NCBI GenBank assembly: GCA_004563595.2
Contig: CP042461.1
Span: 1,140,001-1,172,000, forward strand
Length of the DNA stretch: 32,000 bases
Reading direction: 5' to 3'
Source: Candidatus Saccharimonadota bacterium
GTDB lineage: Bacteria > Patescibacteriota > Gracilibacteria > BD1-5 > UBA6164
Part shown: positions 1 to 32,000 of the stretch, in pieces
Position numbering within the stretch: position 1 is the first letter of the stretch
Layout: each line of letters begins with the position of its first letter
Made by a program: the position numbers and the translations under genes
The notes under the pieces: generated by a model
What the model saw: only the letters and a program-made list of their open reading frames with translations
Databases searched by the model: none
What the model was told of the DNA's origin: nothing

Positions 1-613
1 CAATGTAACTTATAACTTTTGTTCATTCGCCTTCGGTAAAATACAATTTAGTGCCACTATCTAATAGTCATCTTAAAACATTTAAAGTTTTGTTTTTATC
101 TACTCTATTCGAAGAAGAGTTTATTTCTCTATGTAAAATGAGTTTAGATTCTATATTTTTCCTTTTTAATAAATGTAATTTTGCAGGAATATCGTCAGTC
201 AAAATATCCTCATTTAACCTTACAGATATTCAAAGTTTTATGGAAAAAAAAGGTTGAAAAATATCTATAAATTCTTTCACATCTGCATCGAAAATACCGT
301 TTATATTTTTTATTTTTGTATATACCAATAGCTCATCTTTTCGCTTTAAAATCTTAAGTTTCATCAAAGTATAAATATATTTTTTAATGAAAGCTATGTT
401 CGTTACAAAGTCTCAACACTGATTTAATGAAAGTGAATTATATGTAAGGTTATTTTTTTTTGCAAAATAAGAAAATTTCACCAAAAATTTGAGGTCTATT
501 TTGCTTAATATTTCCTCGTTTCTGTTTGAGCTTATACAACTATAACATCATCTCGAACAATTATAATTATTAGGTATCGGATTCAAAACGAATCAATCAA
601 TATTTATTTTCAT
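1..613 (-). CDS. Radical SAM protein, N-terminal ~204 codons (3' end lies beyond window start)
   Basis: ATG at 613-611. Table-25 translation MKINIDGFVLNPIPNNYNCSRGCYSCISSN... carries a canonical CX3CX2C radical-SAM cluster motif. The frame stays open to nt 1 only if about six in-frame TGA are sense codons. Confidence 0.6.
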
Positions 614-621
614 ATGTATGA

Positions 622-1491
622 TTATTGATAACTATACTTCCCTTTAATTATACATTTATAACAATTATGTTCAAATGTTTTTTCTTCATTATTCACGCTA
701 TTAAGATATGATTTAAAGCTATTAAAATCAAATATTCTTTTCTCATTATCAAAAAATATATTTGATATTTTTAAGTCTGCCAAATAACACCTCGGAATAT
801 GTGGTCTAATATCTCAATTTATAGATATTTCTAGGTCATAATATCAATCAAAGTCTTCAAAAATAATATCATTATTTTTGACTAAGAATGAGTTATGATA
901 TTTGCAAAGTACATCTTCACTTGTTACAATTTCGTTATCATTATCAATCTGTAGTGCCTCAGAAATACTTAATTTCAATTGTTTATACCTTGTTAATAAT
1001 CGAAAATTTTTACTTTCTATTAACTCTATTTTTTTCTTATAATATATTTGAAATGAAATATTATCAATATAATCCTCCAAAAAAAATTCTAATAGCCTTA
1101 CCAATGATTTAAAATTATAAGTATTCAGGTTACTAATTGAAGTAGAAACATAAACTTGTATATTATATTTTTGTAATAAATATGCTAATATTTTATAAGT
1201 TCAAGGTTTATAGATATTTATATCTGAAATTTGAATTGCAATTCATCATTTTGGATCGAATTGATGTATATACAACATCAGCTCATCTATATCGCCGTAC
1301 AGTAATGGATCAACTCAAAAACAAAATATCTCACAGTCATTATTAAAGACTTGAAAAGTAGTTGCAATATTTTTCTTTAATTCAGACATGTCATAATACG
1401 TCTGAGAGGTATAATTATCACTACATCAAGTACATCAAGTATTACAACCTTTTCAAAGTCTGAAAAGGAGCCTTTTTGCTCCATATATCAT
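622..1491 (-). CDS. Radical-SAM-like protein with degenerate cluster motif (289 aa)
   Basis: ATG 1491-1489 lies 3 nt after the TAA of the upstream rSAM gene. MIYGAKRLLFRLGKGCNTGCTGSDNY... gives CX3CX2S where CX3CX2C is expected. CFGVDPLL sits at the GGE-like position. Track ORF 844..1104 is an internal piece. The apparent TGA stop at 844-846 reads through to TAA 622-624 (C-terminus ...HNCYKCIIKGKYSYQ). Confidence 0.5.
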
Positions 1492-1494
1492 ATC

Positions 1495-2391
1495 TTATAT
1501 ATTTATTAAATCACTCTGCCCATATGCAGAAATATACTCGTCAAATATTCCATAACAATCATCTTTAAAATCACACTTTCCACATTCTGGTAAATATGAT
1601 CTTCTTCCATAATCAGTATTATAGAGCTTATTCTCATATACCTCAGTTATATAATTTATCTTTTCAGTCTTCAGGTCAGCCCTTTTTTCTAAATCTCATA
1701 AAAATAAACATAGAGGGAATCAATCCCAGTATATTTTAATACCTTTTCCGTCAAACATTTCTATTGCTGATTTTATATTAAGAGAGGCTTCTTTCGGTGA
1801 ACAGAATAATGCATCATTATTTCAAGCACCAGAGGGTTCTAAAAGAGAAAACTTAATACTTAAGTTTTCATACGAAGTCTTTAAAAGACCATTCAAAGTG
1901 TCCTCTATGGAAGATAAATTATCAGAAATAACCACATAATTTAAAAATAATGAATCAAAACTTCTTTTTTTCAAAGAACCTATGATCTTTATGACTCATT
2001 CATAACTTCCTTTACATCATACTATGTCATCATGTATCGTTCAATATCCATGAATTGATAAATATATATTTTTAATTCCTAAATCAAATAACTTATCTAA
2101 AAACCTATCACTAGAAATAGTAGACCCATTTGTAACAATTCAAAAATCAAGTCATTGTTTCTTGATAAAATCTATGACACTAAAAAAATGTGATTCTAAT
2201 GTAGACTCTCCTCAACTAAGTAAAATGATTTTCACTCACTTCTTTTTTAAAAGTAAAATTTTAAAAAAGAGAGCCTTGATATTTATTTCTTTTATATTTT
2301 TTTTATATTCAGCATGACAAAAAGAACATGTATAGTTACATTTGTATCATATCTTTAATAATGCTTTTTCTGTGATTAATCAATCAGACAT
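1495..2391 (-). CDS. Radical SAM maturase, HxsC-like (298 aa)
   Basis: ATG 2391, TAA 1495-1497, 897 nt in frame under TGA=Gly. MSDGLITEKALLKIGYKCNYTCSFCHAE (CX3CX2C), LLSGGESTL, IVTNGS, and C-terminal ECGKCDFKDDCYG (CX2CX5C, SPASM/twitch-like). It lies just downstream of the HXS-repeat precursor. Confidence 0.7.
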
Positions 2392-3272
2392 AATTTACTT
2401 GTTAATTCAGTTTTTGCTAAGTCCCCAATCAAATACCTGATATAAAATGCATCTACATCATATTTTCTCTCATTTGTTTTAAATTTTTCCAATATTTTTT
2501 CCTTATTTCAAGCTGCTAGATCTGATTTAAAGGTATTACATTTTTTCTTTTTCTCTATTTTTTCAGTCTCTTCACAAAATATTGCGTCAGATAGTCATTG
2601 TAAATTTAAAGTGGGAGCTTGATGTAACCATAAAATGTCTCAAAATATAGCTTTTTTTATAACAAAATCTATATTCATTCATTGCTCCAAGAAATTTATG
2701 ATTTTTTTCTCACTGTTATAAAATTTCATATAATCCATTTCATCTACCTTTACATTCAGAAATGGTGATTTTGTATAGCTTGAGTATAATAAAGAAGAAG
2801 TATCACTTAAGTATGATCAGATATTATCAAGAGAGTCTAAAAACTTCTTACATTCTTGTTTTGAGGCATATCATTCTTCATTTAAATTATAAATAGAGTA
2901 AATAATTGCAGATACATCATCAAAGTTATTCGTATTTAATTTTTCAAGATCATTCACCAATATTTTTTCAACCTTTTCTACATCTTTTCAATAGAAGTTA
3001 TTGCTTTCAAATCATTTTTCTTTAATAAACCTTGTTATATCCTTTAGATATAAGAAAAGGGGGGCTTCTGCATTTTTATATTTTTTACTTGTTTCTAACA
3101 GATATTTTATAAGTACTTCCTTCTTGAAAGTATAATCTGCTACGGTAATTTTATTGAATTTTTGAATAGAATCATAATTCGTATCATTTTGATCAAAACG
3201 GTCTTCTTCATCAATTTCTTTTACCAAAATTTCATCAGCTGTACTTTCAATTAAGACTTTATCATTATTCAT
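2376..3272 (-). CDS. Hypothetical protein of the Hxs cluster (298 aa)
   Basis: Extends track ORF 3012..3272 through about 10 in-frame TGA to TAA 2376-2378 (897 nt). It overlaps the start of the next rSAM gene by 16 nt (ATGTCTGATTGATTAA). I recognised no family. Confidence 0.5.
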
Positions 3273-3370
3273 CAGTCATCCATTGTGTCATAAAAATACT
3301 CATGATACAATTCAAACGATAAATATTATACATACAATTACATATTTCATTTTTTCAAAGTTAATTTTTA

Positions 3371-3742
3371 TTACCAACTACAATGTGAGCCATGAGAACC
3401 GTGCGACCCATGAGAACCGTGTGATCCATGAGAACCATGACCAGAAATAGCATTACCAGAAGTTGCATTAGAAGTAATATTATTACTATAATGGCCATTT
3501 ACAATACCACTTGCATGATTTACAGACTGATTTATGTCACATTGAAAGTTATTATATGAGGGATATCCTCATTGTCATGCCCAACTTGCATGAGCTGCTG
3601 CCACCTCATCTACTCCACTCAACAACATTGCCCCTGCTGCCAAACCTAAAGCATCTTTTTTCGTAATTTTTCCACTCTCATCAGTAAGAAACCCCTTCAA
3701 TTTCTTTTTTATTTTTGGAAATAGCTTCTTTTTTCAAGACAT
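3371..3742 (-). CDS. hxsA: His-Xaa-Ser repeat precursor protein (HxsA-like, 123 aa)
   Basis: ATG 3742, TAA 3371-3373. MSGKKKLFPKIKKKLKGFLTDESGKITKKDALGLAAGAMLLSGVDEVAAAHASWAGQGGYPSYNNFQCDINQSVNHASGIVNGHYSNNITSNATSGNAISGHGSHGSHGSHGSHGSHGSHCSW. It has a basic N-terminus, a hydrophobic segment and ten H-x-S triplets. It is flanked by radical SAM genes. Confidence 0.8.
3383..3442 (-). repeat. Tandem 9-bp (18-bp super-unit) coding repeat specifying (Gly-Ser-His)n
   Basis: Plus strand reads atgtgagcc atgagaacc gtgcgaccc atgagaacc gtgtgatcc atgagaacc atgacc. The reverse complement encodes GHGSHGSHGSHGSHGSHGSH. Confidence 0.85.
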
Positions 3743-3765
3743 ATTTTAGTATTTATATGTTAAAA

Positions 3766-5214
3766 TTAGTTCTGTATCCAAGAGAGAAGTATCTCTTTTG
3801 CCTCTTTATCTCTTAATTTTTCAAAGATATAATCTAATATTGCAATTTGTATCTTTACTTTTTCATCCTGTACTAATGGAGTATAGAGATTTCACGTCGT
3901 AGTAAAGTTATGAATGATATCAACTCCAAGATATGGTTTATATACATGGTCATTGTATCCAGGTAATCAATCTAGGCAACTCGATTGAATTGCTACCTTT
4001 GTAACTTCTGAATTCATCATATCATTATATGTTTGTTTTGCATTATCTCAGACCTCTGTCATAAGAAAGTCATCTATTCACATTCTTCCAAGCATTCTTG
4101 ATTCATCTGATGCATAGATTTTCCCATCATAATTGTAAGCAACTCCTCATACAGCTATCCCTGAGGGGCTTCTAATATCCATAAAAGCAGGGTCCTTTGC
4201 ATTAAATATCTTCATAAGATACACTGATGTGATAGATTCCGTAAAGAACGTTCCTTTCTTATTTAATTCTATTATATAATCGAGTGATTTTTTATAAAAA
4301 TCTATCCATTCTTCAGATTCATATGCAAGAGTTTTCATATCTGATGCTGCAAATCCATATGGATTCAGCCATCTCAGGAAAATTCCATCAAGACCTAATT
4401 CTAGATATGTATCAATAATTTCTTTATATTTAGGAAGAGTTTCTTTTGTAACAGTGAGTAAAGCACCTATTTTTCACATATTACGTTTTTGTTTCTCCTC
4501 AGATACTCTTTTCATCCAATAGCTTACTTTTTCAAAACTATCTCAATTATATCCTGCCCTATTTGAGTTATGAATCACTTTATTCCCATCTAAACTCGTA
4601 CAGATATCAACTCAATGATCTAACAACCGAGTAAGCTTCTCTTCTGTCATAAGTGTTAGATTTGATACTAATGAGAAATTAAGTCATTTTTTAAGATGAC
4701 CTGCTTTTATAGTAGCATAATCTACTATATGTTGTACCACTTCATAGTTCACTAAAGACTCTCCTCCCTGAAACTCTATAGTTAAACTTGGTGAATTTGT
4801 ATAAAAAATAGTATCAACCACACGAGTTGCTGTTTCTATATCCATATCATATTCTTTTGCTGTCATCGGAGCAACGGCTGCATGACAATATTTACATTTA
4901 TGATTACATCTGAGTGTAGTAATAATCATATGAAGTGTTGGTCAAACACCTACAAAATGATTTTTTAAAGCAATGCTTCCTGCCATTTTGTCTTGATAAT
5001 CCTGATCTTTGATAAATCCATTTTTACTTAACGCTTCATACTTTAAAGTATTTTCTATATCTCATGTGATAAAAGTATGAAATTCTTTCGGAGTTAAAAA
5101 CTCGTATTTTCAGGCATCGTTGGTAATTAAATATGAATTTTCATCAAATTTTTTAAATCTAAAATATCATATTTTATCAGTATGTGCATTCTTAATATCT
5201 TGTAAATTTAACAT
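3766..5214 (-). CDS. hxsB: His-Xaa-Ser system radical SAM maturase (HxsB-like, 482 aa)
   Basis: ATG 5214, TAA 3766-3768 (1449 nt). It joins track ORFs 4684..4929 and 4147..4338 in one frame. TLRCNHKCKYCHA (CX3CX2C), EFQGGESL, SLVSNLT, and a long C-terminal auxiliary domain. It ends 23 nt upstream of hxsA. Confidence 0.8.
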
Positions 5215-5217
5215 TAT

Positions 5218-5412
5218 TTATCCATTAATCAGTCAAATATTATAATTCATAAATTCATTGAAAATTTCCTCTATTTCATTCTCTGTTGATCAAGTTATTG
5301 TAAGGGTATTATTTTCTAATTTAATTTTTGAAACCTCTTTAAAATCTTCTATAGATTCTAAAATTTTTGAAGCATCATATATCTCGAAGTCGAGATTGAA
5401 ATCTTTTTTCAT
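5218..5412 (-). CDS. Small acidic protein (64 aa), possibly a truncated HxsD-like paralog
   Basis: ATG 5412, TAA 5218-5220, 3 nt before the hxsB ATG. MKKDFNLDFEIYDASKILESIEDFKEVSKIKLENNTLTITGSTENEIEEIFNEFMNYNIGLING. Confidence 0.45.
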
Positions 5413-5423
5413 ATATTTATAAA

Positions 5424-5993
5424 CTATTTTTTAAAATTATCTTTGGCTTTTTTAATAGCATCTGGATTTATTGTAATCATTGGTTTTGTTTTTTCTGATC
5501 ATGTTTCTTCTTCGATTTCTTTCAGTATTTTTTCAATCTCAGCATCGTCAATCTTCAAGTCTGGATCATTTTCTATCTCTTTCAAAATTTCATCTATATC
5601 TTTATCAAAACCTATTTGATTTTGTTCTAGATTTTTTTCAGCTTCATCTGTATTAAATGATACAAAGTTTAATGTATCAAGTGGTCAATTAATAGCTTTT
5701 TTTACAATTGTCTCTCTTATCTCTTTGTTATCTTTTTCTAACTTGTCTCTTAAATATACAGATAATAACTCATCAGAAAAACTTCAAACAAGGGTTTCAG
5801 AATTAATTTTAGTAGAATCTTTTGCTGTAAATTGTAAAATTATATTATTTTCCCTATCATGTTTAAAGAAAAAGTATCATTTATCTAAAAACATATAAGC
5901 CGCTTTTAAAATGATATCTTTTGAATAAATTTTTGTATCAATTAGAAGTTCTAATTGATCATTTTTTATCTCTTTTTTTAAAAATTGTTCCAT
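5424..5993 (-). CDS. hxsD: HxsD-like protein (189 aa)
   Basis: ATG 5993, TAG 5424-5426 (570 nt). MEQFLKKEIKNDQLELLIDTKIYSKDIILKAAYMFLDKGYFFF...SFSDELLSVYLRDKLEKDNKEIRE resembles the LLNDYxLRE signature of HxsD as I recall it. It is the first gene of the cluster. Confidence 0.5.
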
Positions 5994-6039
5994 TTAATTA
6001 GACAAATTAATTACTAAAAAATTTTACTGAATTATACGC

Positions 6040-6080
6040 AAAAAAAAAGAAGCTCAAAAACTTTTTTGAACTTCTTTTTT
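6040..6080 (-). terminator. Intrinsic (bidirectional-looking) terminator after atpC
   Basis: Stem gaagctcaaaaa (6049-6060) pairs with tttttgaacttc (6063-6074), giving one G-U pair on the minus-strand RNA. It is flanked by A9 and T6 runs, and lies immediately downstream of the atpC stop. Confidence 0.6.
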
Positions 6081-6083
6081 CGT

Positions 6084-6515
6084 CTATTTTATAGTACTTC
6101 CTAACTTTAATTGTGCAATAGATCTGAGTAACATATCTTCTGCCTCAATGAATTTTTCCATATCCATCTTATCCTTTGAATCTCTATATTTTTCCATGAG
6201 TTTTAGTGCTTCTTCTCTTGCTCTTTCAGCCTTAGAAACATCTAAGTCATCAATATCAACAAGCATATCAGCCATGATTTTCACACTATTGTTACTTATT
6301 TCAACAACTCATGTTCAAATAGCAAAATCATCCCTTCTCTCAATATCTTTATCATCTATATATACAACATACATAGTAGATGGTTTGATACTTGTCAAAA
6401 GTGGTGCATGATTATCAAGTGCTGTTATCTCTCAAATACCTGTCATCATAGTAGCTGAGACAACATTCTCTGAAGAAAATGCCTCTCATCAGAATGATAA
6501 TATTTTTAATTTCAT
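6084..6515 (-). CDS. atpC: F-type ATP synthase subunit epsilon (143 aa)
   Basis: MKLKILSFGGEAFSSENVVSATMMTGIGEITALDNHAPLLTSIKP... continues into track ORF 6084..6284. TAG stop at 6084-6086. It is the last gene of the atp operon. Confidence 0.85.
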
Positions 6516-6551
6516 ACTTTATTATTATTTAATTTTAATACTATCTATAAG

Positions 6552-6647
6552 CTAACTCCCTCTGTCCTTCGGACATCTCCCTCCATGAGGGAGAAAAAAT
6601 CAGTTCCCCCTCATGGAGGGGGATGCCTGAAAGGCAGGGGGAGTTTA
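6552..6647. repeat. GC-rich nested palindromic element between atpD and atpC
   Basis: Outer stem aactccctctg (6554-6564) pairs with cagggggagtt (6635-6645). Inner hairpins: gtcc-ttcg-ggac, ctccctc-cat-gagggag, tccccctc-atg-gaggggga, gcc-tgaaa-ggc. The left arm is approximately the reverse complement of the right arm. Confidence 0.7.
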
Positions 6648-6659
6648 TCTTAATTATTC

Positions 6660-8060
<1,401 letters not shown>

Positions 8061-8091
8061 TTGTATAATAATTATTATAAATTAAATTTTT

Positions 8092-8496
8092 TTAGTTTAT
8101 TTCATCCATTGCTACATTACTCAATCTATCAGCTTCTTTATTATCCTCTCTTTTTACCCAGTTATATTGAACAGTTATCTTTGCTTCTGATACAAGTTTA
8201 ATAATATCTGCGTGTATTGTTCTTAATTCATCTTTCTTTATTTTCCATTCTCACTTCAGCTGACAAATAACGAGTTTTGAATCCATATAGAGTTCTATGT
8301 GCTGAGATCAAAGTTCAATAGCTCTTTTCACTCAATAGTAAGCTCATAAGTACTCTGCTTCATTATTAGTCTTAATTCATAAACTTTTATACCTTTGCTC
8401 AACTGTTCATCAATTTTCATCCATAATGTGAACTCAGAGTCATGAATTTCATGGATTTCATCGAGACCCTCAATCTGTATAGACTATTAATTTCAT
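8092..8496 (-). CDS. rnhA: Ribonuclease HI-like protein (134 aa)
   Basis: MKLIVYTDGGSRGNPGNSGLGVHIMDENGGTVEQRYKSLGIKTNNEAEYLGAYYGVKRAIELG...NKEADRLSNVAMDEIN contains the DGG..GNPG / NNEAEY / EADRL(A) RNase H motifs. There are more than 10 TGA-Gly codons, so it is invisible in the standard-code track. Confidence 0.8.
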
Positions 8497-8501
8497 AAAA
8501 A

Positions 8502-8879
8502 TTACTTTATTTCTTTATCTATATAAATTTTCATTTCATCATCTTGAGCTTCATCTTTTTTCTCAATCTCAACTTTTTTTATTTTTTTTTCTTCTTTCTT
8601 ATTTATTACAGTTTTGTCTTTGGGAATATTTTTACTTGTATCTGTTTTACAGCTAAAATAAAAATATTTTCTTAACAACACTGTAATAAGCGCTATCAGA
8701 ATAATAACTAAAACTGCAAGTTTCATATGTACAGGATCTGAACTTCATGGAACAGCCTTTCATAATGAATTAAGTACTAATCCATATAAAAAATTTCATA
8801 GTATGATTCAAATTAATGAATATATTCCAAAAAATAATATATTTAAGAGCCCTTTTATAGCGATTGGTATATTTTTCAT
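8502..8879 (-). CDS. Small membrane protein (125 aa; alternative start 8726)
   Basis: Track ORF 8502..8726 extends upstream through TGA codons to ATG 8879. MKNIPIAIKGLLNILFFGIYSLIGIILGNFLYGLVLNSLGKAVPGSSDPVHMKLAVLVIILIALITVLLRKYF..., followed by a Lys/Glu-rich tail. Two or three predicted TM helices. Confidence 0.5.
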
Positions 8880-8945
8880 AATAATTATATTAAAAATAAA
8901 TCTACCTTATTTTAGCCTTTTTCTAACAATTGTAAAGAAGAAATC

Positions 8946-9854
8946 CTATACGTCTTTCATAGACTCTACTCATGCAGTTATCTCAGAAACTTCTCTGGTA
9001 ATAATTGCTTGCCTTGCTTTATTATATTGCAAAGTTAACTTATCTGCTATCTTTTTTGCACTATCTTTAGCATTTTTCATCGCAATCATACGAGATGAGT
9101 GCTCCGAAGCTTTTGCCTCTAATAATATATCAAAGAAAATCAAATCAAGTATCATCGGAATCATTTCATTTGCAAGCTTCTCAGGAGTAGGTTCCAAATC
9201 ATAACTATATATATTTAATTCTCCTAATTCCTTTTCTATATCATACTCATCTCATAAAATACTTGTAAGATAAGCTTTTATATCTTTTGCATCAATTGGA
9301 AGAGAAAGTTTTGCAACAGGAACTTGTTTAATGGTGTTAATATAGTGATTATAAAAAACAACTACTTTATTATACTTACCTGATTGAAACTCCTCTCTTA
9401 AGAGTTGAGATATTTCTTTTGTAAAAATAGGATCAATATTATCTGAAAAATCTACAGAAAAATCAGCAATCAGTTTATTCCCAGTTCTCGCAACAAAATT
9501 TGATGCTTTTTTTCAAACTGAAATAAATTCTAACTCTTCTCCTGTTTCTTTGATGTATGAACTTACTTTTTTCATAACATTTATATTATAACCTCAACAT
9601 AATCATTTATTTGAAGTAATAACAACAGCAAGAGTTTTATCTCATTTTCCTTCTTTAAAGAGTGGAAAATCACCAAGATGCTCCTCTACTCTTAAAAATA
9701 TTTTCAACATTTCAAATACAAAATCTCTCTTTTGCAAAGCAAGTTCTCAAGCTTTTTTCATCTTTACTGTTGAAATAAGCTCCATTGCTTTTGTGATTTT
9801 TCCTGTATTCTTTATCGAACCTATTTTACGTTTTATTTCTTTAGCATTAGCCAT
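8946..9854 (-). CDS. atpG: F-type ATP synthase subunit gamma (302 aa)
   Basis: [45 protein letters not shown]... The C-terminus ...[16 protein letters not shown] reads through the apparent TGA stop at 8970 to TAG 8946-8948. Confidence 0.9.
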
Positions 9855-9878
9855 AAAAGTTTTTTAATTATTAGGTTT

Positions 9879-11384
9879 TTATTTATTAATTTCAACTATT
9901 TTAGCAATAACTTCTTTTAATTTAGTTTCAGTATCAGATGTAATTTTCTTTTCTTTATCTATTGAAGCTAAAACTGTTTTTTCATCTTCAAGTGCAGAAT
10001 AGAGTTCTTTTTCAAATTTTGCTACTTTTTCAACTTTTATACTATCAAGGTATCCTTTTGAACCAGCATAGATAGAACATACTTGTTTTGCAACAGTGAT
10101 TGGTGAATATACACCTTGTTTTAATAGTTCCATCATTCTTGCACCTCTATCAAGTTGAGCTCTTGTCGCTGCATCAAGATCAGAAGCAAATTGAGAGAAA
10201 GCTTCTAATTCTCTATACTGAGCAAGGTCTAGTTTCAAAGTACCTGAGACTTTTTTCATTGCTTTGATTTGAGCCGCACCTCAAACTCTCGAAACTGATA
10301 ATCATACATTAATTGCTGGTTTTTGACCTGCATTAAATAAATCAGATTCTAAGAAAATTTGACCATCTGTAATTGAAATTACATTGGTAGGGATATAAGC
10401 AGAAACGTCACCAGCTTGAGTTTCAATAATAGGTAAAGCCGTCATGGATCCGGCACCTAATTCTTCATTTAATTTTGAAGATCTTTCAAGTAATCTTGAG
10501 TGAGTATAAAATACATCTCAAGGATATGCCTCTCTTCCTGGTGGTCTTCTTAATAACAATGACATTTCTCTATATGCATTTGCTTGTTTTGTAAGATCAT
10601 CATATACAATAAGTGAATGTTCTCCATTAAACATGAAATATTCAGCCATAGCACAACCAGCATATGGAGATAAAAATTGCATAGAAGCTGGATCAGAAGC
10701 ACCTGCAGTAACTACGATAGTATAATCCATAGCCCCTCTTTTCTTTAATTCGTTTACAATTCTTGCAACTTTTCATTCTTTTTGACCAATAGCAACATAT
10801 ACACAGATTACTCCTTGACCTTTTTGATTTAAGATTGCATCAATAGCAACTTGAGTCTTCCCAGTTTGTCTATCTCAGATAATAAGCTCTCTTTGTCCTC
10901 TCCCAATTGGCACTAAAGAATCAATTGCTTTAATACCTGTTTCCATTGGTTGATGAACTGATTTTCTATCCATTACTCATGTAGCAACTCTTTCAACAGG
11001 ATAGTATTCTGTTGCTTTGATATCTCCTAAACCATCTAATGGTCTTCAAAGAGCATCAACAACTCTCCCAATAAGACCTTTCCCTACTGGAACTTCTAGG
11101 ATTTTCCCAGTTGTTTTTGCTTTTTCTCCTTCAGAGATTTTATTAAAACCATTTAGAATAACTATTCATACAAAATGTTCTTCTAAGTTAAGAGCTATTC
11201 AAGTTGCACCTGAATCAAAACTTACTACTTCGTTGTAAGCAACTTTTCCAAGTCCTGATACTTTTGCAACCCCGTCACCAAGATAAAACACTTCTCCTAT
11301 GTTTTCTACTTCTGGGTTCAGGTCAACTGAATCGATTTTAGATTCGATATCACTTATGATATTATTTAATAAGTCGTTTGACAT
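9879..11384 (-). CDS. atpA: F-type ATP synthase subunit alpha (501 aa)
   Basis: Joins track ORFs 9879..10259, 10518..10730 and 11199..11384 in one frame. Walker A is GDRQTGKT, with its first Gly encoded by TGA. Confidence 0.95.
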
Positions 11385-11420
11385 AAAAATATTTGTTAAG
11401 GTATTAAATTACATTTTTTA

Positions 11421-11783
11421 TTATTTGAGCATTAATTTTTCTATTTTTGAAAAACTTATATCTATCATAGAATCATCCATATACACTTTTATTCCACCAG
11501 AAAGTTTTTCATTTGGAAGGAATAAAATTTCTTCTTGTTTTGGTGATATATGAAAACTCTTATCATAAACTTTTACAGCTTGAGTATAGACTTCTTTTTC
11601 ATTTAATTTCGGAAAATATTCAACTACCAGTAGTTTTTCTCATTTTAATCCTCTATTAAATAGATCTTTTCCTCTATTTCAAAGCTTCTTACTTAAATCT
11701 CTATAAAGTTTTACTTCTTGTAATAATTTTTGTAATTCTTCAAGATTTAAATCTTGTATATTATTTTGAATTGATGTATCCAT
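11421..11783 (-). CDS. atpH: F-type ATP synthase subunit delta, unusually short (120 aa)
   Basis: Sits between atpF and atpA. The C-terminal ...EKLSGGIKVYMDDSMIDISFSKIEKLMLK matches the delta/OSCP C-terminal motif (GG-I-x-V-x-x-G-D-x-x-I-D-x-S). 363 nt from ATG to TAA. Confidence 0.7.
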
Positions 11784-11805
11784 AAATTCTCTCTTCAATT
11801 ACGAA

Positions 11806-12273
11806 CTATAAACTTTTAATTTCTTTTTCTATAAATTCTTTATTTATCTTTTCTTCATCAAATAATTTCTTATTTATCTTTAAAGATAAGTCTACTACTT
11901 TTGCTTTCAAAGCATTTGCCATAGAAAGTCTTTCTTTTTCTATATCACCCAGAGCATTATCAATAATACTTTTTGCTTCCATATCTGCGGTTGCTAATAT
12001 TTTTTCTCTTCATTTTTTTGCTAAAGCATCTGAATCAATTTCAATATTTGAAGCTTTTTCTCTTGCTTCAGTCATAATTAAATCTGCTTTTGATACAGCA
12101 TCATCAAGTAATTCTTTTGCTTTTAATTCAGCATCATCAAATTTTTGTAAATTCTCTCTACGACCTTCAATCGCTTTTATGATTTTTTCTCATAAAAAAT
12201 GTTTAAATAGAAAGAATAATATTCAGAAATTGATGAGTTGAGCTATAACAATTCCTAATTTTAAATCGTCCAT
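11806..12273 (-). CDS. atpF: F-type ATP synthase subunit b (155 aa)
   Basis: MDDLKLGIVIAQLINFGILFFLFKHFLGEKIIKAIEGRRENLQK... has one N-terminal TM helix followed by a long charged helix. Operon position supports the call. Confidence 0.85.
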
Positions 12274-12325
12274 AGATTATATTTTTTAACTTATAAATAT
12301 TAATTTTATTGTCTTGTGTTTAGAA

Positions 12326-13216
12326 CTATCCTAAAACTTTAAATGCAATAATCAGACCATATATTGCAACTACTTCAATTAATGCAACAAATAGTACCAT
12401 AAATGCCATAATTTTTCATTTTGACTCAGGTGATCTATTAATCGAATCCATAGCACCTTTTACAAGTAATCATTCTCAGATACCTGCCCCAAGACCTGTA
12501 AGACCAATTGCAAGCCCAGCTCCAATTGATGCAAAAGCTGATAAACCTTCAATAGAAAGAATTTGAAATGCTACTATAAGTGCATAGATAGCAGCTGACT
12601 CTACAAGCGCAACTCAAAGTATAGAAACAGTTAAGAAAAAGCTAATCATTCTTGGATTTTGACCCATAACTTTTAATGCTTTTTCTGATAAATATCATCT
12701 TCAAATTGCAACCCCTACACCGGCAAGACCGATAGCAAGACCAGCTCATACATGAACAATATTTTCTGTACCTTCACCTATAATTTTAAATGCGATAATC
12801 AAACCATATATTGCAGTAACCTCTACAAGAGCAACAAACAATACCATAAAGGTCATAATTTTTCATTTAATTGAAGGGTTTCTATTCATAGCTGAAAGCG
12901 CTCATGCTATCAACATACCTTCTCACCAACCGGCACCTAGACCAGTTAAACCAATTGCAAGACCAGCAGCAATAGAAGAGAATAAACCAATTCCTTCAGC
13001 TCCAAGAAGTTGAAATGCAACTACGAGTCCATATATAACAGCTGATTCTACAAGTGCTATACCAAGAATAGTAACTGTAAGGTAAAATGTAGCATCTGAA
13101 GGAGTTTTTCAAATAACTTCCATAGATCTTTTTGCTAATATTCATTGACCGATAGCTACTCAGATTCATGCCAAACCAACAGCAAGACCAGGTCCTATAT
13201 AATTTACGAAATCCAT
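12326..13216 (-). CDS. atpE: F-type ATP synthase subunit c, four c-hairpins fused in one 296-aa polypeptide
   Basis: ATG 13216 to TAG 12326-12328, 891 nt with no TAA/TAG and 14 in-frame TGA. There are four consecutive units of GxGxGxG helix, polar loop, and a helix with Glu: ...IALVESAVIYGL..., ...VALVEVTAIYGL..., ...VALVESAAIYAL..., ...VALIEVVAIYGL... Sits between atpB and atpF. Confidence 0.85.
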
Positions 13217-13265
13217 TTTTTCAAAAGATTAAAGAATAATAAAATTAAATTGTTGTAATATATTT

Positions 13266-14075
13266 TTAATGCACCTTCGCTACTTTAATAAAGATAGCGA
13301 TCAACAATGGGAATACCAATGCTTGTATAAATGCAACTAACATTTCTTGTAAGTAGAGTATGATTGGTCCAAGGACTGGAAAATCGAAACCTATAAGACT
13401 TACAGAAGCGCTTGATAAAGCTCATATTAACATCGCAAGAAGTATCCCTCATGATGTAACATTTCAGAATAACCTAAATGAAAGTGAGATTATCTTAGCA
13501 GCATGACCAACTATTTCTAATAAACCTAAGAATATTGAAATGATAATATCAAAAGCTTTTACCAAAGCATATACAGGTAAATCAATATACTTGTTCAATT
13601 TTCACTTTTCATATGGGATATAATCTTTTCAGAAAATTGGGACATATTCATATAATGTTTTCCAAAATCCTAAGAACATGAACTGTTCATATATAACTAT
13701 GACTACTCAAACAACTGCCATGGCTACATTAAAGTTTATATCTGCTGTAGGTATCTTTATATAATGTTCCATTCCATGACCAAATACAGGAAGAAGAAAT
13801 TCTAAAAATAACCCTAGTAAGTTTGAAAGTAATATAATGAAGAATAAACTTGTTATATAAACCTTTGTCCACCTTTTTTCTTCTTTTCCTAAGATATCTT
13901 CAAAGAATTCAAACACTTTTTCGAAAAACATTTCAAAAAAGACAACAAAACTGGCTTTTCTATAGTTTTTATACAAAAAAGCAAGAACTCAAAAAAGCAG
14001 AAGTTCCACTCACAACCCTACTATTACTCAAGGATGTAAGAATACTGATAAAAATTCCGGTAATATATTTTCCAT
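13266..14075 (-). CDS. atpB: F-type ATP synthase subunit a (269 aa)
   Basis: MENILPEFLSVFLHPGVIVGLGVELLLFGVLAFLYKNYRK... extends track ORF 13707..13976. The C-terminus ...LVFPLLIAIFIKVAKVH is typical of subunit a. First gene of the operon. Confidence 0.85.
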
Positions 14076-14243
14076 ATGTTTTTTTATATATATCTGATTA
14101 AAACGCTAGGAGTATATAAAAAAGAGAAAAAAAAGCAAGAATTTTTTTTGAAAATGCTGAAGTTTCATTATAGTCTATATATTGATAGATTCTCCAAAAA
14201 AAATAAATACTTTGTCTCTACATTTTAAACCCCCTATATTAAC

Positions 14244-15815
14244 ATGATAAATAAATACAAAAACACCTCTGCCTTTTCACTTGCAGAACTTATTCTTGTA
14301 ACTATTATTCTCGTAATTCTTTGAACTATAGCATTTATTTCATTAAGAGAATATACAAAAAATGCAAGAGACTCAGTAAGAGAAACAGATATAAAAAATA
14401 TATCAACTCAGCTTAACCTCTTTAAATCAATGAACTGATTTTATCCTGAACCTTCAAGTGGGTATGATATCACATACGCATGAACCAATGTATGGAGCCA
14501 ATGAACCATAGGGGATAGTGTCATATTCAACCTACAATCGCTGAATAAAAAATCGGTAGACCCATTTACAAACTCAGAGTATACATATTCAAGGCTCACA
14601 TCAAGAGATAGTTTTCAAATTGCTTCTGTATTAGAGTCATGATCAAATCAAGGATCTCAAATAGAGTGAAAGAAAACAGCTACAGCGTATATAACATGAG
14701 ATTACAAATGTATTATGACAAAAGTAAACTCAGGAGGTACTACATATATATTAGCCGTACCCAGTCTCATTAGCTGAAGTTCTGAGTGATCTGACATCGC
14801 ATCAGCATTTAACAATTTAATTATAGACGGATGAGAAAAACTCCCTAACAGCTATGCAGATTCCATATTTGACATACAAGCAGATGGAAGCTCATCATTT
14901 GTACAAACAAGTGATTATGTTGTATTTAGCTGAAGTATATATGATTTCCAAAATGAAGATCAACAAATTTTTCTTATAAATCAACTTCAAAAGGCATATA
15001 GCTGAACCAGTATAGAAAATAATTTTCAAATTAATGCTCTTTCTGATTACGATACAATACTCAACACTGAGGGAACAAAGTTTTTAGCACAAACTATGAT
15101 CAAAAAATGTCTCAATTCAGACATAAAAGTAACAGCAAAAAATACAACAAAATCTCCTTTGTTCTGATCTTCAATATTAAGTTATTACAGTTTTGATAAG
15201 AATTACACTGATGCTTGAATATTATGAAACAATGGTATCGTTAATAACGATGCAAGTATTGATTCCAGCAATCAAAACTCATATAGAAAATCATATGTTA
15301 CATTTTGAGGGGCAGCATGATATATCGAACTCCCTCACAATTCAGCATATGAACTTTCAGATTGAACCATTTCCTTGTGGGCTCAAGTAAATAAGCCTGA
15401 TGCTTGGTCATGATTATTCTCAAAAGATGAATTCCAAACTAATACCCCGTGACATATAACTATAGGAATTGATTATAGTAAATTTTATTATAGACTCCAA
15501 GAAATAGGAGATGAAAAAATACTTAGACCAGTAAACCCCGTAGTTTGAACAGACTGGAAGCATATGGTAGCAAGCTTTTGATGAGATGGTATGAAATTCT
15601 TCATTAATGGAAGTATAATCCAGTCAAACTGATATACATGATGAACCATCGGAAATACAAACCCCATAGCATTATGAGCAAGTATTCAAGCGAGCCAAAC
15701 GGGCCAACTATTACCCCTTGACGGATATTTTGATGGAAGCATTGATGAACTTATCATATATGATAAACAACTCAGTGACGATGAAGTATTAGAGCTCTAC
15801 AACAGCCAAAAATAA
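14244..15815 (+). CDS. Type IV pilin-like protein with C-terminal LamG (concanavalin A-like lectin) domain (523 aa)
   Basis: MINKYKNTSAFSLAELILVTIILVILGTIAFISLREYTKNARDSVRETDIKNI... is a prepilin-type N-terminal methylation/TM motif with Glu at +5. The C-terminus GILGNNGIVNNDA...VTFGGAAGYIELPH...DGTISLWAQV...DGYFDGSIDELIIYDKQLSDDEVLELYNSQK is LamG-like. 1572 nt open under TGA=Gly. Confidence 0.75.
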
Positions 15816-15853
15816 AAAAAAGACTTCGTAATTTCTTACGAAGTCTTTTTTTT
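15813..15853. terminator. Bidirectional intrinsic terminator between the convergent pilin-like gene and the second c-subunit gene
   Basis: Stem agacttcgta (15821-15830) pairs with tacgaagtct (15837-15846). It is flanked by an A-run and a T-run. Confidence 0.75.
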
Positions 15854-15868
15854 ATTTTTCTATATCTT

Positions 15869-16759
15869 TTAAGATAAAATTTTGAATGCAACTATCAGTC
15901 CATAAATTGCAAGAACTTCTACAAGTGCAACAAACAGAATCATAAATGCCAAAGCAGAGTTTTTATTTGCAGGATTTCTATACATAGAGTTAATTGCTCC
16001 ACCGACAAGACAACCTTCTCATACTCATGCTCATAGAGCTGCTAATCAAATTGAAAATCATGCTCAAAGTGCTGCGGCTCCTATAATAGCTGACGTTCAA
16101 AGAATTTGAAAACCGATTACTAGCCCATATATTGCAGCCGATTCCACTAAAGCAATTCAAAGAATAGTAATAGTCAGAAAAAATGACGTTAATTCAGGAG
16201 CTCTTCACATAACAACAAGAGCCCTTTGAGCAAGTATTCCCTCCCCTATTCATACTCATAATCATGCAAGCCCAATAGCAAGACCAGCTCCAACAGCAAC
16301 ATATTCATTTATATTTTCAATACTTAAGATCTGGAATGACATAATAAGCCCATAAATGGCTGCTGATTCAACAAGGGCAAGAAAGAGAATCATAAATGTA
16401 GTAATTTTACTTTTATTATCTGGATTTAAATTTATTGCCTCAAGTGCTCATGATACCAGTATTCACTCTCATATTCATACTCCTAATCACGCTAATCATA
16501 TCCCAAGTCATACTCCTACAGCCGTCATTCATTGTAAACCTTCGGTTCACAAAATTTGAAAGGCAATAATAAGCCCATAAATGGCTACTGATTCAACTAA
16601 CGCAACTCACAGAATTGTTACCGTTAAATAAAAAGTACTCATCTTTGGGTTCTTTCCCATGATCTCCATTGCCCTAAAGGTCAATATTCCTTGCCCTATT
16701 GCAGCACCAATACATGCCAATCAAACAGCTAAACCTGCTCATAAATATGTTAAATCCAT
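15869..16759 (-). CDS. atpE: Second four-hairpin fused ATP synthase subunit c paralog (296 aa), stand-alone
   Basis: ATG 16759 to TAA 15869-15871, 891 nt with 24 in-frame TGA. MDLTYLGAGLAVGLACIGAAIGQGIL...VALVESVAIYGL...GIGEGIL...LALVESAAIYGL...GIGEGIL...IALVESAAIYGL...GVGEGCL...VALVEVLAIYGLIVAFKILS. Same length and architecture as the operon copy. Confidence 0.8.
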
Positions 16760-16824
16760 TTGTTTTTATAAAGTTAAAATCTATTCTATACTATTATTAA
16801 AACATAATTATTCCTATAAAACAA

Positions 16825-16865
16825 AAAAACTCCTGAAATACTATTGTACTTCAGGAGTTTTTTAT
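16825..16865. terminator. Intrinsic terminator after the beta-propeller gene
   Basis: Stem ctcctgaa (16830-16837) pairs with ttcaggag (16850-16857), with an A7 run before and a T-run after. Confidence 0.65.
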
Positions 16866-16878
16866 TATTTATATATTT

Positions 16879-19140
16879 TTATTTTAATTTTACACTTTCA
16901 ATTTTTTCTCAAGTTCCTAGATTTGAAGATTTGATTTGAGTATCAGATATTGAATAAACTTTATCTCCTATCCAAATTGCTCTTTTTACAAAGTCTTTGC
17001 TATAATTCCAAGATTTTGAAGCTAAATATTCACCAATTGGACTTTCAGCATAACAATACTTTGGAACATATCTATTTTTTACTGGACAGTAGAGACTTCC
17101 ATCAAGAAGCTTTGTACATTCTGACTCTTCATCTTTTACTGTATATTTACTGCATTCTTTGATTCTCTCAGATTCTATATCTCCTGTTTCAATATGTGTA
17201 ATTTTATAGTTTTCTTTAATTCAAGCATCTTTATCAATATCAATTGAAACGAGACCTTGAAAGAAATCTATTGCTCTATATTGATCATCTTTATGATTCT
17301 TTTTTAAAGTCATTGGAAGTAATAGAGTATTATCCTCTGCCTTCCACATGAACATTCTCGGATTACTAAGAGCTTCTGAGTAACTTCCATATTCTCATAA
17401 TACAAGTGAATGTTTTTGAGCTACATATATATCTCAAGTATTATCTTTTGAAGTTGGTTTTTTATCATAATCTATTTCATAAAGATCTATTTTGATACCA
17501 TTATTTTGTACTCCTCCCCATTTATTTTCTTTTGTGTCATAACCAATACCAATTAAGTGATTTTCATCATATGGATGAAGGTATGTAGAATATCATGGCA
17601 TTTTTAGTTCTCCAATAATTTTTGGATTTTTAGCGTCCGCAAGATCAATTACAAACAATGGATCTATTTGCTCAAAAGTAACCAAGAATAATTTATCTCC
17701 TATATATCTACTTGATTTAAAGTCTTCTCACCCTCAAAGACCTTGTAGACTTGATTTTAATTCTAAGTTTTCATCAAGTATATATAAGTCTGTATGGGCT
17801 TCCTCTCACTTAGAGTTCCATCTATTTGTTTTTGTAAGAATTCTGAAATCATCTTTATATTCATCCATTGAATATTGAGTAAGTGGGCTTCCTTCTACCA
17901 ATGCACTTGTTTGATAACTGAGTTTCTCTCCGTTTATATTCATTTTATGAATAAGTGTATGATTTGTTCATCCGTAATAATACGGAGCGATACATCTCAT
18001 ATTTGGAGCACATCTGAATGGTTCAGTTTTATATACACTATTCGTAAGATATAAATTATCTAAACTCATGTATATTTCGTTGAGATTTCAAAAAATTACT
18101 GTTGTATATGCAGGATCTTCAATATCATTGATATCGATGACTGAGATAAGATTAAATTGAGGGTACCCTAAATCTGTATCTGAATCAGGAAGAATGTATT
18201 CTATTTCATTACATTTTGCAACATAGCCAGTATTCACATTATAATCTCTCTTTTTTCAATTTGTTTCTACATTTTTTTCTTCATCATTATTCGTTGCAAA
18301 AATTTCTAAACCTTTTGGAATAATATCATTTGCAGAAAGAGGTTTTTCTTCTGTGTATCATCTAAATAAATTATAACTGTCCTTTCTTGAAATAACATAT
18401 AATTTATTATCTATGAGTCTTGATTTTGTGAAATTTCATTCCGTCATAAAAGCTTTTATCATCTTTGCTTCTTCTGGTTTTGAAACATCATATATAATAG
18501 TATATGTCTTTGAACTATTATCCCAATATTTCTTTTGAAAAGTACCTGTTGGTCTTCCACTTGCAAGGATAATAAGTTTATCATCTTCTAAATACAATTG
18601 AGTTCCCCAAAAATGCTTTGGGAGTTTAATCTTTTTTACCACTTTCATCGTACTTGCATCAATAACAAATACATTCTTTTTTTGTCTATTATTATAATCT
18701 TTTATAGCATTATCATAATAGTCAGACATATAATATATATAATCTCCATCAGTTTTGATTATTTCAGACTCTGAAACCCCTTGTACTTGTTCATTTGTTT
18801 CTGAAAAATCAGATTTACCTGATGTTGCAGGAAGAGATTTTGTTTCAACTGCCTCTGCTGCAGAATCTTCCATCATAACATCATCTACTGCATTAAAAAT
18901 TACACCTCCTCATTTTCTATAATAATTCCCATATTTTGAATTATAATTTTTCAAAAAATCATTGGTAACTTTTTCTAAATCTTCACAAGAATTAAACGTC
19001 TTGAACTGGAGACTTTCTGTTGCAATTTCAGTTGTATTTTCTTTATTAAGTTCTTCAATAATTGAATCATCTTCAATTTCAGCGAAAACACTGGTAAATG
19101 AAAATATTGCCAAAATTGGTAACAATAATACTTTTTTCAT
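16879..19140 (-). CDS. Secreted beta-propeller domain protein (~753 aa; alternative ATG at 19173)
   Basis: Signal peptide MKKVLLLPILAIFSFTSVFA. SETNEQVQGVSESEIIKTDGDYIYY matches the TN-VQ-x-GV-DE-x-DIVKTDG-x-YIY signature of the Beta_propel family. C-terminus RAIWIGDKVYSISDTQIKSSNL... Track ORFs 18436..18876 and 18910..19173 are in the same frame. TAA at 16879-16881. Confidence 0.75.
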
Positions 19141-19214
19141 AAGATATATATTAGTAATTAAAACGGGTAACATGTACTAAAACGATTTTCCTCCCAGATG
19201 GTGACAAAATAATT

Positions 19215-20153
19215 CTATTTTATTTCTTGAAATTCACAAGTTCAGTTTTCATAATCACCTGAATGACATTCTTTTTTATCTTTTCTACAGATTTTTTCTT
19301 CATCATTTTCTATAATTTCTCATCATTCAGTTTCACAAAAGTCTTCAAATAATACAAGTCACTCATCAAAATCTTCAGACAGATCTCATTCTCAACCAAG
19401 ATCACCAAATAATCATGAGAAATCATTTCAAATCATATCTGACTCTGAAGCTTGAGATCATCTACTTATTCACTGATCTTTAGACTCTCAACCTCAAAAA
19501 AGATCTATAAGTTGAGTATTCTCAAGTTCACCTTGCTGAATAACAGGAGTGTTATCTGTTACCTCCTTTTCTACATTGTCTGAAGAAGATACTCCTATTT
19601 TTTCTACAGCAATTTCGTCATTATTCTTTTCAGTTTCTCATATATCAGATTCTATCCTCACCTGATTCTTTAATTGAGCCTTAGCTCATCATTCAGATAT
19701 TATATTTTGCTGTATTTTTTTTTCTACACCTACTCTATTCACTTCTTCTTCCTGAATATTTTTTTCTTCTATTATTTTATCTATTATTTCTTGAATATCT
19801 CTCTGAACACTTTCTTCAGAAACCTTATTATTTACGTTTTGAATTATAGGAGTTTCATTTTCTTGCTGAAACAAAGTTCCTGGTAAAAAATAGAAAAATC
19901 AAAAAACAGCAAAACTTGTTGCAAAGATAGGAATAAAAATATGATAATATCTTTTTTTTATATATGTATTTTTTTTATGCTGAATTATATTTGTTAACCT
20001 TTTCTTTAAATCTTTCTTAAATTTTTGTGGTGCTTTTATTTGAGGGTTTATACTTTTTAACACTTTTATAGCCTCTGATAAATGTTTCTTTTTATCTTTT
20101 AATTCAGGGTTTTCCCCTATAAGTTCATCAACAATTTTGTTATTATTTTTCAT
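19215..20153 (-). CDS. Single-pass membrane protein, anti-sigma-factor-like (312 aa)
   Basis: Track ORFs 19899..20153 and 19689..19874 are one frame joined across TGA. TM segment YHIFIPIFATSFAVFGFFYFLPG. The C-terminal part is very acidic, Gly(TGA)-rich and has four Cys. Its ATG lies 3 nt after the sigma gene stop. Confidence 0.6.
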
Positions 20154-20156
20154 AGC

Positions 20157-20708
20157 TTACAATAATATTATAAATATGAGTACCAGTACAAAGTTTGCGC
20201 TTATTGTTTTCAGCCCTCTAGAAACTATTTTTTTACAGTTATCAACTGATTTTCATGTAATTTCTGAAATTTCATTGTAGTTTAAGTCATTCCATATTCT
20301 GAGTACAATCACTTCTTTATGTTCATCTTTTAATGTCTGCAGGAAGTCAAAAACCTCTTGTACCTTTTCTTTGTCATCAATTTGAGTTCAGATATCTTCA
20401 TTCTTTCATACATCCATGTATTCTTCCATTGATACATCAACTTTATTTGTTTTATAATGGTCTTTTACTTTATTTCATGCAATAGTATAGATCCATGCTT
20501 TGAAACTACTTCCTTCTTTTACATCAAACTTTTCTATGGAATTCAAAGCCTTATAAAAAACATCGCTTGTAATATCTTCAGCAACCTCCTTATTTGATGT
20601 TTTTAGGTATATAAACTTATAAATACTATCTATGTATTTATCATACAGTTTTCAAAAGTATTTCATATCTATATCCTGACAGTTTTTTACAAGTTTCAAG
20701 TCGTCCAT
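20157..20708 (-). CDS. ECF-type RNA polymerase sigma-70 family factor (183 aa)
   Basis: MDDLKLVKNCQDIDMKYFGKLYDKYIDSIYKFIY...AEDITSDVFYKAL...FKAWIYTIAGNKVKDHY (region 2), then ...EVIVLRIWNDLNYNEISEITGKSVDNCKKIVSRGL (region 4 helix-turn-helix). Confidence 0.8.
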
Positions 20709-20742
20709 AATAATAAAAACGAAAAAGAAATAAAAAGGTGAC

Positions 20743-20780
20743 AAAAAATACTATTATTTATATAAATAATAGTATTTTTT
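20743..20780. terminator. AT-only perfect palindrome, probable terminator after rlmH
   Basis: aaaaaatactattatttatataaataatagtatttttt: 14-bp arms flanked by A6 and T6. Confidence 0.5.
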
Positions 20781-20797
20781 GAAGAGAAATCAATTTA

Positions 20798-21250
20798 TTA
20801 ATGATGATATCTTACTCACTTTTTTATACAACTTGCTCTGTAAACCTGTTCAAACAACATCATAATTGCTTGAGCATGTGGGAAAGTCATTGGAGATAAT
20901 GATAGCTTCATATTTATTTTATCTTCTATTATACCAAGGTCTACTCAATAAGCTCATCATATAATAAAAACAATGTTTGCATATCGCATCTGTTTTTCTT
21001 CTATGAGTTTTGCAAAATCTTCTGTTTTTAATTGTTTTGAATCAATATATAGTAAGATTTTATAACCCTTTTCTTTCTCTAATATCTTCTGCAATTCAAG
21101 GGTCTCGTCTTTTATGATTTCAGAAATTTCTTTTCTTTTTGATGGCTTTATTTTTATAAAGTCGACCGTTTTTCAAAGTCTTTTTTGAAACTCTTTTATT
21201 GGCTCATCATAATGTTTAAATGAGTCTACAAATGATATTATTTTTATCAT
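20798..21250 (-). CDS. rlmH: 23S rRNA (pseudouridine1915-N3)-methyltransferase RlmH (150 aa)
   Basis: MIKIISFVDSFKHYDEPIKEF...FIIGGAYGVD...LSLSPMTFPHAQAIMMLFEQVYRASCIKKGVRYHH is the classic SPOUT RlmH C-terminus. Confidence 0.85.
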
Positions 21251-21252
21251 AA

Positions 21253-22476
<1,224 letters not shown>

Positions 22477-22575
22477 TTGTATTTTTAAAAAATTATTGAT
22501 AAATAGTATATTTTTCATTAAGAATAACAATACTTCTTATAATATACTTGAATATACTTTCTCAGCATCATTTTA

Positions 22576-23175
22576 TTACTTATTACATCTTTTTCATAAT
22601 GATATCACTTCCTCCTTTCAAAGGAGTAATACTTTAATTTTTTCAATATTCCTTTTGAAAAAAAGTTGAGGATGAACAGGCTCACCAGAGTAAATTTTAC
22701 GAAGAAATACCTGCCTTACTCTCACCTCTTCTGGGGTTTTTCAAAAATAATAAGCTAATGTATTTATTCGTCTTTGAGAAAAAGTCAGCTTTTTTTCATT
22801 TCTTTCTCTTGCAAGCTCCTTTCCTTTTTTCACAATATCTTTTTCTTGTTCCGTTTCTTTAATAACGTCATGAAAGTAATTCAAGAGTTTTATTTGTTCG
22901 TTGATATGCAAATATGATATGAATTTATAGAGTTCTTGATCTGATCAAACAGTAATTTCAGATTCGTAATTGAAGTCTATTTGCATATCATACCTAATCG
23001 TGACACTCTTAGCTCACCAATCTTCTATTCATTTCTGTTCGTGAGATAACACTCCATCAACTACATCTACATTTGCTCTTACAGATTCTTCTATAGGTTG
23101 ATTAAAAGAATGAATAGAGTTTCATATATCATCTAAACATTCATTTTCTTTAAATTGAGACTCTAAAACCCCCAT
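22576..23175 (-). CDS. Hypothetical protein (199 aa)
   Basis: ATG 23175 to TAA 22576-22578, 600 nt open under TGA=Gly. MGVLESQFKENECLDDIGNSIHSF... I recognised no family. Confidence 0.45.
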
Positions 23176-23249
23176 ACGTAATTACTAAATATATAAATAT
23201 GCCATATATTACATAAAAATAACATAAAATCAATCTTTAGTATTTTACG

Positions 23250-23417
23250 TTACTTATTGTTTTCACCTCGAATTAAATTAACTATTTGAGTTAATCCATC
23301 TGGATCTTTTGAGCATCAAAAATCTAAGACAGCTCATACCATAGCTTGAATTTTACTCTGAAAAAATATATCTTTCTTCCTTATATAGTTTCATGGAGAC
23401 TCTTTTATTACGTTCAT
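23250..23417 (-). CDS. Small hypothetical protein (55 aa)
   Basis: ATG 23417 to TAA 23250-23252 with three TGA-Gly codons. MNVIKESPGNYIRKKDIFFQSKIQAMVGAVLDFGCSKDPDGLTQIVNLIRGENNK. Confidence 0.3.
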
Positions 23418-23484
23418 AATCTAATTATTATATTTACTATCACTCTTAAGCATACCATACTTAAAATAAAAATACAAAAATAAT

Positions 23485-23512
23485 TTGACTTTTATTTTTT
23501 TGTAATTATAAA
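23485..23512 (+). promoter_or_regulatory. Sigma-70-like promoter for the 73-aa ORF
   Basis: TTGACT (23485-23490), 16-nt spacer, TATAAA (23507-23512). Confidence 0.4.
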
Positions 23513-23585
23513 CTGTGCAACAATTTTTAACGGAAAGTGGCCATGAAGGTATACTAAGTTATTAATTGTAAATGGAGATATACAG

Positions 23586-23807
23586 ATGAGCAATAGTTTT
23601 AATGCATGTATTACCCTAGCACAAATCACTAAAAAAGGTATTGAAAGCTGGGAAGGTTTTTACGAAGAGTATCCGGATCAACAACCTAGTAAATTAGTTA
23701 TTAAAAAACTAGGTTCTCAAGATTCAAAAGTTCAAAAATTAGCACAGCTTCAACAGCTCGCAACTGAACTCAATAATAACTCACAAAACAATCACGCAAT
23801 AGCTTAA
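23586..23807 (+). CDS. Small hypothetical protein (73 aa), TGA-free, with a Shine-Dalgarno site
   Basis: Intact in the standard-code track. GGAG lies 9 nt upstream of the ATG. TAA stop. A hairpin agccagcttcc/ggaagttggct (23818-23846) follows. Confidence 0.5.
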   Translation: MSNSFNACITLAQITKKGIESWEGFYEEYPDQQPSKLVIKKLGSQDSKVQKLAQLQQLATELNNNSQNNHAIA

Positions 23808-23902
23808 CTCATCAACTAGCCAGCTTCCTAATAATGGAAGTTGGCTAAAAAATTGTTTATTTCCATTTCTGGCACCTAAATACAAAATGTGCTAATAAAG
23901 TT

Positions 23903-23930
23903 TTGACTTTAAAAAATAAATGAATAAAAT
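23903..23930 (+). promoter_or_regulatory. Candidate dnaK promoter
   Basis: TTGACT (23903-23908), 16-nt spacer, TAAAAT (23925-23930), about 55 nt upstream of the dnaK ATG. Confidence 0.4.
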
Positions 23931-23984
23931 AAGCTTAAGTCATAGAAATGACGAATATATATTTAAAAACTAATTTTACAAACT

Positions 23985-25892
23985 ATGTGAAAAATAATTT
24001 GAATCGATTTGGGTACTACAAACTCTTGTGTTGCCTTTATGGAAGGGTGAGAAGCAAAAGTAATTCCAAATGCAGAGTGAAATAGAACCACTCCATCTAT
24101 TGTAGCCCATAAAGATGGAAATATCATTGTTGGTACTCCAGCAAAAAGACAAGCTATTACAAACCCAGCTGGAACAATATTCTCAGCAAAAAGATTTATT
24201 GGGAGACAATTTGATGAAGTAAAAGATGAGATTGCTTCTGTTCCTTATGAAGTTGTAAAAGGAAAAAATGGTGAAGCACTTATTAAGTTTGATGGAAAAG
24301 ATGTAAGACCAGAAGAAGTTGGTGCTCACGTACTTATGAAAATCAAAGAAGATGCTGAAAAATTTTTAGGATCTTCAGTAACTGAAGCAGTTATCACTGT
24401 TCCAGCTTACTTTAATGATGATCAAAGACAAGCGACTATTAATGCAGGTAAGATTGCATGACTTGAAGTAAAAAGAATTGTAAACGAACCTACTGCTGCT
24501 GCTCTTTCATATGGTGCTTGAAAAGGTAAAAATGAAAAAATTGCTGTATATGATCTCGGGTGAGGTACTTTTGATATCTCTATATTAGAATTATCAGATG
24601 AAGGAACTTTTGAAGTACTTGCAACAAATGGTGATACCCACCTTGGTTGAGATGATTTTGATAAAAAAATTCTTGATTATATTATTGATGAATTCAAAAA
24701 AGAACAAGCAATTGACTTAAGAAATGATCCAATGGCTCTTCAAAGAGTAAGAGATGAAGCTGAAAAAGCAAAAAAAGAACTCTCTAGTACAACTGAATAT
24801 GATATTAACTTACCATATATCACTGTTGATTCAAGTGGTCCAAAAAATTTAATGATGACTATTACAAAAACGAAGTTTGAAGAACTTATTTCTGACTTAG
24901 TTGAAAGATCAATCGAACCATGTAAAAAAGTATTAAAAGATGCTGGATTAAATGCCAGTGACCTCGATCAAGTATTACTTGTATGAGGTTCAACAAGAGT
25001 TCCTCTTGTAATTTCAAAGGTAGAAGCATTCTTTAGTAAAAAACCAAATGTAGGTATTAATCCTGATGAAGCTGTTGCTCTATGAGCTGCAATTCAAGCA
25101 GGTATTATAGGATGAGACGTTACTGATGTATTATTACTTGATGTTACTCCTCTGACTATTGGTATTGAAACTATGGGTGGAGTAAGAACTGCTATGATTA
25201 CTAGAAATACAACTATTCCTGCAAATAAGACAGAGGTATTCTCTACTGCTGTTGATAACCAACCTGGTGTTGAAATTCATATATTACAAGGTGAAAGAGA
25301 AATGGCTGCTGATAATAAACCTCTTGGAAGATTTATGTTAGACGGTATTGCTCCTGCTCCAAGATGAGTTCCTCAAATTGAAGTTTCATTTGATATTGAT
25401 GCAAACTGAGTATTAAAAGTTACTGCAAAAGATAAAGGTACAGGAAAAGAACAACATATCACAATCCAAGGATCAACTGGTATGGATGAAGCTGAAGTAG
25501 ATAAGCTTGTAAAAGAAGCTGAAGCAAAAAAAGATGAAGATAAACAGAAAAAAGATGGTGTTGATGCAAGAAACACTGCAGACTCTACAGTCGCTCAAGC
25601 TGAAAAAATGATTACTGATAATAAAGATAAGATTGACGAGGCTGACAAAAAATCAATTGAAGAAAAAGTTGCTGCAGTAAAAGAAGTTCTTGGAAAATCA
25701 GATACTTCAAAAGAAGACTTTGAAGCTCCAACAAAAGAACTGAATGATACTATGATGCAAGTAGGACAAAAACTTTATTCTCAACCGAGAGCTGAATGAG
25801 CACCAACAGGATGAGAAGAAACAAAAGCTGATGACTGAGTAGTTGATGCTGAAGTGGAAAGTGATGATGAGAAAGGAAGTACAAGGGTCTAA
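23985..25892 (+). CDS. dnaK: Molecular chaperone DnaK (Hsp70, 635 aa)
   Basis: [38 protein letters not shown]..., DLGGGTFD, VLLVGGSTRVP. Track ORFs 24732.., 25173.. and 25482.. are all in one frame. TAA at 25890-25892. Confidence 0.97.
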
Positions 25893-25907
25893 AGTATATA
25901 GCTAAGA

Positions 25908-25942
25908 TAAAAAGCTTCGTGAATATTCACGAAGCTTTTTTA
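25908..25942. terminator. Intrinsic terminator after dnaK
   Basis: Stem aagcttcgtg (25912-25921) pairs with cacgaagctt (25928-25937), loop aatatt, followed by T5. An A-run upstream makes it potentially bidirectional. Confidence 0.8.
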
Positions 25943-25967
25943 ATACATTACCTTTTACCCCCCCTTT

Positions 25968-26459
25968 TCATAATTTTTTCCAGTCTTTATCCCCTGTGCA
26001 ATAATGGATATCCTGCTTCATGTACCAATGCGAGCTCTCAATAAGAAAAGAAATTACATGGTTTTTAGCTTCTAATGTTAAATCACCCTTATAAGGCTTA
26101 CAAACAAAACTTACTAAATTAAGGTTCTTAATATTATGACCAAATGTACAATCAGTAGCATTATATGCATCAACAGAAGGAACTAAGCTATCGATTATGG
26201 TAACCCTTGGGATATTTTGAAAACCTTCAATCTTTTTATACAAACTCTCAGACTTTTCTTCTAAAGAAAATATAATACATGGAATACTACCTATCAAGTA
26301 GCCTTCTATTGAGTTAATATTATTTTCTTTATTTATAAATATAACTCGGATATCTGGCTCTCCTTGAAAGTCTTTTTGATACTCATTATTTGTACTACAT
26401 CTCAATGCAAGATATATGTCTTGCGATAAACCTCCATCAATAAAGTCTATTTTTATCAT
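25968..26459 (-). CDS. Hypothetical protein (163 aa in the standard code; 185 aa if the terminal TGA is read as Gly, ending at TAG 25902)
   Basis: Intact ORF with no internal TGA despite 9 Gly codons. AGAGGA Shine-Dalgarno 8 nt upstream of the ATG. A TTGACT-N16-TATTAT promoter lies at 26518-26491. Confidence 0.55.
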   Translation of the reverse strand: MIKIDFIDGGLSQDIYLALRCSTNNEYQKDFQGEPDIRVIFINKENNINSIEGYLIGSIPCIIFSLEEKSESLYKKIEGFQNIPRVTIIDSLVPSVDAYNATDCTFGHNIKNLNLVSFVCKPYKGDLTLEAKNHVISFLIESSHWYMKQDIHYCTGDKDWKKL

Positions 26460-26530
26460 TTTTATTTCCTCTTTGTAAAAGACTTTTTTTATAATACTTC
26501 GTTAAGATAAATAGTCAAATAAAATATTTT

Positions 26531-26558
26531 TTGACTTCTGAGCTAAACATACTATAAT
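26531..26558 (+). promoter_or_regulatory. Consensus sigma-70 promoter with no ORF downstream
   Basis: TTGACT (26531-26536), 16-nt spacer, TATAAT (26553-26558). It lies back-to-back, 12 bp apart, with the minus-strand promoter of the 163-aa ORF. Confidence 0.55.
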
Positions 26559-26564
26559 CCTGCA

Positions 26565-26747
26565 TGAGATAAGTTATTTTTTTCGATAATCAGACAATTA
26601 GTAGCTTTCGTAGTTGATTTGAAGGTGCATACCCAAGTAATTATTGGGCAGCTAAATTCAGATTGCATGATTGCTCCACCTAGTCACTACGATTTAAAAA
26701 TAACTTTTCTTGAAAATAAAAGACGTCCCCAGGGACGTCTTTTTCGT
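26565..26747 (+). ncRNA. Candidate ~180-nt small RNA of unknown class
   Basis: Bracketed by the consensus promoter and a GC-rich terminator. No ORF longer than 3 codons starts at its 5' end. An 11-bp closing stem aagttattttt (26571-26581) pairs with aaaaataactt (26696-26706). Inner stems are cgtagt/actacg, ggtg/cacc and cccaa/ttggg. Confidence 0.4.
26717..26747. terminator. GC-rich bidirectional intrinsic terminator
   Basis: aaaagacgtcc-ccag-ggacgtcttttt. It serves the plus-strand sRNA candidate and the minus-strand 123-aa ORF that ends at 26772. Confidence 0.75.
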
Positions 26748-26771
26748 ATATTATAAAAACGATAAGTTAGA

Positions 26772-27143
26772 TTAATCTAACTTATCGTTTTGTATTTTTT
26801 CCTCCTCACATTTTGAACACTTCTGAGGAGCTCCCTTGATTATATCCATCATTGTATTTACAAGAACCTGTTTATTAATAATTCTCTTCATGTACCACGG
26901 GTTCTTTTTGGCAAAAGTATCTATATTTTTTACTATTTGCTCTTTATGCAACTTCAAAGATTCTTCATCTCTCTCAGTTGGACAATAATTCAACGAATGA
27001 TGACACTGTACAAGTACTCCCCATTCGATGAGACCTTGTATACCTACACTATATGGTAAAAGTTTTGGATTATGAGCTTCTCGCATAATACACCTCCTAT
27101 TTTTTGCTGGATAATACTCGAGAACTCTCATAATACCAAACAA
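26772..27143 (-). CDS. Hypothetical Cys/His-rich protein (123 aa from TTG 27143, or 119 aa from ATG 27131), TGA-free
   Basis: Intact in the standard-code track. ...CHHSLNYCPTERDE...CSKCEEE suggests metal binding. TAA stop followed by the terminator. Confidence 0.5.
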   Translation of the reverse strand: MFGIMRVLEYYPAKNRRCIMREAHNPKLLPYSVGIQGLIEWGVLVQCHHSLNYCPTERDEESLKLHKEQIVKNIDTFAKKNPWYMKRIINKQVLVNTMMDIIKGAPQKCSKCEEEKIQNDKLD

Positions 27144-27165
27144 TCAGAATAAATCAAATTAAATA

Positions 27166-27483
27166 TTAACTCAATTTTTCCTTTAATTCATCAAACTCCC
27201 CTTCCTCAAGCATCTCTTGCATGATATCAACTCCTCACATAAGCTCTCATTTCACATAGAGTTGTGGGTAGGTTGGCCAAGATTTGTATTCTTTGAGTCA
27301 TTGTCTTACATCTTCATCTGAAAGAATATCAAAGCTTTCAAAATAAATTCAAGCGTCTATGAGCATCTCCATAGCTCTTGCAGAAAATCCACACTGAGGC
27401 ATTTCTGGAGTTCACTTTATAAATAACATCACTTGGGATTGGGATATGAGTGAGTCTAATTTTGTTTTTAATTCATCGTTCAT
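27166..27483 (-). CDS. Monothiol glutaredoxin (Grx4 family, CGFS; 105 aa)
   Basis: MNDELKTKLDSLISQSQVMLFIKGTPEMPQCGFSARAMEMLIDAGIYFESFDILSDEDVRQGLKEYKSWPTYPQLYVKGELMGGVDI... Five TGA-Gly codons. Confidence 0.85.
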
Positions 27484-27505
27484 AATCTGTATTTTTAAAT
27501 AATTA

Positions 27506-27757
27506 TTATAGCTCATTTGAAGTTTTTAATTTCATTCTAAGAGCATGGATATAATCTTTTTTGAGTAAATCATCAAGAATTTTATATATCTGCTGACTTC
27601 TTTCTATTCTTGAAAGTCATTCAAACTTATCTGATACTATTGAAATATAAAAATGTTTCCCATCTCATCTCTCGTCTTGAAAGTCTATATCAACTCCTTT
27701 TCAATATGAATCAACAATGCGCTGTTCTACTTCTTTTATTAACTCTACATTTTGCAT
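27506..27757 (-). CDS. BolA family protein (83 aa)
   Basis: MQNVELIKEVEQRIVDSYGKGVDIDFQDERGDGKHFYISIVSDKFEGLSRIERSQQIYKILDDLLKKDYIHALRMKLKT is the BolA signature (F.G.s...RH..v...l....IHAl). It lies adjacent to the CGFS glutaredoxin. Confidence 0.8.
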
Positions 27758-27781
27758 CTTATTGTATTTAAGTAAGTATTT

Positions 27782-28111
27782 TTAAGCTTTTATCAGTTGA
27801 AATCCAGTTTTTTCCCAATTTTCTGTTCATCCTGATAAGTCTTTTACATATTCGAATCAAGCATTTTTCATGAAATTTATCAAATAGCCAGTCCTGTTTG
27901 CGTGCCAGCAATAAGTTAAATATTTTTTCTTTCTGTCTAATTTTAAGATATCTTCAAAAAATCAATCATTATGCATATCAAGAAAGAGATCTGTCCCTTG
28001 AATATATCAAAATTTTCCCTTTTCTTCCGGAGTCCTAACATCTATCAAAATAGTTGCATCATCACATATTTCATTCTGAAAATCTTCTGGGTTCAGTGAT
28101 TGAGTAGTCAT
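27782..28111 (-). CDS. Rhodanese-domain sulfurtransferase (109 aa)
   Basis: ...ATILIDVRTPEEKGKFGYIQG...KKYLTYCWHANRTGYLINFMKNAGFEYVKDLSGGTENW has the active-site loop C-x4-R. Confidence 0.75.
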
Positions 28112-28182
28112 AATATCTGTATTACAATATATTAATCATTATTATATCAATAATAAATAAATATCCAATCTATCATACTGAT

Positions 28183-30183
28183 TTATAATCATTTTCTTTT
28201 TAGAAAAGCTGTATTTTGAACTTTCCTTCACATAAAGTCAAAGAATAATTCATCAGCTGGTTTACGAGTTCATTGTCAGAGAATAGTTTTTATAAATTTT
28301 TCTCCTACTTGTTCATCAAACATTCCAAGTTCTTTAATTTTAGCAAATACATCTGCCTCGATAATTTCAGCCCACATATATGAATAATACCCTGCAGCAT
28401 ATCCTCATCAAAATATATGACCAAATGAAGTATACATCTTATAATCCTCCCCTTTTGTAAATAATCCAAACTTATTTGTAAGAGAAAGAGTTTTTTTATC
28501 TAATTCTTTTACTGAGCTGGGAACAGGGTCTACATATAAGTTCATATCCAGAAGAGCAAATTCATTTTGTCTGAGGACAAACCCTCACATCATGAATGTT
28601 TTAAGGGCATCTAATGTATCAAGCAACTTTTTACTGATTGGTTCTGCCGTTTCAAAATGTTTTCCTAATTTTTCTAAACTCTCTCTTTCTGTTACCCAGT
28701 TTTCTAAAATCTGAGATGGAAGTTCAACAAAATCCCATTCTACTCAAAATCAACTCAATTCAGATAATTTACTTTCTGAAAGCATTTCATGAATAGCATG
28801 ACCAAACTCATGGAATATTGTTTCTACATCCCTCATTGTAAGGAGTGTTTTTCATTCTGATTTTTGAAAATTACATACATTTACTACAACAGGTATCTTC
28901 ATATTTCATCAAAAATCATTTTTTTCTCTGAGATTATCAGCCCATGCTCACCCTCTTTTTTCTTTTCTATAAAATGCATCTAAAAAGTAATATGAAATGA
29001 GTTTTCACCCCTTATATACTTCATACATTTTTACGTTTTCATTATAGATAGGATTTTTCACCTCTTTTAACTCTAATCCGTAAAACCCTTTTACAAAATC
29101 ATGTAAATATTCTAATACATTTTCATATTCAAAATACTTTTTTAATTCTTTTTCATCTAAAGAGTATTTTTCTTCTTTTAACTTTCTTGCGAAATATCCG
29201 AGATCATATGATTGTATATCATCTATATCAAAGTATTTTTTTAGATCATCTAGCTCCATTTCAGCTTGAATTTTTGCTTTTCATGAAATTCCTTCAATAA
29301 GTTCAAAAACCTGTTCTGGAGAATCAGCCATTTTATCATTAAGGCTTAATTCAGCATAATTTTTATATCATAAAATTTGTGCTTTCTCTCTTTTATACTT
29401 CAATATATCTAAGATAATTCCTCTATTATCATATTTTCCCTTACTAGCAAAGCTATTTTTTGCTTTTTCAAAATCTTCTCTTATTTCTGAATCAGAACAA
29501 TATTTCATTATTGCTATGTAAGCTGTTGGATCTGCAGAAAATAAATATCATTTTTTTTCTTTCTTTTTTGCCTCATTTTTAGTATTTTCAAGAACATCCA
29601 CTGGAAGATTTTTTATCGGCTCAATATCTTCAATTATGTATTCAAAACGAGCCTCATCATCTACTATATTATTTGAAAAAGCGTTTGATAGCTCAGAGAG
29701 AATTTTATTAAGCTCTTTTAATCTGTCTTGCTTCTTTTCATCTAAATTAATCCCTCTATCTTTAAATGCTTTGATTCTTAGGTGCATGGCTCTTTTTTGA
29801 TCTTGGTCCAATTCACAATGTGAATTACAGTATTCAAGCATTTCAAAGTAAGGTCTATTGTATGCTACATAGTTTCAAAAATCTTGTAATTGAGGTCTAA
29901 ATGTATCAGTTATATCCCTTATTACATCGGTATTATTTACATTTTGATAATGATTTAATAAACTCCAAAAATAATCTAGCAAATCTTCATCATCAAAAAC
30001 TTCAAAAGTAATATCTTCTTTTTTCGTTTGTAATAATTTTGTAAAGAGGTCTTTTTCTTCGTTTAATAGTTCTCATAATAACTCTAAAGTTATATCTAAG
30101 ACCTCTTTTGAAAAAAGAAAATTCAGATCTGGAAATTCTGGTTTTTTAAGCTCTATAATAATTTTATTTTTTATTTCGTTCAT
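28183..30183 (-). CDS. M3 family zinc metallopeptidase (oligopeptidase A / Dcp-like, 666 aa)
   Basis: Joins track ORFs 29548..29841 and 29005..29259 in one frame. HEFGH zinc motif (...TIFHEFGHAIHEML...). 2001 nt from ATG to TAA under TGA=Gly. Confidence 0.8.
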
Positions 30184-30251
30184 TTTTATTTATTTTTATG
30201 TAAATTTATATAGAATGATTTTATAATTTTAAAAACTTATTTCAAGTAATA

Positions 30252-30929
30252 ATGGAAATAAATAAAAATTTAGAGGCCGGCTGGAAAAAAGTATTACAGA
30301 ATGAATTCCAAAAAGAGTATTTTCACAATATAGTAAATACTATTTCGCAAGATATTGAGAAATCAGAAACTCTCTACCCTCCAATACCTCTCATTTTTAA
30401 TGCATTTAATCATACTCCTTTTGATAAGATAAAAGTAGTTATTTTATGACAAGATCCGTATCATGGAGAATGACAAGCTCATGGTCTTTGTTTTTCCGTT
30501 CCAGAGTGAGTAAAAGCCCCACCAAGTTTGAAGAATATATTCAAAGAAATAAAAAATGACATAGGACTTGAAATAAAAGACACTTGATGTCTTGAACAAT
30601 GGTCATCACAGTGAGTCTTTATGCTCAATGCAATACTTACAGTAAAAGCTGGAAAACCAGCAAGTCACAGTAAAATTTGATGGGAACAGTTCACTGATTC
30701 AGTTATTAAAACTATTTCTGATAAAAAGGAATGAGTTGTCTTTTTGCTTTGGTGAGCATTTGCACAATCAAAAAAGTCACTTATTGATGACTCTAAACAT
30801 ACCATTTTGGAAACCACTCATCCTTCCCCCTTTTCTGCATATAGGTGATTTTTAGGAAGTCACTGTTTTAGCGAAACAAATAAGGCTTTGAAAAAAATGG
30901 GAAAGAAAGAAATTGATTGGAAGATATAA
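30252..30929 (+). CDS. ung: Uracil-DNA glycosylase, family 1 (225 aa)
   Basis: ...[22 protein letters not shown]...[14 protein letters not shown]...[14 protein letters not shown]... has the GQDPYH and HPSP motifs. The Gly of GQDPYH is TGA. Confidence 0.9.
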
Positions 30930-31019
30930 CTTTTTGTCACCTTTCTTATTTATATTCGTTATAACATGCAAGAGACCTAAATCGCTCTTCATTACTTTAT
31001 AAATAATAATTACTTACTC

Positions 31020-31625
31020 ATGAAAACAACAAAAAATATATTAAAGATTCTTCTTTTACTTACTCTTAGTTCTTTCATATACCAAACAAGTGCTGAATAT
31101 AGAGTGTATGATAATGTATCAGAATTTGAAAAAGCCAAATGAGCAATATGTGAAGCTGCAACAGATTGATGTAATAATTACTTCATGACAAATGGAAAAG
31201 TAATGTGAGGAACAAAAATGTTCTGTCAGGATCAAAAAGTGGAATGGACTTGTACAAAACTCAAAGAATGAAGTGTTACTACTCTCTGATTACCAATGAC
31301 TACATGAATAGAGAATAGTACTGCAAGTGAAAATGATATAAATCTCCATAAACACCTCAGAAAAAACATCAAATCATCATATCAAAATAAAGTTGATACT
31401 CTCGTAAATAAAATTGAAGCAAGAGCATGAAAAATGTCTCCTCTTCTACAAGAAAGGTATTACGATAAATGGATCAATAAAATTGATAGCTTAATTTCAA
31501 AACTCTTAATGAAATACCCTGCAGATATAACCCTTCCAAAAAAGGCAAATACAGTATATCAAGTGCTCGAATTACTCAAACTTGAGATAGACCTCAACCT
31601 AAAACTGAATGTAGATCTAGAATAA
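31020..31625 (+). CDS. Secreted hypothetical protein (201 aa)
   Basis: Signal peptide MKTTKNILKILLLLTLSSFIYQTSA. The frame is continuous with track ORF 31434..31625 through TGA codons. Cys-rich N-terminal half. Confidence 0.55.
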
Positions 31626-31661
31626 ACTTTTTCCTCCTTTCCTCTCTAGACTACATTCAGT

Positions 31662-31691
31662 AAAAAAGAAGCTGAAAAGCTTCTTTTTTTT
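31662..31691 (+). terminator. Intrinsic terminator
   Basis: Stem aagaagc (31666-31672) pairs with gcttctt (31679-31685), followed by T8. Confidence 0.7.
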
Positions 31692-31727
31692 GTCACAATA
31701 CATAATCCCATCTATTCTAACAAATAT

Positions 31728-32000
31728 TTACTCCACAATTATATCAAAACTATCCAAGAGTCAAAATACATTATCTCTCGAGAACTTAGTTTTTTCAAGA
31801 GTATTATTTAATGGGTTTATTGAATAATTCATAGCTCAAGTAAAGATTGTTTTTGTAAGGTTAGAGCTTAGGAATATAGACTTATCTAAGTCTGAGAAAC
31901 TAAGATCTGCTCATGTAAGATTTGTTCAAGTAAAATTTGACTCAAAAATATCAGAAGCTCAGAATCATATATTTTTTAAATTCATTTCATTAAATGAACA
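31728..32000 (-). CDS. Pentapeptide-repeat protein, C-terminal part (5' end beyond window)
   Basis: ...FNEMNLKNIGFGASDIFESNFTGTNLTGADLSFSDLDKSIFLSSNLTKTIFTGAMNYS... has A(D/N)LxF-type 5-residue periodicity. TAA at 31728-31730. Confidence 0.6.

Follow-up and report, generated by a model that had tools for sequence, protein, structure and literature searches.

A divergent and apparently enlarged HXS-type radical-SAM locus next to the atp operon of a TGA-recoded Gracilibacteria genome

The window analysed here, a stretch of 32,000 nucleotides, carries at positions 1-5993 a tightly packed unit of eight genes in the order HxsD, HxsD-rel, HxsB, precursor (g1 to g4), g5, g6, g7 and g8, all on the minus strand. 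Under translation table 11 all genes are broken up, atpD included, while the eight ORFs emerge when TAA and TAG are taken as sole stops; their coordinates agree with those of the initial annotation, except that g5 starts at 3350 and not at 3272. Code 25 (TGA=Gly), which that annotation had proposed for a CPR-type genome, is supported because TGA coincides with invariant glycines of AtpD (GGgAgVGKT in Walker A, AgVGERTREg and LLgRIPSAVgYQPT). The proteins g5, g6 and g7 have 100% identical counterparts in Candidatus Gracilibacteria bacterium 28_42_T64, encoded on a contig of 1,343,103 bp. With g5 starting at 3350, the genes are all separated by 3-23 nt or overlap by 16 nt, and probably constitute an operon. 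The unit adjoins housekeeping genes (the atp operon) and not a defence island. A terminator-like hairpin of the minus strand 3' of atpC (6042..6081; A-run, 18-bp stem, U-run), with a predicted folding energy of -18.6 kcal/mol (z = -4.34; none of 200 shuffles equally stable), marks the upstream limit of the unit between atpC and hxsD. On the same strand a TATAAT box, 38-43 nt 5' of the hxsD ATG (6031..6036) and recognised by reading the sequence, is a putative -10 element of a cluster promoter by consensus match only.

The genes at the 5' end identify the unit as an Hxs-type cluster, as had been suggested from the letters. HxsD (g1; 5424-5993, 189 aa) matches TIGR03976 with 64.6 bits (cut-off 50) in a core of residues 18-102, which is followed by a conserved acidic C-terminal extension; its orthologs are 61-62% identical in three related loci (L001-L003) and 45% in L006. 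The small acidic protein g2 (5218-5412, 64 aa) has HxsD_rel (NF038315) as its best match, aligned end to end at 38.8 bits and slightly under the cut-off of 41; its nanoarchaeotal counterpart scores 64 bits, above the cut-off, and in most loci the HxsD-rel gene separates D from B. HxsB (g3; 3766-5214, 482 aa) passes both TIGR03978 (479 bits, cut-off 370) and PF04055 (50.4), has its CX3CX2C motif at C103/C107/C110 and is 36% identical to an annotated proteobacterial hxsB. Model-based assignment holds for HxsB and HxsD only; the matches to HxsA, HxsC and HxsD-rel models are the best ones for g4, g6 and g2, but fall below cut-off.

The HxsA-type precursor g4 (3371-3742, 123 aa) is closest to HxsA3 (37.7 bits, cut-off 65) and HxsA4 (33.7, cut-off 55). 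Its conserved, Lys-rich leader (residues ~1-30) is retained from Gracilibacteria to Nanoarchaeota and is followed by a hydrophobic stretch ending in AAAHA (31-52) and by an HxS-rich core that closes with (HGS)6-HCSW. The ten HxS motifs compare with 1.4 +/- 1.1 in shuffled sequences, none of which (0 of 20,000) contained ten. The (HGS)n tail is encoded by a tandem DNA repeat of period 9/18 (3390-3440; 93% matches at period 18 in Tandem Repeats Finder), and the repeat number ranges from 3 to >20 among related loci. A Pfam profile search of g4 found no peptidoglycan-binding domain.

Downstream of the precursor lies g5 (2376-3350, 324 aa), a single-pass membrane-anchored protein identical (100%) to the NCBI hypothetical protein A9Q91_05305 (324 aa); the start at 3350 adds an N-terminal transmembrane helix that is common to its orthologs. 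It possesses four invariant cysteines and a conserved C-terminal YD.D.FY.RYLIGDL motif, matched no family in Pfam, NCBIfam and PADLOC profile searches, and yielded no usable fold in a single-sequence AF2 model (pLDDT 35). Its orthologs are present only in L006 and L007, and g5 is specific to this cluster type. The extra protein that had been noted beside the Hxs genes is thus real, as are the extra radical-SAM paralogs.

Including HxsB, four genes of the unit are of radical-SAM type, and all four (g3, g6, g7, g8) encode CX3CX2C. For g6 (1495-2391, 298 aa) the best match is HxsC (TIGR03977), aligned over 29-290 of 292 positions, although its 88.5 bits are far under the cut-off of 267.9; PF04055 is passed with 74.4. 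Like its paralogs it matches both HxsC and HxsC4 (NF038332; 67.8 for g6, cut-off 500). It ends in an auxiliary-cluster motif, P-x-C ... C-x2-C-x5-C-x-G, and a motif alignment with canonical HxsC recovers CX3CX2C, GGE, NG, PxC and Cx2Cx5CxG in common at ~20% identity, but g6 lacks the ~115-aa N-terminal domain of canonical HxsC. The very divergent twitch/SPASM-like protein g7 (622-1491, 289 aa) remains just under the PF04055 cut-off (26.4 against 29.5). It founds a family so small that 1.84 billion proteins contain only 23 representative clusters of it. From its AF2 model (pLDDT 90.5) it is confidently predicted to fold as a radical-SAM enzyme: all 43 significant Foldseek matches are such enzymes, SuiB, EpeE, anSME and CteB being the best. 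The model superposes on the SPASM/twitch maturases, SkfB among them, with E values from 7e-9 to 1e-5 and TM-scores up to 0.61 (EpeE), and shares with them an N-terminal CX3CX2C and a C-terminal Cys-rich domain; it differs in its low identity (13-17%) and in having no N-terminal RRE domain. Neither a Pfam nor an NCBIfam model matched its invariant RPHxPxC motif. Some aligned relatives carry W at G positions of the window's protein, a substitution that points to TGA-recoded lineages.

The last gene, g8 (2-613), passes together with the cluster beyond the left edge of the window, so that we see the N-terminal 204 aa, with the motif CSRGCYSC, of a radical-SAM-like protein of ~318 aa; it is 53% identical to the full-length ortholog in L005 (318 aa). 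No HMM of Pfam or NCBIfam matched g8, and of the four genes g3 and g6 alone pass PF04055. In an hhalign comparison the C-terminal domain of the g8 orthologs matches that of the g7 family with a probability of 85% (E 7e-6), and g8 is a distant paralog of g7. None of g5, g7 and g8 matched the NCBIfam variant Hxs models. The radical-SAM genes are not MoaA or PqqE, a possibility raised at the outset: the scores stay far below the cut-offs (58.9 against 325, and 43.6 against 381), and it is next to the Hxs core that the genes are syntenically conserved.

Such divergence could indicate a decaying remnant with little or no chemistry, in which HxsB would have lost its auxiliary clusters, while g7 and g8 would persist as degenerate pseudo-enzymes no longer able to bind SAM. 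A comparison of Cys states over 77 sequences shows that all SPASM auxiliary-cluster cysteines of HxsB are indeed gone (S351, S369 and D432 stand in place); g7 and g8 have G-x-D/N instead of GGE, and the PF04055 scores of these two are sub-threshold or absent. However, all ORFs are intact in a streamlined genome of 1.34 Mb, CX3CX2C is invariant in 77 of 77 HxsB and 16 of 16 g7-family sequences (C16/C20/C23 in g7), the latter with five more invariant Cys/His (C196/H231/C235/C277/C280), and orthologs at 29-59% identity across lineages stand in unchanged gene order, which implies purifying selection. We regard decay as very improbable.

The extent of the cluster becomes apparent from related contigs. 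L006 and a JGI contig share the order D, D-rel, B, A, g5, g6, g7, g8, g9, g10, g11, SufS, g13, TPR; L007 follows the same order with insertions, and L005 has g6-g7-g8-g9. Beyond g8 these contigs encode four further radical-SAM proteins, a cysteine desulfurase of SufS type and a TPR protein, and by extrapolation the source genome probably continues to a full cluster of ~14 genes, ~8 of them of radical-SAM type. The four counted initially are an undercount, the window cutting the cluster.

This association can have two explanations. On the one hand, g5-g8 and the genes beyond might be a separate radical-SAM pathway, for the synthesis of a cofactor, a modified lipid or a modified sugar, which lies beside a minimal Hxs core and does not act on the precursor. 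The closest HxsB relatives (70-77% identity; L001-L003, L009-L013) carry other cassettes, without g5-g8 orthologs, so that association with these genes is not obligatory for the core. In addition to the sub-threshold HxsC score of g6, its next-closest relatives (38-39% identity) belong to a NifH/NifDK-like, radical-SAM-rich cluster on whose contig no Hxs gene is visible. Similar tandem small radical-SAM genes occur in the Group VI nitrogenase-paralog clusters, predicted to serve tetrapyrrole reduction or cofactor synthesis and not peptide maturation (Meheust et al. 2020, bioRxiv 10.1101/765248); g6 relatives with 38-41% identity are part of such a cluster in a TGA-recoded organism (L008), but the syntenic loci of the window's type contain no NifH/NifDK-like genes. 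On the other hand, g4 through g8 lie on one strand with spacers of 3-20 nt and the 16-nt overlap, co-linearity is kept in five independent contigs whose HxsB are only 58-59% identical, and g6 orthologs always occur within the same cluster type. Moreover, the HCSW precursor ending is limited to loci with a g5-g8-type module and moves along with it: in L007 the HCSW precursor is directly 5' of g5, and a second one with a different ending is located elsewhere. Were g6 not part of the system, the locus would be left without any HxsC-type partner, and in L051 the Hxs core is joined directly to NifH/NifD-like genes, the Nif-like cassette following immediately after the precursor. A separate pathway accordingly seems improbable, if less so than decay.

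A somewhat stronger, though still unlikely, alternative is a conventional RiPP cluster, in which cleaving off the leader would set free the heavily modified His/Ser/Gly-rich core as a diffusible bacteriocin, signal or metal-binding peptide, used by the symbiont against or together with its host. Its leader-core architecture with tailoring radical-SAM enzymes, the resemblance of g7 to the RiPP maturases SuiB, EpeE, CteB and SkfB, and the SufS-like gene of the syntenic clusters are all in keeping with this; so are the hypervariable precursors and cassettes, with two precursors at some loci, and the predicted mature part of g4 (nine His, no Lys or Arg), which resembles metal-binding tails. However, neither an ABC exporter nor a leader peptidase recurred in the window-type cluster or in the 178 ORFs that lie downstream at 25 loci. 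The leader contains a signal-peptide-like hydrophobic stretch, in 28 of 49 loci the gene after the precursor encodes a membrane-anchored protein, and the one homologous system that has been characterised makes an effector that is retained in the envelope and not secreted. That the cassettes have no exporter or peptidase in common is in keeping with export through the signal-like segment of g4 itself.

We favour, with a probability of about 0.55, the reading that these eight genes make up the first half of an operon of ~14 genes, in which radical-SAM enzymes mature an exported His-Xaa-Ser (HxS) repeat peptide, and which is a divergent and enlarged relative of HXS; maturation of such a peptide is its well-supported part. 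The two-part N-terminus of g4 would have distinct functions, the Lys-rich segment probably docking the maturation proteins and the hydrophobic segment ending in AAAHA probably directing export. In the cytoplasm HxsB with the helpers HxsD and HxsD-rel, together with g6, may modify the HxS-rich core in the manner of E. coli HxsB/C/D, while g7 and g8 could introduce additional radical modifications in the (HGS)6-HCSW tail, as might three or four more radical-SAM enzymes that synteny places outside the window; this division of labour is our conjecture. Sulfur for the numerous Fe-S clusters would come from the SufS-like desulfurase predicted there, and the mature peptide would act at the cell envelope, possibly with g5.

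Hxs families were first defined in silico as TIGR03976-03979 (Haft and Basu 2011). The initial view that the system is defined only bioinformatically, with chemistry and product unknown, is largely outdated: canonical HXS is an anti-phage system in which radical-SAM-matured, exported HxsA blocks phage DNA entry in E. coli (Li et al., Nat Commun 2026, PMC13128918). There, the maturation of HxsA by HxsB/C/D comprises N-terminal processing and a change of +8 Da on the last HxS repeat, and the basic residues of HxsA are the proposed basis for DNA binding (PMC13128918). The E. coli and Klebsiella systems likewise have HxsB and HxsD, whose orthologs here pass the curated models, and a second, HxsC-like enzyme with matching C-terminal Cys motif, in a single operon-like unit; the E. 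coli substrate also combines an N-terminal signal-like segment with C-terminal HxS repeats, the last one distinct (SHRSS, here HCS). In contrast, their gene order is D-B-C-A, against D, D-rel, B, A, g5, C-like here, and the present locus has an extra HxsD paralog, at least two extra radical-SAM genes in the window (~6 by synteny), g5, SufS and TPR. The hosts differ as well: 99.7% of HXS systems are found in Pseudomonadota (Li et al. 2026, PMC13128918), whereas the present one belongs to a code-25 CPR bacterium, a tiny symbiont with TGA=Gly that carries a divergent and apparently much enlarged version.

By distant homology with E. coli HXS, the most likely role would be a barrier against phage DNA entry, in a source genome without CRISPR-Cas (PMC6851277). 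PADLOC provides no independent defence call because it has no Hxs model. Several observations weigh against defence: HxsB is only ~36% identical to its proteobacterial counterpart and g6 only ~20% to canonical HxsC; g4, with 123 aa, has neither the peptidoglycan-binding domain nor the basic mature residues of E. coli HxsA; HxsB is devoid of the auxiliary-cluster cysteines whose mutation abolishes defence in E. coli (Li et al. 2026, PMC13128918); and the neighbours are housekeeping genes.

The locus falls into an extensive and so far unpublished Hxs clade of TGA-recoded CPR bacteria, with DPANN-like (archaeal) relatives. The clade combines a core of D/D-rel/B/A with precursors that end in (HGS)n and with radical-SAM-rich cassettes that vary between loci. 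The NCBIfam variant models (HxsA3 NF038309, HxsA4 NF038313, HxsC4 NF038332, HxsD_rel NF038315), curated HMMs for which we found no describing publication, miss this Gracilibacteria lineage, since every match in the window falls under its cut-off; nevertheless, the leader of g4 aligns to HxsA3 and its full length to HxsA4. Several HxsC-like paralogs per locus are the rule in the clade (63 members in 23 of 25 loci) and not peculiar to the source genome, and a relative from Nanoarchaeota possesses the same component set as the window locus.

Read with the standard bacterial code, the left part of the window falls apart into short ORF fragments, and the ATP synthase beta subunit is no longer intact either. 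With TAA and TAG as the only stops, eight co-directional minus-strand genes (g1 to g8, numbered from right to left) fill positions 2-5993. Because TGA codons of atpD coincide with invariant glycines, in the Walker A and neighbouring motifs of the protein, TGA is read as glycine (genetic code 25). For g5, g6 and g7, NCBI has proteins of 100% identity from Candidatus Gracilibacteria bacterium 28_42_T64, the closed genome of which was published by Sieber et al. (2019) without any mention of radical-SAM (rSAM) genes, and which lacks CRISPR-Cas (PMC6851277). The gene coordinates of the initial annotation are right except for g5: its start lies at 3350, which gives the 324 aa of the NCBI annotation; the corrected start adds an N-terminal transmembrane helix common to the g5 orthologs, and all spacers then measure 3-23 nt, or are replaced by a 16-nt overlap. 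That the unit begins just after the atp terminator agrees with the gap between atpC and hxsD (g1), which contains an 18-bp hairpin with A and U runs on either side (-18.6 kcal/mol, z = -4.3) and then a TATAAT box. Neither a tRNA nor an Rfam element was found in the window.

The unit had been read as an expanded His-Xaa-Ser (Hxs) peptide-maturation cluster, and this reading is supported in part. The model of HxsB (TIGR03978) matches g3 (3766-5214) with 479 bits at a cut-off of 370, the alignment covering 3-466 of its 466 positions, and the model of HxsD (TIGR03976) matches g1 (5424-5993) with 64.6 bits at a cut-off of 50, the LLNDYxLRE-family motif of HxsD being kept only partly (LLSVYLRD). The small gene g2 (5218-5412) remains just below the cut-off of HxsD_rel (NF038315, 38.8 vs 41). 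The models of HxsC and HxsA did not confirm the assignment: g6 scores 88.5 with TIGR03977 (cut-off 267.9), and the precursor g4 (3371-3742) is below the cut-offs of HxsA3 (37.7 vs 65), HxsA4 (33.7 vs 55) and HxsA2 (15.7 vs 48), with no match to the original HxsA model at E<=1.

No Pfam domain was found in g4. Its protein contains 10 HxS motifs, where 1.4 are expected (a count reached in 0 of 20,000 shuffles); seven of them stand in tandem at the C-terminus, and all three histidines outside this tail are likewise in HxS context. A tandem DNA repeat underlies the tail, (HGS)6-HCSW. A Lys-rich segment followed by a hydrophobic stretch forms a putative signal at the N-terminus, and residues 53-123 are entirely free of Lys and Arg. 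In g3 all six SPASM cysteine positions are replaced (S351, S369, Y420, H423, L429, D432), so that the auxiliary Fe-S cluster motif, present in g6, is absent. Among 77 HxsB sequences the full set of SPASM cysteines is retained in 13, all of the standard code, three cysteines in 38, and none in 26, including that of the window.

HxsC is the best-scoring family for g6 (1495-2391), with an essentially full-length alignment (29-290 of 292 positions) and a score far below the cut-off; PF04055 gives 74.4 bits. The motifs CX3CX2C, GGE and NG, the cysteine of PxC, and a C-terminal C-x2-C-x5-C-x-G are common to g6 and an annotated canonical HxsC, while the ~115-aa N-terminal domain of the latter is missing and identity is only ~20%. 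About 17 relatives of g6 were found. MoaA, PqqE, NirJ and AhbD were rejected as identities of g6, because its scores lie far below the cut-offs of these families and below that for HxsC (archaeal MoaA 58.9 vs 325, PqqE 43.6 vs 381). Orthologs of g6 always occur in Hxs-type clusters, and on both counts the counter-case foreseen in the initial annotation, housekeeping enzymes of the MoaA or PqqE kind, fails.

The next gene, g7 (622-1491), is a marginal match to PF04055 (26.4 bits, cut-off 29.5). Only one other close relative exists among 5.8 billion proteins, and a profile run against 1.84 billion representatives gave 23 clusters, in the alignment of which C16/C20/C23 (CX3CX2C), C196, H231, C235, C277 and C280 are invariant. 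Since the family profile gave only marginal rSAM matches against the PDB (E 0.019-0.35), a structure search was needed. A confident AlphaFold (AF2) model predicted from the family alignment (pLDDT 90.5, pTM 0.88) yielded 43 Foldseek matches at E<=1e-3, and all 43 are rSAM enzymes, headed by the peptide maturases SuiB, EpeE, anSME, CteB and SkfB. The predicted fold, these matches and the invariant motif together indicate that g7 is a real, if very divergent, twitch/SPASM-type rSAM protein. The case for g8 (2-613, cut by the window edge and matched by no HMM) as a putative rSAM protein is weaker, consisting of the CX3CX2C motif (CSRGCYSC) and a probable paralogy with g7 via just the C-terminal domain: full-length g8 orthologs carry the 'RPHxPxC ... 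CxxC' domain of the g7 family (hhalign probability 85%, E 7e-6). Within the radical-SAM superfamily, the g7/g8 family forms a new, very rare branch. In the alignment of g7-type proteins (P0002, P0021-P0042) several database proteins show W where the window has G (LWKGC, FFWVDP), which reflects gene calls made under code 4 rather than code 25; such calls lower HMM scores and may hide families of this kind from surveys.

No family match was obtained for the membrane protein g5 (2376-3350). A homolog search returned only g5 itself, and an iterative HMM search of all loci only the orthologs in L006 and L007, two loci with g6-g8-type genes; the g5 family is limited to the window-type module. A single-sequence AF2 model reached a pLDDT of 35. 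In 28 of 49 loci the precursor is directly followed by a protein with an N-terminal transmembrane helix, and the membrane proteins at this position in other loci have no detectable homology to g5.

The cluster was followed beyond the window in the genomic context of four g6 relatives. Three of them, each on a long contig, belong to the same extended cluster, with all genes tightly spaced on a single strand; the fourth, L008, is part of another kind of cluster. The order in L006 and a JGI contig is HxsD, HxsD-rel, HxsB, HxsA, g5, g6, g7, g8, g9, g10, g11, a SufS-family cysteine desulfurase, g13 and a TPR gene; g9 is a g7 paralog, g10 and g11 are HxsC-like, and g13 is a 423-aa HxsC-like rSAM protein. 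L007 shows the same order with two additions, another precursor and a tryptophan-halogenase-like gene, and L005, which contains the closest g7 relative, spans the end of g6, g7, a full-length g8 of 318 aa and the start of g9. The Hxs cluster noticed at first is confirmed as such, and by synteny it probably goes on past the left edge of the window, which would hold about half of a unit of ~14 genes with about eight of rSAM type. The two precursors of L007 have unlike C-termini and its halogenase-family gene lies inside the rSAM module (6742-7155, 8515-9045 and 12732-14222); its HxsD/HxsB pair is found ~2.6 kb away from this module.

The exact g5-g13 module, like the precursor ending 'HCSW', is confined to the window, L006 and L007. 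The idea that (HGS)n tails are themselves specific to this module proved wrong, the tails being clade-wide and the HCSW ending alone specific. The conserved co-linearity, and the fact that the HCSW precursor tracks the module, argue against an independent rSAM pathway that happens to neighbour the Hxs core, a rival explanation to which g6 relatives in a nitrogenase-paralog cluster (L008) lend some weight and which we regard as improbable. That the locus is a decaying remnant is the least credible of the alternatives and is given very little weight.

Scans for HxsB yielded four loci in genomes and, out of 252 metagenome relatives found in one degenerate-pattern scan, a retained set of 80 loci, most of them from TGA-recoded lineages. 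In 67 of 86 HxsB-matching loci HxsB is >=51% identical to that of the window, and all of these contain in-frame TGA; the other 19 (<=44% identical) use standard stops and include one Nanoarchaeota single-cell genome. Near-universal in the clade are the D, D-rel, B, A core, the leader (F/I)PK(L/F)KKKLxGFL(T/S)DE(S/G)GKI(T/S)K, and (HGS)n tails of 3 to more than 20 repeats. Downstream of this core the gene cassette varies greatly: CX3CX2C is present in 79 of 178 downstream ORFs from 25 diverse loci, the largest cluster, an HxsC-like small rSAM protein, has 63 members in 23 of the 25 loci, and HemN-like, MiaB-like and g7-like rSAM genes recur. No recurrent exporter or peptidase was seen among these 178 ORFs. 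Among the metagenome precursors (L009-L088) the HGS count varies from 3 to >20 between otherwise alike loci, and the endings can be sorted into a few types (HGSRW, HGQW, GGGWC, HCSW, acidic tails), a pattern that suggests slippage of the repeat and a tail under diversifying selection.

Polytopic membrane proteins with a 'WSAGDAK' motif flank some Hxs loci in both Gracilibacteria and Nanoarchaeota (L002 11012-12223 on the minus strand, L004 7356-8414, and L012). The motif recalls prepilin peptidases, and these proteins, matched by no NCBIfam model, may serve as leader peptidases; among the code-25 ORFs of the window, a simple search for the motif (GD[AV]K) gave no counterpart. In the TGA-recoded locus L051 (2633-3799) an Hxs core (D-rel, HxsB, HxsA) is directly followed by NifH-like and NifD-like genes that share 68% identity with the ones in L008 (1-2807), an rSAM-rich cluster with a g6 relative. 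This arrangement links precursors of the Hxs type with the 'group VI nitrogenase paralog plus rSAM suite' reported from Elusimicrobia and two Gracilibacteria genomes, for which tetrapyrrole reduction has been predicted (Meheust et al. 2020).

The premise that the Hxs system is defined by bioinformatics only, with chemistry and product unknown, is out of date, although the radical chemistry itself is unsolved: the four-gene HXS system of E. coli confers protection against 110 of 113 phages through a block of DNA entry, HxsC binds HxsD, and mature HxsA is a periplasmic, DNA-binding protein anchored by a peptidoglycan-binding domain (Li et al. 2026, PMC13128918). The window locus resembles canonical HXS in its matches to the HxsB and HxsD models and in an HxS-repeat precursor with a putative N-terminal signal. 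It differs in gene order, which is D-B-C-A in 99.6% of the surveyed systems (PMC13128918) and D, D-rel, B, A, g5, C-like, g7, g8 onward (at least eight genes) here; in the auxiliary Fe-S cluster motif, carried by both canonical HxsB and HxsC but only by g6 in the window; and in the precursor, as g4 has neither the peptidoglycan-binding domain nor the basic HxS repeats of E. coli HxsA. The locus shares its core with HXS by descent and is a separate variant, not a standard member; we infer that it works like an HXS system. While Li et al. placed 99.7% of systems in Pseudomonadota (PMC13128918), the clade of the window's HxsB lies outside their survey, and 252 metagenome relatives show that restricting HXS to Pseudomonadota is too narrow. 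The NCBIfam models HxsA3, HxsA4, HxsC4 and HxsD_rel, all cut-offs of which the window proteins miss, indicate that curators have seen such variants; our literature search found no paper describing them. PADLOC returned only generic viperin-type rSAM matches, its version 2 having no Hxs model. Canonical systems vary too: on a Methylobacter plasmid (L089, NZ_CP091425, 3316-7286) proteobacterial hxsB-hxsC follow an unannotated HxS-rich protein of 90 aa, the N-terminus of which resembles a signal peptide, and precede a thermonuclease-family gene, and hxsD is not annotated.

We favour, with a probability of roughly 0.55, a scheme in which rSAM enzymes mature an HxS-repeat peptide in the cytoplasm and the peptide is exported. 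HxsB with HxsD and HxsD-rel, and the HxsC-like g6, would modify the precursor core, which g7, g8 and the downstream paralogs may tailor further, a SufS-like enzyme feeding sulfur to the Fe-S clusters. The peptide would presumably be exported via its own signal-like segment and act at the envelope, possibly together with g5. Alternatively, the product may be a released RiPP or metallopeptide, which we consider unlikely. The weakest link of the envelope-peptide scheme is a possible anti-phage role by a block of DNA entry, carried over from E. coli, because the mature part has neither Lys or Arg nor a peptidoglycan-binding domain and the locus lies among housekeeping genes.

Only tentatively, the locus may represent a large HXS-like branch of its own, with TGA-recoded CPR members and standard-code archaeal/DPANN-like relatives, missed by the published survey. 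It would combine an exported (HGS)n peptide, up to eight rSAM enzymes, the undescribed twitch-type family g7/g8/g9 and HxsB without auxiliary clusters, and would make a heavily modified envelope peptide with a chemistry not yet seen in RiPPs, serving as the main phage-entry barrier or as a host-interface molecule in the absence of CRISPR. Canonical HXS is the first defence shown to block phage DNA ejection, and its radical chemistry, which leaves +8 Da on one HxS repeat, could be easier to approach here, where tandem near-identical HGS repeats and an extra ladder of rSAM genes offer many equivalent modification sites and separable enzymes. The operon appears to take up about 1% of a symbiont genome that measures 1.34 Mb and has no CRISPR, which indicates an important envelope function in CPR biology. 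To a recently characterised defence system the locus adds a new rSAM family, an HxsB without auxiliary clusters and a CPR/DPANN-wide branch.

The neighbouring atp genes show some peculiarities of their own. A terminator-like, G+C-rich hairpin (6605-6623, minus strand; 8-bp stem with 6 GC pairs, T-run) sits between atpD and atpC, within what should be a single operon, and atpG and atpD are separated by two inserted genes, for an RNase H / RVT_3-like protein of 134 aa and a small membrane protein of 125 aa (8092-8879, minus strand). Two 296-aa genes in or near the operon (12326-13216 and 15869-16759, both minus strand), each with four PF00137 ATP-synt_C domains, are diverged copies of a four-fold fused c subunit, and between them lies, on the plus strand (14244-15815), a pilin-like protein with a Laminin_G_3 domain.

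What the first reader, a model, noticed from the sequence alone, without database searches (positions are those of the whole stretch)
12326..13216. ATP synthase c subunit is a covalent fusion of four hairpins (8 predicted TM helices) in an F-type operon
Reading TGA as Gly gives a single uninterrupted 296-codon gene between atpB and atpF. It has four tandem c-subunit units of about 74 aa each. Each unit has a Gly-rich helix 1, a polar loop (R/K-x-x-P-type: KTPSD, NRNPS, QNPRM, NRSPE), and a helix 2 that retains the carboxylate (VES, VEV, VES, IEV). The DNA shows an (AB)(A'B') pattern: 12331-12420 resembles 12781-12870. This implies two rounds of duplication. Under the standard code, no fragment would encode even one complete hairpin. 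Multi-hairpin rotor subunits are known to me from V/A-type enzymes and from the Acetobacterium woodii c1 subunit. I am not aware of a four-fold fusion with all sites intact in an F-type operon. It would force the ring to grow in steps of four hairpins (8, 12, 16...), and so fix the ion-to-ATP ratio genetically.
Basis: partly seen in the sequence, partly recalled or inferred. Interest (0 to 1): 0.85.

Follow-up and report, generated by a model that had tools for sequence, protein, structure and literature searches.

The report
Four-hairpin fused ATP synthase rotor subunit
This uncultured bacterium builds the rotating ring of its ATP synthase from long proteins, each made of four fused copies of the usual small subunit, it carries two such genes, and its relatives carry versions with 6, 7, 12 or 13 copies, none of which the literature searched here describes for this class of enzyme.

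Summary
On the minus strand, 12326-13216 is one uninterrupted 296-codon gene (14 in-frame TGA read as Gly) between atpB and atpF. It encodes four tandem c-subunit hairpins: four PF00137 matches, eight predicted helices, all four helix-2 Glu kept, and an (AB)(A'B') duplication pattern.

1. The window holds a second, independently transcribed four-hairpin c gene (15869-16759, minus strand) upstream of atpB.
2. This is a lineage-wide trait. Gracilibacteria operons carry c genes with 2, 4, 6, 7, 12 or 13 hairpins, often as an upstream/downstream pair: (4,4), (6,4), (13,6). Every hairpin keeps its Glu.
3. The sites are not equivalent. Residue covariation between neighbouring hairpins defines three site types. 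One pairs the Glu of hairpin 3 with a conserved Arg (R173), so "all sites intact" is doubtful.

Ring composition is unresolved. Three c4 chains forming about 12 hairpins is my best inference. A mixed c4-I/c4-II ring is the main rival.

Multi-hairpin rotor subunits are known from A/V-type enzymes and A. woodii c1. I found no paper describing this F-type series, which is largely hidden by TGA-to-Trp mistranslation in databases. I call it a new variant of a known kind, with high interest for bioenergetics.

The parts
12326..13216 (-). atpE paralogue c4-I: a 296-aa subunit c made of four fused hairpins (the finding)
   Evidence: Table-25 ORF with ATG start and TAG stop. PF00137 x4, E = 1.2e-56. 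14 TGA = Gly codons.
12992..13216 (-). Hairpin 1 (aa 1-75). Helix-1 Q24 (13145-13147), helix-2 E57 (13046-13048), followed by S58.
12767..12991 (-). Hairpin 2 (aa 76-150). Helix-1 E99 (12920-12922), helix-2 E132 (12821-12823), followed by V133-T134.
12545..12766 (-). Hairpin 3 (aa 151-224). Helix-1 R173 (AGA, 12698-12700) faces helix-2 E206 (12599-12601), which is followed by S207.
12329..12544 (-). Hairpin 4 (aa 225-296). Helix-1 E248 (12473-12475), helix-2 E281 (12374-12376), followed by V282.
15869..16759 (-). Second four-hairpin c gene, c4-II (296 aa, 24 in-frame TGA = Gly). Helix-1 pattern Q,E,E,E; all four Glu kept. Identical to QFR39623.1.
   Evidence: (PF00137 x4, E = 2.1e-56).
16824..16863 (-). 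Terminator-like hairpin ending the upstream beta-propeller gene, just before c4-II.
15812..15855 (.). Bidirectional terminator-like hairpin after c4-II and after the convergent GspG-like gene. It makes c4-II its own transcription unit.
13266..14075 (-). atpB, subunit a (269 aa), with the stator Arg in the motif R201-LFGN.
   Evidence: PF00119, E = 1.6e-29.
11806..12273 (-). atpF, subunit b (155 aa).
   Evidence: PF00430, E = 1.2e-15.
11421..11783 (-). Subunit delta candidate (120 aa). Assigned by its conserved position only.
   Evidence: No Pfam match. Syntenic in all loci surveyed.
9879..11384 (-). atpA, subunit alpha (501 aa).
8946..9854 (-). atpG, subunit gamma (302 aa).
6660..8060 (-). atpD, subunit beta (466 aa).
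6084..6515 (-). atpC, subunit epsilon (143 aa).
   Evidence: PF02823, E = 6e-13.

Best explanation
SHOWN. The region is a functional-looking gene for an F-type ATP synthase rotor subunit c in which four helix-loop-helix hairpins (eight transmembrane helices) are fused into one 296-aa chain, read with TGA = Gly. It arose as (AB) to (AB)(A'B'). It lies in a complete F1Fo operon: a, c, b, delta, alpha, gamma, beta, epsilon. It is one of two four-hairpin c paralogues in the window. The other, c4-II, lies upstream of atpB as a separate transcription unit. The trait is lineage-wide in Gracilibacteria (2, 4, 6, 7, 12 or 13 hairpins per gene), and every hairpin keeps its helix-2 Glu. Each ion site is built from two consecutive hairpins: the helix-1 residue and the Glu of hairpin i, plus the two residues after the Glu of hairpin i-1. 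The same pairing rule holds from the last hairpin to a first hairpin, as expected if chains close head-to-tail into a ring.

INFERRED.
(1) The chains assemble into a rotor of about 12 hairpins, most likely three c4 chains. This is because relatives have a single c12 or c13 chain, or only a c6 or only a c7 gene. Probability about 0.5.
(2) c4-I carries three site chemistries. E99/E132+S58 and E248/E281+S207 are two-carboxylate sites like those of F. nucleatum. Q24/E57 sits at the chain junction. R173/E206+V133-T134 is an internal Arg-Glu pair.
(3) The Arg-paired site is probably a silent step that carries no ion (probability about 0.45). That would lower the ions per turn from 12 to 9, or from 4 to 3 per ATP. 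Such a change would favour ATP-driven ion pumping in an organism with no respiratory chain.
For: Gene integrity and genetic code.

Four PF00137 domains. Eight helices with pLDDT about 92. The best structural match is A. woodii c1 (4bem_J), and each half of the model superposes on V-type double hairpins (target-normalised TM about 0.8, rmsd about 2 A).

Operon.

Second paralogue.

Family series and synteny.

All Glu kept in the 120 listed family proteins.

Inter-hairpin covariation: one search gives 94.5% concordance with hairpin i-1, against 81% for i+1 and 31% for the same hairpin. Across chain ends, Q pairs with V in 120 of 147 proteins.

Site types: E follows E-S-A in 436/483, Q follows E-V-(V/I/L) in 126/152, and R follows E-V-T in 107/108.

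The site geometry agrees with the F. nucleatum c11 structure, where Ser66 and Val63 come from the adjacent subunit (PMC3692424).

An engineered single-chain c10 with 4-residue linkers is active (PMC8809890). The predicted linkers here are 4-5 residues.

The source organism lacks an electron transport chain, and its ATP synthase may run in reverse (PMC6851277).

Single-gene lineages (the beta-propeller gene abuts atpB in L012, L014 and L015): c6 only in L012, L014, L015; c12 only in L017; c7 only in L028. These show each paralogue type can supply a rotor alone.
Against: No protein, expression or structural data exist for any member.

Ring size is inferred only from gene arithmetic. The c7-only lineage and the c13 gene show that the number is not constant. 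My earlier 'divisors of 12' idea is therefore not strict.

A mixed c4-I/c4-II ring cannot be excluded, because both paralogues have the same kind of first and last hairpin.

The Arg is not universal. Some lineages have Q, M, I or H at that position, so the site need not be silent.

The covariation counts come from related sequences, so the p-values are inflated.

The Na+ motif is incomplete: the position of Thr67 is Ala.

The model for c4-I was made from an 84%-identical orthologue, because the tool would not accept the table-25 translation.
Confidence: 0.62

Rival explanations
1. The rotor is a hetero-oligomer containing both c4-I and c4-II. It could be 1:1, giving 8 hairpins like the mitochondrial c8 ring, or a mixed 12- or 16-hairpin ring. 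This would be analogous to the A. woodii hybrid ring built from different c gene products.
For: Two paralogues flank atpB in the window, L023, L001, L002, L007, L010, L011, L024 and L025. Both have the same junction chemistry: a first hairpin with Q and a last hairpin with E-V-x. A. woodii is a precedent for a mixed F-type ring (PMC9171764; PDB 4bem).
Against: 1:1 sums would give rings of 8, 10 and 19 hairpins in closely syntenic operons, which is an implausibly wide range. Each paralogue type occurs alone in some lineages. In this window, c4-II is a separate transcription unit bracketed by terminators.
Confidence: 0.25
2. All four sites of c4-I translocate ions. R173 only tunes the pKa or the ion selectivity of E206, so a trimer would carry 12 ions per turn.
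For: E206 and its Tyr are strictly conserved even in the Arg hairpin. In some lineages the Arg is replaced by Q, M, I or H without loss of the Glu.
Against: A buried Arg at the position that directly contacts the Glu in solved rings (alignment to the A. woodii, I. tartaricus and F. nucleatum residue 32) should neutralise it permanently. The near-absolute coupling of the Arg with a preceding E-V-T (107/108) suggests a dedicated, structurally distinct site.
Confidence: 0.35
3. The polyprotein is cleaved after translation into ordinary 8-kDa c monomers, so the fusion has no consequence for ring stoichiometry.
For: None found.
Against: Linkers are only 4-5 residues and are predicted to sit at the membrane surface. 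The four units have diverged into position-specific types with conserved order, and the first and last hairpins are orthologous across c4, c6, c12 and c13. That pattern makes no sense if the units are released and mix freely.
Confidence: 0.03
4. The feature is an artefact: an assembly collapse or expansion of repeats, a pseudogene, or separate genes joined by wrongly reading through TGA.
For: None.
Against: The units are only 51-67% identical at the DNA level, too diverged for repeat misassembly. The same gene occurs in independent public assemblies (P0026 is identical except for TGA translated as Trp). More than 100 orthologue clusters share the architecture. TGA = Gly is proven at the Walker A glycines. 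There are no start codons at the unit boundaries.
Confidence: 0.01

Closest known systems
Acetobacterium woodii F1Fo subunit c1 (PDB 4BEM chain J)
   Same: It is a multi-hairpin c subunit encoded in a bacterial F-type operon. It is the best sequence match and the best fold match. Its organism also has more than one kind of c gene.
   Different: c1 has two hairpins and has lost the carboxylate in one (Gln in hairpin 2, alignment). It enters the ring once, beside nine single-hairpin c2/3 subunits. Here there are four hairpins, all with Glu, and no single-hairpin c gene in the window.
Archaeal A-type K subunits with 2, 3 or 13 hairpins (Methanothermobacter, M. jannaschii, Methanopyrus kandleri 'monomeric rotor')
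   Same: Tandem fusion of hairpins, up to a whole ring in one chain. The c12 and c13 genes of Gracilibacteria relatives (L017, L010, L024) parallel M. kandleri.
   Different: Those belong to A1Ao enzymes of archaea. Here the operon is F-type (a, b, delta, alpha, gamma, beta, epsilon) and bacterial. The 4-, 6-, 7- and 12-hairpin states are not among those listed for archaea.
V-type 16-kDa proteolipids (Vma3/ATP6V0C, E. hirae NtpK)
   Same: The double-hairpin fold. Each half of the c4 model superposes on them with target-normalised TM about 0.8 and rmsd about 2 A.
   Different: V-type proteolipids have one carboxylate per two hairpins. Here there is one per hairpin. The operon type also differs.
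Fusobacterium nucleatum c11 ring with a two-carboxylate Na+ site (PDB 3ZK1)
   Same: Hairpins 2 and 4 have Glu at the helix-1 position of Glu32 in the identical GIGEG context. They also have the helix-2 Glu, a Ser from the neighbouring hairpin, and Tyr70.
   Different: The water-holding Thr67 is Ala here. Only some sites are of this type. F. nucleatum c has a single hairpin. Ion specificity has not been tested here.
Engineered fused c subunits (E. coli c2/c3; Bacillus PS3 single-chain c10)
   Same: Covalent linkage of hairpins by about 4-residue periplasmic linkers gives an active enzyme. The natural linkers here are 4-5 residues.
   Different: Those are laboratory constructs made of identical units. 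Here the fusion is natural and old, and the units have diverged into position-specific types.
Four-hairpin c family of Candidatus Dependentiae/Babeliales
   Same: About 320 aa, four PF00137 hairpins, and adjacent to an a-subunit gene.
   Different: It is only 25-31% identical and uses the standard code. One carboxylate is usually lost (E-Q-E-D pattern). No F1 genes lie nearby in L026. It looks like an independent fusion.

Membership tests
F-type ATP synthase subunit c (AtpE, PF00137) | Match to PF00137 above the gathering score | tested here: met
   189.2 bits against a cut-off of 24, in four stretches. c4-II scores 188.4 bits.
F-type ATP synthase subunit c (AtpE, PF00137) | Helix-loop-helix hairpin with a Gly-rich helix 1, a polar loop and a conserved carboxylate in helix 2 | tested here: met
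   Present four times: E57, E132, E206, E281. Helices confirmed by the AlphaFold models.
F-type ATP synthase subunit c (AtpE, PF00137) | Encoded between atpB and atpF in an operon with F1 genes | tested here: met
   PF00119 upstream and PF00430 downstream, then delta, alpha, gamma, beta, epsilon.
F-type ATP synthase subunit c (AtpE, PF00137) | A single hairpin of about 8 kDa per polypeptide | tested here: not met
   Four hairpins in 296 aa, with no internal stops or starts.
F-type ATP synthase subunit c (AtpE, PF00137) | Assembles into the membrane rotor ring that contacts subunit a and gamma/epsilon | not testable with these tools
   Support is indirect only. Inter-hairpin and end-to-end covariation fits a closed ring. 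Subunit a keeps its stator Arg.
V/A-type double-hairpin proteolipid (including A. woodii c1) | Two or more hairpins per chain | tested here: met
   Four hairpins. The fold matches 4bem_J and V-type c subunits.
V/A-type double-hairpin proteolipid (including A. woodii c1) | Loss of the ion-binding carboxylate in one hairpin of each pair | tested here: not met
   All Glu are retained in all hairpins of the 120 family members examined. A possible functional equivalent through the Arg pairing is only inferred.
V/A-type double-hairpin proteolipid (including A. woodii c1) | Encoded in an A/V-type operon (A, B, C, D, E, F, I, K subunits) | tested here: not met
   The operon is F-type.
Two-carboxylate Na+-binding c-ring site (F. 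nucleatum type) | Glu at helix-1 position 32 together with the helix-2 Glu65 | tested here: met
   E99/E132 and E248/E281 in c4-I, and three of the four sites in c4-II.
Two-carboxylate Na+-binding c-ring site (F. nucleatum type) | Ser66 from the adjacent hairpin, Thr67 holding a water, and Tyr70 | tested here: inconclusive
   Ser and Tyr are present and covary as expected. Thr67 is replaced by Ala (E-S-A-A-I-Y).
Two-carboxylate Na+-binding c-ring site (F. nucleatum type) | Na+-dependent activity, or Na+ protection from DCCD | not testable with these tools
   This needs biochemistry.
Single-chain ('monomeric') rotor, M. kandleri type | One polypeptide holds enough hairpins for a whole ring | tested here: not met
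   The window genes have four hairpins each. Relatives do have c12 (L017, 898 aa) and c13 (L010, L011, L024, L025, 968 aa).

The most novel reading that the evidence does not exclude
Gracilibacteria build F-type rotors from only one to three polypeptides, including natural single-chain c12 and c13 rings. Many keep two interchangeable rotor isoforms on one stator. The upstream-gene isoform has almost only two-carboxylate sites. The downstream-gene isoform (this finding) alternates such sites with Gln- or Arg-paired ones, and the Arg sites are silent. The gear ratio, and perhaps the ion or the direction of operation, would then be hard-wired in the gene and switchable by gene choice. That would suit a non-respiring epibiont that must run the enzyme as an ATP-driven pump.
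Probability: 0.3. Interest if true: 0.88.

Novelty: new variant of a known kind. Interest (0 to 1): 0.74.

Why it matters
The number of ion-carrying hairpins in the c-ring sets the ion/ATP ratio, a central and still debated parameter of bioenergetics. In ordinary F-type enzymes that number emerges from the self-assembly of identical 8-kDa monomers and cannot be read from the gene.

Here the gene itself fixes blocks of 4 hairpins, and blocks of 6, 7, 12 or 13 in relatives. It also places chemically different sites in a set order around the ring. That gives a natural counterpart to the engineered fused rings used to study cooperativity between c subunits. It also gives a bacterial F-type parallel to the hairpin multiplication that is thought to have turned A-type synthases into V-type pumps.

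This could clarify what the ATP synthase does in CPR bacteria that have no respiratory chain. The c12 and c13 relatives would be good cryo-EM targets, because their ring stoichiometry is known in advance.

There is also a practical lesson. 119 of the 131 public entries of this family are TGA-to-Trp mistranslations, which hides the family from routine annotation.

Tried and rejected
1. The idea that all hairpin numbers divide 12 (1, 2, 4, 6, 12, implying a universal c12 ring). I weakened it after finding c13 and a c7-only lineage. I now speak only of about 12-14 hairpins.

2. Folding the window's c4-I directly. The tool refuses table-25 translations. P0026 turned out to be the same gene mistranslated with 14 Trp, so I rejected it as a folding target. 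I used the correctly translated orthologue P0038 and the window's own c4-II (P0105) instead.

3. Searching the protein database with c4-II to recover c12 and c13 proteins found none among the listed hits. The exhaustive representative search did find c13 (P0132).

4. The promoter scan around both c genes was no better than shuffled sequence (34 found against 30.3 expected), so I make no promoter claim.

5. The tRNA scan for a tRNA-Gly(UCA) found no tRNA genes in the window.

6. Eight literature searches and reading of the Gracilibacteria, Absconditabacteria and Vampirococcus genome papers found no description of multi-hairpin F-type c subunits in these lineages. The library holds only open-access papers and preprints, so a prior description elsewhere cannot be excluded.

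7. Reading TGA as Trp (table 4) is rejected by the Walker A glycines.

8. Not done: the metagenome contigs and viral-contig scans were not used, and no whole-genome count of c genes was possible because only flanks of 10 kb or less are available.
Full report
**1. What is at the coordinates**

The gene lies on the minus strand. The ATG is at 13216-13214 and the stop is TAG at 12328-12326, with 296 sense codons between them.

Under table 11 the frame holds 14 TGA codons. Across the whole window, ORFs of at least 100 aa cover 6.8 kb under table 11 and 44 kb when TGA is read as sense. So the organism uses a TGA-sense code.

TGA means Gly rather than Trp. TGA encodes the invariant glycines of the Walker A loops of the alpha subunit (G*DRQTGKT) and the beta subunit (GG*AG*VGKT). 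In the c gene it falls in the GxGxGxG helix-1 motif.

No TAA or TAG interrupts the frame. No Met sits at a unit boundary. The longest TGA-free stretch is 61 codons and straddles two hairpins. The four units therefore cannot be separate genes.

**2. Four hairpins**

- Pfam PF00137 matches in four stretches, E = 1.2e-56.
- A hairpin HMM built from the units gives four non-overlapping envelopes: 1-75, 76-149, 150-224 and 225-296.
- Every unit has a Gly-rich helix 1, a polar loop (KTPSD, NRNPS, QNPRM, NRSPE) and the helix-2 Glu (E57, E132, E206, E281).
- Units 1 and 3 are 55% identical and units 2 and 4 are 71%, while cross pairs are 38-47%. The DNA repeats lie 447 nt apart at 75-76% identity. This confirms the (AB)(A'B') history.
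- AlphaFold2 gives confident models with eight long helices and 4-5-residue linkers. One is of the correctly translated 84%-identical orthologue P0038 (pLDDT 91.8, pTM 0.89). The other is of the window's own second paralogue (pLDDT 92.3, pTM 0.90).
- The best PDB fold match is the two-hairpin c1 subunit of A. woodii. Each half of the model also superposes on V-type double hairpins at a target-normalised TM-score of about 0.8 and an rmsd of about 2 A.

**3. Surroundings**

The operon on the minus strand is complete:
- atpB (13266-14075, PF00119)
- c4-I (the finding)
- atpF (11806-12273, PF00430)
- a delta candidate (11421-11783)
- alpha, gamma, beta
- epsilon (6084-6515, PF02823)

An RNase H gene and a small membrane-protein gene sit between gamma and beta. 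Subunit a keeps the stator Arg, in the motif R201-LFGN.

It is 296 aa, has 24 in-frame TGA = Gly codons and four PF00137 stretches (E = 2.1e-56). It is separated from atpB by a convergent GspG-like gene. Strong terminator-like hairpins bracket it, with 6 found in the scanned region against 1.5 expected.

Its product is identical to QFR39623.1, named 'ATP synthase F0 subunit C' of Candidatus Gracilibacteria bacterium 28_42_T64. So the window probably comes from that closed genome or a near-identical one. The genome paper treats the enzyme only as 'complex V'. It notes that the organism has no electron transport chain and that the enzyme might run in reverse (PMC6851277).

**4. Relatives**

A search of 5.8 billion proteins found 266 relatives. 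Among the 121 sequences scored (the 120 listed hits plus the query), 52 have four hairpins and 67 have six.

I surveyed loci from GTDB genomes and metagenome contigs under table 25. The synteny is conserved: beta-propeller gene, upstream c, a, downstream c, b, delta, alpha, gamma, beta, epsilon, HxsD, radical SAM. Only the hairpin numbers change:

| Upstream c | Downstream c | Loci |
|---|---|---|
| 4 | 4 | window, L023 |
| 6 | 4 | L001, L002, L007 |
| 13 | 6 | L010, L011, L024, L025 |
| none | 6 | L012, L014, L015 (the beta-propeller gene abuts atpB) |
| none seen | 12 | L017 |
| 7 | none | L028 (oral Gracilibacterium GN02-872) |

SR1 and some other loci have two hairpins.

The terminal hairpins are orthologous across c4, c6, c12 and c13, so expansion happens in the middle of the gene.

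An exhaustive HMMER scan of 1.84 billion representatives also found two unrelated multi-hairpin groups:
- Asgard-archaeal A-type K subunits with 8-14 hairpins.
- A separate four-hairpin family of about 320 aa in Candidatus Dependentiae, which usually has lost one carboxylate (E-Q-E-D).

**5. Ion sites**

In all 120 listed family proteins, every hairpin keeps the helix-2 Glu. The helix-1 residue that faces it varies in an ordered way. This is the position of Gln32 in I. tartaricus and Glu32 in F. nucleatum, by the alignments. In c4-I the order is Q, E, R, E. In c4-II it is Q, E, E, E.

Over 147 non-identical proteins, this residue in hairpin i covaries with the residues after the Glu of hairpin i-1. 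Concordance is 94.5%, against 81% for hairpin i+1 and 31% for the same hairpin. Three site types follow:
- Glu follows E-S-A in 436 of 483 cases.
- Gln follows E-V-(V/I/L) in 126 of 152 cases.
- Arg follows E-V-T in 107 of 108 cases.

This matches solved rings, in which Ser66 and Val63 of the adjacent subunit complete the site (PMC3692424).

The rule also holds from the last hairpin back to a first hairpin. Q pairs with V in 120 of 147 proteins and E pairs with S in 11 more. That is what head-to-tail ring closure predicts.

These counts come from related sequences, so the statistics are inflated. The contrast between the i-1 and i+1 neighbours is the informative part.

**6. How it most likely works (inference)**

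Each chain contributes an arc of four hairpins to the rotor. Several facts point to a rotor of about 12-14 hairpins:
- Some relatives have only a c6 gene, only a c7 gene, or a single c12 chain.
- c13 exists as a single chain.
- An engineered single-chain c10 with 4-residue linkers is functional (PMC8809890).

I therefore think this lineage's rotor is built from an integer number of chains. For c4-I that means three chains and 12 hairpins. If upstream and downstream genes mixed 1:1, the rings would have 8, 10 and 19 hairpins in otherwise syntenic operons, which seems less plausible. It is not excluded.

c4-I would then carry two F. nucleatum-like two-carboxylate sites per chain (with Thr67 replaced by Ala, so ion specificity is open), one Gln site at the chain junction, and one Arg-Glu pair.

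A buried Arg next to the Glu should neutralise it. I consider a silent step the most likely role, which would give 9 rather than 12 ions per turn. It would be a functional analogue of carboxylate loss in V-type and A. woodii c1 subunits, and it would suit an ATP-driven pump in a non-respiring cell.

This last step is the weakest. Some lineages have Q, M, I or H instead of Arg.

**7. Comparison with what is known, and novelty**

Multi-hairpin rotor subunits are established for A/V-type enzymes. Among F-type enzymes, a 2022 paper from the Muller laboratory mentions only A. woodii, with its hybrid rotor. It lists archaeal c subunits with 1, 2, 3 or 13 hairpins (PMC9171764).

The present family is F-type by Pfam matches and operon context. 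It fails the single-hairpin criterion of AtpE. It also fails the carboxylate-loss and operon criteria of V-type proteolipids.

Eight full-text searches and four organism papers gave no description of it. The Vampirococcus paper looked at the Na+ motif of subunit c without mentioning multiple hairpins. The library is open-access only, so an earlier report elsewhere remains possible.

The sequences are public but obscured. 119 of the 131 entries carry TGA-to-Trp mistranslations. c4-I itself is present only in that form, as P0026.

I classify the finding as a new variant of a known kind.

**8. Verdict**

The real feature is larger than reported: two four-hairpin rotor genes in the window, within a lineage-wide series of fused F-type c subunits whose ion sites are ordered and non-equivalent. 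Ring composition, ion specificity and the role of the Arg site need experiment.

Noticed in passing
window 15869-16759 (-): A second, independently transcribed four-hairpin c gene (c4-II, identical to QFR39623.1) lies upstream of atpB. It changes the reading of ring stoichiometry.
   Followed up: yes
window 8092-8879 (-): An RNase H gene (8092-8496) and a 125-aa membrane protein with no family match (8502-8879) sit between atpG and atpD. Relatives also carry a small ORF of 86-111 aa, with or without RNase H, in that gap (L024, L028). It could be an unrecognised accessory subunit.
   Followed up: partly
window 11421-11783 (-): The delta-subunit candidate is only 120 aa and matches no Pfam family at E <= 0.01 (the OSCP family was not among the weak hits at E <= 1). 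It still holds the delta position in every locus surveyed.
   Followed up: partly
window 14244-15815 (+): A 523-aa GspG-like pseudopilin with a LamG domain is inserted on the opposite strand between c4-II and atpB. The source-genome paper reports 15 such genes of about 528 aa.
   Followed up: partly
public protein entries P0026, P0050-P0128 and others: 119 of the 131 database entries of this family are translated with TGA = Trp, with up to 48 Trp in place of Gly. The table-25 product of c4-I is absent from the 15-billion-protein collection and exists there only as the Trp version, P0026.
   Followed up: yes
L018 4084-8125; L020 4266-8237: Two Gracilibacteria MAGs carry two Fo gene sets in one operon: a-c2-b-a-c1-b-delta-alpha-gamma. 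This may mean two stators or two alternative Fo sectors.
   Followed up: no
L026/L027 7204-8963; proteins P0164, P0311-P0428: Candidatus Dependentiae/Babeliales have their own four-hairpin c family of about 320 aa. It uses the standard code and its carboxylates are mostly E-Q-E-D. It is encoded as an a-c pair with no F1 genes within 8 kb.
   Followed up: partly
proteins P0143, P0188, P0191, P0197, P0297: Asgard archaea (Promethearchaeota, Hodarchaeota) encode K subunits of 631-1147 aa with 8-14 detectable hairpins. These are further candidate single-chain rotors.
   Followed up: no
L017 6311-9019; L024 6106-9012; L028 10001-11575: Relatives encode single chains with 12 hairpins (898 aa), 13 hairpins (968 aa) and 7 hairpins (524 aa, the only c gene in that operon). 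Every hairpin has the Glu.
   Followed up: partly
window 3766-5993 (-): An HxsD-like gene (5424-5993) and a radical SAM gene (3766-5217) follow atpC. They are syntenic with L024 and L025.
   Followed up: no

What the first reader, a model, noticed from the sequence alone, without database searches (positions are those of the whole stretch)
15869..16759. Second, unlinked four-hairpin c-subunit paralog of identical length with its own terminators
A gene with the same architecture (296 aa, four hairpins, all four Glu retained) lies 1.8 kb upstream of the atp operon. It is separated from the operon by an opposite-strand pilin/LamG gene. It is insulated by hairpin terminators on both sides (15813-15853 and 16825-16865), so it must be transcribed from its own promoter. 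The two paralogs are clearly diverged in loop sequences, helix-1 residues and TGA usage (24 versus 14). This is not a recent duplication. Possible explanations are a heteromeric rotor ring, condition-dependent swapping of rotor composition, or a c-ring used outside the ATP synthase.
Basis: partly seen in the sequence, partly recalled or inferred. Interest (0 to 1): 0.75.

Follow-up and report, generated by a model that had tools for sequence, protein, structure and literature searches.

The report
Second four-hairpin ATP synthase rotor gene
Next to its ATP synthase operon this Gracilibacteria genome keeps a separately transcribed second gene for an unusual four-in-one rotor (c) subunit, and relatives keep the same extra gene in versions of 4 to 13 fused units, which suggests that a bacterial ATP synthase can be fitted with interchangeable rotor rings.

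Summary
Read with genetic code 25 (TGA = Gly), 15869-16759(-) encodes a 296-aa protein with four F-type c-subunit hairpins, and all four keep the helix-2 Glu. It is identical to a protein of Ca. Gracilibacteria bacterium 28_42_T64. A 61%-identical four-hairpin paralog (c) sits in the atp operon.

"Unlinked" is only local. In 15 related loci this gene (c') lies directly upstream of atpB on the same strand, after a conserved beta-propeller gene. Here a pilin/LamG gene has been inserted between them.

- c' is an old paralog lineage (NJ bootstrap 90-100).
- It is under purifying selection in relatives (dN/dS 0.06-0.16) but evolves faster than c.
- It is bracketed by terminator-like hairpins and has its own conserved extended -10 motif.
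- It uses TGA-Gly like ordinary genes, whereas c and the rest of the operon avoid TGA.
- Its hairpin number varies (4, 6, 12, 13; c has 2, 4 or 6), and all 516 hairpins examined keep Glu.

Best reading: c' is a functional, separately regulated second rotor subunit that probably builds an alternative ring. A mixed c'/c ring is the main rival. I found no description of this in the searchable literature. It is a new variant of known multi-hairpin and paralogous c subunits.

The parts
15869..16759 (-). c' gene: a 296-aa F-type ATP synthase c subunit with four fused hairpins (code 25). The Glu codons are at 16592-16594, 16367-16369, 16142-16144 and 15917-15919.
   Evidence: (identical to P0003)
16544..16759 (-). 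Hairpin 1 (aa 1-72). Type A: helix-1 GQG, helix-2 ES..Y.
16319..16534 (-). Hairpin 2 (aa 76-147). Type B: helix-1 GEG, helix-2 ES..Y.
16094..16309 (-). Hairpin 3 (aa 151-222). Type A: helix-1 GEG, helix-2 ES..Y.
15872..16084 (-). Hairpin 4 (aa 226-296). Type B: helix-1 GEG, helix-2 EV..Y.
16796..16806 (-). Extended -10-like promoter motif TATGTTTTAAT, 45 nt upstream of the c' ATG. The same motif sits at the same position in relatives.
16824..16863 (-). Intrinsic-terminator-like hairpin plus T-run. It ends the beta-propeller gene and insulates c' from upstream transcription.
15812..15855 (.). Bidirectional terminator-like hairpin shared by c'(-) and the convergent pilin/LamG gene(+).
14244..15815 (+). 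Pilin (T2SS-G-like N-terminus) plus LamG/ConA-like gene. It is inserted between c' and atpB in this lineage only.
   Evidence: PMC6851277 reports 15 such ~528-aa GspG-like genes in this genome
14102..14116 (-). Conserved motif TATACTCCTAGCGTT upstream of atpB, probably the operon's own promoter or leader.
   Evidence: once per locus in 17 related loci, always upstream of atpB
13266..14075 (-). atpB (Fo a subunit), the only a subunit in the window.
12326..13216 (-). Operon paralog c: 296 aa, four hairpins. The motifs (helix-1 residue . helix-2 Glu and next residue) are Q.ES / E.EV / R.ES / E.EV.
6084..12273 (-). Rest of the F-type operon: b, short delta, alpha, gamma, conserved TM ORF, RNase H-like ORF, beta, epsilon.
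16879..19173 (-). PF09826 beta-propeller gene, the conserved upstream neighbour of c' or atpB across Gracilibacteria.

Best explanation
15869-16759(-) encodes c', a functional second rotor (proteolipid) subunit of the F1Fo ATP synthase, made of four covalently fused c hairpins that each keep the ion-carrying Glu.

It belongs to an old paralog lineage that in BD1-5-type Gracilibacteria sits immediately upstream of atpB. It is its own transcription unit: own promoter, a terminator on each side. The operon proper (atpB-c-b-delta-alpha-gamma-x-beta-epsilon) starts at a different conserved motif.

My preferred mechanism is inferred, not shown. c' does not enter every enzyme. It builds an alternative rotor ring, for example three copies giving 12 hairpins, and this ring replaces the ring made of operon c under some condition. 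The two rings differ in site chemistry:
- c' has three {Glu32, Glu65 | Ser66} sites and one {Gln32, Glu65 | Val66} site.
- c has two of the first kind, one {Gln, Glu | Val} site and one {Arg, Glu | Val} site.

Swapping rings would therefore change ion affinity, or the number of working sites per turn, without changing the rest of the enzyme.
For: Shown:
- c' is an F-type c subunit with four intact hairpins.
- The closest solved sequence and fold is the two-hairpin A. woodii F-type c1.
- c' is conserved upstream of atpB in 15 other loci. c'/c hairpin numbers are 4/4, 6/4, 6/6, 12/6, 13/6 and 12/2.
- Every one of the 516 hairpins keeps Glu.
- c' and c form separate clades: bootstrap 90/100 and 100/100.
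- Selection is purifying: c' dN/dS 0.055-0.155. For the same genome pair, c' dN is 0.10 against 0.023 for c.
- Terminator-like hairpins lie upstream of c' in 16/16 two-c loci and between c' and atpB in about 13/16. None occur in the three loci where an upstream c gene is the only one.
- A conserved TGnTnnAAT lies at -38 to -45 of c'. A different conserved motif precedes atpB.
- Three independent insertions at the c'|atpB junction fit a transcriptional break there.

Arguments for swapping rather than mixing:
- Orthologs with 12-13 hairpins are already ring-sized. M. kandleri K has 13 (PMC2359735), and an engineered single-chain c10 is active (PMC8809890). Yet they coexist with c6 or c2.
- 1:1 totals would range from 8 to 19.
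- 6/4 genomes cannot mix to give 12.
- TGA makes up 51% of c' Gly codons here, against 30% in c and 20-22% in alpha and beta. In six relatives it is 59-70% against 1-7% in c and 0-5% in alpha and beta. That indicates a lower or conditional expression regime.
- Single-c genomes with c'-like site composition exist (L013, L040, L043), so that chemistry suffices alone.

Site assignment: position 32 of hairpin k covaries perfectly with position 66 of hairpin k-1 (274/274 and 46/46). This matches the known site geometry.

Precedent: differentially expressed c paralogs are known in Podospora (PMC4956034).
Against: - There are no transcript, protein or structural data for either paralog.
- c' and c share the same chain ends (Gln in the first hairpin, Val in the last), so they look compatible for co-assembly.
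- Single-c relatives with 8 or 10 hairpins show that ring size is not fixed at 12, so the arithmetic argument is soft.
- In six of the 16 two-c loci, c' and c have about the same TGA share.
- TGA share is only a proxy for expression.
- The three genomes whose only c gene lies upstream of atpB group with c' in only 32% of bootstraps.
- The window's own c' has no close relative (at most 63% identity), so its selection regime is inferred from orthologs.
- Whether an Arg at position 32 silences a site is untested.
Confidence: 0.45

Rival explanations
1. Heteromeric rotor: c' and c co-assemble in one c-ring (for example 4+4 = 8, or 4+4+4 = 12 hairpins). This is what A. woodii c1 does with c2/c3, and what the V-ATPase proteolipids c, c' and c'' do.
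For: - Both genes flank atpB in one cluster.
- Both have the same chain-end pattern, so junction sites would be the same in mixed rings.
- The best PDB match is a subunit of a heteromeric F-type ring: in 4BEM, chain J is c1 (one copy) and there are nine c2 chains.
- Other bacteria pair a four-hairpin c with a one-hairpin c inside one operon (L083).
Against: - c' is transcriptionally separate from the operon, and its codon usage differs from that of all other atp genes in many relatives.
- 12-13-hairpin orthologs plus c6 would give 18-19 hairpins.
- Totals vary from 8 to 19 among close relatives whose alpha and beta subunits are 79-87% identical to the window's.
- About half of the species representatives that cover the junction lack c' altogether.
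- In known hybrid rings the multi-hairpin partner has lost carboxylates. c' has not.
Confidence: 0.3
2. Redundant spare copy: c' is a duplicate with no distinct role, drifting towards loss.
For: - c' evolves 1.6-4 times faster than c.
- It is absent from about half of the species representatives where the junction is covered.
- Its codon usage is not optimised.
Against: - dN/dS is 0.055-0.155.
- No pseudogenes were seen.
- All Glu, Ser/Tyr, Gly motifs and loop Pro are retained in every hairpin, even in 968-aa versions.
- It has its own conserved promoter motif.
- The lineage is old.
Confidence: 0.08
3. A role outside catalytic rotation: c' acts as an assembly scaffold or chaperone in the genomic position usually held by atpI, or forms a c-ring pore or another complex unrelated to F1.
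For: - c' occupies the atpI position upstream of atpB, and no atpI homolog is seen.
- It is transcribed on its own.
Against: - It has no similarity to AtpI.
- Full c-subunit chemistry is conserved, including the cytoplasmic loop x-N/A-P that contacts gamma and epsilon in F-type enzymes.
- No other partner genes are conserved next to it apart from the atp genes and a secreted beta-propeller.
Confidence: 0.07

Closest known systems
Acetobacterium woodii F-type c1 subunit in the c1 + c2/c3 hybrid ring (PDB 4BEM)
   Same: - It is an F-type operon with more than one c gene.
- One c is a fusion of hairpins.
- It is the best sequence hit (E 2.6e-14) and the best fold hit for c'.
   Different: - c1 has two hairpins, and the second has lost the carboxylate. 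c' has four hairpins, all with Glu.
- The A. woodii partners are single hairpins encoded contiguously after atpB. Here both paralogs have four hairpins, and c' lies upstream of atpB as its own transcription unit.
Methanopyrus kandleri A-type K subunit (13 hairpins, 1021 aa) and the M. jannaschii three-hairpin K subunit
   Same: They are covalent multi-hairpin rotor subunits in which every hairpin keeps its site (PMC2359735). Orthologs of c' reach 12-13 hairpins.
   Different: - Those are archaeal A-type enzymes with a single K gene. This is a bacterial F-type operon with two paralogs.
- The window's copy has only four hairpins, so several chains are needed per ring.
Podospora anserina Atp9-5 / Atp9-7 c-subunit paralogs (PMC4956034)
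   Same: Two structurally different c paralogs of one F-type ATP synthase are expressed from separate promoters at different levels and stages, and they confer different enzyme properties.
   Different: These are eukaryotic, single-hairpin subunits. For c' and c, differential expression is only inferred from terminators, promoters and codon usage.
Fusobacterium nucleatum two-carboxylate c subunit (Glu32 + Glu65 + Ser66 + Tyr70)
   Same: Hairpins 2-4 of c' carry Glu at the position-32 equivalent together with Glu65 and Tyr70. Ser66 is present in hairpins 1-3.
   Different: The Thr67 position is Ala or Val in both paralogs. By the published rule this predicts H+ rather than Na+, so ion specificity is unresolved.
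Engineered single-chain c10 ring of Bacillus PS3 (Mitome 2004, cited in PMC8809890)
   Same: It shows that covalently fused F-type c hairpins assemble into an active rotor.
   Different: That construct is artificial and made of identical repeats. The natural Gracilibacteria fusions have diverged hairpins of two alternating types.
Uncharacterised 3-5-hairpin F-type c paralogs of other bacteria (e.g. P0135 in L083: a, C4, PanD, c1, b, ...)
   Same: These are four-hairpin c genes in an F-type operon beside a second c gene.
   Different: Most hairpins there have lost the Glu: only one of four is left in P0135, and the partner is a single hairpin. They share only 27-33% identity with c'.

Membership tests
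F-type ATP synthase subunit c (PF00137 / TIGR01260) | Helical hairpin matching the family profile above the curated cut-off | tested here: met
   PF00137 matches four times, 188 bits against a cut-off of 24. TIGR01260 scores 101.7 against 43.95 and NF009999 scores 140.4 against 124; V-type K models fall below their cut-offs.
F-type ATP synthase subunit c (PF00137 / TIGR01260) | Conserved carboxylate in the middle of helix 2 of each hairpin | tested here: met
   E56, E131, E206 and E281 are present.
F-type ATP synthase subunit c (PF00137 / TIGR01260) | Gly-rich helix 1 (GxGxGxG) and a polar cytoplasmic loop with Pro | tested here: met
   Both are visible in the alignments. The loops are KNP, LNP, RAP and RNP, and P38 and P263 are invariant or nearly so.
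F-type ATP synthase subunit c (PF00137 / TIGR01260) | Encoded with the F-type a, b, delta, alpha, gamma, beta and epsilon genes | tested here: met
   It lies 1.8 kb from atpB here and directly adjacent to it in most of the 15 related loci.
F-type ATP synthase subunit c (PF00137 / TIGR01260) | Physically part of the rotating ring of F1Fo | not testable with these tools
   This needs purification or cryo-EM.
A. woodii-type F/V hybrid ring subunit c1 | Multi-hairpin c in which at least one hairpin has lost the carboxylate | tested here: not met
   All four hairpins, and all 516 hairpins in relatives, keep Glu. A. woodii c1 has Gln in its second hairpin (alignment).
A. woodii-type F/V hybrid ring subunit c1 | Paired with single-hairpin c genes in the same transcription unit after atpB | tested here: not met
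   The partner has four hairpins. c' lies upstream of atpB between terminators.
Single-polypeptide rotor (M. kandleri type) | Enough hairpins in one chain to close a ring | tested here: not met
   The window copy has four hairpins. Orthologs L006-L009, L011 and L016 have 12-13.
Na+-binding c subunit (I. tartaricus / F. nucleatum motif) | Gln/Glu32, Glu65, Ser/Thr66 and Tyr70 | tested here: met
   Position 32 is Q, E, E, E. E65 and Y70 are present in all four hairpins. Position 66 is Ser in hairpins 1-3 and Val in hairpin 4.
Na+-binding c subunit (I. tartaricus / F. nucleatum motif) | Polar residue at the Thr67 position | tested here: not met
   The motif is ES[VA]AIY or EVLAIY, so position 67 is Val, Ala or Leu. 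The rule is taken from PMC2359735.
N-ATPase (alternate F1Fo) c subunit, TIGR03322 | Score above the family cut-off and the N-type gene order | tested here: not met
   It scores 103 bits against a cut-off of 130.85. The operon order is the canonical F-type one.
AtpI (gene usually upstream of atpB) | Sequence similarity to AtpI | tested here: not met
   The only Pfam hit is ATP-synt_C. Only the genomic position is shared.

The most novel reading that the evidence does not exclude
Gracilibacteria carry two genetically encoded, interchangeable rotor rings for one F1Fo enzyme: the operon c ring, and a separately regulated c' ring that in some species is a single 12-13-hairpin polypeptide. The rings differ in how many sites are of the {Glu, Glu | Ser} class and how many are of the {Gln/Arg, Glu | Val} class. 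Exchanging them would then shift ion affinity or the effective ion/ATP ratio. That would be a natural 'gear change' in an organism that has no respiratory chain and must run the enzyme either on a borrowed gradient or in reverse.
Probability: 0.25. Interest if true: 0.9.

Novelty: new variant of a known kind. Interest (0 to 1): 0.7.

Why it matters
The number of c hairpins and working carboxylates per ring sets the ion/ATP ratio of every rotary ATP synthase. How stoichiometry is determined, and whether cells can change it, are long-standing questions.

- This lineage hard-wires hairpin number into gene fusions of 2, 4, 6, 8, 10, 12 or 13 hairpins. It keeps every carboxylate and often carries two diverged versions around one a subunit.
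- That gives a natural series for testing ring-size determination, since only certain chain lengths can close a ring. The same series can test site-to-site cooperation and rotor swapping.
- It also bears on an open puzzle about the Candidate Phyla Radiation (CPR): what the ATP synthase does in cells without an electron transport chain (PMC6851277, PMC8080830).
- The strict covariation between position 32 of one hairpin and position 66 of the preceding hairpin is an independent evolutionary read-out of the ion-site geometry.

Tried and rejected
- Table-11 tools cannot translate this gene, so I did ORF calling, hairpin HMM searches and annotation of 83 loci with my own code-25 scripts.
I reran it with A2.
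- The first terminator control timed out. The second used 130-nt windows that cut off several hairpins and was uninformative. The 240-nt version with 20 shuffles is the one cited.
- The sigma-70 consensus scan gave no more promoter-like sites than shuffles (45 against 48), so it is not used. The promoter claim rests on the position-specific conserved motif instead. That motif alone is not rare in the window: 1 match against 1.3 expected.
- Rfam found nothing at gathering threshold in the window.
- Four full-text searches that paired a lineage name (Gracilibacteria, BD1-5, Patescibacteria or Absconditabacteria) with ATP synthase terms turned up no description of multi-hairpin or paralogous c subunits in these lineages. 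The genome paper and the Vampirococcus paper do not mention them. Subscription-only papers were not searchable.
- I had hoped the genomes with a single seven-hairpin gene upstream of atpB would prove that c' can be the sole rotor. Their grouping with c' has only 32% bootstrap support, so I use them only as positional evidence.
- A universal 12-hairpin ring is rejected as a rule, because single-c relatives have 8 and 10 hairpins.
- I considered and rejected recent duplication, assembly artefact and pseudogene. The hairpins within the gene are only 49-61% identical to each other, the same architecture appears in many independent assemblies, and the ORFs are intact.

Full report
**What is in the sequence.** The window is AT-rich (about 30% GC) and uses TGA as a sense codon. 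Read with table 11, the stretch 15869-16759(-) is broken by 24 stops. Read with table 25 (TGA = Gly) it is one 296-aa ORF in which the TGA codons fall in GxGxGxG motifs. Of the 24 TGA codons, 21 align with Gly in the operon paralog. The protein is identical to 'ATP synthase F0 subunit C [Candidatus Gracilibacteria bacterium 28_42_T64]', from a 1.34-Mb contig. That closed genome is described in PMC6851277, which mentions the F-ATP synthase only in general terms.

- Pfam ATP-synt_C matches four times.
- NCBIfam F-type c models pass their cut-offs, while V-type K and N-ATPase c models do not.
- AlphaFold2 predicts eight helices in four hairpins with pLDDT 93.7.
- No solved structure covers more than half of it. 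The best matches are the two-hairpin A. woodii F-type c1 and V-type proteolipids.
- Glu is present in helix 2 of all four hairpins.
- The operon copy at 12326-13216(-) has the same length and architecture, 61% identity, and 14 TGA codons against 24.
- The two flanking terminator-like hairpins are real and stronger than all 20 shuffles.

**Context: not really unlinked.** I annotated 83 loci with code-25 ORF calling, a hairpin HMM and phmmer. The loci came from the look-up of encoding contigs and from a scan of GTDB species representatives. The recurrent order in BD1-5-type Gracilibacteria is ProRS, SPOUT methyltransferase, ECF-like sigma, putative anti-sigma, PF09826 beta-propeller, c', atpB, c, b, delta, alpha, gamma, small TM protein, beta, epsilon, HxsD, radical SAM.

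In most of the 15 other two-c loci, c' is directly upstream of atpB on the same strand. In the window a pilin/LamG gene on the other strand separates them. It is one of about 15 such large GspG-like genes noted in PMC6851277. Two other lineages have different insertions at the same junction: a 131-aa ORF in L001, and an HxlR-like plus a PEBP-like gene in L011. Among species representatives where the beta-propeller-atpB junction is covered, about 11-13 have c' and 12 do not.

**An unexpected family.** Hairpin numbers vary widely.
- c' has 4, 6, 12 or 13 hairpins.
- c has 2, 4 or 6 when c' is present.
- c has 2, 4, 6, 8, 10 or 12 when it is alone.
- Three oral-type genomes have a single seven-hairpin gene upstream of atpB and none after it.
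- Vampirococcus lugosii has a 10-hairpin c (L042).

Hairpins alternate between two sequence types, A and B, so the building block is a two-hairpin module. All 516 hairpins keep the helix-2 Glu. This differs from other, unrelated bacterial 3-5-hairpin c paralogs found in the representative search, where most hairpins have lost the Glu, as in A. woodii c1.

**Age and selection.** An NJ tree of the terminal modules separates c' from c. The c' core excludes all main c genes in 90/100 bootstraps, and the c clade excludes c' in 100/100.
- c' evolves faster. The window's c' is 57-63% identical to other c' genes, against 67-86% for c.
- c' is still under purifying selection. NG86 dN/dS is 0.055-0.155 for c' and 0.05-0.23 for c. 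In the L008/L009 pair, dN is 0.10 for c' and 0.023 for c.

No close relative of the window's own c' exists, so this is inferred from orthologs.

**Transcription.** Terminator-like hairpins lie upstream of c' in all 16 two-c loci and between c' and atpB in about 13 of them. The seven-hairpin loci have none, with gaps of -1 to 25 nt. An extended -10-like TGnTnnAAT sits 38-45 nt upstream of the c' ATG in 12/16 loci, with close variants in the rest. The background rate of this pattern is about one per kb per strand. In the window it is at 16796-16806. atpB is preceded by a different conserved motif, TATACTNNTNGCGTT, found once per locus in 17 loci and at 14102-14116 here. So c' and the operon are separate transcription units with different promoter regions.

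**Codon usage.** TGA encodes 43% of Gly across the window. The share is 51% in c', 30% in c, and 20-22% in alpha and beta. In L006-L009, L011 and L016 the contrast is extreme: 59-70% in c' against 1-7% in c, 0-5% in alpha and beta, and about 50% in the neighbouring beta-propeller gene. In six loci the two paralogs are similar. If TGA avoidance tracks expression, as the alpha, beta and DnaK values suggest, then c' is not expressed like a stoichiometric core subunit.

**Ion sites.** In I. tartaricus the site is Gln32 and Glu65 of subunit A plus Ser66, the Val63 carbonyl and Tyr70 of subunit B. In the fused E. hirae K subunit, B is the preceding hairpin (PMC2359735). Across 57 distinct multi-hairpin genes here, hairpin k has Glu at position 32 only when hairpin k-1 has Ser/Thr at 66 (274/274). 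When hairpin k-1 has Val/Ala, hairpin k has Gln/Arg/Lys (46/46). The first hairpin is Gln and the last is Val in 47/57 genes. These counts are not phylogenetically independent, but the rule has no exception.

- c' therefore has three {Glu, Glu | Ser} sites, the two-carboxylate type of F. nucleatum, and one {Gln, Glu | Val} site at the chain junction.
- c has two {Glu, Glu | Ser} sites, one {Gln, Glu | Val} site and one {Arg, Glu | Val} site.
- The Thr67 position is hydrophobic in both paralogs. The published rule then predicts H+ rather than Na+, as was argued for Vampirococcus. Ion specificity stays open.

**Interpretation.** That c' is a functional, separately transcribed rotor subunit of the F1Fo enzyme is well supported. 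I put it at about 0.8. Whether it forms its own ring or mixes with c is inferred.

I favour an alternative ring (0.45) for these reasons:
- Orthologs of 12-13 hairpins are already ring-sized, yet they coexist with c6 or c2.
- 1:1 totals would span 8-19 among close relatives.
- 6/4 genomes cannot combine to 12.
- c' has its own promoter and terminators and a different codon regime.
- c'-like site chemistry suffices alone in single-c genomes.

Fused c chains work in an engineered PS3 enzyme, and differentially expressed c paralogs that change enzyme properties exist in Podospora. A mixed ring (0.30) remains possible because the chain ends of c' and c are alike. Drift (0.08) and a role outside the ATP synthase or in assembly (0.07) are unlikely.

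**Novelty.** Multi-hairpin rotor subunits, hybrid rings and c paralogs are each known. The new elements here are four:
- an F-type family with 2-13 fused hairpins that all keep their carboxylate;
- two old paralog lineages flanking atpB;
- independent transcription of c';
- the two covarying site classes.

I found no description of any of this in the searchable literature. I rate it a new variant of a known kind, with interest 0.7.

Noticed in passing
whole window: The window uses genetic code 25 (TGA = Gly). TGA supplies 43% of Gly codons overall but only about 20-30% in alpha, beta, DnaK and operon c. Two ORFs at 25902-26459 and 26772-27131 almost lack TGA (1/13 and 0/4 Gly codons), which might mark foreign or differently expressed DNA.
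   Followed up: partly
window 1495-5993 (-): A His-Xaa-Ser system lies directly downstream of atpC. It comprises HxsD (5424-5993), radical-SAM HxsB (3766-5214, 479 bits against a cut-off of 370), an HxsA-like peptide ending in six Gly-Ser-His (GSH) repeats (3371-3742), and an HxsC-like radical-SAM gene (1495-2391, below cut-off). HxsD and the radical-SAM gene follow the atp operon in many related loci.
   Followed up: partly
window 8092-8879 (-): Two genes sit inside the atp operon between atpG and atpD. One is a 125-aa predicted membrane protein (8502-8879) conserved at that spot in 36 loci. The other is an RNase H-like protein (8092-8496) present in 12 loci. The membrane protein could be an undescribed Fo-associated subunit.
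   Followed up: partly
window 11421-11783 (-): The gene in the delta (OSCP) position encodes only 120 aa and matches no Pfam or NCBIfam model. It is nevertheless conserved at that position in relatives.
   Followed up: partly
window 14102-14116 (-) and 17 related loci: The motif TATACTCCTAGCGTT (consensus TATACTNNTNGCGTT) is strongly conserved about 27-45 nt upstream of the atpB start, once per locus. It is probably a promoter -10 plus leader element. It is absent as an exact match from relatives that lack c'.
   Followed up: partly
window 16879-20708 (-): An ECF-like sigma factor (20157-20708), a probable membrane anti-sigma (19215-20153) and a secreted PF09826 beta-propeller protein (16879-19173) are conserved immediately upstream of c' or atpB across Gracilibacteria. 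Whether this sigma factor controls c' was not tested.
   Followed up: no
operon c, window 12326-13216 (-), residue R172: Arg sits at the helix-1 position that normally holds Gln or Glu next to the ion-binding Glu. It is conserved in the c lineage and always follows a hairpin with Val at position 66. It could neutralise that site and so lower the number of ions carried per turn.
   Followed up: partly
L006-L009, L011, L016, L025, L037, L039, L040, L043, L033, L042: These loci carry single polypeptides with 10, 12 or 13 c hairpins in bacterial F-type operons, including Vampirococcus lugosii (10 hairpins). They are candidates for a whole rotor ring in one chain, previously deduced only for the archaeon M. 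kandleri.
   Followed up: partly
L052, L053, L056, L068, L077: Some Peribacteria- or Gracilibacteria-labelled genomes have two tandem Fo modules: a, two-hairpin c, b, followed by a, c, b, delta, alpha and the rest. The second c has one hairpin in four of these loci and two hairpins in L052.
   Followed up: no
L083 6948-9933, L084: An unrelated standard-code bacterium has an F-type operon with the order a, four-hairpin c (320 aa, only one Glu left), aspartate decarboxylase PanD, single-hairpin c, b. Dozens of 50%-identity clusters of such 3-5-hairpin, Glu-poor c proteins exist.
   Followed up: partly
P0127, P0131 (Asgard archaea): Promethearchaeota and Hodarchaeota encode K/c proteins of 630 and about 1140 aa, with 8 and 15 hairpins. 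All hairpins keep Glu.
   Followed up: no

What the first reader, a model, noticed from the sequence alone, without database searches (positions are those of the whole stretch)
25902..27143. TGA-free two-gene island between dnaK and the glutaredoxin cluster; one ORF ends on a UGA the host should read through
The 163-aa and 123-aa minus-strand ORFs are the only long ORFs that are intact in the standard-code track. They contain about 14 Gly codons and not one TGA. By my hand counts, roughly a quarter or more of Gly codons in neighbouring genes are TGA. The 163-aa ORF has a strong AGAGGA SD. It terminates with TGA at 25968-25970, placed exactly before the dnaK terminator. In a UGA=Gly host, that codon would be read through for 22 more codons (GKGGVKGNVLKKLREYSRSFLS) across the terminator hairpin to TAG 25902. 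This pattern fits DNA recently acquired from a standard-code source (a phage, plasmid or other bacterium). Alternatively, the genes are kept deliberately code-neutral. Neither protein resembles a family I recognise. The 123-aa protein has CHH...C and CxxC motifs. A mobile, code-neutral cassette next to an sRNA-like unit could be a defence or addiction module.
Basis: partly seen in the sequence, partly recalled or inferred. Interest (0 to 1): 0.65.

Follow-up and report, generated by a model that had tools for sequence, protein, structure and literature searches.

The report
Foreign-style genes flanking dnaK in Gracilibacterium
In a bacterium that reads UGA as glycine and does not use Shine-Dalgarno sites, two (in fact three) small orphan genes next to dnaK avoid UGA and carry Shine-Dalgarno sites, so they most likely evolved under the standard code and arrived by gene transfer; what they do is unknown.

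Summary
The window is a code-25 (UGA=Gly) Gracilibacterium. All 31 other genes have at least 2 in-frame TGA, and TGA makes up 43% of Gly codons. ORF1 (25968-26459, minus strand) and ORF2 (true start probably ATG 27086, 104 aa) have 13 GGN codons and no internal TGA. ORF1 ends on a TGA that code 25 reads through for 22 codons, across the dnaK/ORF1 terminator, to TAG 25902.

New independent evidence:
- None of the 31 host genes has a Shine-Dalgarno (SD) site. ORF2 has AGGAGGTG, ORF1 has GAGGA, and a third TGA-free orphan on the other side of dnaK (orf73, 23586-23807) has GGAGA.
- All three have low codon adaptation.
- None of the three has a match near dnaK in about 40 related loci that keep the backbone synteny.
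- In those relatives, SD-led starts occur almost only on TGA-free or TGA-poor genes (8/22 vs 7/367, P=1e-7). Several of those genes carry their only TGAs at the 3' end. One is an NhaB gene 70-73% identical to 498-503-aa gammaproteobacterial NhaB, with its first TGA at codon 500.

Verdict: these are horizontally acquired, standard-code-type genes. "Recent" acquisition is unproven. A defence or addiction role has no support. Both proteins are strict orphans. About 7% of ORFs of at least 100 aa in relatives are TGA-free, so the island belongs to a recurrent class.

The parts
25971..26459 (-). ORF1 core coding sequence (163 codons, no in-frame TGA, 9 GGN Gly codons); strict orphan
   Evidence: Only self-hits among 5.8e9 clustered proteins and among 1.84e9 representatives by full phmmer. 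No Pfam, NCBIfam or PADLOC hit.
25968..25970 (-). TGA at the end of ORF1: a stop under the standard code, Gly under the host's code 25; read as a relic stop codon
   Evidence: Analogous 3'-terminal TGAs occur in SD-led genes of relatives. The NhaB case matches the length of its homologues.
25902..25967 (-). 22-codon read-through extension (including the UGA-encoded Gly at 25968-25970, listed as its own part; the remaining 21 sense codons are 25905-25967), GKGGVKGNVLKKLREYSRSFLS, ending at TAG 25902-25904; it crosses the terminator
   Evidence: The public gene call P0001 is the 185-aa form.
25909..25940 (.). Perfect 16+16-nt palindrome: a two-way intrinsic terminator shared by dnaK (+) and ORF1 (-). 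On the minus strand the U-tract runs into the TAG.
   Evidence: I3; z -4.3 and -5.3
26467..26472 (-). Shine-Dalgarno-like AGAGGA, 7 nt before the ORF1 ATG
26491..26518 (-). Promoter-like TTGACT-16-TATTAT for ORF1, back to back with the plus-strand promoter
   Evidence: Promoter-like matches are not above shuffle expectation in this AT-rich DNA.
26531..26750 (+). Promoter-like TTGACT-16-TATAAT (26531-26558) followed by a structured RNA candidate of about 185 nt. It has a closing stem 26567-26581/26696-26710 and ends at hairpin 26718-26743.
   Evidence: MFE -51.7, z -5.66. No Rfam family. No match in relatives.
26756..26791 (.). Perfect 18+18-nt palindrome covering the last codons and the TAA of ORF2: the terminator of ORF2
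   Evidence: z -8.8 together with the 26718-26743 hairpin
26772..27086 (-). ORF2 coding sequence (104 aa from ATG 27086; TAA stop; no TGA; 4 GGN). Predicted helical, with CHHx4C...CxxC; orphan.
27091..27098 (-). 8-nt Shine-Dalgarno AGGAGGTG, 4 nt before the ORF2 ATG
23574..23807 (+). orf73: a third TGA-free orphan small gene (73 aa, 3 GGT) with GGAGA 7 nt before ATG 23586 and its own terminator, on the other flank of dnaK. It belongs to the same class as ORF1 and ORF2.
   Evidence: It has no match in relatives.

Best explanation
ORF1 and ORF2, together with orf73 on the other side of dnaK, are foreign-type genes. They evolved where UGA is a stop codon and where translation starts on Shine-Dalgarno sites. 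They were then inserted by horizontal transfer into the variable flanks of dnaK in a code-25, SD-independent Gracilibacterium. The immediate source is unknown; it was probably an AT-rich standard-code replicon such as a phage, a plasmid or another bacterium.

Consequences in this host (inferred, not shown):
- ORF2 is made as a 104-aa helical protein with four Cys and two His.
- The old UGA stop of ORF1 is decoded as Gly. The protein gains 22 residues encoded across the shared dnaK/ORF1 terminator.
- The next stop (UAG) overlaps the end of the terminator U-tract. Many terminated ORF1 transcripts should therefore lack an in-frame stop and be handled by ribosome rescue.

The cellular role of the proteins is unknown. 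I rate them as accessory cargo rather than a defence or addiction system.
For: Shown:
1. There are 0 TGA in 13 Gly codons, against 43% TGA in the 31 host genes, each of which has at least 2 TGA. P is 0.002 to 4.5e-4 with overdispersion allowed.
2. Among host genes the TGA share falls with codon adaptation (rho -0.46). These ORFs have the lowest and second-lowest adaptation, and the trend predicts a TGA share near 0.7 for them.
3. SD sites: 0/31 host genes have one. A whole-window scan finds only three real gene starts that are SD-led, namely ORF1, ORF2 and orf73.
4. Relatives with DnaK 84-92% identical keep the backbone ...SPOUT-aaRS-dnaK...rhodanese-M3 peptidase-UDG. In L015 and L018 dnaK abuts rhodanese. 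None of the relatives has any match to ORF1, ORF2 or orf73.
5. The class recurs in relatives. A strong SD precedes 8/22 TGA-free ORFs against 7/367 TGA-containing ORFs (Fisher P 1.3e-7). Four of the 7 are TGA-poor, and in the other three the motif lies 30-40 codons inside the ORF.
6. Relic TGA stops in relatives. L012 NhaB has its first TGA at codon 500, and its 70-73% identical gammaproteobacterial homologues are 498-503 aa long. L002 13429-14142, L036 51-401 and L032 6249-6896 carry their only TGAs at the 3' end.
7. TGA-free or TGA-poor genes have raised GC3 relative to their own locus (P 6e-6).

Literature: code-11-compatible phages without in-frame TGA are predicted to infect Gracilibacteria (PMC10746230). 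Read-through and rescue at a reassigned stop codon in transferred genes has been shown in recoded E. coli (PMC6207430).
Against: - No donor or homologue of ORF1, ORF2 or orf73 exists in any collection searched.
- There are no mobility genes, tRNA or flanking repeats.
- GC (0.30-0.34) and GC3 (0.25-0.30) are close to the host's, so the transfer is not demonstrably recent.
- The NhaB analogue has host-level GC3 (0.18, against 0.42 in its closest homologue) but still no TGA. Simple 'recent arrival' does not explain that.
- The relatives sampled are from different genera or families (M3 peptidase 52-70% identical), so absence from them dates the insertion only loosely.
- Expression, the extension and the non-stop mRNA are inferences.
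Confidence: 0.65

Rival explanations
1. Maintained code-neutrality. These genes belong to a gene pool that is kept free of TGA and SD-led by selection. This could be because they ride on elements that replicate in both code-25 Gracilibacteria and standard-code bacteria. It could also be because TGA decoding is disfavoured for this class of genes. Under this reading they are long-term residents, not recent arrivals.
For: - L012 NhaB has GC3 0.18 (host level), against 0.42 in its nearest standard-code homologue. Yet it has 11 GGA, 14 GGT, 1 GGG and 0 TGA in 499 codons.
- CDP-alcohol phosphatidyltransferase genes that are 33% identical (L020, L047, plus L002) are all TGA-free. Over the same divergence, dnaK switched TGA/GGN at 13 of 42 conserved Gly sites.
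- The window ORFs are nearly host-like in GC3.
- Liu et al. argue that code-11-compatible Gracilibacteria phages retain that state for host range (PMC10746230).
Against: - No near-identical copies of any of these genes were found in standard-code genomes; the best NhaB hit is 73%.
- There are no mobile-element hallmarks around the window island.
- An AT-rich standard-code donor explains the same data without invoking selection.
- ORF1's TGA has no nearby back-up stop, unlike the phage genes described in PMC10746230.
Confidence: 0.17
2. Chance. These are small, Gly-poor genes that simply happen to lack TGA, and native orphan genes with nothing foreign about them.
For: - About 7% of ORFs of at least 100 aa in related loci are TGA-free (19/265).
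- ORF2 alone has only 4 Gly codons (P 0.11).
- The genome has about 1,243 genes, so some TGA-free small genes are expected (PMC6851277).
Against: - The joint P is 0.002 to 4.5e-4.
- Chance does not explain why exactly these genes are the only SD-led ones among 34.
- It does not explain the clade-wide SD/TGA-free association (P 1.3e-7).
- It does not explain the 3'-terminal relic TGAs.
- The native-looking orphan hyp199 next door has 7 TGA and no SD.
Confidence: 0.07
3. Remnant of a phage packaging module. ORF2 would be a terminase-large-subunit fragment and ORF1 a portal fragment, in the canonical terL-then-portal order.
For: - Weak PHROG hits: ORF1 to phrog_64 portal (E 1.4e-3), and ORF2 to phrog_4145 terminase large subunit (E 0.018).
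- tblastn matches ORF2 residues 32-68 to TerL of Pseudomonas phages (E 0.1), around residues 101-139 of a 642-aa TerL.
- Ten reversed or shuffled controls gave a best E of 0.09.
Against: - All hits are below any safe threshold and cover short stretches.
- The ORFs are a fraction of terminase or portal length, and each has its own SD, promoter-like site and terminator.
- There is no IMG/VR or GenBank phage relative.
- No fold match was found.
Confidence: 0.06
4. A toxin-antitoxin or anti-phage defence cassette.
For: There are two small adjacent same-strand genes beside an RNA-like unit, in a variable region.
Against: - No PADLOC, Pfam or NCBIfam hit.
- The genes are 312 bp apart, with two terminators and a separate promoter-like site between them, so they are not co-transcribed.
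- No relatives exist with which to test co-occurrence.
Confidence: 0.03

Closest known systems
Code-11-compatible phages predicted to infect Gracilibacteria/Absconditabacteria (Liu et al. 2023, mBio, PMC10746230)
   Same: This is DNA associated with code-25 hosts whose genes lack in-frame TGA and sometimes end on TGA, so it can be translated under either code.
   Different: - Those are phage genomes larger than 20 kb with hallmark genes, linked to hosts by CRISPR spacers, and with back-up stops close behind TGA.
- Here there are three isolated chromosomal orphan genes without phage hallmarks, and 22 codons separate the TGA from the next stop.
- That paper reported integrated prophages as TGA-rich.
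- The SD contrast found here is not part of their description.
Horizontally acquired gene islets recognised by atypical codon usage, and their amelioration (established concept; own knowledge)
   Same: - The content is lineage-specific, sits between conserved backbone genes, and has the poorest codon adaptation in the region.
- It carries signals of the donor's expression system.
   Different: - The markers are categorical (a reassigned codon and the mode of initiation) rather than compositional.
- GC content is not atypical.
- There is no integrase, tRNA or direct repeats.
Read-through and ribosome rescue at a reassigned or unassigned stop codon in transferred genes of recoded E. coli (Ma et al. 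2018, eLife, PMC6207430)
   Same: A gene ending on the stop codon that the host no longer reads as stop is extended at its C terminus, or rescued.
   Different: That system is engineered (UAG, RF1 deletion) and the effect was measured. Here it is natural (UGA=Gly) and only inferred from sequence.
Type II toxin-antitoxin modules
   Same: Two small adjacent genes on one strand in an accessory region.
   Different: There is no operon structure, no homology to any toxin or antitoxin family, and no DNA-binding antitoxin domain detected.

Membership tests
Horizontally acquired gene islet | Absent from related genomes that keep the flanking backbone | tested here: met
   Backbone synteny is conserved in L011-L051. 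In L015 and L018 dnaK abuts rhodanese. ORF1, ORF2 and orf73 have no code-25 tblastn match at E<=0.9. The relatives are only genus- or family-level.
Horizontally acquired gene islet | Sequence signals that differ from the host's genes | tested here: met
   No TGA; SD present against 0/31 host genes; lowest codon adaptation in the window. GC content is not atypical.
Horizontally acquired gene islet | Identifiable donor or homologues elsewhere | tested here: not met
   Only self-hits. Nothing in phages, IMG/VR or metagenome contigs.
Horizontally acquired gene islet | Mobility machinery or insertion scars (integrase, tRNA, direct repeats) | tested here: not met
   No tRNA. No flanking direct repeats beyond chance-level short matches. 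No integrase or transposase ORF in the interval.
Code-11-compatible phage or prophage (PMC10746230) | Genes free of in-frame TGA | tested here: met
Code-11-compatible phage or prophage (PMC10746230) | Phage hallmark genes (portal, terminase, tail, integrase) | tested here: inconclusive
   Only sub-threshold PHROG hits to portal and terminase (E 1.4e-3 and 0.018). Shuffled and reversed controls gave a best E of 0.09. There are no neighbouring phage genes.
Code-11-compatible phage or prophage (PMC10746230) | Back-up stop codon close behind a terminal TGA | tested here: not met
   The next in-frame stop is 22 codons downstream.
Code-11-compatible phage or prophage (PMC10746230) | CRISPR spacer link to host | not tested
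   The source genome is reported to lack CRISPR-Cas (PMC6851277). No spacer database is available here.
Type II toxin-antitoxin / addiction module | Two genes co-transcribed as an operon with a short or overlapping junction | tested here: not met
   There is a 312-bp gap with two strong hairpin terminators, and a separate promoter-like site and SD for ORF1.
Type II toxin-antitoxin / addiction module | Homology to a known toxin or antitoxin family | tested here: not met
   Pfam, NCBIfam and PADLOC: none.
Known anti-phage defence systems (PADLOC-DB 2.0) | Match to a defence-protein model | tested here: not met
   0 families at E<=10.
Known RNA family (for the unit between the ORFs) | Match to an Rfam covariance model | tested here: not met
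   No match at gathering score. Only terminator-driven sub-threshold matches at E<=10.

The most novel reading that the evidence does not exclude
SD-led, TGA-free genes form a standing 'bilingual' gene pool in code-25 Gracilibacteria. They would be kept translatable under the standard code and by SD-dependent ribosomes because they shuttle on elements that also replicate in the standard-code bacteria these episymbionts live on or prey on, or are even expressed there. The window island would be one such cargo. Under this reading, the GC3-ameliorated but TGA-free state of genes such as the L012 NhaB reflects selection, not recency.
Probability: 0.15. Interest if true: 0.8.

Novelty: new member of a known kind. 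Interest (0 to 1): 0.5.

Why it matters
Whether a changed genetic code isolates a lineage from gene flow is an old question. These genes are natural cases of transfer across a code boundary, and the crossing has left readable marks: no reassigned codon, a relic UGA stop that is now read through, and Shine-Dalgarno sites in a genome that does not use them. The paired SD and TGA-free signature is a simple, categorical way to list foreign genes in code-25 genomes. It could be used to date them and to ask whether UGA is gained neutrally or avoided. It also warns annotators that the C-terminal tails of such genes (ORF1's 22 residues, NhaB's 38) are probably artefacts of the code change, not functional domains.

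Tried and rejected
Function by homology gave nothing usable:
- Pfam, NCBIfam and PADLOC returned no hits.
- PHROGs returned only sub-threshold hits, which I checked against reversed and shuffled controls.
- PDB sequence search found nothing.
- The AlphaFold single-sequence models were poor (pLDDT 36 and 59).
- Foldseek of the ORF2 model found no match.

Homologues were not found in the word-indexed 5.8e9-protein search, exhaustive phmmer for ORF1, GenBank phages by tblastn, IMG/VR or JGI metagenomes.

Other attempts:
- Synteny through the M3 peptidase in GTDB genomes was uninformative, because the downstream order is not kept there. DnaK in metagenomes worked.
- ORF1 and ORF2 are not paralogues: BLASTP E is 0.19, and they share only a 12-nt WYMK word.
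- Flanking repeats or att sites: none convincing.
- Promoter strength as a foreign signal was rejected, because promoter-like matches are at shuffle level across the window.
- A dnaK-downstream-specific hot spot for TGA-free genes was not supported: 8/114 upstream against 11/151 downstream.
- High expression as the cause of TGA avoidance was rejected, because codon adaptation is the lowest in the window.
Full report
**What the window is.** Long genes are intact only if TAA and TAG are the stops and TGA is a sense codon. The glutaredoxin reads ...WPTYPQLYVKGELMGGVD only with TGA=Gly. GC is about 30%. The same DNA, 100% identical over 16 kb, lies on an ENA contig of 412 kb. ORF2's product is recorded on a 1,343,103-bp contig. 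That size, and the GC content, match the closed Gracilibacteria (BD1-5) genome of Sieber et al. 2019: 1.343 Mb, 28.87% GC, code 25, no prfB (PMC6851277).

**The observation.** It holds.
- ORF1 is 25968..26459 (-), 163 aa, and ends in TGA. Under code 25 it continues for 22 codons (GKGGVKGNVLKKLREYSRSFLS) to TAG 25902. The public gene call is this 185-aa form.
- ORF2 is 26772..27143 (-). The convincing start is ATG 27086, 4 nt after AGGAGGTG, which gives 104 aa.
- The 31 other genes of the window carry 301 TGA and 391 GGN, so TGA/Gly is 0.435, and each gene has at least 2 TGA. ORF1 plus ORF2 have 13 GGN and no internal TGA.
- With between-gene overdispersion allowed, P(0 TGA) is 0.019 for ORF1 and 0.107 for ORF2. 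The joint value is 0.002, or 4.5e-4 on a per-codon model.
- Among host genes the TGA share falls as codon adaptation rises (Spearman -0.46). ORF1 and ORF2 have the second-lowest and lowest adaptation in the window, where the host trend predicts a TGA share near 0.7. High expression therefore cannot explain the absence of TGA.

**Anatomy (minus strand, 5' to 3').**
1. The grx stop.
2. SD AGGAGGTG (27098-27091).
3. ORF2 (27086-26772). Its last codons and TAA lie in a perfect 18+18-nt hairpin (26756-26791).
4. A second hairpin (26718-26743).
5. About 200 nt that, on the plus strand, carry a TTGACT-16-TATAAT site (26531-26558) and a well-folding RNA candidate of about 185 nt (z -5.7) ending at the 26718-26743 hairpin.
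6. A back-to-back TTGACT-16-TATTAT site (26518-26491).
7. AGAGGA (26472-26467).
8. ORF1 (26459-25971) and its TGA (25970-25968).
9. A perfect 16+16-nt hairpin (25909-25940) shared with the convergent dnaK.
10. TAG 25904-25902, with dnaK's own stop at 25892.

The RNA candidate matches no Rfam family.

**A second, independent signal.** None of the 31 host genes has a Shine-Dalgarno motif at a proper distance; their leaders are simply A/T-rich. A scan of the whole window for SD-like pentamers 4-10 nt before a start codon finds only three that sit at real gene starts. These are ORF2, ORF1 and a 73-aa ORF on the other flank of dnaK (orf73, 23586-23807, plus strand; GGAGA-7-ATG). orf73 is also TGA-free, poorly codon-adapted and an orphan. 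The other hits are internal to genes or lie in shadow frames. The neighbouring orphan hyp199 (22576-23175) has 7 TGA and no SD, so being lineage-specific is not sufficient for this signature.

**Relatives.** A DnaK-based scan of metagenome contigs returned about 40 Gracilibacteria loci with DnaK 84-92% identical.
- They keep the backbone ATP synthase ... sigma-SPOUT-aaRS-[variable]-dnaK-[variable]-rhodanese-[variable]-M3 peptidase-UDG. In L015 and L018 rhodanese follows dnaK directly.
- ORF1, ORF2, orf73, hyp199, grx and bolA have no code-25 tblastn match in any of these loci. No part of the island's DNA, including the RNA candidate, is conserved there.
- The dnaK flanks are therefore variable in the whole group, and the window's content is lineage-specific.

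**The class recurs.** In the related loci, about 7% of ORFs of at least 100 aa are TGA-free (19/265), with no difference between the two sides of dnaK.
- A strong SD (GGAGG or AGGAG) precedes 8 of 22 TGA-free ORFs but only 7 of 367 TGA-containing ORFs (Fisher P 1.3e-7). Of those seven, four have only 1-2 TGA. In the other three the motif lies 30-40 codons inside the ORF.
- The TGA-free set includes recognisable accessory genes: an NhaB antiporter, CDP-alcohol phosphatidyltransferases and a hemerythrin-like protein. It also includes small signal-peptide proteins and orphans.
- TGA-free or TGA-poor genes have higher GC3 than their own locus (P 6e-6).
- Several SD-led genes have their only TGAs at the extreme 3' end: L012 NhaB (codons 500 and 536 of 538), L002 13429-14142 (223 and 231 of 237), L036 51-401 (102 of 116) and L032 6249-6896 (162 and 203 of 215).
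- For NhaB the reading is direct. The Pfam match ends at residue 500. The closest homologues, 70-73% identical and from marine Oceanospirillales such as Marinobacterium, Neptunomonas and Amphritea, are 498-503 aa long. The first TGA is therefore the ancestral stop, now read through for 38 codons. ORF1's terminal TGA followed by a 22-codon tail is the same pattern.

**Explanation.** The simplest account is that ORF1, ORF2 and orf73 evolved under the standard code with SD-dependent initiation and were acquired horizontally.

What follows in this host is inference.
- If the 16S rRNA keeps its anti-SD, these genes may initiate well.
- ORF1's UGA is decoded by the Gly tRNA, because no RF2 is present (PMC6851277), and this adds 22 residues.
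- On the minus strand the hairpin is followed by UUUUAUCUUAG, so the in-frame UAG lies about 9-11 nt after the stem, where intrinsic termination normally releases the transcript. Many ORF1 messages would therefore lack a stop codon and go to ribosome rescue, as was measured for reassigned stops in recoded E. coli (PMC6207430).

**Function.** Function remains open. Both proteins are strict orphans, with no family, defence-model or structure match. ORF2 is predicted to be helical, with CHHx4C...CxxC as a possible metal site. ORF1's model is unusable.

**What does not fit neatly.** 'Recent' is not shown. The window ORFs have GC3 of 0.25-0.30 against a host value of 0.19+/-0.05. The NhaB analogue has GC3 0.18, against 0.42 in its closest standard-code homologue. 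It nevertheless has 26 GGN (11 of them GGA) and no TGA before the old stop. Over a divergence at which dnaK switched TGA/GGN at 13 of 42 conserved Gly sites, the phosphatidyltransferase genes stayed TGA-free. There are two possible reasons. Either the immediate donors are AT-rich standard-code replicons, such as the code-11-compatible phages that Liu et al. predict for Gracilibacteria (PMC10746230). Or TGA is selected against in this class. I cannot separate these, and I give the second reading about 0.15-0.2.

**Rivals.**
- Chance is disfavoured by the SD coincidence and the clade-wide association.
- A phage packaging remnant rests only on sub-threshold hits.
- A toxin-antitoxin or defence cassette has no support and the wrong architecture.

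**Novelty.** Horizontal acquisition recognised by codon usage is a known kind, and TGA-free phage genomes for these hosts have been described (PMC10746230). In the searchable literature I found no description of chromosomal SD-led, TGA-free genes with relic TGA stops in Gracilibacteria. I file the island as a new member of a known kind. The paired signature and the amelioration puzzle are the parts worth following up.

Noticed in passing
window 26531-26750 (+): Structured RNA candidate between the two ORFs. It has a near-consensus promoter-like site (TTGACT-16-TATAAT), a closing stem 26567-26581/26696-26710 and a terminator 26718-26743. MFE is -51.7 kcal/mol, z -5.66. It matches no Rfam family and is not conserved in relatives.
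   Followed up: partly
window 23574-23807 (+): orf73 is a third TGA-free orphan small gene with an SD-like site, on the upstream flank of dnaK, with its own hairpin terminator. Its only family hit is a weak, sub-threshold DUF4332 match.
   Followed up: partly
whole window (31 host genes): No host gene has a Shine-Dalgarno motif; the leaders are A/T-rich. This Gracilibacterium appears to initiate translation without SD pairing. The 16S 3' end is not in the window, so I could not check the anti-SD.
   Followed up: partly
L012 3602-5218 (-); compare L092 4001-5503: The NhaB gene in a related Gracilibacterium was acquired from a gammaproteobacterial-type source (70-73% identity). Its ancestral TGA stop at codon 500 is read through for 38 codons. 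Its GC3 is fully host-like (0.18, against 0.42 in the homologue), yet it has 0 TGA among 26 Gly codons. This is an unexplained mismatch between two measures of residence time.
   Followed up: partly
window, all host genes: The TGA share of Gly codons falls with codon adaptation (Spearman -0.46, P 0.0085): atpA, atpD and dnaK are at 20-28%, poorly adapted genes at 60-90%. In relative L050, dnaK has only 2 TGA in 57 Gly codons. TGA looks like a non-preferred Gly codon.
   Followed up: partly
window 12326-13216 (-) and 15869-16759 (-): There are two 296-aa ATP-synthase c-subunit genes. Each aligns to relatives at several offsets about 222 nt apart, which suggests fused multi-hairpin c subunits present as two paralogues, one outside the atp operon.
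   Followed up: no
window 26016-26027 and 26886-26897: An identical 12-nt word, TGGTACATGAAG (encoding W-Y-M-K), occurs in both ORF1 and ORF2. The proteins are otherwise not detectably similar (BLASTP E 0.19).
   Followed up: yes
L011-L051, interval between dnaK and M3 peptidase: This interval is highly variable among related Gracilibacteria. It ranges from 78 bp (dnaK abutting rhodanese) to more than 6 kb, and native TGA-rich genes are interleaved with TGA-free ones. grx and bolA of the window are absent from it in every relative sampled.
   Followed up: partly
window 8803-9204 (+): A 133-aa TGA-free ORF lies antisense to the atpG region. It has no SD and overlaps real genes, so it is most likely a shadow ORF.
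   Followed up: no
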